A stretch of DNA of 41,857 nt from Elusimicrobiota bacterium (GTDB lineage Bacteria > Elusimicrobiota > Elusimicrobia > UBA1565 > UBA9628): the NCBI GenBank assembly GCA_043783505.1, contig JAYVZL010000035.1, positions 1 through 41,857 on the forward strand, written 5' to 3'. Numbering within the stretch: position 1 is the first letter of the stretch; every line of letters begins with the position of its first letter. Positions 1 to 41,857 of this stretch are shown here, in pieces. Both the position numbers and the translations under genes were made by a program. Below the pieces are notes generated by a model that made no database searches, was not told the DNA's origin, and saw only the letters and a program-made list of their open reading frames with translations.

Positions 1-527
1 AATAGCGGCACCTTCTGCTTGATCATCGTCTCGGCGATGTAGTCCTTTATTCGCGTCATCAGCAGGCCCTTGAACAGATCCGCCAGTGCCTCGATCGTAA
101 ACTCGCCTCTGGTCGCCGAGAGCTGCGCGAAGACGAGGCGCGAGTCGCTGACCTTGATCCCGAACTGACCGAAAGCCCGCACGGGGAGCGGCACCTTGTA
201 GACGGGGTCGAGCAAAGGGATGGGGTTGGTCGTGCCCCATTTGACGTCTAGATGGGCGGCCTTGCTGACGAAATAGATCTCGGCGGCAAACGGCGTTTGG
301 CCGCCGAACGGGACTTCGACCAAACCGCGCAGAAGAGGAAGGTTGGCCGTCTTCAGCGTGTGGGTCCCCGGACCAAGCACGTCGGCGATCTGACCGCCCT
401 TGAGGAAAAGCGCTTCCTGGGATTGATTGACGATGACTTGAGTGCCCCAGGTGAGGTCGCCCGTCGGGAACTTCCACACCAAGACGTTCGCCGAACCGTC
501 GAATTTCACTACGTCAATGATAGGCAT
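1..527 (-). CDS. SPFH/Band-7 superfamily protein (Band_7_1, YdjI-like 'virion core protein-like' type). Only the N-terminal ~175 codons are present; the 3' end lies beyond the left window edge
   Basis: Absent from the ORF track because it is open at the window edge. The complement of 525-527 is ATG, preceded by GGAGAA. Reading leftwards gives MPIIDVVKFDGSANVLVWKFPTGDLTWGTQVIVNQSQEALFLKGGQIADVLGPGTHTLKTANLPLL... with no stop down to base 1. It starts 11 nt after the stop of the upstream gene. The family call is from remembered N-terminal sequence pattern. Confidence 0.75.
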   Translation of the reverse strand, partial: MPIIDVVKFDGSANVLVWKFPTGDLTWGTQVIVNQSQEALFLKGGQIADVLGPGTHTLKTANLPLLRGLVEVPFGGQTPFAAEIYFVSKAAHLDVKWGTTNPIPLLDPVYKVPLPVRAFGQFGIKVSDSRLVFAQLSATRGEFTIEALADLFKGLLMTRIKDYIAETMIKQKVPL

Positions 528-537
528 TGTCTTCTCC

Positions 538-2436
538 TTACGCCGGCCGGGCAACGGCGGCTTTCGCGGCCGCGATGGATCCCTTAGCCTTACGATATAA
601 AGCGGTGCGCTCCTCTTTCAACATGGCGCGGACCTCTTTCTCCGCCATCGAAAGCCGTCCGGCGAAAGCGATCAGCATCCTTATCTCCTCATTAGTGACC
701 CTTCCGTCCGCGAAGCTCATCTGCATGAGGCCGCGAAGAATGTTTTCCGCTTCCTCGGCGCTGCGCGGCTGAGGCGCGGCCAATTGGCCGGCTTGGGCGG
801 CGGCGATGAGGCTCGAGGTCTTCTCGGGGGGAATGCCGCGCTGGCGGGCGTAGGTCTCGAGGTAGGCCCTTTCCCTGGGATCTATCCTGCCGTCAGCGAG
901 CATGGCGGCGGTCATGACGGCAAAGGCGTCGGCTGGGACTAAGTTCGTGGACCAATCCAGCAGCACCGGCAATTCAGCGTTCGAGTCCAACTGAAGCGGC
1001 ATCGTCCACTCCGCGGCGGGCTGCATGCCGACGAGCACCCATTGCCGGCTGCCGTCGTTGAAGGCCGTGCCACAATATTCGCATTTGTCCAAATCCCGCT
1101 GGACGGGCGGCGCTCCGCAGCTCGGGCAAACCAGCGAGCGCAGGCCCACGCGGACGTCGGTGCGCACGCCAGGCTTGCGGCCCAAGATGAGAACGTCTTG
1201 GCGGGAGACCTGCTCGACGTCGTCCCCTTCGCGCGCCGCGCCGGACCAGCGGACGACGACGTGGGCGCGGTCAAAATCCTCGCCGGGCTCGAAAGCGAGG
1301 ACGACGACCGTGCCGACCGCCGCCTCGCGGTAGGAGATCGGGCGCGCGGCGATGTACTCGGTCAACTGACGGCAGAAGGTTTGCGTGGCGACGGCCCGCG
1401 CGGCGGCCGCGTCGCCGCGCAGCAGCGCGGATTGCCAGCGCCAGAAAGCGGCCGAGGCTCGGTCCTCCAAGAACTGGACGTTGAGCTCGGGGTCGCTTTC
1501 CGCCAACAACCCAAGACCGGGAACATCGTGCTCGGGATCGCGCACCCCCCACTCGCAGGTCTGGGTGATCTTGGACAGGACCCAGTCGTACTGCCCGGAG
1601 TTGACCCAAGACTTGCAAGCGTCGCAGCGCGCGGCGTCGGCGATGGCCAGCGGCGCGCCGCAATTGGGGCAGAAGCCCTCGATAAGGCCGGGCTTCTTTA
1701 GGGTCTTGGCGCCGGGCCGACGCAGAAAAGTCCAGACCTCCGAGAACGCGGCCTTCGAGCCGTCGCCGCGAACGACCGTCCCGTCAGCCGAGACGTCTGT
1801 GTCGATGGCCTCGGCCCGGATCTCCACATGAATGGTGTCGAAGTATTCATCGGACTCAGCCTGCAGGAGGCTGGCCTCGGTGACTGTGACGTCGGCCATG
1901 TTGTTGCGCCGATTGTCCGCTTTATTCATGTCGAGCTGGATCGAAAATCGCTCCATGACGCCGTCCGTGATGAAAGCGCGCGCAGGCGCCATGTCCTGGC
2001 TGCTCCACGCGTCTTGGATCTTGAGGAAGGCGTTTTCCACGCGGCCGAGAAAGGCCTTGACGTCGAAGGCGGGATCCCGGGCGGTCAGGACGGCGAGGTT
2101 CTTTCTCAAGGAGAGGTCCGACTGAGCTTCGGCGCCGGCCGAAATAGTGCTCGAGATATAGCGAGTCTGGCCGACGAGACCGAAGGAATAGGCGACGTAA
2201 ATGAGGAAAATCGTGAACGGAATTCCGAATAAAGGCTTCATGATGACGAAGGCGATGTAGGCGTCAATGAGTCCGCTGGAGCCACTGCCGGAGTAGCTGC
2301 TTCCGGAGAAACCAGAGCCGCCCGAATAGCTATGACCGCTGGAGTAGCTGTGGCCGCCGCCGGCGCGGCCGAAAACCAACGGCGCGGCAAGAGTCGAGAG
2401 CAAAAGCAGAAAAAAAACCGTCCCCAGGCGGCGCAT
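538..2436 (-). CDS. Membrane protein with a G/S/Y-rich loop, two [Tim44-like domain + CxxC..CxxC zinc ribbon] modules and a C-terminal TerB-like domain
   Basis: The ORF track gives 538..2472 with a TTG start. I prefer the ATG at complement 2434-2436 (MRRLGTVFFLLLL...) because a TTGACA-N17-TACACT promoter ends 7 nt upstream of it. Features: a hydrophobic N-terminus; GGGHSYSSGHSYSGGSGFSGSSYSGSGSSG; a second TM (IAFVIMKPLFGIPFTIFLIYVAYSF); Tim44-like stretches DPAFDVKAFLGRVENAFLKIQDAW and DPELNVQFLEDRASAAFWRWQSAL; zinc ribbons CPNCGAPLAIADAARCDAC and CPSCGAPPVQRDLDKCEYC; TerB-like repeats MLADGRIDPRERAYL and SFADGRVTNEEIRML. Confidence 0.75.
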   Translation of the reverse strand: MRRLGTVFFLLLLSTLAAPLVFGRAGGGHSYSSGHSYSGGSGFSGSSYSGSGSSGLIDAYIAFVIMKPLFGIPFTIFLIYVAYSFGLVGQTRYISSTISAGAEAQSDLSLRKNLAVLTARDPAFDVKAFLGRVENAFLKIQDAWSSQDMAPARAFITDGVMERFSIQLDMNKADNRRNNMADVTVTEASLLQAESDEYFDTIHVEIRAEAIDTDVSADGTVVRGDGSKAAFSEVWTFLRRPGAKTLKKPGLIEGFCPNCGAPLAIADAARCDACKSWVNSGQYDWVLSKITQTCEWGVRDPEHDVPGLGLLAESDPELNVQFLEDRASAAFWRWQSALLRGDAAAARAVATQTFCRQLTEYIAARPISYREAAVGTVVVLAFEPGEDFDRAHVVVRWSGAAREGDDVEQVSRQDVLILGRKPGVRTDVRVGLRSLVCPSCGAPPVQRDLDKCEYCGTAFNDGSRQWVLVGMQPAAEWTMPLQLDSNAELPVLLDWSTNLVPADAFAVMTAAMLADGRIDPRERAYLETYARQRGIPPEKTSSLIAAAQAGQLAAPQPRSAEEAENILRGLMQMSFADGRVTNEEIRMLIAFAGRLSMAEKEVRAMLKEERTALYRKAKGSIAAAKAAVARPA

Positions 2437-2443
2437 CGAGCCT

Positions 2444-2472
2444 AGTGTAGCGGGCAACTTCCGAAGTGTCAA
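2444..2472 (-). promoter_or_regulatory. Sigma70-type promoter (-35 TTGACA, 17-nt spacer, -10 TACACT) placed for a leaderless transcript of the Tim44/TerB gene
   Basis: The minus strand reads TTGACA cttcggaagttgcccgc TACACT aggctcg ATG. The -35 is the complement of 2467-2472, the -10 the complement of 2444-2449, and the ATG the complement of 2434-2436. There is no Shine-Dalgarno in the 7-nt gap. Confidence 0.5.
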
Positions 2473-2527
2473 CGGCCGCCCGGGCGAGCTCGTCGGACTT
2501 TACGGCCGCTGAAACGGTCTCGGCACT

Positions 2528-2548
2528 ATGTGGCAGATGTGATGCTTT
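2528..2548 (+). repeat. Third copy of the ATGTnGCAGATGTGATnCTTT motif (see 33674-33738)
   Basis: atgtGgcagatgtgatGcttt matches 33676-33696 (atgtAgcagatgtgatActtt) at 19 of 21 positions. It lies in the 100-bp intergenic region between the ssb stop and the Tim44/TerB promoter. Confidence 0.55.
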
Positions 2549-2572
2549 TGCTCGGCGCACGACCGATTTTAA

Positions 2573-3013
2573 TTAGAATGGGACTTCTTCGATCGTCTCG
2601 TCTCCGCCGCTTGAGGGCTTAGACGCGGCGCCGGAGGGCCGGCTCATCGCGGCTCCGCCTTCGCGCTTCTCGAGGAACTGGAAGTCGTCGACGTAGACGA
2701 CCATCTTCGACGCCTTCTTGCCGTCTTCCTTCCCCGCCCACTCCTCAAGGACGAGATGGCCCTCGACGTAGATCTGCTGTCCCTTCTTCAAAGACGACTC
2801 GACGAGATCGGCCATCTTGCGGCCGGTGTCGCGATTGAACACCTTCAGATCGATCCAAACCGGAGCGTCTTCCCACTCGCCGCTTTGCTTGTTCTTCTTG
2901 CGGTTGTTGACCGCGAAGCCGACGTTGGCGACCTTGCCGCCGTTTCCGAAGGTCTTGATCTCCGGGTCGCGGGTGAGACGGCCGATCAGCATGACTTTGT
3001 TCAGGTTCGCCAT
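2573..3013 (-). CDS. ssb: Single-stranded DNA-binding protein
   Basis: 146 aa. The N-terminal OB fold begins MANLNKVMLIGRLTRDPEIK..FGNGGKVANVGFAVN. It has a Gly/Ser/Pro-rich linker and an acidic tail ending IEEVPF, which matches the classic SSB C-terminal D-D-I-P-F type tip. Confidence 0.95.
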   Translation of the reverse strand: MANLNKVMLIGRLTRDPEIKTFGNGGKVANVGFAVNNRKKNKQSGEWEDAPVWIDLKVFNRDTGRKMADLVESSLKKGQQIYVEGHLVLEEWAGKEDGKKASKMVVYVDDFQFLEKREGGAAMSRPSGAASKPSSGGDETIEEVPF

Positions 3014-3164
3014 CGTGGACTCCGTTGCGTCGAGATTAATCCGTCAGAGATAGAGTAGCACGACTCAGCGCTTGCCGTTGTGGCGCTTTGCGAAGATCTT
3101 ACTACACCGTCTCAATGGCTCACCCAGCCGGCGCGATCTATAATCGCCGAAGAACGGGGGATAG

Positions 3165-3605
3165 ATGACGTCGTGGAAGGAAACATGCGAGCGGCTGGAC
3201 GCGGCTGTCATTAGCTGGACGGCCCGGCACGGCACGGACTTCCTGCGCATCGCGCTGGGAATCGTGTTTATTTGGTTTGGCGCCTTAAAAGTTCTGAAGG
3301 TCAGCCCGGTGGCGGATCTAGTAGGGCAAACAGTGTATTGGGTGAGGCCCGAAGTCGCGGTGCCGTTTCTAGGCTGGTGGGAAGCGCTCGTGGGCTTGGG
3401 ATTAATCTTCCGCAAGGCGCTGCGAACCGTCTTGTTTCTTCTCTTCCTTCAGATGAGCGGCACTTTCTTGGTGCTGGTGATGCATCCCGACCTGTCCTTT
3501 CAGGCCGGGAATATTTTCAAACTGACGCTGGTTGGCGAATTCGTCGTCAAAAATATCGTCCTGATCGCCGCCGGCCTGGTCATCGCCCGAACCGTAAAGC
3601 GCTAA
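3165..3605 (+). CDS. Small integral membrane protein (DoxX / DUF417 YkgB-like, about 4 TM)
   Basis: 146 aa with four hydrophobic segments (FLRIALGIVFIWFGALK, FLGWWEALVGLGLIF, VLFLLFLQMSGTFLVLV, NIVLIAAGLVIA). GGGGGA sits upstream of the ATG and TATAAT lies at 3139-3144. Confidence 0.55.
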   Translation: MTSWKETCERLDAAVISWTARHGTDFLRIALGIVFIWFGALKVLKVSPVADLVGQTVYWVRPEVAVPFLGWWEALVGLGLIFRKALRTVLFLLFLQMSGTFLVLVMHPDLSFQAGNIFKLTLVGEFVVKNIVLIAAGLVIARTVKR

Positions 3606-3703
3606 ACCTCCGACGAAAGAATCAAGAACACAAAGTCTTTACGCCGCGGGCATCGCAGGCGGCGCCGGCCGCATGCTTAGATTCCTCCGAGAAGGAGGGC
3701 GCG

Positions 3704-4756
3704 ATGAACCATGACCCCGGCCCGCTGAGGATCGCCCAAGTCGCTCCGCTAATCGAATCGGTTCCCCCGCGCGCTTACGGCGGCACCGAGAGGGTCGTCT
3801 CCTATTTGACGGAGGAGCTCGTCCGCTTGGGACACGACGTGACGCTTTTCGCTAGCTCCGACTCGCGCTCCAGCGCGCGCCTGATCTCGGGCTGCGACGG
3901 TTCGCTTCGTCTCAACGGCCACGCCCAAGCCGGCCTGGCCCAGCATCTCTTGCTTCTCGAGAAGGTCTCGGCCCGCTGCCGAGAATTCGACATCATCCAC
4001 TTCCACGTGGACTACCTTCATTTCCCTATGACCCGCCTCTTGGGAGCGCCCAACTTGACCACGCTGCACGGACGGCTGGACGGCCCCGAGCTTAAGCCGA
4101 TCTTCGACGAGTACCGCGACATGCCGCTCGCCTCCATTTCAAACGCGCAGCGAACACCTCTCGCGTTCGCGAATTGGGCGGGCACCGTCTATCACGGTCT
4201 TCCGCAGAATCTGCTTGGACCAAACGGGCGTCCAGAGGGCTATCTCGCCTTCCTGGGCAGAATCTCGCCGGAAAAGGGCGTCGACCAGGCCATAGAGATC
4301 GCGCGGCGCGCCGGACGACGGATCAAGATCGCCGCAAAGATAGACCCCATCGACGGGGATTACTATGAGCGCAAGATCGAGGAACTCATGCGCCAGCCCC
4401 ACGTGGAGTTTTTGGGCGAGATCGGCGAAGCCGAGAAGGCGCGCTTCCTCGGCGGCGCTCACGCCCTTCTTTTTCCCATCAACTGGCCCGAGCCTTTCGG
4501 CCTGACTGTCATCGAGGCCATGGCCTGCGGAACGCCCACGATCGCGTTCAACCGCGGCTCCGTCCCCGAGATCATCGAGAACGGCGTCACTGGCTACATC
4601 GTCAACAACGCCGACGAGGCCGTGAGCGCGCTGAGCAAGCTCGAGGGTTTCGATCGGAAGCGATGCCGCGAGCGCTTCGAGCGGCGCTTCAGCGTTCAAA
4701 GGATGGCCGAGGATTATCTGGCGCTGTACCGGCGCCTCCTCAAGAGGCCGGCATGA
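3704..4756 (+). CDS. Glycosyltransferase family 4 (GT-B, retaining type)
   Basis: The track ORF 3272..4756 has a spurious 5' extension. ATG 3704 is preceded by GAAGGAGGG. N-terminus: RIAQVAPLIESVPPRAYGGTERVV. C-terminal GT1/GT4 motif: EPFGLTVIEAMACGTPTIAFNRGSVPEII. Confidence 0.85.
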   Translation: MNHDPGPLRIAQVAPLIESVPPRAYGGTERVVSYLTEELVRLGHDVTLFASSDSRSSARLISGCDGSLRLNGHAQAGLAQHLLLLEKVSARCREFDIIHFHVDYLHFPMTRLLGAPNLTTLHGRLDGPELKPIFDEYRDMPLASISNAQRTPLAFANWAGTVYHGLPQNLLGPNGRPEGYLAFLGRISPEKGVDQAIEIARRAGRRIKIAAKIDPIDGDYYERKIEELMRQPHVEFLGEIGEAEKARFLGGAHALLFPINWPEPFGLTVIEAMACGTPTIAFNRGSVPEIIENGVTGYIVNNADEAVSALSKLEGFDRKRCRERFERRFSVQRMAEDYLALYRRLLKRPA

Positions 4757-6900
4757 GCAAGCCCGCTCCCGTGGATGATTTCTACATCATCACCTCCGGG
4801 GCGCCGGCGGACGAGAATACGCGTGTGCTCAAGCACGGAGAGACCTTCGGCGTCTTTGACTGCCACGGCGACATCCGTCCGATGGGGATGGGCGAGGAGG
4901 GCCTTTACCACGACGGCACGCGGTTCATCTCCCGGTATGAGTTCCTGATAGGACGCGCGCGCCCGCTGTTCTTGAGCTCGACGGTCAAGGAGGACAACGC
5001 GCTCCTGGCCGTGGACCTGACCAATCCCGACATCGGACGCAACGGCGCTCTTGAGCTCGCCCGCGGCGCCGTGCACATCCATCGCACGAAATTCCTAGTC
5101 AACGGCTTTTCCCATGAACGGATCGTCTTCTCCAACTACAGCCTGGAGCCCGCGCGCCTGTCGTTCATGCTCCGCTTGGAGGCCGACTTCGCGGACGTCT
5201 TCGAGGTGCGAGGGCAAAAACGGCCCAAGAGAGGCCTTCGCCTCGCGCCGCGAAAAACGGCGCGCGGCCTGATCTTGTCCTATGAGGGCCTCGACGGCGT
5301 GATCCGCAGCTCGCACGTCGACGCCGCACCCGCGCCGACGCGCACGGAAGGCGCGGACCTGCACTTCGACCTCGCGCTCGAACGCGGCCAACAGACATTT
5401 TTTGACGTGACCGTGCGCTGCGAAGTGGGCGGCGGCCTCGTTCGCGCTCCGCGTTTCTCGCGCGCGCTGGCCGGCGCGGCCAAGCGCGCCAAGGAGCGGC
5501 GCTCGGGCCAGTGCCTCGTTGAGACCTCCAATGAGCAGTTCAATCATTGGCTCAGGCGGTCGCGCTCGGATCTGGCGATGATGATCACCGAGACCCCCGA
5601 GGGCCCGTTTCCTTACGCCGGCGTGCCCTGGTTCTCCGCGGCGTTCGGCCGCGACGCTCTGATCACGGCCATGGAGACGCTTTGGCGCGACCCCCTGCTG
5701 GCGCGCGGCGTCCTAGGCCACCTCGCCGCCACGCAGGCCATGACCGAGGATCCGCTGCGCGAGGCGGAACCTGGAAAAATACTTCACGAGGCGCGCGGCG
5801 GAGAGATGGCCGCGCTCGCGGAAATCCCTTTTAGCCGCTATTACGGAAGCGTGGACGCCACGCCGCTGTTCGTCGTCCTCGCGGGCGAATATCTGACCAG
5901 AACGGACGATCTGACATTCATCAAGTCGATCTGGCCGAATATACAAGCCGCCCTCGCGTGGATCGGCCGCTCCCGCCGCCCGTATCTGTCCTATATGGCC
6001 AAGGCGCCGGGCCTGAGCAACCAAGGCTGGAAGGATTCCGGCGACTCGATCGGACATGAGAGCGGCGAGCTGGCCGGCGCCCCGATCGCGTTGTGCGAGG
6101 TCCAAGCCTACGTCTACGCGGCGAAGCTCCATGGCGCGGCCATAGCCGCGGCACTCGGCCATCCCGCCGATTCACGCCGTCTGCGGTCGGAGGCGCTTGT
6201 GTTCGCCCGCGATTTCGACCGTGATTTTTGGTGCGAGCCGATCGGCAGCTATGCGCTGGCCCTCGACGCGGCGGGCAGCCAATGCCGCGTACGCGCCTCG
6301 AACGCGGGACACTGCCTGACGTTCGGCATTGCGCCGCCTCATCGCTCGGTCCGCGTGACCGAGACGCTCATGGGCGATGATTTCTTCTCGGGCTGGGGCA
6401 TCCGGACGCTGTCCGCGCGCGAGAAGCGCTTTAATCCGATGTCCTACCATAACGGCTCGATATGGCCGCACGACACCGCGTTAATCGGCGCCGGCTTTTT
6501 CAAAAACGGCCTGCCGGACGCCGGCCTGCGGGTTTTCTCGGCCCTGTTCGACGCGAGCGTGTCGACGGAACTGCACCGCCTGCCCGAACTTTTTTGCGGC
6601 TTTGGCCGCCGTCTTGATGAAGGGCCCACTCTCTATCCCGTCGCCTGCAGCCCCCAAGCCTGGGCCGCGGGCGCAGTCGACCTTCTGCTCGCCAGCTGCC
6701 TGGGACTCTCGATCGACGCGCGCAAGCGGCGAGTCTCTTTCCAAAGTCCGAAACTGCCCCCATTTCTGGACAAAGTCAAACTTCTCAACCTCAGCGCGGG
6801 AGAAGGTGCTGTCGACCTCCTTTTGACCCGCCGCGACGCAGGCGTTTCCGCCGAGGTCCTGCGCCGAACCGGCGGCGTCGAGGTCGTGACGATTAAATAG
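4753..6900 (+). CDS. Amylo-alpha-1,6-glucosidase / glycogen-debranching-enzyme family protein (GDE N-terminal-like + GDE_C (alpha/alpha)6 domain)
   Basis: ATG 4753 overlaps the GT4 stop (ATGA). The 715-aa protein carries YAGVPWFSAAFGRDALIT, GKILHE, NQGWKDSGDS, EVQAYVY, HNGSIWPHDTA and CSPQAWAAG. These are typical of bacterial GDE_C proteins as I remember them. Confidence 0.75.
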   Translation: MSKPAPVDDFYIITSGAPADENTRVLKHGETFGVFDCHGDIRPMGMGEEGLYHDGTRFISRYEFLIGRARPLFLSSTVKEDNALLAVDLTNPDIGRNGALELARGAVHIHRTKFLVNGFSHERIVFSNYSLEPARLSFMLRLEADFADVFEVRGQKRPKRGLRLAPRKTARGLILSYEGLDGVIRSSHVDAAPAPTRTEGADLHFDLALERGQQTFFDVTVRCEVGGGLVRAPRFSRALAGAAKRAKERRSGQCLVETSNEQFNHWLRRSRSDLAMMITETPEGPFPYAGVPWFSAAFGRDALITAMETLWRDPLLARGVLGHLAATQAMTEDPLREAEPGKILHEARGGEMAALAEIPFSRYYGSVDATPLFVVLAGEYLTRTDDLTFIKSIWPNIQAALAWIGRSRRPYLSYMAKAPGLSNQGWKDSGDSIGHESGELAGAPIALCEVQAYVYAAKLHGAAIAAALGHPADSRRLRSEALVFARDFDRDFWCEPIGSYALALDAAGSQCRVRASNAGHCLTFGIAPPHRSVRVTETLMGDDFFSGWGIRTLSAREKRFNPMSYHNGSIWPHDTALIGAGFFKNGLPDAGLRVFSALFDASVSTELHRLPELFCGFGRRLDEGPTLYPVACSPQAWAAGAVDLLLASCLGLSIDARKRRVSFQSPKLPPFLDKVKLLNLSAGEGAVDLLLTRRDAGVSAEVLRRTGGVEVVTIK

Positions 6901-6918
6901 GAGTATAATAGCCGCCGG

Positions 6919-8175
6919 ATGATCGATACCCTCGTCTCGCGCAGCGTGGACCGCTGCCGCATGTGCGGTTGCGATGAACTGCACCGCTATCTCGACATGG
7001 GCCGCACGCCGTTGGCCAATTCCTATATAGACGCCAAAGCCCCCGCTGAGCCCGAGTTCGATGAGGAACTCTGTCTCCAAATGTGCCGGGACTGCGGGTT
7101 GTCCCAACTGACGAAGGTCGTGCATCCCGACCGGATGTTCCGCCATTATCTCTACGTCAGCGCCACGACCGCGACCATCCGCGATCATTTCGCGGAATTC
7201 GCCGCCACCGCCGCATCGGCCGTTCGGGCCAAACCGGGCGATCTGGCGCTCGATATCGCCTCCAACGACGGGACTTTGCTCGCCGCTTTCAAGGCCGTCG
7301 GGCTCAAGCCCATCGGCGTCGATCCGGCCGAGAACTTGGCCAAAGAGGCCAACGCCAAGGGCTTGACGACTTGGTGCGATTACTGGTCCAAGGATGTGGC
7401 CCAACGGCTGGCCCGCGAAGTCGGCCGGCCCAAAGTCGTCACCGCCGCCAATGTGTTCGCGCACGCCGACGACCTCCCCGATTTCGTCGACGGCGTGGCG
7501 GCCTGCCTCGCCGAAGACGGCGTCTTCGCCATCGAATGCCCCTACTTGATCGATTTCATCGAGAAAAGCGAGTTCGACACGGCCTATCACGAGCATCTTT
7601 CTTATATCGGCCTCACGCCCTTGGCCGCTCTCATGAAGGCGCGCGGGCTCGAGCTTTTCGACGTCGAGTATTTTCCCGACATCCACGGCGGGACCATCCG
7701 GGCCTACAGCGCGCGCGCCGGCCGGCGCCAGGCGACCGCGCGTCTGGCGGAATTCCTCGCCAAGGAGAAATCGTTCGGCATCAAGGACCCCAAGGTATAC
7801 GATGCCTTCGCCTCTCGGGTCCTGGAAAACCGCGCGCGCTTGCGCGAGCTGGTCGCGCGTCTGCGCGCCGAGGGCCAGACCGTCTGGGCCTACGGCGCCA
7901 GCGCCAAGGGCAACACCCTCATGAACTTCTTCGGCCTTGACGCGGCGTCGGTGCCGCGCGCCATCGACGACAACCCGAAGAAATGGGGCTACTTGAGCCC
8001 CGGCGCGCGCATGGAGATCGTGGGGATCGACGCGCTGAAGTCCGCCAAGGTCGACTGTCTGCTGCTGCTCGCTTGGAATTTTGAGGATGAGATCCGCCGA
8101 CGCTGTCAGGCCGCAGGGTACAAGGGCCGATTCCTGGTCCCCGTGCCGCAGGCCCGGCTCGTGTGCGCCAACTAA
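6919..8175 (+). CDS. NDP-hexose C-methyltransferase-like SAM enzyme (zinc-ribbon N-domain + class I MTase + C-methyltransferase C-domain, TylCIII-like)
   Basis: 418 aa with an N-terminal CRMCGCDELHRYLDMGRTPLANSY ... CRDCGLSQL zinc-binding motif, the SAM motif LALDIASNDGTLL, and HLSYIG plus a C-terminal Rossmann-like WAYGASAKGNTLMNF. Confidence 0.75.
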   Translation: MIDTLVSRSVDRCRMCGCDELHRYLDMGRTPLANSYIDAKAPAEPEFDEELCLQMCRDCGLSQLTKVVHPDRMFRHYLYVSATTATIRDHFAEFAATAASAVRAKPGDLALDIASNDGTLLAAFKAVGLKPIGVDPAENLAKEANAKGLTTWCDYWSKDVAQRLAREVGRPKVVTAANVFAHADDLPDFVDGVAACLAEDGVFAIECPYLIDFIEKSEFDTAYHEHLSYIGLTPLAALMKARGLELFDVEYFPDIHGGTIRAYSARAGRRQATARLAEFLAKEKSFGIKDPKVYDAFASRVLENRARLRELVARLRAEGQTVWAYGASAKGNTLMNFFGLDAASVPRAIDDNPKKWGYLSPGARMEIVGIDALKSAKVDCLLLLAWNFEDEIRRRCQAAGYKGRFLVPVPQARLVCAN

Positions 8176-8176
8176 C

Positions 8177-9133
8177 ATGAAAACCCCGATCAAAACCGTC
8201 TGCGTCACCGGCTGCCTGGGCTTTATCGGCTCCCACTTCACCCGCGCGGCGCTCAAGCGCGGCTGGCGCGTCTGGGGCATCGACATGAAGACCTACGCGG
8301 CCCGCCCCGAACTGCTCGAGGAGTTCCGCCGTTGGAAGACCTTCGAGTTCCGCGAGGCCGACATCGCGACTCTCGACCATCTTTACGACGTCGACTTCGT
8401 GGTCAACTTCGCGGCCGAAACGCACGTCGACAACTCCATCGTGGACGCCTCGCGCTTCCTCCACTCGAACATCCTCGGCGTCCAGAACTTGCTCGAGCTC
8501 ATCCGCGCCAAGCGCCACTACGAGATGCCCGTCCTGCTCCAGGTCTCCACCGACGAGGTGTACGGCGACCTCAAGGACGGCGTGCACAAGCCCAGCGATC
8601 CGCTCAAGCCCTCGAACCCCTACTCGGCCTCCAAAGCCTCCGCCGACATGCTCATCATGGCCTGGCACCGCACGCACGGCGTGCCCTACATCATCGTCCG
8701 GCCGACCAACAACTACGGTATCGGCCAGTATCCCGAGAAGCTGATCCCCAAGGCCGTCAAGCACCTGGCCCTGGGCAAGAAGATCCCCCTGCACGGCGAC
8801 GGCACCTGCCGCCGCAATTGGCTCCACGTCCAGGACACGGCCGAGGCCTTGATCGCAGTCATCGAGAAGGGCAAGACGGCCTGCGTCTACAACGTCTCGG
8901 GCAACAGCGAGCACGCCAATAAGGACGTCGTCAAGCTCGTGCTCAAGGCTTATTTCGGCCGGGCGACGCCGCTCGAACCGCACGTCAAGCTCGCCTACGT
9001 GCGCCAGGGCGAGGACGTGCGCTACGGCGTCGACGACACGGCCCTGCGCGCGCTGGGCTGGAAGAACCGCCGCGTCTTCGAAAAAGAGATTCCCTCGATC
9101 GTGCGCCACTACAGGAACAAGGTCGTTTGGTGA
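8177..9133 (+). CDS. rfbB: NDP-glucose 4,6-dehydratase (dTDP-glucose 4,6-dehydratase family, extended SDR)
   Basis: ATG 8177 lies 1 nt after the upstream stop. Motifs: VTGCLGFIGSHF, STDEVYG, YSASKASAD (YxxxK), NNYGIGQYPEKLIP, DGTCRRNWLHVQD. The symbol is a family-level call only. Confidence 0.8.
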   Translation: MKTPIKTVCVTGCLGFIGSHFTRAALKRGWRVWGIDMKTYAARPELLEEFRRWKTFEFREADIATLDHLYDVDFVVNFAAETHVDNSIVDASRFLHSNILGVQNLLELIRAKRHYEMPVLLQVSTDEVYGDLKDGVHKPSDPLKPSNPYSASKASADMLIMAWHRTHGVPYIIVRPTNNYGIGQYPEKLIPKAVKHLALGKKIPLHGDGTCRRNWLHVQDTAEALIAVIEKGKTACVYNVSGNSEHANKDVVKLVLKAYFGRATPLEPHVKLAYVRQGEDVRYGVDDTALRALGWKNRRVFEKEIPSIVRHYRNKVVW

Positions 9134-10041
9134 GCGAGCGCAAGAAGCTCGCCGTCATCGTCCCCTGCCACAACGAGACGGCCAACGTCGCGCCTTTCTA
9201 CGAGGCCGCCAAGCAAGCCCTCGACGCCCTGCCGCTCGACTGGGCCTTGGTCTTCGTCAACGACGCGAGCACCGACGACACGCTCGACAAGATCCTGGCT
9301 CTGCGCAAGACCGACCCGCGCGTGCGCGTGGCCACGCTGTCCCGCAATTTCGGCTATCATTCGGCGCTCGTCGCCGGCCTGTCGAGCGCCGACGCCGACC
9401 TCTACGCGGTCGTCGACGTCGACGGCGAGGATCCGCCCGAGCTGCTGGCGAAGTTCCACGCGGCCGTGGAGAAGGGCGCGCACACCGTCTACGGAATCCG
9501 CAGCCAGCGTCCCGAACCCGCCCACATCGTCTTCTTCCGCTGGCTGTTCTACTGGGTCAACCAGCACATCGCCGACGGCCCCATCCGTCTCTGGATGGCC
9601 GAGTTTTCCATGTTCAGCCGGACGGTGCGAGACTACATCCTCGCCAACAAGACGACCTTCCCGTTTCTACGCGCCGAGATGGCGTACGTCGGTCTGCGCA
9701 TGGAAGGCGTTCCCTACGTCCGTCAGCCGCGCCTGCGCGGAACGTCGCATTACAACTTCTGGCGCATGTCGATGTTCGCGATCGGCGGATTCTTGGCCTC
9801 CTCCACTTTTCCTCTGCGCGCCTCGCTGTACCTCGCGGTCGGCTTCGCCGCCGCCTACGGGCTGATGATCCCGACCCTGCGCTTGGGATTAGTCGAGGCG
9901 GGCGCGCTGGCGGGCGTGATGGGGTTCCTATTCCTTCTGCTGACGCTGCCGATGCTCGCGCTGTATCTCGCGCGCACTTACAAAAACGTCACGGGGCGGC
10001 CGGTGTACTTCCTCGATCCCGACCGCTCGTTCTTGAACTAG
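9127..10041 (+). CDS. GT2 glycosyltransferase, polyprenyl-phosphate sugar synthase type (DPM1/ArnC/GtrB-like) with two C-terminal TM helices
   Basis: The start is TTG 9127 or GTG 9130, overlapping the upstream stop. Motifs: LAVIVPCHNETANV, VFVNDASTDDT, VVDVDGEDPPE. The C-terminal hydrophobic helices are FAIGGFLASSTFPL and GVMGFLFLLLTLPMLALYLA. Confidence 0.85.
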   Translation: MVSERKKLAVIVPCHNETANVAPFYEAAKQALDALPLDWALVFVNDASTDDTLDKILALRKTDPRVRVATLSRNFGYHSALVAGLSSADADLYAVVDVDGEDPPELLAKFHAAVEKGAHTVYGIRSQRPEPAHIVFFRWLFYWVNQHIADGPIRLWMAEFSMFSRTVRDYILANKTTFPFLRAEMAYVGLRMEGVPYVRQPRLRGTSHYNFWRMSMFAIGGFLASSTFPLRASLYLAVGFAAAYGLMIPTLRLGLVEAGALAGVMGFLFLLLTLPMLALYLARTYKNVTGRPVYFLDPDRSFLN

Positions 10042-11648
10042 CCGCGCGTAGGCCGCCGGCCGATATTTCGCGTCCAGCCCCAGCCGTAAGTCGTCGGGGG
10101 GTTTTCAAACGGCGTCTTGCGAACGCGCTCCAAAAGCAGCACGTGCTCGTTCTCAAGCGCCGCTCGATGAGTTCCGGCCAAAGTCCGTCGCAGCTCGTTG
10201 ACTTCAGCCGGGGTCACGGGCTGGTCGCGTTCCTCGGGGCGCGCGGAGTAGTTGGCGTCGATCGCGTCCTTCTGAATCAGCAAATAGTCGGCGCGGTCGG
10301 AATATTGCGGGTAATCCCAAATCTCGGACCGCCCCGCGATGAAGCCGGTAACGCGGTTGTTGCCGAGAAAGACTAGGCTGCTCTCGTTGGGGAAAGCCGA
10401 AACGGCGGCGATGACGGCGCGGTTGGACGCCTCTTCTCCGGCCAGACTGCGCTCAAGCGATGCGGCTTTTTCGGGCTTCCCAGCCAGGCGGTACAAAGCC
10501 GGCTTCAACCGCAACGGCAGATGCCCGGCCTGCACGCGTGCGGAAACGAGGAAAAACGCGGCCGCCGCCGCCCAAGCCCAACGAGAGGCCGCTGGACTCG
10601 GCCGCCGCGCGTCGCGCAGCCAAGACAGCAGGGCCAAAAAAAGGCCGTACCAAGGCGGAAGCAGATGGTGCGCGCCGCCGACGACGACGCATTCGCCCCA
10701 ATGCGGCAGAGCGGGCAGAAGCGCCAAGCTCCCCGCCCTGATCAATCCGCGCCGATCCGGCGCGCCGAACAATCCAGCGGCAAGAAAAAAAACGGGGACG
10801 AACGGCAGCAAGGGCGCCATCGAGCGCAGATTGCCCAGCAGCGCCCCCCCTCCCAACGAGAACATTTTCTTGACAATGACCGCCGTGGTCGTCGATCCGG
10901 TCAGGGTCAATTCCGCCCGCGCCGCGGGCTGAACGACGAGAAGAAGGAAAATTAAATAAGGAAGACAGACGGCGACGGCTCCCAAGCCGTACGAACGCCC
11001 TTCGTCTTCGATCAAAAACAAATGCGCCCCAAAGCAAACTCCCACCATCGCCGCGTCCTCGGACACCAACGCCAGCGCCGCGATCCAAAATAGAAAAAGA
11101 CCGCGTCGCCTGCCTAAATAGGCGTCATAGGCCGCCAATAGCATGGGACCGGCGAACAAAAGCATCTGGGCCATCTGGCAGAGCACGCTCAGAAGCCCGG
11201 CGAACGCGAGAACGCCGAGCGCGAACATCACACGGTCTCTTCCGTCCGGCCGCGGCGTCCGGCGCAGGATAGACGCCGCAAACCACGCGCCCGCGCCCAG
11301 GTTCCAAGCGAAGATCAGGCCGTAGATCGAGGCGGGCGTGGGATGCAAAGCCCAAAGCCATGCGAACAGATACGGCGTGAAGTTCACATGGATGACGTCC
11401 GCGTGGATAAAGGCGTACGGATTAGCGGAGAAGCCCACCGAGCGGCCGGCCGCGAGTGTGGCGAACAACGAGCTTTGAAAAGGCCGGCTATGGAGAAAAT
11501 TGTGAAACATCTGCGCGGTCCACGTGAAGCCGAAGCCCGACCAGTCGCAGAGAGTGGTGGCGAAATTAGCGAAGAAGGACGCGTACAGAAACGCCGCTAG
11601 AAGACTCGAGACGACCAGAAAAGCCGGCGCGGCGCGGCGGGGGTTCAT
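10038..11648 (-). CDS. Polytopic membrane protein with a C-terminal soluble domain; putative GT-C-type (DUF2079-like) polyprenyl-phosphate-sugar-dependent glycosyltransferase
   Basis: 536 aa with about 10 or more hydrophobic segments in the first ~360 aa, followed by a hydrophilic tail. It is convergent with the GT2 gene and overlaps it by 4 nt. The family assignment is from general architecture and weak remembered similarity only. Confidence 0.5.
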   Translation of the reverse strand: MNPRRAAPAFLVVSSLLAAFLYASFFANFATTLCDWSGFGFTWTAQMFHNFLHSRPFQSSLFATLAAGRSVGFSANPYAFIHADVIHVNFTPYLFAWLWALHPTPASIYGLIFAWNLGAGAWFAASILRRTPRPDGRDRVMFALGVLAFAGLLSVLCQMAQMLLFAGPMLLAAYDAYLGRRRGLFLFWIAALALVSEDAAMVGVCFGAHLFLIEDEGRSYGLGAVAVCLPYLIFLLLVVQPAARAELTLTGSTTTAVIVKKMFSLGGGALLGNLRSMAPLLPFVPVFFLAAGLFGAPDRRGLIRAGSLALLPALPHWGECVVVGGAHHLLPPWYGLFLALLSWLRDARRPSPAASRWAWAAAAAFFLVSARVQAGHLPLRLKPALYRLAGKPEKAASLERSLAGEEASNRAVIAAVSAFPNESSLVFLGNNRVTGFIAGRSEIWDYPQYSDRADYLLIQKDAIDANYSARPEERDQPVTPAEVNELRRTLAGTHRAALENEHVLLLERVRKTPFENPPTTYGWGWTRNIGRRPTRG

Positions 11649-11659
11649 GAGAAGGGCAT

Positions 11660-12766
11660 ATGTTACAATTTCATCCGATGAACGGCGACCGCTCGAAGGA
11701 TTTCACCCGCGGCGACTGGTCCGGCGCGGTTTGGCGCATCTTCCGCGTCGTCGCGCTGCGTATTCGCCTGATCGGCGGCGTTCTCATAGGGAATCTGCGT
11801 CTGACCCACGCTCTTGACGCGGCCTGGCGGCGGCGCTATGAGCGCGCGCGCCGCGACCTCGCCGCCAACGACGAGATTTTCCAGCCCGCCCAGCAGTGGA
11901 CGATCATCACGCGCTTCTATCGCCTCGTCCTGCGCGCCTGGGGACTCGAGGGCTTTAAGTCCACCTTTGGCCGTTTCCTTTCCACCTATGAGCCGAGCAA
12001 CCCTTGGATTTTCCAGGCGGTTCACCATCTCTATCGCCAATCCCTGGAAAAACGCGACGTTTGGGGACTGCTGAATACTCTTGAAGAGCCCGCTCTTGGA
12101 GACGGCACATACCTCGTCTACGGTGGCAAGCGCCTGAGCCTGGACCTGCTCCAGTCCATCGACGAGCTATATCGGCTAAAAGAAGCCATGGCCTTCGAGC
12201 AAAACGACCCCGTGGTGTTTTGCGAGCTGGGCGCGGGCTATGGACGCTTGGCCGACGTCGTCATTCGGGCCATGCCCCGCGCGACGTACCTCATTTTCGA
12301 TCTGCCCGAGTCTTTACTGCTCTCCCAACATTACCTGACGACTCTCCATCCCCAGGCCAAGGCCTCATTGTACCCGGACTCGGACAAGATCCTCTCTTCC
12401 GCGGAAGACATCAAGACTCACCGTCTGATCTTCGGGCTCCCCCATCAAATGAGGCTCGTCGCGCCCGGTATCGTGGACGCCTTCGTCAACGTCTACTCGT
12501 TCATGGAGATGAGCCGGGAGCAGATCGAGACCTACTTCGGCCTCATCGACCGCCTTCAGGTGAGCGCGCTGTACATCAAGCAGCACAAACGCGAAGTCAA
12601 CATCTACGACTCCTCGCTCAACACCGGCGCGAATTATCCCGTTCGCCCTTCCTGGCGGAAAGTCATGGAGGGAACCTCGACGCTCTTCGAGCACGTCTTC
12701 GAGGCGATTTGGGCGGTCAGTCCGACGGGACCGCGTCTTCGCGCCCGCTCGTCCAGCGCCCGCTAG
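11660..12766 (+). CDS. Putative sugar O-methyltransferase (class I SAM MTase fold)
   Basis: 368 aa with CELGAGYGRLADVV (motif I), followed by YLIFDLPE and VNVYSFMEMSREQ. It resembles the 'putative sugar O-methyltransferase' family found in O-antigen loci, as I remember it. The start is uncertain (ATG 11660 or 11678). Confidence 0.5.
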   Translation: MLQFHPMNGDRSKDFTRGDWSGAVWRIFRVVALRIRLIGGVLIGNLRLTHALDAAWRRRYERARRDLAANDEIFQPAQQWTIITRFYRLVLRAWGLEGFKSTFGRFLSTYEPSNPWIFQAVHHLYRQSLEKRDVWGLLNTLEEPALGDGTYLVYGGKRLSLDLLQSIDELYRLKEAMAFEQNDPVVFCELGAGYGRLADVVIRAMPRATYLIFDLPESLLLSQHYLTTLHPQAKASLYPDSDKILSSAEDIKTHRLIFGLPHQMRLVAPGIVDAFVNVYSFMEMSREQIETYFGLIDRLQVSALYIKQHKREVNIYDSSLNTGANYPVRPSWRKVMEGTSTLFEHVFEAIWAVSPTGPRLRARSSSAR

Positions 12767-13394
12767 TCTCGTCCCAGCGGTCCACGACGCGAACCGGCGA
12801 GCCGGCCGCCACGCTGCGCGGCGGCACCGACTTCGTCACCACCGAATTGGCGCCGATCACCGCGTTGGCGCCGATCTCGATATCCTTGCCGTCGGCCACG
12901 ATCACGACGTTGGCGCCGATCCAGGCACCTTTGCCGATGCGCACGCGCCCGGCCGGAGGCAGGCCTTGATCCTTGATCGGGATCTTGGGGTCGCGAAAAG
13001 CGTGGATATGATCGGACACGTACACGTTCATTCCGAATAAGACGTCATCTTCGATGACGACCTCGCGCACGGCGGATAAAGTGGTCCGGGGACCGATCTG
13101 AACGCGCCGGCCGATCTTCAAGACCGGGCCTGTCGGCGGCTGGGGCAACTCGATGAGCGGCACCGTCAGCCAGGTATGGCGCTGGGCCCAGGAGCCGTCG
13201 TCGATCTCGATAAACCGGGAGCCCTGCACCGTGGCCGCGCAGTCGATGACCACTCCCGCGCCGCGCCGGGCGAAAGAATGCTTCAGCGCCGAGGTCAGCC
13301 GCGACCAAACCATGAGGCGAAAGCCGTTGAACGCCAGCTCGCGAAAAGTATAGCCGGAGCGCAGAAACCGGCCGTAATCGTCGAGGCGCGCCAT
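12717..13394 (-). CDS. Hexapeptide-repeat (left-handed beta-helix) sugar O-acetyltransferase
   Basis: 225 aa. Hexapeptide repeats: IGKGAWIGANVVIVADGKDIEIGANAVIGANSVVTKSVPPRSVAAGSPVRVV. Confidence 0.85.
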   Translation of the reverse strand: MARLDDYGRFLRSGYTFRELAFNGFRLMVWSRLTSALKHSFARRGAGVVIDCAATVQGSRFIEIDDGSWAQRHTWLTVPLIELPQPPTGPVLKIGRRVQIGPRTTLSAVREVVIEDDVLFGMNVYVSDHIHAFRDPKIPIKDQGLPPAGRVRIGKGAWIGANVVIVADGKDIEIGANAVIGANSVVTKSVPPRSVAAGSPVRVVDRWDETSGRWTSGREDAVPSD

Positions 13395-13488
13395 GCCTCA
13401 TGTTATCAAGTTTAATGAGCGGCGCCCAGCCGGCTAAAATCGGCTCAAGTTGTAGTAGAATGCGTCGATATTAAAGGAGGCTCTCCTC

Positions 13489-14076
13489 ATGAAACGAAAC
13501 ATTTTGTCGTTGACCTTGGTTATCGCTTGCGCCGTCCTGACGAGCTGCGACAAGGAAACTCGCAAGGGCGAGCTGACCCTGTCCGGCGCCGCCCCCATCC
13601 GATTCGTGTCGAAAGACGGGAAGACCGTCGAATACTACGCCGGCCCCACGAAAGTCGAGCTGAGCGCCAAGAGCCGGGACAAAGTCACCGTCATCGTCAG
13701 CCAAGGAGACAAGAAGGCCGTGTTCTCCGGCAAAGTCTCCGGCGGGGACGACTGGAACTTCGTTTTGCGCGGTAAAACCATCGGCCAGCCCATGGACATG
13801 AGCAGCCGGCGTCAGTTGACCTATACAGGAAAAGTCTGGTACAGGATCAGCGGGGGCGGCTTCTGCGGATTCAATGGCCGCTGGGTCGTGGAGGACAAGC
13901 TTCAAAAGTGCGACGAGGACTGGAACGTCGCTTTCACCGACGCGAACACGTCGGCGCCACTCGGGGCGTTCCGCTCGCGCCAAAATGACATGACATGCCT
14001 GATCAGCTCTCGCAATATCTACTGCCGCGATGACCATCGGGCCCCCTTTCCGCTCGTCTCTCCCCGCTTCGACTAG
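13489..14076 (+). CDS. Lipoprotein of unknown function
   Basis: AAAGGAGG lies 8 nt upstream. Signal peptide with lipobox: MKRNILSLTLVIACAVLTS-C. The mature part contains six further Cys residues. I recognise no family. Confidence 0.7.
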   Translation: MKRNILSLTLVIACAVLTSCDKETRKGELTLSGAAPIRFVSKDGKTVEYYAGPTKVELSAKSRDKVTVIVSQGDKKAVFSGKVSGGDDWNFVLRGKTIGQPMDMSSRRQLTYTGKVWYRISGGGFCGFNGRWVVEDKLQKCDEDWNVAFTDANTSAPLGAFRSRQNDMTCLISSRNIYCRDDHRAPFPLVSPRFD

Positions 14077-14105
14077 TCCGATCGGCGCGGGCAAGCCCTG
14101 GCGAT

Positions 14106-16073
14106 CTAATCCAGCACGCCTCGCTCGCAGAGCTTAAGGGCGTCGAGTTGGGAGGCCAAGGTGGCCGCCTCCGTCGAGGTCGAGGCCGAAGCGCGCAGAG
14201 CGCTCTCCGCTGAAGCTGCCGCGGCCAGGTGGGCGAGCCGGGCCATGACGACATCCTCAGAGCCGATTTCTTTGGGACTGAGGTTGTCGAGCATCGCATC
14301 GCCGAGCTTCTCGGCGGAAAAACCATCGTCCGGGTCGATGGGCGCGGACTTCTCGTTCCCAAAAATCGCTCCCAAAGTGTCCGACACTCTGGGGGCTCTT
14401 TGCTCCTTGGTCTTGCGGGCCTGGGCCTGGGCGCGCTTGGTGAGGACGGCCAGCGCGTCGGCCAGGTCCGGATCGCGAGGCCGGATCTCATCGCCCAACG
14501 TCGCCAAGGATGCCACGAGAGCGGCCCCCGCCAGCGGCCGGGCGAAGCGCGGCGCGACAACAGCGAGCAATGCCTTCGCCTCCGGCCTTAATCCGCGGCC
14601 GTCCACAGTGGGGGAACTCGAGAAGAAGGCGGAGAAATCGCTCAGCCGGTCGCGACCATACACCGAGGCCGGCTCATAGCGCTCCATGTCCGGGTCGTAG
14701 CCCGATCGGGAGAGTTTCATGACGCGCCGCGCCGGTTCGGGAGCGTCCCACTCCAACGCCACGACCGGAGCACAGGCAGAGCCGCGGCGTCCATCCCGGG
14801 GCCCCGCGGGTTCGCGCAAGAAAAAAAAGTTCGGAGAACCTAAAGTGTCGTCGCGACAATCCACGATGGAGACGCGAGGCAGGGGCAAACTCTTGCCGCC
14901 GCGCCGCGCCGCCACGGCTGCGCCGCCGACCAAGTCGAAGAGCACCTCGACGCCGTCGTCGAACTTTTTTAGGAGCAGTCCTTGAGATGGAGCGGGCAGA
15001 CGCTCGCCTCGCCCCAGAAAAGCGGCGCCAGGACCATAGAGCAAGAAGTACTCGGAGCTGAGCATGGGCACGTCGCGGCCCGAGGACGACGCCGCGGCGC
15101 GGTAGTGCCGGGCCCGGGATCTCCCGGGCTTATCGGAGCAGGTCAGCATATGCGACACCGAAGCGACGTAGTCTTCACGCTTGGACGCCGCGTCGACGTA
15201 GCAGCCCTCGGCCGTCTTGTCGGGCAAAGTCGCGAAGGCCGCGCACGCGGGCGCAGCGCCCGGCAAGGGCATGAACGCCGGTCCGAACTGGCCGCCTCCG
15301 GCGAGGATAAGGCGCAACCGAAACCCCGGAGCCTCGGCCAACCGCGCCACGGCCTGCGTCGATGCTTCCACCGGACCGAAAAGACGGCCGAATTCCAAGG
15401 TCTGATCAGCGGCGTAGAAAGCCCCCGTCCCCGACGGAGACGGGGCCAAAGTGGCGGAGGACACACGAGCGGGAGCGAGGAGGCGGGCGGGTGAGCGCGA
15501 CTCCCCACCGCGAAAGGCGAGAAGCATCTCGCGGCCGAACCAGTCCGTGGTCCGGTTTTTCTCCGACATGTAGCCTGAAACACCCAGCGTATAGGTCGGC
15601 CATTCTGAGGCACCTCTGCAGGTAAGCCGCGGGCGGACATAGGACGTCCGGGGGGTTAGAGCCGCGGCATCGTTCAGGAAACGTTCGATACCTCCGAGAT
15701 CCGAGCCGACCGTGGAGTAGCCTAGGGGATGCCCGGCGCGCAGAACAATCACCGTGGGAAGCGAATCTCCAACCTGGCCGCCCTCGCTCGACAGAAGCTC
15801 TTTCATCCGCCCATTGGGCAGACGATCGATCTCGGTCAAGGCCCAGACAGCCGACGCCATCGACCCGGTGGACGGGGAATAGGATTCAAACCTCTCATGG
15901 AGGACCGCGCAAGCATGGCACCAGGTCGCCGAGACAATTAGGGCGTGGAGGCGGCTCGGATCGCGCTGGGAGCTTTCGAACACGCCCCCCGGGTCTTCGT
16001 GGACTGGAAACTTCATGGCGGCCGCTGGCAACGTCAGTGCTAGAAACACGGACGCGAGGGGAAGCACGGACAT
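14106..16073 (-). CDS. Secreted protein with an N-terminal thioredoxin-like domain (WCHAC) and a large uncharacterised C-terminal region
   Basis: 655 aa with signal peptide MSVLPLASVFLALTLPAAA and the redox motif ALIVSATWCHACAVL. I do not recognise the remaining ~500 aa. Confidence 0.6.
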   Translation of the reverse strand: MSVLPLASVFLALTLPAAAMKFPVHEDPGGVFESSQRDPSRLHALIVSATWCHACAVLHERFESYSPSTGSMASAVWALTEIDRLPNGRMKELLSSEGGQVGDSLPTVIVLRAGHPLGYSTVGSDLGGIERFLNDAAALTPRTSYVRPRLTCRGASEWPTYTLGVSGYMSEKNRTTDWFGREMLLAFRGGESRSPARLLAPARVSSATLAPSPSGTGAFYAADQTLEFGRLFGPVEASTQAVARLAEAPGFRLRLILAGGGQFGPAFMPLPGAAPACAAFATLPDKTAEGCYVDAASKREDYVASVSHMLTCSDKPGRSRARHYRAAASSSGRDVPMLSSEYFLLYGPGAAFLGRGERLPAPSQGLLLKKFDDGVEVLFDLVGGAAVAARRGGKSLPLPRVSIVDCRDDTLGSPNFFFLREPAGPRDGRRGSACAPVVALEWDAPEPARRVMKLSRSGYDPDMERYEPASVYGRDRLSDFSAFFSSSPTVDGRGLRPEAKALLAVVAPRFARPLAGAALVASLATLGDEIRPRDPDLADALAVLTKRAQAQARKTKEQRAPRVSDTLGAIFGNEKSAPIDPDDGFSAEKLGDAMLDNLSPKEIGSEDVVMARLAHLAAAASAESALRASASTSTEAATLASQLDALKLCERGVLD

Positions 16074-16157
16074 GGGGGCAGTGTAACCCCCTCCCCTGGT
16101 TTATCAAGCTTCTGTTTTGCCGATTCCATGAGCCGCCGAGCGCAACCCCCCGTCCGA

Positions 16158-16186
16158 TTGACGAAACGGCGTCGCCATGCTACACT
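16158..16186 (+). promoter_or_regulatory. Sigma70-type promoter of the MarR-like regulator and downstream cluster (-35 TTGACG, 17-nt spacer, -10 TACACT)
   Basis: TTGACG at 16158-16163, spacer aaacggcgtcgccatgc (17 nt), TACACT at 16181-16186. The ATG at 16202 is only 15 nt downstream and has no Shine-Dalgarno. Confidence 0.5.
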
Positions 16187-16202
16187 GTTCAAAGATTGAA
16201 CA
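16186..16202. promoter_or_regulatory. Perfect 7-3-7 palindrome TGTTCAA-aga-TTGAACA between the -10 and the start codon; candidate operator
   Basis: Read directly from 16186-16202. It overlaps the last base of the -10 and the A of the ATG. Confidence 0.5.
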
Positions 16203-16762
16203 TGCTCTCAAACGACGCCCTCGCCCACAACGAGTACCGCCTGATCCGGGCTTTGGAGCGCCGTCCCGATGACTCCCAGCGCGCCCTATCCCTGGAACTG
16301 GGTGTATCGCTGGGAATGACCAATATCCTGCTCAAACGCCTCGCCAAAAAGGGCCTGGTGAAGGTTCAAAAGCTGGATTGGAACCGGACCCGCTACCTGC
16401 TCACCTATAAAGGAGCAGCCGAAAAAGCGCGAAAATCCTACTCCTACGCCCTATACGCCTGGAGCCAAGCCCGTAAGATCACCAGCGCGGTCCAAGAAAC
16501 CGTGATCGGCGAGTACCGCGCCGGCGCGCGCCACGCGGCCGTCGTCGCCTGGCCCGAGACCGCCATGATCATCCGCGGCGCTTTGGCCGAAAAAGACATG
16601 CCCGGGTTGGACATCGAGTACTGCGTGGAGTTTCGGCGGGTGCCGGAAGACCACGACCTGATCTTCGCCGCGACGATCGAGCCGATGCCCGCGCCCAAGG
16701 CCGGGAGGCGGATCGTGCCCCTTTTAGAGAAGATGGATCTGGAGTTCCGTTTCGACGCGTAA
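16202..16762 (+). CDS. Winged-helix (MarR-like, EPS-locus type) transcriptional regulator with an extra C-terminal domain
   Basis: The track ORF 16037..16762 (GTG) has an implausible 5' extension that crosses the promoter. ATG 16202 gives MLSNDALAHNEYRLIRALERRPDDSQRALSLELGVSLGMTNILLKRLAKKGLVKVQK (wHTH). Confidence 0.65.
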   Translation: MLSNDALAHNEYRLIRALERRPDDSQRALSLELGVSLGMTNILLKRLAKKGLVKVQKLDWNRTRYLLTYKGAAEKARKSYSYALYAWSQARKITSAVQETVIGEYRAGARHAAVVAWPETAMIIRGALAEKDMPGLDIEYCVEFRRVPEDHDLIFAATIEPMPAPKAGRRIVPLLEKMDLEFRFDA

Positions 16763-16774
16763 TACAGGAGGAAT

Positions 16775-17710
16775 ATGAGAGCACTCGTCACCGGCGGCTC
16801 GGGATTCATCGGAGCCAATGTCGTCAAGCAGCTGCAAAAAGCGGGCTTTAAGGTCCGCGTCTATGACATGGCCTACCCCGTCGACTTGCCGGACGTGGAG
16901 TTCTACCATGGCTCGCTGCTCGATCCCATGGCCATGGGCTTTGCCATCTTAGGCTGCGACTACGTCATCCATCTCGCTGCCGTCGCCGACGTCAACGACG
17001 TGCTGGCCGACCCGGTCAACGCCGAGCAGATCAACGTGCGCGGCACGCTCAACGTGCTCGACGCCGCCCGCCGCGCCAAGACCGTCAAGCGCGTGGTCTA
17101 CGCTTCGACGATCTGGACCTACAGCGACGTCAAAGACGAGTTCATCACCGAGGAGACCCTGATCCCGCCTCCGACGCACCTGTACACGGCGACGAAGCTG
17201 GCCGGCGAGCACTACTGCCGCGCCTACAGCCAGCTCTACAAGGTGCCCTACACGATCCTACGCTACGGCATACCCTACGGCCCGCGCGCGCGCGGAGCCA
17301 CGGTGATCAGCAAGTTCGTCTCCATGGCGCTCGAGGGCAAGAACATCACCATCGACGGCGACGGCCTGCAGTTCCGCAAGTTCGTCCACGTCACCGACCT
17401 GGCGCGCGGCAACGTCCTGGCGCTCAAGCCCGAGGGCGAGAACCAGATATACAACCTCGAGGGCACCGAGAAGGTGTCGATCAAGCAGCTCGCCGAGTGG
17501 ATGAAGGAATACGCCAATCCGAAGATCTCGGTCGTGCACAACCCCGCCCGCGCCGGCGATTTCAAGGGCGTGGAGATCTCGAACGAAAAGGCCTTCAAGC
17601 ATCTCGGGTGGAAGCCCGAGATCGACTTCCTCACGGGCCTCAAGCAGGTGATCGCCGAAAAGAAAAAGGAGAAAAACGATGGCCCCGTCGCCAACCTCGT
17701 CACCGCTTGA
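16775..17710 (+). CDS. NAD-dependent nucleotide-sugar epimerase/dehydratase (extended SDR, GalE-like)
   Basis: AGGAGG upstream. Motifs: MRALVTGGSGFIGANVV, YTATKLAGE (YxxxK). Confidence 0.85.
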   Translation: MRALVTGGSGFIGANVVKQLQKAGFKVRVYDMAYPVDLPDVEFYHGSLLDPMAMGFAILGCDYVIHLAAVADVNDVLADPVNAEQINVRGTLNVLDAARRAKTVKRVVYASTIWTYSDVKDEFITEETLIPPPTHLYTATKLAGEHYCRAYSQLYKVPYTILRYGIPYGPRARGATVISKFVSMALEGKNITIDGDGLQFRKFVHVTDLARGNVLALKPEGENQIYNLEGTEKVSIKQLAEWMKEYANPKISVVHNPARAGDFKGVEISNEKAFKHLGWKPEIDFLTGLKQVIAEKKKEKNDGPVANLVTA

Positions 17711-18860
17711 GAAGCCTTTGAACATCCCCATCCTGCGCGTCCCGTTCGACGCGGAAGATAAGAAGTTCCTGAGCGAGGGATTCTTGGAAATCCTCGCCTC
17801 CGGCGGGCTGACCATGGGCAAGCACACCAAGGCCTTTGAAGAGGAGTCGGCCAAGGCCTACGGCACGCCTTATGCGGTCGCGACCTCGAACTGCACCACC
17901 GCGCTCGAGATCATCTTCCGCGCCATCGGAGTCAAAGGCGGGACCGTGATCGTGCCCACGAATACGTTCATGGCGACCGCGTTTGCCGCCGTTCATGCCG
18001 GCGCCAAGATCGTATTCGCCGACTGCGACCCAAAGACGTTGTGCTTAACTGCCAAGGATGTCGAGAAGCGCCTGCGGCCCGACACCAAAGCAATTGTACT
18101 TGTGCATATCGGCGGGATCATCACTCCGGAGATCGAGGCCATCAAGGCGCTCTGCGACGCGAGGAAAATCGCCCTGGTGGAAGATTGCGCTCACGCGCAT
18201 GGCTCCTCTTATAAAGGAATCAAGGCCGGCGCGTGGGGCATCGCGGGAGCGTTCTCCTACTTCCCCACCAAGCCTCTCGTCTCCGGCGAGGGCGGGTTGA
18301 TCACGACCAAGGATCAGGCCCTCTATGAAAAGGCCATGATGCTGCGCAACCACGGCAAGAACCCCAAGCTCGGCAATCGCATCTCCGAGATGGGCAACAA
18401 TTGGCGCATGAGCGAGCTCACAGCACTTGTCGCCCTTCAGCAGACGCGCAAGGCCGATGTGCTCTTCGCGGATCGCAAGCGCGAGGCCGCGTTCTATGAC
18501 AAGGCCTTAGCCGGCACGCCCGGCATTGAGTTCATATCCATGCCGAAGGCCCTCGATACGACCTACTACAAATACGTTCTGTTCTTGAAGCCGGGCTTTG
18601 ATCGAAGCGCATTAAAAAAGATGCTTAAGGATGAATACAAAGTTTCCTTGACGGGTGAGGTGTACGATTATCCCGCGCACAAAGAGCCGGTCTGGGACAA
18701 CCACCCGGGCACGGCGCTGAACTGCAACGAGCCCTTCCCGGGTGCGGAGGAAGTCGCGGCGAGACATATCTGTTTGCCGTTGTACCCCGGCCTGACGGAC
18801 GCCGAACTCAACCATGTGGTTGTGTCCCTCAAAGACGCTCTGCGCAGGCTGGGAGCCTGA
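17679..18860 (+). CDS. DegT/DnrJ/EryC1/StrS-family PLP-dependent sugar aminotransferase
   Basis: 393 aa with ATSNCTTALEI, LVEDCAHAHGS and AFSYFPTKPLVSGEGGLITT (PLP lysine). It overlaps the upstream gene by 32 nt. Confidence 0.9.
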   Translation: MAPSPTSSPLEKPLNIPILRVPFDAEDKKFLSEGFLEILASGGLTMGKHTKAFEEESAKAYGTPYAVATSNCTTALEIIFRAIGVKGGTVIVPTNTFMATAFAAVHAGAKIVFADCDPKTLCLTAKDVEKRLRPDTKAIVLVHIGGIITPEIEAIKALCDARKIALVEDCAHAHGSSYKGIKAGAWGIAGAFSYFPTKPLVSGEGGLITTKDQALYEKAMMLRNHGKNPKLGNRISEMGNNWRMSELTALVALQQTRKADVLFADRKREAAFYDKALAGTPGIEFISMPKALDTTYYKYVLFLKPGFDRSALKKMLKDEYKVSLTGEVYDYPAHKEPVWDNHPGTALNCNEPFPGAEEVAARHICLPLYPGLTDAELNHVVVSLKDALRRLGA

Positions 18861-19540
18861 TGAAGATACTGGTCCTCGCCGCTCACGGCGACGACGAGCT
18901 TCTCGGACCGGGCGGGACGTTGATCCGCCACGCCCGGTCCGGGGACGCCGTCCATGCGGCGATCTGCGTGGGCAAGCCCAACCTCGCGATGTACCCGAAG
19001 GCTCGCTATGGCAACGGCGTGCTGGCCAAGCGCAAGCGCCAAGCCGAGCAGGTGGGACGCAAGTTGGGCTTTAAATCCGTCCGCAATCTAAACCTCAAAG
19101 ACGAGTGTCTTGAGCAGGATCTCAACTCCACCGTGACCTCGATCGAGAAGACGGTCAAAGAGATCAGGCCCGACACCGTCTATCTGCATCATGGCGGCGA
19201 TCTCAACCAAGATCATCGCGGAGTGTTCAAGGCCGCGATGATCGCGTTGCGCGGCTATCTCAAGCCCGCGGTTGCGCGCGTGCTGTGCTTCGAGACCGCC
19301 TCCACGACCGAGCAGGCGCCGCAAGTCCCTGGCTGGCAGTTCTCGCCCAACTATTTCGTCGACATCACCGCGACCTTGGATCAAAAAATTCAGGCGCTCC
19401 AAATATACGATGATGAATTAGTGGCGTTTCCCCACCCGCGCTCGGCCGAGGGCCTGCGGGCGCTGGCGCAGACTCGCGGCTCGGCCGTCGGTCTGCGCGC
19501 GGCCGAGGCCTTTCAGTTGATCCGGGAGACGGTGGCCTGA
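18860..19540 (+). CDS. PIG-L / LmbE-family N-acetyl-sugar deacetylase
   Basis: TGATG overlap with the upstream gene. Motifs: MKILVLAAHGDDELLGPGGTL and HHGGDLNQDH (metal-binding His/Asp). Confidence 0.85.
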   Translation: MKILVLAAHGDDELLGPGGTLIRHARSGDAVHAAICVGKPNLAMYPKARYGNGVLAKRKRQAEQVGRKLGFKSVRNLNLKDECLEQDLNSTVTSIEKTVKEIRPDTVYLHHGGDLNQDHRGVFKAAMIALRGYLKPAVARVLCFETASTTEQAPQVPGWQFSPNYFVDITATLDQKIQALQIYDDELVAFPHPRSAEGLRALAQTRGSAVGLRAAEAFQLIRETVA

Positions 19541-19542
19541 CC

Positions 19543-20595
19543 ATGTTCAACAAACTCGACAACCCCGCCGATTTCTGGGCGCACATGCGCTTCCACTGGC
19601 GCCGCGGCCACGGCCATCGCCTCCGCTACGCTTGGAATCGCGTGCGCTGGCACCTATACCCGGAGCTGGGTCTGGCCGGCCGCTACCCCGACCACGTGGA
19701 CATCGAGCTCTCCGCCGCCTGCAACATGAAGTGCCCGATGTGCTACACCACGACTCAGCGCTTCAAAGACGAGGTGCCGCACACGATGTTCGACTTCGAG
19801 GTCTATAAAAAGATCATCGACGAACTCACCGACAACGGCGTGTACTCGATCCGCTTGTCCTGGCGCGGCGAGCCCACGATCCACCCCAAGTTCATGGATT
19901 TCGTGCGCTACGCGCATAAGAAGGGAATCCGCGAGATCGACTCGCTGACCAACTGCCTCAAGCTCACCCCCGAGATGTTCGCCGAGCTCGTGGACATGCA
20001 GATGGCCTGGCTGACGATCTCCTTCGACGGCACCGGTGCCACCTACGAGAAGATCCGCGCCCCCGCCAAGTTCGACGAGGCTGTGGCCAAGATCCGCCGC
20101 TTCCACGAGATCAAGAAGGAGAAGGGCTCGGTCAAGCCCGTGGTCCGCATCCAGGGCATCTGGCCCGCCATCGAGGAGAACCCGCAGCGCTACTTCGACA
20201 CTTTTGAGCCCATCGTCGACGAAGTCAGCGTCAACTCGCTCCTCGACTACCTCCGCAACGACGAGGAGTACGAGTACGTCGAGAACTTCAAGTGTCCAGT
20301 CCCCTTCCAGCGCCTGGTGATCGGCTCCGACGGGCGCGCCTTCATGTGCATCAACGATGAGATGGGCCAGGTGAGCATCGGAAACTCCCACACGGAGTCC
20401 ATCTACAACATCTGGAACGGCCCCAAGATGACCGACATCCGCGCGACCCACCGCAAGGGCCAAGGCACCAAGACCTACGAGCCTTGCAAGGTCTGCTACC
20501 TCGCGCGCAAGACCACGGTCAAGCCCTACAAGGTCGGCCATCGCACCATCGAGCTCGAGGAGCTCGTCGGCCGCGAGATGGCCATCGGGAAGTGA
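19543..20595 (+). CDS. Radical SAM enzyme with a C-terminal SPASM/twitch-like Cys cluster (paralogue 1)
   Basis: CNMKCPMC (CxxxCxxC) at residues ~60-67. C-terminal Cys residues: FKCPVPF..AFMCIND..EPCKVCY. WNGPKMT is shared with the ORF at 30785. Confidence 0.85.
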   Translation: MFNKLDNPADFWAHMRFHWRRGHGHRLRYAWNRVRWHLYPELGLAGRYPDHVDIELSAACNMKCPMCYTTTQRFKDEVPHTMFDFEVYKKIIDELTDNGVYSIRLSWRGEPTIHPKFMDFVRYAHKKGIREIDSLTNCLKLTPEMFAELVDMQMAWLTISFDGTGATYEKIRAPAKFDEAVAKIRRFHEIKKEKGSVKPVVRIQGIWPAIEENPQRYFDTFEPIVDEVSVNSLLDYLRNDEEYEYVENFKCPVPFQRLVIGSDGRAFMCINDEMGQVSIGNSHTESIYNIWNGPKMTDIRATHRKGQGTKTYEPCKVCYLARKTTVKPYKVGHRTIELEELVGREMAIGK

Positions 20596-21311
20596 CTCCC
20601 CGCGTCGTCACCATCCACCAGCCCGAGTGCTTTCCGTGGCTCGGCTTCGTGGACAAGGCAGCTCAGGCCGACGTCTTCGTCCTCCTCGACGACGCGCAGT
20701 ACTCGAAGAACTATTTCAACAACCGCAACAAGGTCCGTACCGCGCAGGGCTGGTCCTGGCTGACGATCCCCATCGAGACCGCGGGCAAGGCCGAGCAGAC
20801 CTTCGCCGAGGCGAAGATGGGTCCCGACGGGTGGCGGCGCAAGCATCTGGCGACATGGAAACAAAGTTATGCTTCGTTGCCGTTCGGGGCTCGTTATCTT
20901 CCTTTCATCGAGGATCTTTACGCGCGCCCGTTGACCAAGCTCGGCGAGTTCAACACGACGGCGATCCTGTGGCTATTCGAGCAGTTCGAGGTCAAAGCGA
21001 AGATTACCCTATCGTCGGAGCTCGCCTGCGCGGGAACCGCGACCGACAAGCTGCTCGCGATCTGCAAAAAACTCGGCGCGACCGAGTACCTGTCTGGAAT
21101 CTCCGGCAAAGAATACCTCGAAGAAGCTAAGTTCAAAGACGCCGGCATCGTCGTCCGCTACCAGGATTTCCATCATCCGATCTACGCCCAGCGATTCGAA
21201 CCCTTCATTCCCGCTCTCACCTCATTCGATCTTCTGTTCAATCACGGCCCCGAAGCCGCCCACATTTTGCGCGACCCGGCCGCGCCGCGTCTCGCGGAGA
21301 TCTTTACTTAG
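20592..21311 (+). CDS. WbqC-family protein (uncharacterised, from polysaccharide loci)
   Basis: GTG 20592 overlaps the upstream stop (GTGA). VVTIHQPECFPWLGFVDKAAQADVFVLLDDAQYSKNYFNNRNKV matches my memory of the WbqC family N-terminus. Confidence 0.7.
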   Translation: MTPRVVTIHQPECFPWLGFVDKAAQADVFVLLDDAQYSKNYFNNRNKVRTAQGWSWLTIPIETAGKAEQTFAEAKMGPDGWRRKHLATWKQSYASLPFGARYLPFIEDLYARPLTKLGEFNTTAILWLFEQFEVKAKITLSSELACAGTATDKLLAICKKLGATEYLSGISGKEYLEEAKFKDAGIVVRYQDFHHPIYAQRFEPFIPALTSFDLLFNHGPEAAHILRDPAAPRLAEIFT

Positions 21312-21345
21312 TTTCTTATGTCTATTTTCAGTTATTCGACTTATC

Positions 21346-21389
21346 CACAGGCAAGGCCGCAACTAGCGTTGACGACAGTTGGGCCTGTG
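21346..21389. other. Imperfect hairpin in the AT-rich 110-bp gap before neuB
   Basis: CACAGGC (21346-21352) pairs with GCCTGTG (21383-21389). An inner CAACT/AGTTG stem is also present. No U-tract follows on either strand. Confidence 0.3.
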
Positions 21390-21421
21390 AAAAGTGTCAA
21401 TATCTTCGACGGAAAAAATAT

Positions 21422-22456
21422 ATGACCTCATTTAAAGTCGAAGGCAGAGAGATCGGCCTCGGCAAGCCGTGCTTCGTGATCGCCGAGCTCGGCTACAACT
21501 TCGTCGACGAGGCCGAGATGCTGGCCGCGGTCGACGCCGCCGCCGCCGCGGGCTGCGACTCGATTAAGCTGCAGACCTTCCGCGCCGACACCGTCGTCGC
21601 CAAGGGCTTCGACTTTCCCGCCGAGGCCGGCGGCAACGACCAGTGGGATGAATTCAAGCGGTACGAAATATCGGAAGATTTGCACCGTTCTTTCTTTAAG
21701 CGCGCCCGCGAAAAAGGCCTGGTTCCTCTTTCGACGCCCAGCCATCCCGACGACCTCGCTTTGCTTGAACGCGTCGGCTCCTCGATTTACAAGATCGGCT
21801 CCGACGATCTCACCAACCTTCCTTTCATCAAGCTCGTCGCCAAAACCGGAAAACCCCTTATTTTCTCCAGCGGCATGGCCTCACTTAAGGAGGTCGCCGC
21901 GGCGCTCAAGGTCATCCGCGCGGCCGGCGGAAAAAAAGTCGTTTTGCTCCAATGCACGTCCAACTACCCGATCAAAGACCCGTCCCTGGTCAACGCCCGG
22001 GTCATAGAGACCTATCGCAAAAAACTGCGCGTGCTCAGCGGCTACTCCGATCACACGACCAGCCTGACCACCCCAGTCGTGGCCGCTGTCCTGGGCGCCT
22101 GCGTCTATGAGCGCCATTTCACCCTCAGCAAGACCAACGGTACGCCCGACGCTCCTTTCTCCGCCGATCCCGCCGAGATGAAGGCCATCGTCTCCGCTCT
22201 TCGCGAGGCCGAGGCCATGCTCGGCGACGGGATCAAGCAGCCGACCGCGACCGAAACCCGCATGCGCGCCTACACCCGCAAGGGCGCGATCGCCCGCCGC
22301 GATTTAAAGCAGGGCGAGATCCTCTCCGCGAAAGACTTCGCCGTGATGCGCCCCGCTCTCGGCATTCCGGCCGCCGAGGCCGCGAAGGCGATCGGTCGAA
22401 GGCTCAAGGCCGACGTCAAGCGCGATCAGCCGCTCGCCTGGGAACACCTCAAATGA
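21422..22456 (+). CDS. neuB: NeuB-family nonulosonic acid synthase (sialic / pseudaminic / legionaminic acid synthase type) with a C-terminal SAF domain
   Basis: 344 aa with KPCFVIAELGYNF, DSIKLQTF, YKIGSDDLTNLPFIK, TGKPLIFSSGMA, LLQCTSNYP, SGYSDHT and YERHFTL. The symbol is a family-level call; the gene could be pseI- or legI-type. Confidence 0.9.
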   Translation: MTSFKVEGREIGLGKPCFVIAELGYNFVDEAEMLAAVDAAAAAGCDSIKLQTFRADTVVAKGFDFPAEAGGNDQWDEFKRYEISEDLHRSFFKRAREKGLVPLSTPSHPDDLALLERVGSSIYKIGSDDLTNLPFIKLVAKTGKPLIFSSGMASLKEVAAALKVIRAAGGKKVVLLQCTSNYPIKDPSLVNARVIETYRKKLRVLSGYSDHTTSLTTPVVAAVLGACVYERHFTLSKTNGTPDAPFSADPAEMKAIVSALREAEAMLGDGIKQPTATETRMRAYTRKGAIARRDLKQGEILSAKDFAVMRPALGIPAAEAAKAIGRRLKADVKRDQPLAWEHLK

Positions 22457-23385
22457 GCGGTCTGGCCCTTGTCGCGGAATGCAACAAACGCGTGGGAAGC
22501 GGGCATGCGGTGGAGACCATCCATTTACTTCGTTGCCTTTCCCCCATTGAATGCCGTGCTTACCTGACCAAAGGCACTCCCTTTGAGTTGCTCCGCCGTT
22601 TCCGTTCTTCTCAAACTATTCCAAATCTCTCGGTTGAATCGTTAAGCTCCGTTGCCGTCGACGCCCGCTCGCGCGGTTACAAAGCCGCCGTCCTCAACGC
22701 TCTGCAGGTTACCCCTGCCATGGTGAAGGCTCTAAAATCATCGGGACTTAAGGTAGCGGCGCTGTCCGTCAATCGCCACGTCCGCGGCGCCGACCTGAGC
22801 CTGACCCTCGGCCCAAAGAACATGATCTTGGCTCCAGAGTTCGCGCGCCTGGCGCGCCGTCCTCGCCGGCATCACGGCCCTTTGCGAGAGATCATGATCC
22901 TCATGGGCGGCACCGACACAAGCGGCAACACCTCCGCCGTGGTGCGCGCGCTGAGCGGCCATCGGCCAAAACTCCGCAAAACCATCGTCGTCGGCCCCAA
23001 CTTCGCGCACTCCGCCGCGTTGTCGCGCGCTTTAACCCTATCGAAAGATCCGAGCTTCCGCGTGGTCCGCAATCCCAAGAATCTTCCCGCCCTCATGCGC
23101 CGCGCCGACGCCGCGCTGACGCTCGGTAGCGACACGTCTTTGGAACTCGCCTGCGTGGGCACGCCCACGATCCTCTTTGAAGAAGCTCCTCACGAACGCC
23201 GCCAAGCGCTCCTTCTGTCGCGTCTCGGCTGCGGGATCTTCGCCGGAGAGGCTTCGCTGCCGGTTCTTCTCTCTCGCCTTGATGATGCTGCCCTAAGAAA
23301 CAGAATGTCCCGCGCCGGCCGGTCGCTTGTCGACGGCCGCGGCGCGGAAAGATTAGCCGTCGCCTTAAAGAGGCTGGCCGCGTGA
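22453..23385 (+). CDS. PseG/SpsG-like GT-B fold protein (putative nucleotide-sugar hydrolase or glycosyltransferase-28-like)
   Basis: ATGA overlap with neuB. Motifs: GSGHAVETIHL, ILMGGTDTSGNT, ADAALTLGSDTSLELACVGTPTILF. The similarity is weak; the position between the NeuB and CMP-transferase genes fits PseG. Confidence 0.45.
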   Translation: MSGLALVAECNKRVGSGHAVETIHLLRCLSPIECRAYLTKGTPFELLRRFRSSQTIPNLSVESLSSVAVDARSRGYKAAVLNALQVTPAMVKALKSSGLKVAALSVNRHVRGADLSLTLGPKNMILAPEFARLARRPRRHHGPLREIMILMGGTDTSGNTSAVVRALSGHRPKLRKTIVVGPNFAHSAALSRALTLSKDPSFRVVRNPKNLPALMRRADAALTLGSDTSLELACVGTPTILFEEAPHERRQALLLSRLGCGIFAGEASLPVLLSRLDDAALRNRMSRAGRSLVDGRGAERLAVALKRLAA

Positions 23386-24017
23386 GCAAGAAGAAATTCG
23401 TGCTCGCCGTCATCCCCGCCCGAGGCGGCTCCAAAGGCATTCCCGGCAAGAACATCAAGATGATCGCCGGCAAGCCTCTTCTTGCCTGGACCATCGAGCA
23501 TGCCCTGGCGGCGAAAACGGTGGACCGCGTCGTCGTTTCCACCGAGGATGCGAAGATCGCCGCCGTGGCCCGACAGTGGGGTGCTGAAGTCCTCGATCGT
23601 CCCAAGGCCCTGGCGACGGATAAGGCCGACACCTTGCCCGTGCTCCAGCACGCCCTGAAAAACTGCCCGGCCGACGTCCTCGTCGTCCTGCAATGCACAT
23701 CTCCCATACGATCAAAAGGTCTTATCGACCGCTGCGTGAATAAATTTTTAAAGACAAAAGCCGACTCCCTCGGCACGGTTTTTTCCGATCACTCCTTCGA
23801 ATACGGCGTCGAGATGCCCCGTCGTCAGGAGATCAAACCGCGCCTCATCGACAGCGGAAACGTGTACGTCAACAAAGCCGATCTGGTCCTCAAGAAGGGC
23901 GACCGCTACGGCCGCTTTGCGACCCTCGAGATCTCGCGCGAGGAGACGTTCGAGATCGACGAGCCGTTCGATTTCTGGCTGTGCGAAAAGCTGCTCATGG
24001 AACGGCGGGTGAACTGA
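23382..24017 (+). CDS. neuA: Acylneuraminate cytidylyltransferase family (CMP-nonulosonic acid synthetase, NeuA/PseF-like)
   Basis: GTGA overlap with the upstream gene. Motifs: VLAVIPARGGSKGIPGKNIKMIAGKPLLAWTIEHA and VLQCTSPIR. Confidence 0.85.
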   Translation: MSKKKFVLAVIPARGGSKGIPGKNIKMIAGKPLLAWTIEHALAAKTVDRVVVSTEDAKIAAVARQWGAEVLDRPKALATDKADTLPVLQHALKNCPADVLVVLQCTSPIRSKGLIDRCVNKFLKTKADSLGTVFSDHSFEYGVEMPRRQEIKPRLIDSGNVYVNKADLVLKKGDRYGRFATLEISREETFEIDEPFDFWLCEKLLMERRVN

Positions 24018-24018
24018 G

Positions 24019-24639
24019 ATGTCGAAATACCACAAATACGTGTTTGATCTAAAAAAGCGCCGCCTCGTCGGCGATTTTGAGCGCATGTACAAAAACGAGG
24101 AACGCGAGGGGTTCGACTCCTGGCAACAAGAGGACAGCCGCCAACTCGGCCGCCGAATCTCATTCGCGCTCATTCAGGATTACAATTTCTCCAAGGTGGC
24201 GGACCTGGGGTGCGGGAAGGGAGCTCTCACGCATCTTCTCAAGCGCGAGAACAACAAGGTGTTCGCGGCCGACATCTCTAAAACGGCGGTCGCCGTCGCG
24301 CGCGCGCGATTCCCGGACATTGTCTTCTCACAGTGCGACATGAACAAAGCGGCCTCGGTCGACGAGTTTTATTCATTTACCGGCCGAGTCAATTTGACTT
24401 TCTGCAGCGAGACGTTGTATTACCTGAAGTCCTGGAAAACGCTCCTGGCGGCGATCGCGAAGCATTCGGACTACGCCCTGCTCCGCGTTCACACGCCTCC
24501 TCGCCCGATCGGATTCATTAAATCCGAGAAAGTATTTTTACAGGAAGTGTCCAAGTGCTTCGACATCGTCGAGGCAGTCAGCCTGCACCGTTTAAACTCA
24601 ACCGTCGTGCTGGCGAAATCAAAATATGGACTATCTTAA
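24019..24639 (+). CDS. Class I SAM-dependent methyltransferase (weakly NodS-like)
   Basis: 206 aa with VADLGCGKGALTHLL (motif I), FAADISKTAVAVARARF and an N-terminal FERMYKNE..DSWQQED segment. Confidence 0.75.
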   Translation: MSKYHKYVFDLKKRRLVGDFERMYKNEEREGFDSWQQEDSRQLGRRISFALIQDYNFSKVADLGCGKGALTHLLKRENNKVFAADISKTAVAVARARFPDIVFSQCDMNKAASVDEFYSFTGRVNLTFCSETLYYLKSWKTLLAAIAKHSDYALLRVHTPPRPIGFIKSEKVFLQEVSKCFDIVEAVSLHRLNSTVVLAKSKYGLS

Positions 24640-25534
24640 AGAGCATTTGAACGTTTGGTGGCTGCGCCCGGAGCAGGCGGTCTGGGACGCGCGCGCCTCC
24701 GAGATCGCCGAGCCGTTCGAGCCCAAAGGCCCTTCCCTCGATCTCGGCTGCGGCAACGGCCTGTACAGCTTCATCGCGGCCGGCGGCTCCATCGGCGCGG
24801 GCTACGATTGGTTCACACACGCGCGCTCGTCCGGCTTCGCCAAGAACAAGGACAGCTACGACGTCCCCCTGCGCTTCGACCCGTCGAGCCACATCCTGCG
24901 CCGTCCCCGCTACCGCTTCGATTTCGCCCTCGATCACAAGCCCAACCTGCTCGCGCAGGCGGGGCGTCTCGGCCTGTACAAGAACCTCAAGCAGGGAGAC
25001 GGTAACGCGCGCCTTCCTTTCGAGGACGGGGAACTGAAGACGGTCTACTCCAACATACTCTATTGGCTGCGCGATCCGCGCGCACGCTTCGCCGACATCG
25101 GCCGCGCACTGTCCCGCGGGGGCCGCGCGATCCTGAGCCTGCAGGATCCGAGCTTCAAGACGCTCTGCGCAAGCTATCAATGGCGCGCCAAACGATCCCC
25201 GCTTCTGCGCATGCTCAACCGCGGCCGGGCGGAGTGTTCGTATTGGACCGCGACGCTCGGCGACGTCAAACGCTTCGGCCGCGCCGCCGGCCTGCGCGTC
25301 GTGCACAGCGAGCGCTACCTCAGTCCGCGCACCCTGCGCTTTTGGGACGTGGGCCTGCGCCCCCTGTTTCCGCCCCTGCTTGAGATGACTCGTCGGCTCA
25401 AAGCGCGCGACCGCCGAGAGGTCAAGGCGCTGTGGATGGAGACCGCCCTGCCGCTGATGCGCGAAATGCTGACGCTCGAGCGCCGCGAAGGCGCGCGCGG
25501 CGGCTATCATTTCGTGGTCTTGGAGAAGCGCTGA
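24626..25534 (+). CDS. Class I SAM-dependent methyltransferase (Methyltransf_11-like)
   Basis: 302 aa with SLDLGCGNGLYSF and LPFEDGELKTVYSNILYWLRDP..LSRGGRAILSL. Confidence 0.7.
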   Translation: MDYLKEHLNVWWLRPEQAVWDARASEIAEPFEPKGPSLDLGCGNGLYSFIAAGGSIGAGYDWFTHARSSGFAKNKDSYDVPLRFDPSSHILRRPRYRFDFALDHKPNLLAQAGRLGLYKNLKQGDGNARLPFEDGELKTVYSNILYWLRDPRARFADIGRALSRGGRAILSLQDPSFKTLCASYQWRAKRSPLLRMLNRGRAECSYWTATLGDVKRFGRAAGLRVVHSERYLSPRTLRFWDVGLRPLFPPLLEMTRRLKARDRREVKALWMETALPLMREMLTLERREGARGGYHFVVLEKR

Positions 25535-27042
25535 CCACTTCGCTCGTCCAGCCCGACCCCTGGAAAAACCTCGCCGACCGTCGCCGCGCGTACGAGGAGT
25601 GCCTCGCCGCGTACGAAACTTTTCTGACGGGCCTCTCCATTCGTCTCAACGAAATCCACGGCGAATCCCGCTCGCCGCGATACTGGCGAATAGTCCTCGG
25701 TCCGTGGCTGATGCGCTTCGTTCAGATAGCGCGCGATCGCTTCGAGCGGAAAGAGCTGGTTCACGACCCCGCGTCGAGCGCGCCTCGCGATGCGCTCGAG
25801 TTCATCGTGCGCAGCTACGGCGGCCGCCCGCCTCTTCCCCAGCGCGCGCCGCCTTCCAAGACGGCGTTGACGCGGCTCATCGGTGCCAAGCGCCGGAGAG
25901 CGATGGCCTGCGATCTCGGCCTGCCGCCGCTCGAACTGCTCAAGCTCAAGCTCGCCGGCTTCACGGCCTGGCCGCTGCCGCTCAAAGATAATTATCTGAC
26001 GGCGCCTCCTCTGAATCCGGCCCAGCGCGCTCGCTTGAGCGGTCTGGACGCGAACACGGAGTTCGAAAAGGCCCTCGCCGCGATTCTGCCGGGGAAATTC
26101 CCCTGGCTTCATCTTGAAGGCCGAGCGGAATATGAAGCCGCGGTGGAGTCAGGGGCGCTGGCCGCTCCCGCCGTCTTGATCTCGACGGACGGCTGGCACT
26201 TCAACGAAGCGTTCAAAACCGTCGCCGGCTCCTTCGCCGAGCGAGGGACCCGCCTCGTGGCGATCCAGCACGGCGGCGGGTATGGTCTCTACGCCCGTAT
26301 TTGGCAGGAAACATTGGAGCGTTCGGTCGCGGATTCATATTGGTGTTTGGGCTGGTCCGGGCTCGACGGCGATAAGCGCCTGCGAGACGTCCCCGCTCCC
26401 TCGTTGAGCGCCGCGCCCAACGAGGGCGCGCCCGGCGAGGGTCTGCTCCTGGTCGGCAACGATCAGCCTCGCTGCCGCTACGGCTTTCAAAGCCAAGCGC
26501 AGGCGGAGAGCTTCGGCTCCTATCTCGAAGACCGCGACGTATTTCTTTCCGAGCTTGGCGAACTGCGCGGCCGCTGCGCGGTACGGCTGTCTAAGAACGA
26601 CCTGGGTTGGGACCAGTCCGCGCGTCTCTCTCAACGCTTTCCTGAAGTTAAACTGGAAACCGCCGCCGGCCCGCTCCATCAACGCCTGCGCCGCAGCGCT
26701 TTGACGATCATAGACCACCCCTCGACTTCATTGCTCGAGGCTCTCGCGCTCGACCGCCCGACGTTGATGTTCTGGCGTCCGGATGTCTGGGACTGCCGCC
26801 CGTCGGCGGCGCCTCTGCTCGACGGCCTGCGCCGCGCCGGCGTGCTGTTCGACGAGCCCCGAGCGGCCGCGCGCGCCACGGCCGAGGCCTGGTTCCACCC
26901 CCAGGTCTGGTGGTCGCGCCGCGAGGTCCGCGCCGCCGTCTTGGCCTTTCGGTCGCAAATGGCTTTCTCCTCCCCCATCTGGCGCAAGCGCTGGGCCCAC
27001 GCGCTCAAGGCCGAGATCGCCGCCGCGCGAGACGTGAAATGA
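25432..27042 (+). CDS. Putative transferase resembling the LIC12162 family seen in O-antigen / nonulosonic-acid loci
   Basis: SPRYWRIVLGPWLMRFV, AIQHGGGYGL and IIDHPSTSLLEALALDRPTLMFW match my memory of that family (TIGR04331), but this is unverified. The start is uncertain. GTG 25432 overlaps the upstream gene by 103 nt, and no canonical start lies between 25435 and the first internal Met. Confidence 0.5.
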   Translation: MDGDRPAADARNADARAPRRRARRLSFRGLGEALTTSLVQPDPWKNLADRRRAYEECLAAYETFLTGLSIRLNEIHGESRSPRYWRIVLGPWLMRFVQIARDRFERKELVHDPASSAPRDALEFIVRSYGGRPPLPQRAPPSKTALTRLIGAKRRRAMACDLGLPPLELLKLKLAGFTAWPLPLKDNYLTAPPLNPAQRARLSGLDANTEFEKALAAILPGKFPWLHLEGRAEYEAAVESGALAAPAVLISTDGWHFNEAFKTVAGSFAERGTRLVAIQHGGGYGLYARIWQETLERSVADSYWCLGWSGLDGDKRLRDVPAPSLSAAPNEGAPGEGLLLVGNDQPRCRYGFQSQAQAESFGSYLEDRDVFLSELGELRGRCAVRLSKNDLGWDQSARLSQRFPEVKLETAAGPLHQRLRRSALTIIDHPSTSLLEALALDRPTLMFWRPDVWDCRPSAAPLLDGLRRAGVLFDEPRAAARATAEAWFHPQVWWSRREVRAAVLAFRSQMAFSSPIWRKRWAHALKAEIAAARDVK

Positions 27043-28553
27043 GCGACTCGATCCTGCGCCGCTTCGGCTCCACGCTGATGACCAACGCGATCTCAAGCGG
27101 CGTCTCTTTCACCGCGACGCTCATCATCGCGCGCGGCCTCGGACCGCAGATATTCGGAGACTACGCTTTTTTGATCGCGAGCTTCGCGGCACTCAACACT
27201 TGGCTGGAACTGGGCACGCCCACCGCGTTCTACACGTTTCTCTCCAAAAGCCGCGACGCGCGGGCTCACGCCGCGCTCTATTTGGCCTGGCTCGCTTTCC
27301 GTCTTGTTTTGGTCGCAGCCGCGATCGCACTGCTTCCGCACCAGTGGCTCGATCGGGTATGGCTCGGCCATTCGCGAGGCTTGGTGCTCGGCGCCTTCGG
27401 CGCTTTTTTCGCCTCGGTCGTCGTCCGCGGATACCTGGTTCAACTCGCCGAATCGACCCGAAAAACCGTGTTCATTCAAAGCGCTATTGCCGTCTTGTCC
27501 TTGACTCACTTGACGCTCGTCGTGTTTCTGCGTCTAAGCGGAATGCTCAGCGTGCCCGCCTTGTTCGGACTGATTGTTTTCGAATACGCGGTTCTGGCGT
27601 CCTGGTTCGCCCTGCGCTTCGATCGCGGTCTGCTGGATTCCGGCGCGGAGACGCCGGATTGGCGCGCTCTCACGGCACGCTATGCGAAGTACTGCGCCCC
27701 CCTCGCCCTGTATGCGGCCCTCGGTTTCGTCGCGGACTTCGGCGACCGCTGGCTTCTCCAGCGTTTCGGAGGATCCGTCCAGCAGGGATATTTTTCTCTC
27801 GGCTACCAATTCGCCACGATCGCCCTGCTGACGACGACCTCGCTTCTCAATATTTTCTGGAAAGAGATCGCCGCGGCCGAGGAGTTGGCCGATCGCGCTC
27901 GCGCCCGGGATCTATACAACCGCGCCTCCCGCCTGCTCTTCTTCGTCGCCGCCGCGGGCGGCTGTTTCCTGGCCCCGCACAGCCGCGCGCTTCTGAACGT
28001 TACCGCGGGAGCCGGCTTCTCCGACGCCGCGCCGGTCTTGGCTCTGATGCTTCTCTATCCCGCCTTCCAAAGCCTCAGCCAGCTCAACGGCGCCTTCTTC
28101 TACGCCACCGAGGACACTCGAACCCACGTCTCGATCTCCTCCATCGGTCTCGCCGTCGGTTTGCCGCTGACGTACCTCACCCTGGCACCCCGCGACGCCG
28201 CCATCCCCGGATTGGCGCTCGGCGCCGTCGGCCTGGCCGCGCGCCTTTGGCTCGTCCAGGCGGCGATCGTGAGCCTGCAATGCGCGGTGGTCCGCCGCCG
28301 CCTTGGCTCGGAAATCGGCCCGAGCTATCACTGGGTGACGCTGTTCCTTTTGGGCTCGCTCGGCGCCGCGGCGGCGGCGTTCGGAAATCTGGCGTCGCGT
28401 GGACTCGTCCTTGCCCGCCCGGATCTTTGGGCGGTTCTTTTCTCCATCGTTCCCTTCATAGCGGGACTCGCGGCATTGGCCTGGTTTTTTCCGTCCCGCG
28501 TCGGCGCGGACCGGGCCCATATCGATCGCATTCTGCGCTGGCGGCTCTCATGA
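27039..28553 (+). CDS. wzx: Wzx-type oligosaccharide flippase (MOP superfamily polysaccharide biosynthesis protein)
   Basis: ATG 27039 overlaps the upstream stop (ATGA). 504 aa with about 12-14 TM segments and the N-terminus MSDSILRRFGSTLMTNAISSGVSFTATLIIARGLGPQIFGDYAF, typical of PST-family flippases. Confidence 0.8.
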   Translation: MSDSILRRFGSTLMTNAISSGVSFTATLIIARGLGPQIFGDYAFLIASFAALNTWLELGTPTAFYTFLSKSRDARAHAALYLAWLAFRLVLVAAAIALLPHQWLDRVWLGHSRGLVLGAFGAFFASVVVRGYLVQLAESTRKTVFIQSAIAVLSLTHLTLVVFLRLSGMLSVPALFGLIVFEYAVLASWFALRFDRGLLDSGAETPDWRALTARYAKYCAPLALYAALGFVADFGDRWLLQRFGGSVQQGYFSLGYQFATIALLTTTSLLNIFWKEIAAAEELADRARARDLYNRASRLLFFVAAAGGCFLAPHSRALLNVTAGAGFSDAAPVLALMLLYPAFQSLSQLNGAFFYATEDTRTHVSISSIGLAVGLPLTYLTLAPRDAAIPGLALGAVGLAARLWLVQAAIVSLQCAVVRRRLGSEIGPSYHWVTLFLLGSLGAAAAAFGNLASRGLVLARPDLWAVLFSIVPFIAGLAALAWFFPSRVGADRAHIDRILRWRLS

Positions 28554-29831
28554 AAAGAGTCGCGCATAAAACGGCGGCTTCCCTGACTCTGCTAGCTTTC
28601 GGATTCGCGCTCTATATGGCAGGCGACGCCGTGAAGGTTTGGCATCGCCACAGAACGAAGATCGCAAACTCCCCATTTCGAACCGTCGCCTTACAGGGCG
28701 CTTCTCAGCGGTTTCTCGGCGACCTTGATTCAGAAACCGGCACTGCCAGCAGCGTATGGCGGGAATTCATGCCGGCTGACAGCATCCTGGGCTGGCGCAT
28801 GGGGCCCAATGTCGCGGTCAGCCAATACGGAAAGTATCTTTACGCGACGAACAAGCAGGGCTTTCTCTCCATAGGCGAAAACGATTTTTATTATCCTCCT
28901 CGCAAGCGGCCCGGCGCGCTGCGCGTCGTCGTCCTGGGCGGGTCTACTGTGATGGGCTGCGGCTCTCCCACTCCCGCATCCAACCTTCCCGCGATGATTC
29001 AGAAAAGTTTGCTCGGAATGCACCCCCCCCCCCATTTCCAAAAAGAATTTGGAAGTCATCAATGCCGGCGTGGGGGGATATGCCTCGACGCAGGAATTTC
29101 TATATCTGGCCTCCGAACTCATCTCTTATGAGCCTGACATCGTGATTATTTACGACGGCTGGAACGATCAGGTCGTCAATAACTACGTCCTTGCTAAGCG
29201 AGGCCAGCTGGAGCCATTCAGCACGTTTAAGACTCCAACCCATTGGATGCTCGATGCGAGGACCAATGCCGGCTTTACGCTCGCCGGCGCCGGTAGGATT
29301 TTTTTGGCTTCACTCGCGGGCGAGGCGAATCTGTTTATTTCGGACCTGGTGATTGTGAAGCGTCTTCGAAGCTTCGCCGGGTGGCTGAAGGGAAAGACCG
29401 CCGCACCCACCGCCAGTAAGCTCGAGACTGAACGCGTGTTTGATCCGGCCAGCATCACGCTTTACCGCGAGAATTTGGAACGAATGATCCTTCTGTCGAA
29501 ACAGCGGGGCTTCAAAATGGGTATTTTTCTTCAGCCGATCATGAGCGCGGACGATAAACCCTTGTCGAACGCGGAGAAAAAAATATTCGACAACATCCAA
29601 GATCTTCCCGCGAGCCGATCGTTCTACCGCGACGCACGCTCCGTATTCGAGCGCCTAAAGCGAGAGAACTCAGATAAGCGTTCACTCTGCATCGAAGATC
29701 TCTCGCATGTCTTTGCCGGAGAGATTTCCACGGTTTACAACGATCCCGGCCATCTGGAACCGGCGGGCAATCGAATCGTCGCCGACGCCCTTGTTCGAAA
29801 ACTAAAAGGGTGCGGCTTTCTGCATCGATGA
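28550..29831 (+). pseudogene. Membrane-anchored SGNH/GDSL-family hydrolase or acyl-esterase, split by a frameshift inside an 11-C homopolymer
   Basis: ATG 28550 (ATGA overlap with wzx) opens a frame with a TM anchor (AASLTLLAFGFALYMAG) and block I VVVLGGSTVMG. This frame stops at 29129-29131. The frame of ORF 29049..29831 carries block II INAGVGGY, block III IIYDGWND and block V NDPGHL, and it is already open across the C-tract. Twelve or 9 Cs would fuse the two parts (..GMHPPPPISKKNLEVINAG..). Confidence 0.7.
29023..29033 (+). repeat. Homopolymeric C11 tract at the SGNH frameshift site
   Basis: Counted directly: ca + 11 x c + att at 29021-29036. It is the longest homopolymer I saw in the window; other runs reach about 8 nt. 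Confidence 0.95.
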
Positions 29832-29841
29832 GAATCCAGCG

Positions 29842-30708
29842 TTGGAGGCCCTCATGAAGGCTTTTCTTAAATCCGTTCTCCCGGGCGGCGCGCGTGATTC
29901 CCTTAGACGCGCGCGCGAGTCTTTGCTGCTGCGCAGCCTGCGCGCGGCCGTCGCCGAGCAAGGCCTGGGCGATTGGGTCGCGCGACACACGAAGGTCTTT
30001 CCCGAGCTGTCGCGTCAATACACCGATTTCGTTCTCGACAGTGACTACCTTCAATATAAAGTCCGCGCTCAACAGTCCTTCCAAGTCAGCCTCGCCGCCC
30101 CCGTCCTCGCCGCGAGGCCGAAAGCCGTCGTCGTCGACGTGGGCGACTCCTCCGGAGCCCACATCGCGGCCCTCAAGTCGCTTCTGCCCGACGGCGGCCA
30201 CCGCTTTTTGTCCGTGAACCTCGACGCTCAGGCCGTGGCGCGCGTCAAGGAGCGCGGATTCGAGGCGATACTGTGCCGCGCCGAAGCCCTGAAGGAAAAG
30301 GGAATTGTGGCCGATATTTTCTTGTCGTTCGAGACGCTTGAACATCTTAACGACCCGGCGACGTTCCTGCACCAACTGTCTAAGACCGACTGCCAACGTC
30401 TGGTGCTCACGGTCCCCTATGTCGCCAACAGCCGCATGGGTCTTCACCACCTGCGTGCCGGCCTCACGAAAAAAGTGAGCCCGGAGACAGTCCATCTTTT
30501 CGAGTTTTCTCCGGAAGACCTGAAGCTCCTGGCCAAGCATTGCGGCTGGGCGGTGGAAACCGAACGCATTTACCGGCAATACCCCCTGAATTCACCCTTG
30601 CGCGCGACGCGCGCGATCTGGCGCGACTGGGATTTCGAAGGGTTTTACGGCTTAGTTCTGAGCCGCGATTCCTCCTGGTCGTCGCTTTACACGGGATGGT
30701 CCGAATGA
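29842..30708 (+). CDS. Class I methyltransferase-fold protein (degenerate SAM motif)
   Basis: 288 aa with VVVDVGDSSGAHIAAL, FLSVNLD and ADIFLSFETLEHLNDPATFLHQL (post-II/III motifs). Confidence 0.55.
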   Translation: MEALMKAFLKSVLPGGARDSLRRARESLLLRSLRAAVAEQGLGDWVARHTKVFPELSRQYTDFVLDSDYLQYKVRAQQSFQVSLAAPVLAARPKAVVVDVGDSSGAHIAALKSLLPDGGHRFLSVNLDAQAVARVKERGFEAILCRAEALKEKGIVADIFLSFETLEHLNDPATFLHQLSKTDCQRLVLTVPYVANSRMGLHHLRAGLTKKVSPETVHLFEFSPEDLKLLAKHCGWAVETERIYRQYPLNSPLRATRAIWRDWDFEGFYGLVLSRDSSWSSLYTGWSE

Positions 30709-30784
30709 CCCCAAAACGCGCCTCCGCTTTGGCCGAAAATAGTATAATGAATCGTTATTTTCTCGACGGAGGACGTTCTTCTTC

Positions 30785-31906
30785 ATGAAAACAAACACCC
30801 CCAAAGCCTCGCCCGCCCCCAAGGCCATTTCCCAGTATTGGGACCACATCACCGAGTACGAGCTCGATGACGCCTGGCGCGCGGCCAACGACACCCCGGC
30901 CTACCGCGAGTACCGCAAGAATTTCGACGCCGCCCAAAAACGCCAGTATCTTGGGGATTTCCCGCTCTCGATTGAAATCGAGGCCAGCTACTTCTGCAAT
31001 CTCAAGTGCCCCTTCTGCCCCCGCGTCGTCAACCTGGGCGAGCGTGAGGTCGGCCACATGAGCCAAGAGCTCTGGGATAAGATCCTCACCGAGTGCCGCG
31101 CCAACGGCCTCAACGCCATCCTTATGGATCATGAGGCCGAGTCGATGATGAACCCGCGCTTCATCGGCATGGTCAAGGACGCCAAGGACGCCGGCATCCT
31201 CGACATCTGGCTGCACACCAACGCCAACCTCCTGACACCCAAGAAGTCCGAGGAGCTCATCGAGGCCGGCATTACCAAGATCAATTTCTCCATCGACGCG
31301 ACCGACGACGCCGTCTACGACGTCCTGCGCGTCGGCGGCAACCTCGCCAAGGTGATCAAGAACGTCAACGAGTTCCTGGGCATCAAGCTCGCCAAGAAGG
31401 CCCACCACGTGCGCACGCGCGTGAGCTTCGTCGAGCAGAAAGAGAATCTCCACCAGAAACAGGCCTTCCTTGAGCAGTGGAAAGACGCGAAGGGCCTCAA
31501 CATGGTGACGTACCAGGAGTGCGTGGACTTTTCCCTGTTCGAGAAGCCCGACGCCGACATGGCGCTCTCCGAAAAAGAGCTCGAGGTGAAGTACAAGGAC
31601 GCCGAGCCCTTTCACTGCAGCCTGCCATGGGAGATGCCCGTCATCGACACCGAGGCCAACGTCATGCCCTGCGGCTCGCCCGTGCGCGAGCACACCAAGG
31701 ACTTCATTCTCGGCAACCTAAACAAGGGCGACACCATCAAGTCCTGTTGGAAAGGTCCCAAGATGACCGCCCTGCGCGAGCTGCACCAGAAAGGCGAGTG
31801 GTACAAAAATCCGGTTTGCCGCGTCTGCGTGAAGTCGATGCGCGATTCCAAGAAGAGCATGCGCGCCCTGCGCGAAAAAACCGCGGCGGTCGCCGCGAAA
31901 GACTGA
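30785..31906 (+). CDS. Radical SAM enzyme with a C-terminal SPASM/twitch-like Cys cluster (paralogue 2)
   Basis: GGAGGA lies 10 nt upstream. CNLKCPFC (CxxxCxxC). C-terminal FHCSLPW..VMPCGSP..NPVCRVCV. WKGPKMT is shared with the ORF at 19543. Confidence 0.85.
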   Translation: MKTNTPKASPAPKAISQYWDHITEYELDDAWRAANDTPAYREYRKNFDAAQKRQYLGDFPLSIEIEASYFCNLKCPFCPRVVNLGEREVGHMSQELWDKILTECRANGLNAILMDHEAESMMNPRFIGMVKDAKDAGILDIWLHTNANLLTPKKSEELIEAGITKINFSIDATDDAVYDVLRVGGNLAKVIKNVNEFLGIKLAKKAHHVRTRVSFVEQKENLHQKQAFLEQWKDAKGLNMVTYQECVDFSLFEKPDADMALSEKELEVKYKDAEPFHCSLPWEMPVIDTEANVMPCGSPVREHTKDFILGNLNKGDTIKSCWKGPKMTALRELHQKGEWYKNPVCRVCVKSMRDSKKSMRALREKTAAVAAKD

Positions 31907-31910
31907 GCCG

Positions 31911-32873
31911 ATGAAAACGCGCGAGCTCGGGCGCCTGCCCGCGCGCGTCTCGGCCGTCGGTCTGGGTACCGCGCAGCTCGCCAATCTCGACGGGTCCGTC
32001 GCCGGCATACGACACGTCGCCCCGGCCGATGCCAAGCGCATCCTCGAGACCGCGATAGAAGACGGGGTATCCGTCTTCGACACCGGCGATCAGTACGGCG
32101 CCGCCGAGGAATTGATTGGTTCGTTAGACTCTTCCTTGCGCGCACGCGTCATCGTTGCCACTAAGGCAGGACTGCGCGACGATGGACAAAGGGATTTTAC
32201 ACCCGTTTATCTTCGCTCACGTCTGGAACGCTCTCTCAAGCGCCTGAAAACCGAGCGTCTCGATCTGTTTCAGCTCAACAAACCCTCCGCGAATGACTGG
32301 CAGGACGGCCATTTGGCCTCTTTTCTAAAAGAAGAAAAACAACGAGGTCGCATCCGCTTCGCGGGCGTGGTGGTGGGAGAAGCGGCGGACGGACTACGGG
32401 CCCTCGAAGAATCTTCCATCGACACCGTTCAAGTCCTCTTCCACCTCCTTTATCACGCCGCGGAACCTGTCATCGCCTCGGCCGCGCAGAAAGGGAAAGG
32501 AGTGATCATTCGTTCTCCTCTCAACAGCGGTCTTCTTTCCGGCACGTATCGCTCCGACACCGTCGTTCCCGCCGCCGACGAACGTTCCCGCTATTTCGCC
32601 GGCGCGGAGTTCCAAAGCCGCGTCTCGGCACTTCAAGCGATTCAGAGCGACCTAAACATAACGGATAGCCAACTAGTCGAATACGCACTGCGCTTCTGCC
32701 TATCGGAGCCCGGCGTCTCGACCGTCATTCCCGGCGCCTCCCGTCTAGAACAGTCCCGCCGCTACGCAGCCTGCGGCGACGCGAAGCCGATGTCTGCCCA
32801 GGAGCTGGCGAAGGTTAAAGCCGTCGTCGCGGCCCGGATGTCCGGCGTCGGCGTCACTTTTCAGCTTCAATAA
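31911..32873 (+). CDS. Aldo/keto reductase family oxidoreductase
   Basis: 320 aa with VSAVGLGTAQL, FDTGDQYGAAEELIG (the DTAxxYG-type motif) and LDLFQLN. Confidence 0.85.
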   Translation: MKTRELGRLPARVSAVGLGTAQLANLDGSVAGIRHVAPADAKRILETAIEDGVSVFDTGDQYGAAEELIGSLDSSLRARVIVATKAGLRDDGQRDFTPVYLRSRLERSLKRLKTERLDLFQLNKPSANDWQDGHLASFLKEEKQRGRIRFAGVVVGEAADGLRALEESSIDTVQVLFHLLYHAAEPVIASAAQKGKGVIIRSPLNSGLLSGTYRSDTVVPAADERSRYFAGAEFQSRVSALQAIQSDLNITDSQLVEYALRFCLSEPGVSTVIPGASRLEQSRRYAACGDAKPMSAQELAKVKAVVAARMSGVGVTFQLQ

Positions 32874-32874
32874 C

Positions 32875-33636
32875 ATGGGACATTTCGACTCCTTTCTCGT
32901 TCAGAACCTAAAAAAGCAGGAAGCCTCCGAGACCGCGGCCGAGGAAAACGGGCAGGATGCCTCGCGCGGCGACTTCGGAGCCTATCACCGACTGCTGAAG
33001 CATCGTAAAGACGACTGGGTGAAGCTGCATGCCGTCATCGACAAGGCCGAGGCCGACCAATACGCGGCTCAAGTTTTCGCCGCCGCGGGGCCGCTGCCTT
33101 TAAATCCCACGCTTCTCGACGCCGGCTGCGGCCCGGGAGTGATCACCGAGTCGCTCCGGGCTCGATTATCCTGCGCCGCGGCGACCGGGATCGACATCTC
33201 CCAATCGGCGGTTCAGTACGCGCGGGAAGAATTCAAAAAATGCCGCTTCGAGACTGTCGGAATCGACGAGCACACGGTCTTACCCAATCAATACGACATC
33301 ATCCACACCCGCGAGTTTTATCCATTTACAAGAACCGGTGACGTTGCCGTTCATAAAACCTACCTGGAGGTTTTCGCCAAGCACCTCAAACCAGGCGGTC
33401 TCCTAATCCATGCGCTTCTGGCTCAAAACGGAACGCTGGCCGACAACAGCCAGGAGCTCGCAATGGACATGCGCCATTGGGGACTCTCCCCTTTTCAAGT
33501 AATCCCCTTAGCCAACGCGAGCATTCTTCGTCTCTTAGGTAACGTCCCCTTAAGCCGAACCGCGACCTGGGTCATACAGCAGATCCTGCGACGATCCCAG
33601 CGTTACTTCTACATCAGCCGTCGAATCGAGCCATAA
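32875..33636 (+). CDS. Class I SAM-dependent methyltransferase
   Basis: 253 aa with LLDAGCGPGVITESL, GIDISQSAVQYA and LKPGGLLI. Confidence 0.75.
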   Translation: MGHFDSFLVQNLKKQEASETAAEENGQDASRGDFGAYHRLLKHRKDDWVKLHAVIDKAEADQYAAQVFAAAGPLPLNPTLLDAGCGPGVITESLRARLSCAAATGIDISQSAVQYAREEFKKCRFETVGIDEHTVLPNQYDIIHTREFYPFTRTGDVAVHKTYLEVFAKHLKPGGLLIHALLAQNGTLADNSQELAMDMRHWGLSPFQVIPLANASILRLLGNVPLSRTATWVIQQILRRSQRYFYISRRIEP

Positions 33637-33673
33637 AAGCAATGCAACGATCGCAGAATCTTAGTACGCGTCA

Positions 33674-33696
33674 GAATGTAGCAGATGTGATACTTT
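33674..33696 (+). repeat. Copy 1 of a 23-bp direct repeat GAATGTnGCAnATGTGATACnTT
   Basis: gaatgtAgcaGatgtgatacTtt lies in the 212-bp intergenic region upstream of kpsF. Confidence 0.7.
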
Positions 33697-33715
33697 GACT
33701 AGTCCCGGGACGAGT

Positions 33716-33738
33716 GAATGTCGCACATGTGATACATT
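33716..33738 (+). repeat. Copy 2 of the 23-bp direct repeat
   Basis: gaatgtCgcaCatgtgatacAtt is identical to copy 1 at 20 of 23 positions and starts exactly 42 bp downstream of it. Confidence 0.7.
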
Positions 33739-33848
33739 CCGAGTTGAAGGGATAGAATGAGCGCGCCCAGACCCACCGACGCACACCCTGCGGGCAGACC
33801 GTCCCAATCGACGGTAAGCATTCAAATAGTTAGTAAAATATAATCCCA

Positions 33849-34823
33849 ATGAGCCGCTCCTCACCGCTCTCTGAAGTTCGCCGCGTCCTCACCCTTGAGG
33901 CCCGCGCCCTGACCAGGGCCGCGGCCGCCGTGGACACGCGTTGGATCAAGGCCTTGGACCTGATCGCTGGATGCCGCGGCAAGCTCATCCTCACCGGGAT
34001 GGGCAAATCCGGCCTGGTCGCGCAGAAGATCGCCGCGACCTTTTCCTCAACTGGCACGCCCGCCCTGTTTCTCGACCCCGGGGAAGCTCTTCATGGCGGA
34101 TTGGGCGTCGTCCAAAAAGGCGATCTTATCCTTGCTATCGGGAAGTCCGGGGAGTCCGATGAGCTCAACGCCTTGCTGCCCGCCTTGCGCGCGCGCAAGA
34201 TCGCGCTCATCGCCATGACGTCCAATCCGCGCTCGACTTTGGCTAAGGCCGCGGCTTTGGTCCTGGAAATGCCTCTTGAAGCCGAGGCCTGCCCGCTCAA
34301 CCTCGCCCCCACCACCAGCACGACCGTGGCCATGGCCCTGGGCGACGCGCTGGCCGTGGCCCTCATGAAGCGGCGCAATTTCAAGGCCGAGCACTTCGCG
34401 GCCAATCATCCGGGCGGCCGCCTAGGCAAGCGGCTGACCTTGCGCGTGCGCGACGTGATGCGCGGGGGCAAAGACAATCCAACCGTCTTGCTAAACGCCT
34501 CGACGACCGAGCTGCTCACCGCGATCACCCGCCTGCAGGCCGGCGCCGCATCCATCGTCGACCGAGGCGGTCGCTTCCTGGGCCTGGTCACCGACTATGA
34601 CATCCGCCGCGCGCTCGAGGCCGGCGGCGACTTCCGCCGTCTTAAGATCGCCGCGATCATGAACGCCAAGCCCGCGACTATCTTTCCCGACGCGCTCGCC
34701 GCCGAGGCCGTCGAGATCATGGAAGACCGGCGCGCGCCCTTCAACGTCCTGCCCGTCGTCGACGGTCGCGGCCGCTCCGTCGGCCTGATCCAAATCCATG
34801 ACCTGCGCGCGCGAGGCCTCTGA
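33849..34823 (+). CDS. kpsF: Arabinose-5-phosphate isomerase (KpsF/GutQ/KdsD family, SIS + tandem CBS domains)
   Basis: 324 aa with GKLILTGMGKSGLVAQKIAATFSSTGTPALFLDPGEALHGGLG, and a C-terminal CBS pair (VMRGG..LLNAS.., IMNAKPATIFPD..). Confidence 0.9.
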   Translation: MSRSSPLSEVRRVLTLEARALTRAAAAVDTRWIKALDLIAGCRGKLILTGMGKSGLVAQKIAATFSSTGTPALFLDPGEALHGGLGVVQKGDLILAIGKSGESDELNALLPALRARKIALIAMTSNPRSTLAKAAALVLEMPLEAEACPLNLAPTTSTTVAMALGDALAVALMKRRNFKAEHFAANHPGGRLGKRLTLRVRDVMRGGKDNPTVLLNASTTELLTAITRLQAGAASIVDRGGRFLGLVTDYDIRRALEAGGDFRRLKIAAIMNAKPATIFPDALAAEAVEIMEDRRAPFNVLPVVDGRGRSVGLIQIHDLRARGL

Positions 34824-35584
34824 TGACCCTGAAAGAAAAGCTCCGGCGCGGCGTGCCCGCCATCGGCGCCTGGATCACCCTCGCCCACCCGGCCTTCGCC
34901 GAGATCGCGGCCCGCGCGGGCTTCGACTGGGTCGCCGTCGATCTCGAGCACAGCTCGATCACCATCCGCGAGTGCGAGGACTTGCTCCGCGTCCTCGACT
35001 TGGCCGGAACCACCCCGCTGGTGCGCCTGACCGCCAACGATCCGGACCTAATCAAGCGTGTGATGGATTCCGGCGCGCGCGGCGTGATCGTGCCCTGCGT
35101 CTCCACTCCCGAGGAAGCCGAGATCGCGGTCGAGGCGGTGCATTATCCGCCCCGCGGCCGTCGCGGCGTGGGGCTGGCCCGCGCTCACGCCTACGGCGCC
35201 GACTTCGCCGGCTATCTCAAGAGATTGGAACGCGAGGCGGTCGTCGTCGCAATGATCGAAAACGCCCAAGGCGTGGAGAACGCCGAGCACATCCTGGCCG
35301 TGCCCGGAGTGGACGCCTATTTTCTCGGGCCCTACGACCTGTCCGCCTCGCTCGGCGTCACGGGCAAGCTATCCCATCCGAAGGTCGAGAAAGCCATCGC
35401 CGCGGTCCGCGCCGCGGGCAAGCGCGCGCGCAAGCCCGGCGGCATTCACGTCATCGAACCCGATCCCGCCGCCCTGCGGCGACGTCTCAAAGAAGGCTTC
35501 GGCTTCATCGCCTACAGCCTCGAGACCCGCGTCTACGACACCGCCCTTCGCGCGGCTCTCAAAGGTCTCAGGGCGCCTCGGTGA
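34823..35584 (+). CDS. HpcH/HpaI-family class II (metal-dependent) pyruvate aldolase
   Basis: TGATG overlap with kpsF. Motifs: AIGAWITLAHPAFAEIAARAGFDWVAVDLEHSSI, PLVRL, YPPRGRRGVG, MIENAQGVENAEHILAVPGVDAYFLGPYDLSASLG. Confidence 0.85.
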   Translation: MTLKEKLRRGVPAIGAWITLAHPAFAEIAARAGFDWVAVDLEHSSITIRECEDLLRVLDLAGTTPLVRLTANDPDLIKRVMDSGARGVIVPCVSTPEEAEIAVEAVHYPPRGRRGVGLARAHAYGADFAGYLKRLEREAVVVAMIENAQGVENAEHILAVPGVDAYFLGPYDLSASLGVTGKLSHPKVEKAIAAVRAAGKRARKPGGIHVIEPDPAALRRRLKEGFGFIAYSLETRVYDTALRAALKGLRAPR

Positions 35585-36372
35585 AGCCCCGCGTCGTCGC
35601 CATCGTGCCCGCGCGCATGGCGTCCACGCGCTTTCCCGGCAAGCCGATGGCCGCCATCCGCGGCGTGCCCATGATCGGCCACTGCTACTTCCGCACGGCG
35701 ATGTCCAAGACCGTAGACGAGACCTGGGTCGCCACCTGCGACAAAGAAATCTACGACTACATCCGCTCCGCGGGCGGCAAGGCGGTCATGACCAAGGACA
35801 CGCACACGCGCTGCTCCGACCGCTGCGCCGAGGCCATGCTCAAGATCGAGGCCGAGACCGGAAAAAAGATCGACATCGTCGCCATGGTCCAAGGCGACGA
35901 GCCAATGGTCTGGCCAGACATGATCGACGATGCGGTGGCGCTGATGCTTAAGGACCCCCCCTGCCCCATCGCCTGCCTGATGGGCGACATCGAGACGGAG
36001 GAAGAGTTTGAGGATCCCAACTGCGTGAAGGTCGTCGTCGACAAAAACAATCGCGCCTTGTATTTCTCGCGCGAGCCCATCCCCACGCGCAAAAAGGGCG
36101 CCAAAAACGCGCCGCGGCGCCGCCAGGTCCCGATCATTCCCTTTCGCCGCGACTATCTCCTGCGCTTCAACGCGCTCGCTCCCACCCCGCTTGAGATCGC
36201 CGAATCCGTGGACTTGATGCGCTGCGTGGAGCACGGCGATCCCGTCATGCTGGCACTCACCAAGCGCCGCATCATCAGCGTGGACACCCCCGCCGACCTG
36301 GCCCGTGCCGAGGCCGCGATGGCCGGCGACATTTTGATATCCAAGTACGCGGCAGGAGCCGCCGCCAAATGA
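35581..36372 (+). CDS. kdsB: 3-deoxy-manno-octulosonate cytidylyltransferase family (CMP-Kdo synthetase-like)
   Basis: GTG 35581 overlaps the upstream stop (GTGA). Motifs: VVAIVPARMASTRFPGKPMA, MVQGDEPMV, DPNCVKVVVDKNNRALYFSREPIP, TPLEIAESVDLMR, VDTPADL. The track ORF 34798..36372 has a spurious 5' extension. The symbol is a family-level call, because the substrate may not be Kdo. Confidence 0.85.
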   Translation: MKPRVVAIVPARMASTRFPGKPMAAIRGVPMIGHCYFRTAMSKTVDETWVATCDKEIYDYIRSAGGKAVMTKDTHTRCSDRCAEAMLKIEAETGKKIDIVAMVQGDEPMVWPDMIDDAVALMLKDPPCPIACLMGDIETEEEFEDPNCVKVVVDKNNRALYFSREPIPTRKKGAKNAPRRRQVPIIPFRRDYLLRFNALAPTPLEIAESVDLMRCVEHGDPVMLALTKRRIISVDTPADLARAEAAMAGDILISKYAAGAAAK

Positions 36373-37418
36373 CGGGCAAGCTGCGCGTGGGCATCGCCGG
36401 CTACGGCGTCGTCGGCCGGCGCCGCCGTCTGCACATCGACAAGCACCCGCGCCTGAAGGTTATCGCAGTCAGCGAGGTTAAATTAGGACGAGACGGTGTC
36501 CTGCCAGACGGCGTGCGGCATTACGCCGATTACCGCGACCTCATCGCCAAGGAAACTCTCGACGTTCTGTTCGTGTCCCTGCCCAATCACCTTGCCGCCG
36601 ACGCGACGGTCCGCGGACTGACCAAAGGACTCCACACCTTCTGCGAGAAGCCGCCAGGCCGCGACCTGGCCGACGTGGCGCGTGTGCGCGCCGCCGAGCG
36701 CCGCCGTCCTAAGCTCAAGCTCAAGTACGGCTTCAATCATCGCTATCACGACTCGGTGCGCGATGCGCTCAAAGTTGTTCGCTCAGGCCGCCTTGGAGAG
36801 ATTCTCAATCTAAACGGCGTTTATGGGAAGAGCCACATCATCCCTTTCGACAAAGGCTGGCGCGCGCAACGGCGCTTCGCGGGCGGGGGCATCCTACTCG
36901 ACCAGGGCATCCACATGGTGGACCTGATGCGTCTGTTTGCGGGCGACTTCACCTCGGTCAGCAGCGTCGTCTCCAACGCCTACTGGAAGCACGACGTCGA
37001 GGACAACGCCTACGCCCTCATGAAGACGAAGGCCGGCGTCGTCGCCTTGATGCACTCCTCGGCCACGCTTTGGCGCCACCGCTTCAATCTCGACATCACT
37101 CTCGAGAAGGGCTCGCTGACCTTGGCCGGCATCCTCTCCGGCTCCAAGAGCTACGGCGCCGAGACCCTCACCACGGCGGTCGCCGCCAAGAACGACTCCG
37201 GCGACCCCGCCGAGACCATCACGCGCTATAATGAGGACAACTCCTGGCGCGAGGAGATCGTCGAGTTCGCCGACTGCGTGCTCAAGAACAAGCGCGTTCG
37301 GCACGGCGACTCCAAGGACGCACTGAAAACCATGGAACTCATCTATCGCATCTACTGCGCCGATCCGGCCTGGAAGAAGAAATACCGCCTCACCGACCGG
37401 GTTCCGGCGGCGCGATGA
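36369..37418 (+). CDS. Gfo/Idh/MocA-family NAD(P)-dependent oxidoreductase
   Basis: ATGA overlap with the upstream gene. Motifs: LRVGIAGYGVVGRRR, FCEKPP (EKP motif), GGGILLDQGIHMVDL. Confidence 0.85.
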   Translation: MTGKLRVGIAGYGVVGRRRRLHIDKHPRLKVIAVSEVKLGRDGVLPDGVRHYADYRDLIAKETLDVLFVSLPNHLAADATVRGLTKGLHTFCEKPPGRDLADVARVRAAERRRPKLKLKYGFNHRYHDSVRDALKVVRSGRLGEILNLNGVYGKSHIIPFDKGWRAQRRFAGGGILLDQGIHMVDLMRLFAGDFTSVSSVVSNAYWKHDVEDNAYALMKTKAGVVALMHSSATLWRHRFNLDITLEKGSLTLAGILSGSKSYGAETLTTAVAAKNDSGDPAETITRYNEDNSWREEIVEFADCVLKNKRVRHGDSKDALKTMELIYRIYCADPAWKKKYRLTDRVPAAR

Positions 37419-38134
37419 AAAAGATCCTCTCCGGACGCAAGGCCTTGGTCACCGGCGGCACACGCGGCATCGGCCGCGCGATCGCCGAGCGCCTGCGCGA
37501 CCAAGGTGCCGCGGTCACCGTCACCGGCACCCGGGCGGAAGGCAAGCCTCCCCGCGACTGCGCCTACGAGGCCGCCGACTTCGCCGATAAGGCCGGGACC
37601 GAGGCCTTCGCCGCCGCGATGGCGCGTCGGGGCTTTGACATCCTGGTCAACAACGCGGGGATCAACACCATCGCCCCGTTCGCCGCGATTGATCCCGCCG
37701 ACTACGACGCGATCCAGCGCGTGAACGTTCGCGCGCCCTTCCTCCTCTGCCGAGCTCTTCTGCCCGCGATGACGCGCCGCCGCTGGGGGCGCATCGTCAA
37801 CGTCAGCTCGATCTTCGGCGTGATCAGCAAGGAAAACCGCGGCGCGTACTCGGCGAGCAAGTTCGCGCTCGACGGGATGACGGCCGCACTGGCCGCCGAG
37901 GCCGCGGCCTCGGGCGTGCTCGCCAACTGCGTGGCGCCGGGCTACGTGGACACCGACCTCACGCGCCGCGTACTCGGCGCCAAAGGCATGAAGGAACTCG
38001 CCGCGCGCGTGCCCGCCAAGCGCCTGGCCCAGCCGCGCGAGATCGCAGCACTCGCGGCCTGGCTGTGCGGACCCGAGAACACCTACATCAGCGGCCAGAA
38101 CATAGTCATCGATGGCGGATTCTCCCGCGTCTGA
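37415..38134 (+). CDS. Classical short-chain dehydrogenase/reductase (FabG-like)
   Basis: ATGA overlap with the upstream gene. Motifs: ALVTGGTRGIGRAIA, NNAG, YSASKFAL, PGYVDTD. Confidence 0.9.
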   Translation: MKKILSGRKALVTGGTRGIGRAIAERLRDQGAAVTVTGTRAEGKPPRDCAYEAADFADKAGTEAFAAAMARRGFDILVNNAGINTIAPFAAIDPADYDAIQRVNVRAPFLLCRALLPAMTRRRWGRIVNVSSIFGVISKENRGAYSASKFALDGMTAALAAEAAASGVLANCVAPGYVDTDLTRRVLGAKGMKELAARVPAKRLAQPREIAALAAWLCGPENTYISGQNIVIDGGFSRV

Positions 38135-39203
38135 CCTCGTCGTTTCCTCCCACAAGGGACCGTACGCGGTGGAATTCCGCGGCGATCCCTTCGCGGAGCT
38201 GTGCGCGCTCGCCGGGGCGGGCGCGCACTTCATCATCGACGCCCGCGTGGCCGAGCTCTACGAGCGCGAGCTCGGGGCCGTGCTCGCCTCTCCTTCCGTT
38301 TATCGATTAAACGCGACGGAGGAAAATAAATCGATCGAGGCCATGCCTCCCGTGGTGCGCCACCTCGTCGGCAAAGGCCTGCGCCGCGGACAGACGCTCG
38401 CCGCCGTCGGCGGCGGGATCACCCAGGACGTCGCCTGCTTCCTGGCCGCGACGATGCTACGCGGGGTGGACTGGGTCTTCGCCCCGACGACCTTGCTCGC
38501 GATGGCCGACTCCTGCGTGGGCTCGAAAAGCTCGATCAACGGGGGCGGCGCCAAGAACGTTCTCGGGACTTTTACTCCTCCGAGGCGGATCATCCTCGGC
38601 GCCGTCTTCCTGAAGACGCTCGCGGACAAGGACGTGCGCTCCGGCGTCGGCGAGATGCTCAAGGTCCACGCCATAGAAGGTCCCACGTCTTTCGACGCCA
38701 TCGCCGCCGATTACGCGAGCCTTTTTACCGACCCCGCGATCATGACGCGCTACCTGCGCCGCTCGCTCGAGATCAAGAAGCCCATCGTCGAGGCCGACGA
38801 GTTCGACACCGGTCCGCGCCTGGTGATGAACTACGGCCACTCCTTCGGACACGCGCTCGAGGCGGCGACTGAGTTCGCCATTCCCCACGGCATCGCGGTC
38901 ACCATCGGCATGGACCTGGCCAACTTCGCCGCGGGGAAGTTGGGTCTGGGCGATAGGTCTCATTATCTCCGCATGCGCCCGACCTTGGCCGCCAACTGGC
39001 GCGGCTACGAAAAAGTTCCCGTCCCTCTGGGTGATTTTCTGGCCGCTCTTTCCAAGGACAAAAAGAACACGACCAAGGCGCTGGGACTTATCCTGCCCGG
39101 CCCCGACGGCCGCGTGCGCAAGGTCGAGGTCCCCTCCGATGAGAAGTTCCGCGCCGTCTGCGCCGAGCACCTCTCAAAAGGACGCTCAGAGATCCTGTCA
39201 TGA
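38112..39203 (+). CDS. 3-dehydroquinate-synthase superfamily enzyme (sugar-phosphate cyclase / DHQS-like)
   Basis: 363 aa with AVGGGITQDVACFLAA, VFAPTTLLAMADSCVGSKSSIN, GVGEMLKVHAIEG and NYGHSFGHALE (metal-binding His pair). Confidence 0.7.
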   Translation: MADSPASDLVVSSHKGPYAVEFRGDPFAELCALAGAGAHFIIDARVAELYERELGAVLASPSVYRLNATEENKSIEAMPPVVRHLVGKGLRRGQTLAAVGGGITQDVACFLAATMLRGVDWVFAPTTLLAMADSCVGSKSSINGGGAKNVLGTFTPPRRIILGAVFLKTLADKDVRSGVGEMLKVHAIEGPTSFDAIAADYASLFTDPAIMTRYLRRSLEIKKPIVEADEFDTGPRLVMNYGHSFGHALEAATEFAIPHGIAVTIGMDLANFAAGKLGLGDRSHYLRMRPTLAANWRGYEKVPVPLGDFLAALSKDKKNTTKALGLILPGPDGRVRKVEVPSDEKFRAVCAEHLSKGRSEILS

Positions 39204-40108
39204 GCAAGGTCGCCGTGGCCTCACGCTCATTTTCAAAACACGCGATGCTTCGCGCGGAGCTGTCGGCCCGCCACCCAGACGTGCGTTTTAACGACGCGGG
39301 CTCCTCCCTAAATGGAGAGGAGCTTGTTGCATTTTTATCTGACTGCGAAAAGGCCGTGCTGGCGCTGGAGATCGTCGATGACGGCCTGCTCGCACGGCTT
39401 CCCAATCTAAAGCTAATCAGTAAATTCGGCGTCGGTCTGGACTCTTTTGATCTAAAGGCAATAGAGAAACATGGCGTCAAACTCGCCTGGACGCCGGGCA
39501 CAAACTCGCGCTCCGTGGCCGAGCTGGCGCTGATGTCGGCGCTGGCTCTTTTGCACCGTGTGAGCGAAGCCGCCGCCGACTTGCGCGCCGGGACCTGGCG
39601 CCAGCTCAAGGGCTCGACTCTTACCGGCAAGACCGTCGGCCTCGTCGGCTTGGGCTCGGTGGGCCGCGACCTCGTCTCCCTGTTGGCCCCGTTCAACGTC
39701 CGCTTGCTCGCGCACGATCCGGCCGCGGATCGCCTCTTCGCCGAGACCAAAGGCGTACGACTTGTTTCCCTTGATGACCTGCTGCGCGAGAGCGACGTCG
39801 TCAGCCTGCACCTGCCGCTGACGCCCGCTACCAAGAATATTCTAGACGCCGAGCATCTGGCTTTGATGAAGCCGTCGTCCCTTCTTCTCAACACCGCGCG
39901 CGGCGGCCTCATCGACGAGGACGCGCTACTGGCTGCTCTCGACGCCGGGCACCTGGCCGGCGCCGCCCTCGACGCCTTCGCCGAGGAACCGACGAAGAAC
40001 GCGCGCCTGCTCTCCCACCGCAAGATCCTGGCCACGCCGCACATCGGCGGAAGCACCGAGGAAGCCATCCTCGCCATGGGCCGCGCGGCCATCGCCGGCC
40101 TCGGCTGA
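39200..40108 (+). CDS. D-isomer-specific 2-hydroxyacid dehydrogenase (phosphoglycerate-dehydrogenase-like)
   Basis: ATGA overlap with the upstream gene. Motifs: GKTVGLVGLGSVGRD, SLHLPLTPATKNILD, LLNTARGGLIDEDAL, TPHIGGST. Confidence 0.9.
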   Translation: MSKVAVASRSFSKHAMLRAELSARHPDVRFNDAGSSLNGEELVAFLSDCEKAVLALEIVDDGLLARLPNLKLISKFGVGLDSFDLKAIEKHGVKLAWTPGTNSRSVAELALMSALALLHRVSEAAADLRAGTWRQLKGSTLTGKTVGLVGLGSVGRDLVSLLAPFNVRLLAHDPAADRLFAETKGVRLVSLDDLLRESDVVSLHLPLTPATKNILDAEHLALMKPSSLLLNTARGGLIDEDALLAALDAGHLAGAALDAFAEEPTKNARLLSHRKILATPHIGGSTEEAILAMGRAAIAGLG

Positions 40109-41857
40109 TGAGCCGTCTGATCGTCTGCTGGACAAACCCGGTCGCAGCGCCTGAAGGTCCCCTCCTCAGCTTTCTGCCTCCGACCGCGGAGGAGGCGTTG
40201 GCCGGACACGTCTCGGGTCGATTTCTGCGCGCCCGCGAAATGCCCTCCGCGGCCCGCGCTCAAGCCCGCGCCGATTATCTCGGGACCGCAGCCAGAATAG
40301 GAGCCGAGCGAGTCGGCGGGCGGACTTTGCGCGAAGAGGCCTCCGACGGCAACGCCTGGTGGCACCACCCGGTTTCTTATAAGGATTGCGAAAATGACCC
40401 GACCTTCGCCCGCATCCTCGCCTTGCGCGCCATCCTGTGGGCCGCGGACGCGGTCTCGGCGGACGCCATCGAGACCTGGGGAGCTCCTCCCGAGATCGTC
40501 GCCGCGCTGAACGGCCGCTTCAAAGTCATCGTTCATGCCGCGCCTTGGTGCGTGCCGGAGCCCATCTGGTGGCTAAGGGCCCTGGCCTCGCGCGTCTTCG
40601 GTCTGATCCGATCCCTTCTCGATCTGATCGCCTGCATCGGCGCGCGTCCAGCCGGGCCCCGGCCAAACGTCCTGCTGCTCGGCTACTGGGACTGGTCCGT
40701 GCGCGAAGAGGACGGACGCCTCGTCGATCGCTACTTCAAGGCTCTTCCCGCTGAGATCGCCGCGCTCGGCCGTTCGGTCGGGCGCCTGTGCTGGCTCGAC
40801 GTCTTCGGCGATCCGGCCCGGGCCTCCCGTGGACGACGTGCCGCGGTGCGCGCCGCGAAATCAGAGAACATCGCCCTTCTTCAGTCCTATCTCGACATAG
40901 GAGACGCGCTCGAGGCGGCCTTCGAGCTCCGCCCGCTCTCGGCCTATCTGCGCCGTCGCAACGATCCCGATTTTCGGGTGATTTTTGAAATCGACGGACT
41001 CGACTTATTTCCTCTTTTCGCCGAGCGTCTCCTGCGCGGTTTTCTCGACGGCGGACTCCCGCGCTGCGCGCTCATCGAAAAAGCCTCGCAGCGCGCCTGC
41101 GCGGCACTCAAGCCGAAAGTCTGCGTCCATTTTCTCGAGCACCACCCGCATGCCCGCGCCGCCTTCGCGGGCGCGCGCGCGGCCGGAGCGCGCACCGCCG
41201 CCATCCAGCACGCCGGCTTCTGTCGCGAGAAGACTTTCTACTTCTTCGATCCCGCCCTCGAGTTCCGCGGCGATCCCGACGGCCGCGCGGTCCCCGCGCC
41301 CGACTTGGTCTTCGCCATGGGCGAGATGACGCGCAAGCATTTCCTCGACTGCGGCTATCCTTGCGAACGGGTTCTGACGACGGGCTCTCCGCGCTACGAT
41401 CATGTCCGCCCTCCGGTCCCGGCCAAAACCCGTTCCGGCGCGGGCGTGCGCGTTCTCTTGGCGCCGGCGCTCGATCTCGACGTCGAAGCCGCCTTACTCG
41501 CGGCCGCCGCGGCCGCGGCCCACGATGCGCCCGGCGTGGAATTGCGCCTGCGCGACCACCCCTTCGCTCCGCTCAGCCGGCGTCCCGAGTACGCCTCCGT
41601 CAAGGACCGCGTCGCGCTGTCGACCGGAAGCCTGGACGAAGACCTCGACTGGGCCGACTTGGTCCTGTTCAGCTACTCCACCGTCGCCGAGGAAGCCGTG
41701 CTCAAGGGCGTTCCCGCCTGGCAATGGAAGCCGGTGTCCTACGACGCCTCGGCCTTATCCGAAGCCGCCGACATCCCGCGCTTCACCTCGGTCGCGTCCC
41801 TGCGCGAGGCCCTAACCGGCTTCCGCTCCGGCCACGGACTTCCAAAGGACCGGACCC
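40108..41857 (+). CDS. Large uncharacterised protein, putative GT-B-like CMP/CDP-sugar-dependent transferase; 3' end lies beyond the right window edge
   Basis: Absent from the ORF track because it is open-ended. ATG 40108 overlaps the upstream stop (TGATG). I read 583 codons to the window end without a stop (MSRLIVCWTNPVAAP...WWHHPVSYKDCENDP...AAIQHAGFCREKTFYFFDP...VLTTGSPRYDH...VRVLLAPALD...ELRLRDHPF...DLVLFSYSTVAEEAVLKGVPAW...). The antisense 482-aa ORF 39088..40536 is Arg/Ser/Ala-rich and crosses two well-supported genes. Confidence 0.6.
   Translation, partial: MSRLIVCWTNPVAAPEGPLLSFLPPTAEEALAGHVSGRFLRAREMPSAARAQARADYLGTAARIGAERVGGRTLREEASDGNAWWHHPVSYKDCENDPTFARILALRAILWAADAVSADAIETWGAPPEIVAALNGRFKVIVHAAPWCVPEPIWWLRALASRVFGLIRSLLDLIACIGARPAGPRPNVLLLGYWDWSVREEDGRLVDRYFKALPAEIAALGRSVGRLCWLDVFGDPARASRGRRAAVRAAKSENIALLQSYLDIGDALEAAFELRPLSAYLRRRNDPDFRVIFEIDGLDLFPLFAERLLRGFLDGGLPRCALIEKASQRACAALKPKVCVHFLEHHPHARAAFAGARAAGARTAAIQHAGFCREKTFYFFDPALEFRGDPDGRAVPAPDLVFAMGEMTRKHFLDCGYPCERVLTTGSPRYDHVRPPVPAKTRSGAGVRVLLAPALDLDVEAALLAAAAAAAHDAPGVELRLRDHPFAPLSRRPEYASVKDRVALSTGSLDEDLDWADLVLFSYSTVAEEAVLKGVPAWQWKPVSYDASALSEAADIPRFTSVASLREALTGFRSGHGLPKDRT

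Follow-up and report, generated by a model that had tools for sequence, protein, structure and literature searches.

What sugar could be made by an operon that sets a KpsF-family isomerase and a KdsB-like cytidylyltransferase beside an aldolase, three oxidoreductases, a dehydroquinate synthase (DHQS)-like enzyme and a putative transferase? Such an operon closes the window, the whole 41,857-nucleotide stretch of Elusimicrobiota DNA analysed here, and the original prediction had read it as an eight-gene pathway to a CMP-activated 3-deoxy-ulosonic, possibly carbocyclic, sugar. All eight plus-strand genes were found where predicted in the ORF listing of the window, each of the seven junctions (7/7) overlaps as described (Table 1), and the gene calls of locus L057 (85% identical) overlap identically. 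Profile searches confirmed all predicted families, placing g1 to g7 in SIS+CBS KpsF/GutQ, HpcH_HpaI, CTP_transf_3, Gfo/Idh/MocA, SDR, DHQ_synthase and 2-Hacid_dh, respectively. The upstream gap, said to be the largest of the cluster, is so between plus-strand genes from about 16 kb onward; it contains one sigma-70-like site and a 9-bp direct repeat, ATGTGATAC, and an HTH_3 regulator gene takes its position in L057. The surroundings are those of a glycan locus, with a flippase, glycosyltransferases and a second NeuB/CTP_transf_3 set, and no KdsA or KdsC homologue was found by tblastn anywhere in the window.

Table 1 Genes, junctions and upstream elements of the operon in the window
Feature	Position	Strand	Description
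Gap upstream of operon	33637-33848	+	212 nt
Direct repeat, copies 1 and 2	33685-33693 and 33727-33735		9 bp
Sigma-70-like site	33729-33758		
g1	33849-34823	+	KpsF/GutQ-family sugar-phosphate isomerase (SIS + 2 CBS)
g1/g2 junction	34821-34825		TGATG
g2	34823-35584	+	HpcH/HpaI class II pyruvate aldolase
g2/g3 junction	35581-35584		GTGA
g3	35581-36372	+	KdsB/KpsU-like cytidylyltransferase, cassette subtype 1; GTG start
g3/g4 junction	36369-36372		ATGA
g4	36369-37418	+	Gfo/Idh/MocA NAD(P) oxidoreductase
g4/g5 junction	37415-37418		ATGA
g5	37415-38134	+	Classical SDR, FabG-like
g5/g6 overlap	38112-38134		23 nt
g6	38112-39203	+	DHQS-like enzyme, TIGR04425; cassette signature gene
g6/g7 junction	39200-39203		ATGA
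g7	39200-40108	+	D-2-hydroxyacid dehydrogenase, PGDH-like catalytic core
g7/g8 junction	40106-40110		TGATG
g8	40108-41857	+	GT-B-fold protein, putative transferase for CMP-sugar; cut by window end

To place the operon, we gathered 103 related loci from Elusimicrobiota, Leptospira, Magnetospirillum, Actinomycetota, Planctomycetes, Gammaproteobacteria and many metagenomes. Their invariant core consists of an SDR, a DHQS-like enzyme (TIGR04425) and a Gfo/Idh/MocA oxidoreductase, usually accompanied by a PGDH-like 2-hydroxyacid dehydrogenase, a CTP_transf_3 protein and a GT-B protein of about 600 amino acids with an invariant His-Pro. The same gene order recurs in five Elusimicrobiota loci and is mostly kept across phyla, so the arrangement is evidently not due to chance. 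Judged by gene content, the operon of the window is one lineage's version of a widespread surface-sugar cassette. Among the 32 loci flanked by 5 kb or more on either side, Gfo and SDR genes were present in all 32, the 2-hydroxyacid dehydrogenase in 27, KdsB-like genes in 22, GmhA-like isomerases in 18, g8 in 16, HpcH in 12, KpsF and 6-phosphogluconolactonase (Pgl) in 5 each, and KdsA in one; with E. coli KdsC as the only query, no KdsC phosphatase was detected in any cassette locus (0 of the 32). The KdsB-like figure is an undercount, as three loci scored negative bear other CTP_transf_3 genes, two of them cupin-domain fusions directly after the core. An SDR gene immediately precedes the DHQS-like gene in 76/82 loci with sufficient flank, and the g7-type gene immediately follows the latter in 43/77. 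Variants include one architecture without the 2-hydroxyacid dehydrogenase (L006, L098, L114) and others with a HisC-like aminotransferase and a second Gfo.

These counts do not bear out the eight genes as one fixed unit, given how often KpsF (5/32) and HpcH (12/32) are missing, and they add a GmhA-like isomerase (18/32) and, in some loci, a 6-phosphogluconolactonase to the predicted membership. The GmhA-like gene of the closest relatives lies just downstream of g8, past the position at which the window ends, which is why it was missed; by analogy, it probably sits just beyond the window here too. The GmhA-like proteins retain H61, D94, S119, S121, S124 and H180 of GmhA and score far under the GmhA equivalog cut-offs; their substrate could be another phosphosugar, Ru5P included. 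The Pgl of the Leptospira cassette L015 exceeds the TIGR01198 cut-off, and Pgl-like genes adjoin Gfo or isomerase genes in L115 and L141.

The signature enzyme g6 scores 431 bits against TIGR04425 (cut-off 400) and falls below the aroB equivalog TIGR01357 (240 bits, cut-off 305), and genuine DHQS enzymes, not DOIS or EEVS, are its closest matches among solved structures. Thirteen active-site residues, whose ligand roles we take to be those of the A. nidulans DHQS structure, were checked in 134 family members: R117, D133, K139, N149, E181, K184, K222, R236, N240, H243, H247, H259 and K317 all match canonical AroB, 12 of them at 99-100% and K184 at 96%. The NAD+, metal, phosphate and carboxylate-binding residues are thus all retained in g6, K222 and R236 being the putative carboxylate binders. 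The family also has invariant positions of its own (G105Q, G109C, G138S, Q156P, W121, F123, D268, N271). With the full catalytic and ligand set in place, carbocyclisation by g6 appears chemically possible; the predicted cyclisation gains from a separate family that keeps the whole DHQS set, although a carbocyclic end product is the slightly less favoured outcome.

The cytidylyltransferase g3 matches PF02348, passes the 'CMP-Kdo synthetase' subfamily model NF009905 (300 bits, cut-off 255) and lies just under the kdsB equivalog TIGR00466 (151.6 bits, cut-off 155.2); among solved structures it comes closest to E. coli KpsU (1gq9). Compared with canonical KdsB it retains the Mg-binding QGDEP and VDT motifs and carries an extra C-terminal tail, and it shows HTRCSDR for HESGTDR, RQVPIIPFR for KHVGIYAYR, ESVDLMR for ESLEQLR and ATCD for ATDD. 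If residue roles are presumed to follow the E. coli KdsB/KpsU structures, the altered motifs fall in the Kdo-binding C-terminal domain. Across the cassettes, cytidylyltransferase subtypes track either HpcH (12 loci) or the HisC-like aminotransferase (7 loci) with zero overlap, and KdsB-like and DHQS-like genes co-occur across phyla, mostly without KpsF. Altered sugar-site motifs and this shared distribution support the view of g3 as non-canonical.

For the other enzymes, g4 is structurally nearest to inositol 2-dehydrogenase, 1,5-anhydrofructose reductase and glucose-fructose oxidoreductase. The g7 protein has no regulatory domain and matches PGDH structures at 179 bits; phosphoglycerate dehydrogenases oxidise phosphorylated 2-hydroxy acids. 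The window holds the 5' 583 codons of g8, whose complete protein has 611 amino acids. Profile search gave no Pfam match to g8 and only a weak one to TIGR04326 (75.9 bits, a distant member), and iterative search ties it to proteins that score as full members, among them that of L015 (567 bits). Its AlphaFold2 model (pLDDT 82.7, pTM 0.86) matches GT-B enzymes exclusively, and His484-Pro485 is invariant in 30-31/31 family members, both of which strengthen its assignment as a putative transferase.

At the other end of the operon, g1 scores 294 bits against TIGR00393 (cut-off 203.7), shares 43% identity with E. coli KdsD and is probably an arabinose-5-P (A5P) isomerase. The aldolase g2 matches PF03328 (133 bits) and lies under the HpaI, GarL and RhmA equivalog cut-offs; GarL His50, Arg75, Glu153 and Asp179 are retained in 24/24 cassette HpcH copies, which invariably adjoin a type-1 KdsB-like gene. 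KpsF overlaps HpcH in the window and the pair adjoin again in Legionellales L011, which speaks for A5P as the HpcH acceptor and weighs against the C7 route preferred below. It had also been proposed that other enzymes stand in for KdsA and KdsC. Group 2 capsule loci of E. coli normally contain kpsF and a kdsB paralogue but neither kdsA nor kdsC, and the missing genes are therefore no evidence for such a replacement.

Taken together, the cassette probably, on balance, makes a phosphate-free, CMP-activated acidic sugar other than Kdo and transfers it to a surface glycan. The DHQS-like enzyme would remove the phosphate by NAD+/metal-dependent oxidation, beta-elimination and re-reduction; the SDR, translationally coupled to it, would reduce the resulting ketone, after which g3 would form the CMP ester and g8 transfer the sugar. 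For the carbon skeleton we tentatively prefer a C7 acid derived from sedoheptulose-7-P, a reading that we hold at somewhat less than even confidence. The GmhA-like isomerase would convert sedoheptulose-7-P to heptose-7-P, Gfo (a putative role suggested by gene context) would oxidise C1 to a lactone leading to heptonate-7-P, the PGDH-like enzyme would set the 2-oxo group and the DHQS-like enzyme would remove the phosphate. A 6-phosphogluconolactonase homologue, present in some loci, fits the lactone step. If the 2-oxo group precedes phosphate elimination, the product would be a carbocyclic, hydroxylated dehydroquinate analogue; if it is installed last, a 7-deoxy-heptulosonic acid. We lean slightly towards the latter because every CMP donor known to us requires an anomeric centre. 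KpsF and HpcH of the Elusimicrobiota lineage may provide a 3-deoxy-ulosonate from A5P and pyruvate or epimerise it, or may extend the core product. Against the C7 route stand HpcH (12/32), for which it offers no obvious function, the architecture of L006, L098 and L114 with its missing 2-hydroxyacid dehydrogenase, and the low equivalog scores of the GmhA-like proteins. As to the predicted A5P feedstock, sedoheptulose- or heptose-7-P is indicated at least as strongly by the GmhA-like and 6-phosphogluconolactonase genes, and A5P plus pyruvate stays a live rival.

That rival, a refinement of the original prediction, is rather doubtful. KpsF would make A5P, which HpcH would join with pyruvate to give Kdo-8-P or its C4 epimer (or HpcH would epimerise KdsA-made Kdo8P by retro-aldol and aldol reactions); the DHQS-like enzyme would oxidise C6, eliminate the C8 phosphate and re-reduce, yielding 8-deoxy-7-keto-Kdo, which cannot close a six-membered carbocycle, and C7 would then be reduced by the SDR or, in other lineages, aminated by the HisC-like aminotransferase before CMP activation by the divergent KdsB-like enzyme. 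Translational coupling of g1/g2 and g2/g3, the KpsF-HpcH adjacency in Elusimicrobiota and L011, KdsA next to KpsF in L011 and L101, the constant pairing of HpcH with type-1 KdsB-like genes, the KpsU likeness of g3 with its changes in the Kdo-binding domain and the missing KdsC all agree with this C8 route, and because its product is a true ulosonic acid, activation with CMP and transfer by a GT-B enzyme would follow established chemistry. Yet it leaves Gfo (32/32), the 2-hydroxyacid dehydrogenase (27/32), the GmhA-like isomerase (18/32) and Pgl without explanation; KpsF (5/32) and KdsA (1/32) are rare, and Actinomycetota L010 has HpcH without either. The exact DAHP ligand set of the DHQS-like pocket also better suits a C7 acid, as the C8 substrate is one carbon longer than DAHP and would have to bind as an open chain or a furanose. 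A full DHQS reaction on a 2-ulosonate-7-phosphate is a less probable, and on the whole unlikely, source of the product: a hydroxylated dehydroquinate/quinate analogue whose tertiary alpha-hydroxy acid mimics the Kdo anomeric centre, with the KdsB-like enzyme making the CMP ester and the GT-B protein acting as a pseudo-glycosyltransferase (in a variant, HpcH first adds pyruvate to the ring carbonyl, creating a new anomeric centre). The family-wide DHQS residues, including K222 and R236, the proximity to genuine DHQS structures and CTP_transf_3 genes directly after the core in several architectures without a C-C condensing enzyme are in line with it; ring closure is spontaneous after phosphate elimination from a 2-oxo-7-phospho acid, and validamycin and acarbose synthesis runs by the same logic from cyclase through nucleotidyl-carbasugar to GT-B pseudo-glycosyltransferase. 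However, we know of no CMP-activated carbasugar, displacement at a saturated tertiary carbon is, in the absence of a ring oxygen, a difficult reaction that would require elimination-addition or another unusual mechanism, and our literature search found no glycan with such a residue.

More ordinary readings fare worse. That g1 and g3 are a KpsF/KpsU-type pair boosting CMP-Kdo supply for a polysaccharide that contains Kdo, with the remaining genes belonging to unrelated sugar pathways and sharing the operon by chance, would accord with the known kpsF-kpsU layout, with the KpsU match and NF009905 score of g3 and with L101, where a canonical KdsA-KpsF-KdsB set stands beside the core. It is nevertheless improbable, since KdsB-like genes accompany DHQS-like genes across phyla mostly without KpsF, each of the two subtypes goes exactly with either HpcH or the HisC-like gene (12 versus 7 loci), and conserved KdsB motifs are replaced in a protein just under the equivalog cut-off. 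A shikimate/quinate or sugar-acid catabolic module formed by the DHQS-like enzyme, HpcH and the oxidoreductases can hardly be correct: AroB-like, HpaI/GarL-like and inositol-dehydrogenase-like enzymes do occur there, by family name alone, but the AroB, HpaI, GarL, RhmA and IolG equivalog cut-offs are all missed. Throughout, the genes around the cassettes encode flippases, glycosyltransferases, methyltransferases, NDP-sugar enzymes and cytidylyltransferases, and neither shikimate genes nor transporters and regulators of catabolism were seen among them. This glycan context largely refutes a catabolic module. The predicted dedicated glycan pathway, as opposed to LPS housekeeping, is supported.

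The claim that no such combination was known holds in part. A literature search found no paper on the cassette and none mentioning TIGR04425, but both signature families already have NCBIfam models: TIGR04425, to which g6 belongs, as 'AroB-related putative sugar phosphate phospholyase (cyclizing)', a hypothetical equivalog, and TIGR04326, a distant relative of g8, as the surface carbohydrate biosynthesis protein 'O_ant_LIC13510', with putative functions and without an attached substrate, product or pathway. Like AroB and the sugar-phosphate cyclases DOIS, EEVS and DDGS, g6 has the common fold and keeps the ligand residues; unlike AroB, it falls below the aroB equivalog cut-off, has family-specific invariant substitutions and stands in glycan loci beside an SDR and a cytidylyltransferase rather than in shikimate or aminocyclitol clusters. 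The operon shares a KpsF-family isomerase and a KdsB/KpsU-like cytidylyltransferase with the CMP-Kdo pathway and differs from it in lacking KdsA and KdsC, in its altered sugar-domain motifs and in a cytidylyltransferase that has the DHQS-like core, not KpsF, as its co-evolving partner. With the Shewanella Kdo8N (KdnA/KdnB) and nonulosonic (NeuB/PseI/LegI plus NeuA/PseF/LegF) pathways it shares a logic in which an ulosonic acid is tailored by redox and transamination, then CMP-activated and transferred; the enzyme families differ, phosphate is apparently removed by a lyase instead of a phosphatase, and the cassette has no NeuB-type synthase (the NeuB of L062 is a PseI equivalog). In validamycin and acarbose synthesis, an EEVS cyclase leads to NDP-valienol and a GT-B pseudo-glycosyltransferase such as VldE. 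The cassette likewise unites a DHQS-superfamily enzyme, a nucleotidyltransferase and a GT-B protein in one cluster, plausibly fed by sedoheptulose-7-P, but it has no kinase, would place CMP on an alpha-hydroxy acid rather than GDP on an allylic carbasugar 1-phosphate, and belongs to a cell-surface glycan instead of a secondary metabolite.

Profile searches and ORF calls resolve eight genes on the + strand, running from 33849 to the end of the window (g1-g8, table). The original prediction, which described eight ORFs joined by seven overlaps, agreed with the ORF calls and the junction sequence throughout: in order, the junctions are TGATG, GTGA, ATGA, ATGA, a 23-nt overlap, ATGA and TGATG. Its family assignments were upheld by profile search for each of g1-g7; g8 had no Pfam match and matched TIGR04326 weakly. 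The g8 gene is truncated at the window end, and an identical protein on another contig comprises 611 aa. The claimed absence of KdsA and KdsC was likewise confirmed, since tblastn of the E. coli queries against the whole window gave no match, and the E. coli KdsD query matched g1 only (43% identity).

Features of the nonulosonic-acid gene set and of the g1-g8 operon
Feature	Position	Strand	Basis
NAD epimerase/dehydratase	16775	+	
DegT aminotransferase	17679	+	
PIG-L deacetylase	18860	+	
Radical SAM/SPASM	19543	+	
WbqC	20484	+	
NeuB	21422	+	
310-aa ORF without family assignment	22453	+	
CTP_transf_3, second in locus	23382	+	
g1, KpsF/GutQ family (SIS + CBS)	33849-34823	+	profile search
g2, HpcH/HpaI aldolase	34823-35584	+	profile search
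g3, CTP_transf_3, KdsB-like	35581-36372, GTG start	+	profile search
g4, Gfo/Idh/MocA	36369-37418	+	profile search
g5, classical SDR	37415-38134	+	profile search
g6, DHQ_synthase N- and C-terminal domains	38112-39203	+	profile search
g7, D-2-hydroxyacid dehydrogenase	39200-40108	+	profile search
g8, no Pfam match, weak TIGR04326 match	40108 to window end	+	profile search

The 212-nt gap 5' of g1 contains one sigma-70-like site. A 9-bp direct repeat, ATGTGATAC, occurs in the same gap at 33685-33693 and 33727-33735, 42 bp apart, and its second copy overlaps the first hexamer of this only promoter-like site. The nearest relatives are Elusimicrobiota genome bins with 75-90% protein identity. In the closest long relative, L057 (one of the related loci carrying the DHQS-like gene, all labelled L), 85% nucleotide identity extends across 33787-41853; the gap sequence is not conserved and a gene for an HTH_3 regulator occupies its position. 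Beyond g8, L057 continues after 34 nt with a GmhA-like SIS_2 gene (13863-14489), followed by glycosyltransferases, DegT, a polysaccharide deacetylase and a Bac_transf priming transferase. The SIS_2 gene also follows g8 in L001, L002 and L017, a position that here would fall just past the window end, and numerous further loci have it immediately 5' of the SDR-DHQS-like pair.

The window is a surface-glycan locus. A separate CMP-nonulosonic-acid gene set, distinct from g1-g8, occupies 16775-24017 (+), and because it has its own CTP_transf_3 the locus encodes two cytidylyltransferases. Between this set and the operon lie methyltransferases, a further radical SAM/SPASM protein and an aldo-keto reductase. 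The trio that adjoins the operon upstream (30785-33636, +) consists of radical SAM/SPASM, the second such gene in the locus, aldo-keto reductase and methyltransferase genes, whose order is kept in L003 and L057. Several long ORFs at 10-16 kb and 25-29.8 kb have no Pfam match, and a glycogen-debranching/MGH1-like glycoside hydrolase gene at 4663-6900 (+), outside the glycan operon, seems unrelated.

Scans of genomes and metagenomes with the DHQS-like protein, together with homologue look-ups, yielded 103 loci, and genes were counted in the 32 loci with at least 5 kb of flank on each side. Gfo and SDR genes were present in all 32, accompanied by the PGDH-like 2-hydroxyacid dehydrogenase (2HADH) in 27, a KdsB-like gene in 22, a GmhA-like SIS_2 gene in 18, the g8 family in 16, HpcH in 12, a HisC-like aminotransferase in 7, KpsF and a 6-phosphogluconolactonase (Pgl) homologue in 5 each, and KdsA in 1; KdsC was found in none of the 32. 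The KdsB-like figure is an undercount, given that L101 and L114 carry a CTP_transf_3-cupin fusion directly after the core and L008 another CTP_transf_3. Among loci with enough flank, the gene immediately before the DHQS-like gene is an SDR in 76/82 and the one immediately after it is 2HADH in 43/77. The core is thus SDR, DHQS-like and Gfo, usually joined by 2HADH, a cytidylyltransferase and the GT-B protein (g8 family), and often by a GmhA-like isomerase, but only rarely by KpsF as an accessory. The original prediction had treated the eight genes as one unit. They do belong to a conserved modular cassette, and the counts in the 32 loci show that this particular set is one lineage's arrangement rather than a fixed one.

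The roughly one hundred loci come from soil, freshwater, marine and host-associated bacteria, and the cassette occurs in the O-antigen regions of several Leptospira serovars. Carriers that can be cultured include Leptospira weilii sv. Ranarum, L. borgpetersenii sv. Javanica, L. ainlahdjerensis and Magnetospirillum aberrantis SpK. By iterative search, 37 loci have a g8-family member, some of them from Leptospira, Actinomycetota and Magnetospirillum; the member from the Leptospira locus L015 scored 567 bits on TIGR04326. A search of a plasmid collection with g6 gave no match. Pgl exceeds the TIGR01198 cut-off in L015, and Pgl-like genes adjoin Gfo or the isomerase in L115 and L141. In L012 (Leptospira weilii sv. 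Ranarum), a TIGR04326-like gene downstream of 2HADH is split into three ORFs (12044-13946) and looks like a pseudogene; a complete paralogue (5098-6807) precedes the KdsB-like gene. The cassette of L059 (Hyphomicrobiales) is preceded at 2724-8499 by genes for ACP, MaoC dehydratase, SDR, FkbH-like and MBOAT acyltransferase proteins, which may point to the sugar being acylated, either with a hydroxyacyl unit or with one derived from glycerate. Within a few genes of the cassette, L007, L010, L059, L060, L062, L077 and L100 encode glutamine-dependent amidotransferases resembling asparagine synthase, and the carboxylate of the acid sugar could be amidated in some lineages.

Within the core, g6 passed TIGR04425, the model for an AroB-related putative sugar phosphate phospholyase, with 431 bits (curated whole-protein cut-off 400), and did not reach the aroB equivalog TIGR01357 (240 bits, cut-off 305). 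Among solved structures, true DHQS scored highest (up to 134 bits) and accounted for all of the five best alignments, ahead of DOIS (100), EEVS (86) and DDGS (74). The original prediction had proposed comparing this protein with DHQS; when 134 family members were aligned with 30 canonical AroB sequences, all thirteen active-site residues proved to be kept. R117, D133, K139, N149, E181, K184, K222, R236, N240, H243, H247, H259 and K317 are the same in AroB and 96-100% conserved, twelve of them at 99-100% within the family (the exception being K184). By motif, we take them to correspond to A. nidulans DHQS R130, D146, K152, N162, E194, K197, K250, R264, N268, H271, H275, H287 and K356, presumably the metal ligands, the phosphate cage and two carboxylate binders. 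Family-specific invariant differences include G105Q, G109C, G138S, Q156P, W121, F123, D268 and N271, and the genetic setting is glycan biosynthesis, not the shikimate pathway. Judging by the conserved residue set, the substrate of g6 is very probably a carboxylic sugar acid bearing a phosphate, on which the enzyme carries out NAD+-dependent oxidation and beta-elimination of phosphate. Ring closure would depend on a 2-oxo group being present at the elimination stage.

The cytidylyltransferase g3 is closest among solved structures to E. coli KpsU (150 bits). With 151.6 bits it fell short of the kdsB equivalog TIGR00466 (cut-off 155.2), and it passed the looser NF009905 'CMP-Kdo synthetase' subfamily model (300 bits, cut-off 255). 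We aligned the cassette copies with KpsU and one canonical KdsB. The KdsB/KpsU motifs HxSGT[DE]R, [KR]HxGIYAYR and LEQLR are replaced in g3 by HTRCSDR, RQVPIIPFR and SVDLMR, and similar replacements occur in each of the 43 cassette copies for which there is sequence, of type 1 and type 2 alike. None of the copies has lost QGDEP or VDT, and they have ATCD for ATDD and an additional C-terminal tail. Two subtypes of the CYTIDYLYLTRANSFERASE can be told apart. Type 1, to which g3 belongs, has xQxGxIxFR and ExxDM[LMN]R and is essentially always neighboured by HpcH. Type 2 has RIYGIF[AG]FR and E[AS]CDSNR, never adjoins HpcH, and comes with the HisC-like aminotransferase and a second Gfo. HpcH and this aminotransferase are mutually exclusive (12 and 7 loci, respectively, and both in none). 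We take His181 and Glu210/Gln211 of KdsB to contact Kdo. The altered motifs of g3 fall within the C-terminal domain, which binds Kdo according to a structural paper on KdsB. Furthermore, L101 carries KdsA, KpsF and KdsB of the canonical kind (HETGTDR motif) next to the core, as well as the cassette's own cytidylyltransferase. Based on the two subtypes, the changes in the Kdo-binding domain and this extra canonical set, we argue against ordinary Kdo as the sugar that g3 activates. The cupin domain of the CTP_transf_3 fusions is C-terminal (L101, 13082-14212; L114, 13166-14338), an arrangement that suggests activation coupled to isomerisation or epimerisation; in L101, a DUF4862 protein is encoded two genes past the fusion.

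For g1 (SIS 91 bits, CBS 59 bits), TIGR00393 was passed with 294 bits (cut-off 203.7), and the scores remained below the KdsD and GutQ equivalog cut-offs. The aldolase g2 (PF03328, 133 bits) was below those of HpaI, GarL and RhmA; GarL H50, R75, E153 and D179 (catalytic His/Arg and metal-binding Glu/Asp) are kept in 24/24 cassette copies including g2, which is predicted to be a competent class II pyruvate aldolase. The nearest proteins to g4 are inositol dehydrogenase, anhydrofructose reductase and glucose-fructose oxidoreductase. With 302 aa, g7 consists of the catalytic core only, lacking the regulatory ACT/ASB domain found in most types of PGDH, an enzyme that oxidises phosphorylated 2-hydroxy acids; it is closest to PGDH catalytic cores (179 bits) and did not reach the D-3-phosphoglycerate dehydrogenase equivalog (232 bits, cut-off 454). 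The SIS_2 proteins scored 90-124 bits on the GmhA equivalog (cut-off 209) and keep E. coli GmhA H61, D94, S119, S121, S124 and H180, with E65->D and Q172->E.

For g8, a sequence comparison with solved structures gave no match, and the fold search alone was informative. The AlphaFold2 model (pLDDT 82.7, pTM 0.86) confidently predicts a GT-B fold with two Rossmann-like domains, and the top PDB matches were all GT-B glycosyltransferases or UDP-GlcNAc 2-epimerases (E to 5e-8, TM ~0.5 on the target). H484-P485 is invariant in 30-31 of 31 members of the wider family, and S524-T525 follows about 40 residues past it, then an acidic residue. An HP motif is typical of GT-B enzymes using CMP-linked donors, in which, as in sialyl- and Kdo-transferases, a Ser/Thr pair about 40 residues further on binds the CMP phosphate. 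The motif is thus suggestive of a CMP-linked donor, and stays only suggestive because sialyl- and Kdo-transferases are absent from the top fold matches.

Together, our data show a dedicated module in which the DHQS-like protein is the only phosphate-removing enzyme and the product passes to a specialised cytidylyltransferase and a GT-B protein. To our knowledge, the known routes to CMP-activated acidic sugars all remove the precursor phosphate with a phosphatase. We infer each step of the following route, chosen for its use of the most frequent cassette genes. Sedoheptulose-7-P would be converted to heptose-7-P by the GmhA-like isomerase and oxidised by Gfo to heptono-lactone-7-P, which would open to heptonate-7-P, perhaps assisted by Pgl where present. 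Oxidation at C2 by the PGDH-like dehydrogenase, phosphate elimination by the DHQS-like enzyme and reduction of the resulting ketone by the SDR would follow. With the 2-oxo group in place before elimination, a DAHP-like pyranose would be expected to close to a hydroxylated dehydroquinate analogue; with the 2-oxo group added last, the product would be a 7-deoxy-heptulosonic acid, a genuine ulosonic acid and hence suited to orthodox CMP activation and glycosyl transfer. HpcH could epimerise C4 by retro-aldol and aldol reactions, swap hydroxypyruvate for pyruvate or extend the core product at a carbonyl. We prefer this route tentatively, at somewhat less than an even chance, and within it lean slightly towards the non-carbocyclic fork. 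An unlikely alternative is that the cassette's product is a carbocyclic 'carba-ulosonic' acid (a quinate or dehydroquinate analogue, hydroxylated and formed from a sedoheptulose-7-P-derived heptulosonate) that is CMP-activated by the KdsB-like enzyme and installed on the surface glycan by the His-Pro GT-B protein as a pseudo-glycosyltransferase.

The main rival is a refined form of the route first envisaged for these genes, in which HpcH would join KpsF-made arabinose-5-P and pyruvate to Kdo8P or its 4-epimer, the DHQS-like enzyme would form 8-deoxy-7-keto-Kdo, which cannot form a six-membered ring, and the SDR would reduce it. This scheme accounts for the tight KpsF-HpcH-KdsB coupling in the window, for KpsF and HpcH being neighbours in L011, and for KdsA turning up occasionally and KdsC not at all. 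However, Gfo, 2HADH, the isomerase and Pgl have no part in it, and the Actinomycetota locus L010 has HpcH but neither KpsF nor KdsA; we consider it rather unlikely. A C10 route from heptose-7-P and pyruvate clashes with the DAHP-like pocket and the HpcH-less variants, and E4P plus pyruvate as the source of a DAHP epimer would make the isomerase, Gfo and 2HADH superfluous. NeuB, found near the core in L006, L007, L021, L062 and L114, was considered as a PEP-dependent stand-in for HpcH and rejected, because the NeuB of L062 is a PseI equivalog and that of L114 is accompanied by NeuC and a CTP_transf_3 of its own, placing NeuB in separate nonulosonic pathways. Bradyrhizose, a carbocyclic O-antigen sugar of photosynthetic Bradyrhizobium, was also suspected; the genome scan gave no Bradyrhizobium locus and the lead was dropped. 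According to the bradyrhizose paper, its genes are unknown save for a cluster with a dTDP-glucose dehydratase.

In about one hundred loci, a DHQS paralogue is firmly tied to a cytidylyltransferase and to a protein of glycosyltransferase fold. CMP-activated acidic sugars such as Kdo and sialic, legionaminic and pseudaminic acids play a key part in determining bacterial surfaces, serotypes and interaction with hosts. Once worked out, the product would add a new sugar to bacterial glycobiology, either an omega-deoxy-ulosonic acid or a carbasugar acid, give a function to the 'hypothetical equivalog' families TIGR04425 and TIGR04326, and show DHQS chemistry put to a new use beyond aromatic and aminocyclitol metabolism. 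Should the carbocyclic reading be true, the cassette would provide the first example of a CMP-activated carbasugar and of DHQS-type cyclisation used in the primary envelope, widespread in environmental bacteria and some Leptospira serovars. Because the candidate routes differ in the substrate and product that they predict for a single soluble enzyme, they can be put to a direct test.

The view that no characterised pathway has this gene combination agrees with our literature search, which found no study of the cassette; it covered TIGR04425, DHQS-like enzymes paired with a cytidylyltransferase, dehydroquinate in connection with Leptospira rfb, glycans with carbocyclic or heptulosonic sugars, and HpcH together with CMP-Kdo synthetase, and gave nothing relevant. 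Its proteins fail membership of the AroB, KdsB, HpaI/GarL and PGDH equivalogs, and nothing named comes closer to it than the NCBIfam models TIGR04425 and TIGR04326, whose functions are hypothetical. As a CMP-activated acidic-sugar pathway the cassette is of a kind already known, and would be categorically new if the product is carbocyclic. In logic it resembles the CMP-Kdo and nonulosonic-acid pathways and Kdo8N tailoring; in its carbocyclic reading it resembles the validamycin scheme of cyclase, nucleotidyl-carbasugar and pseudo-glycosyltransferase.
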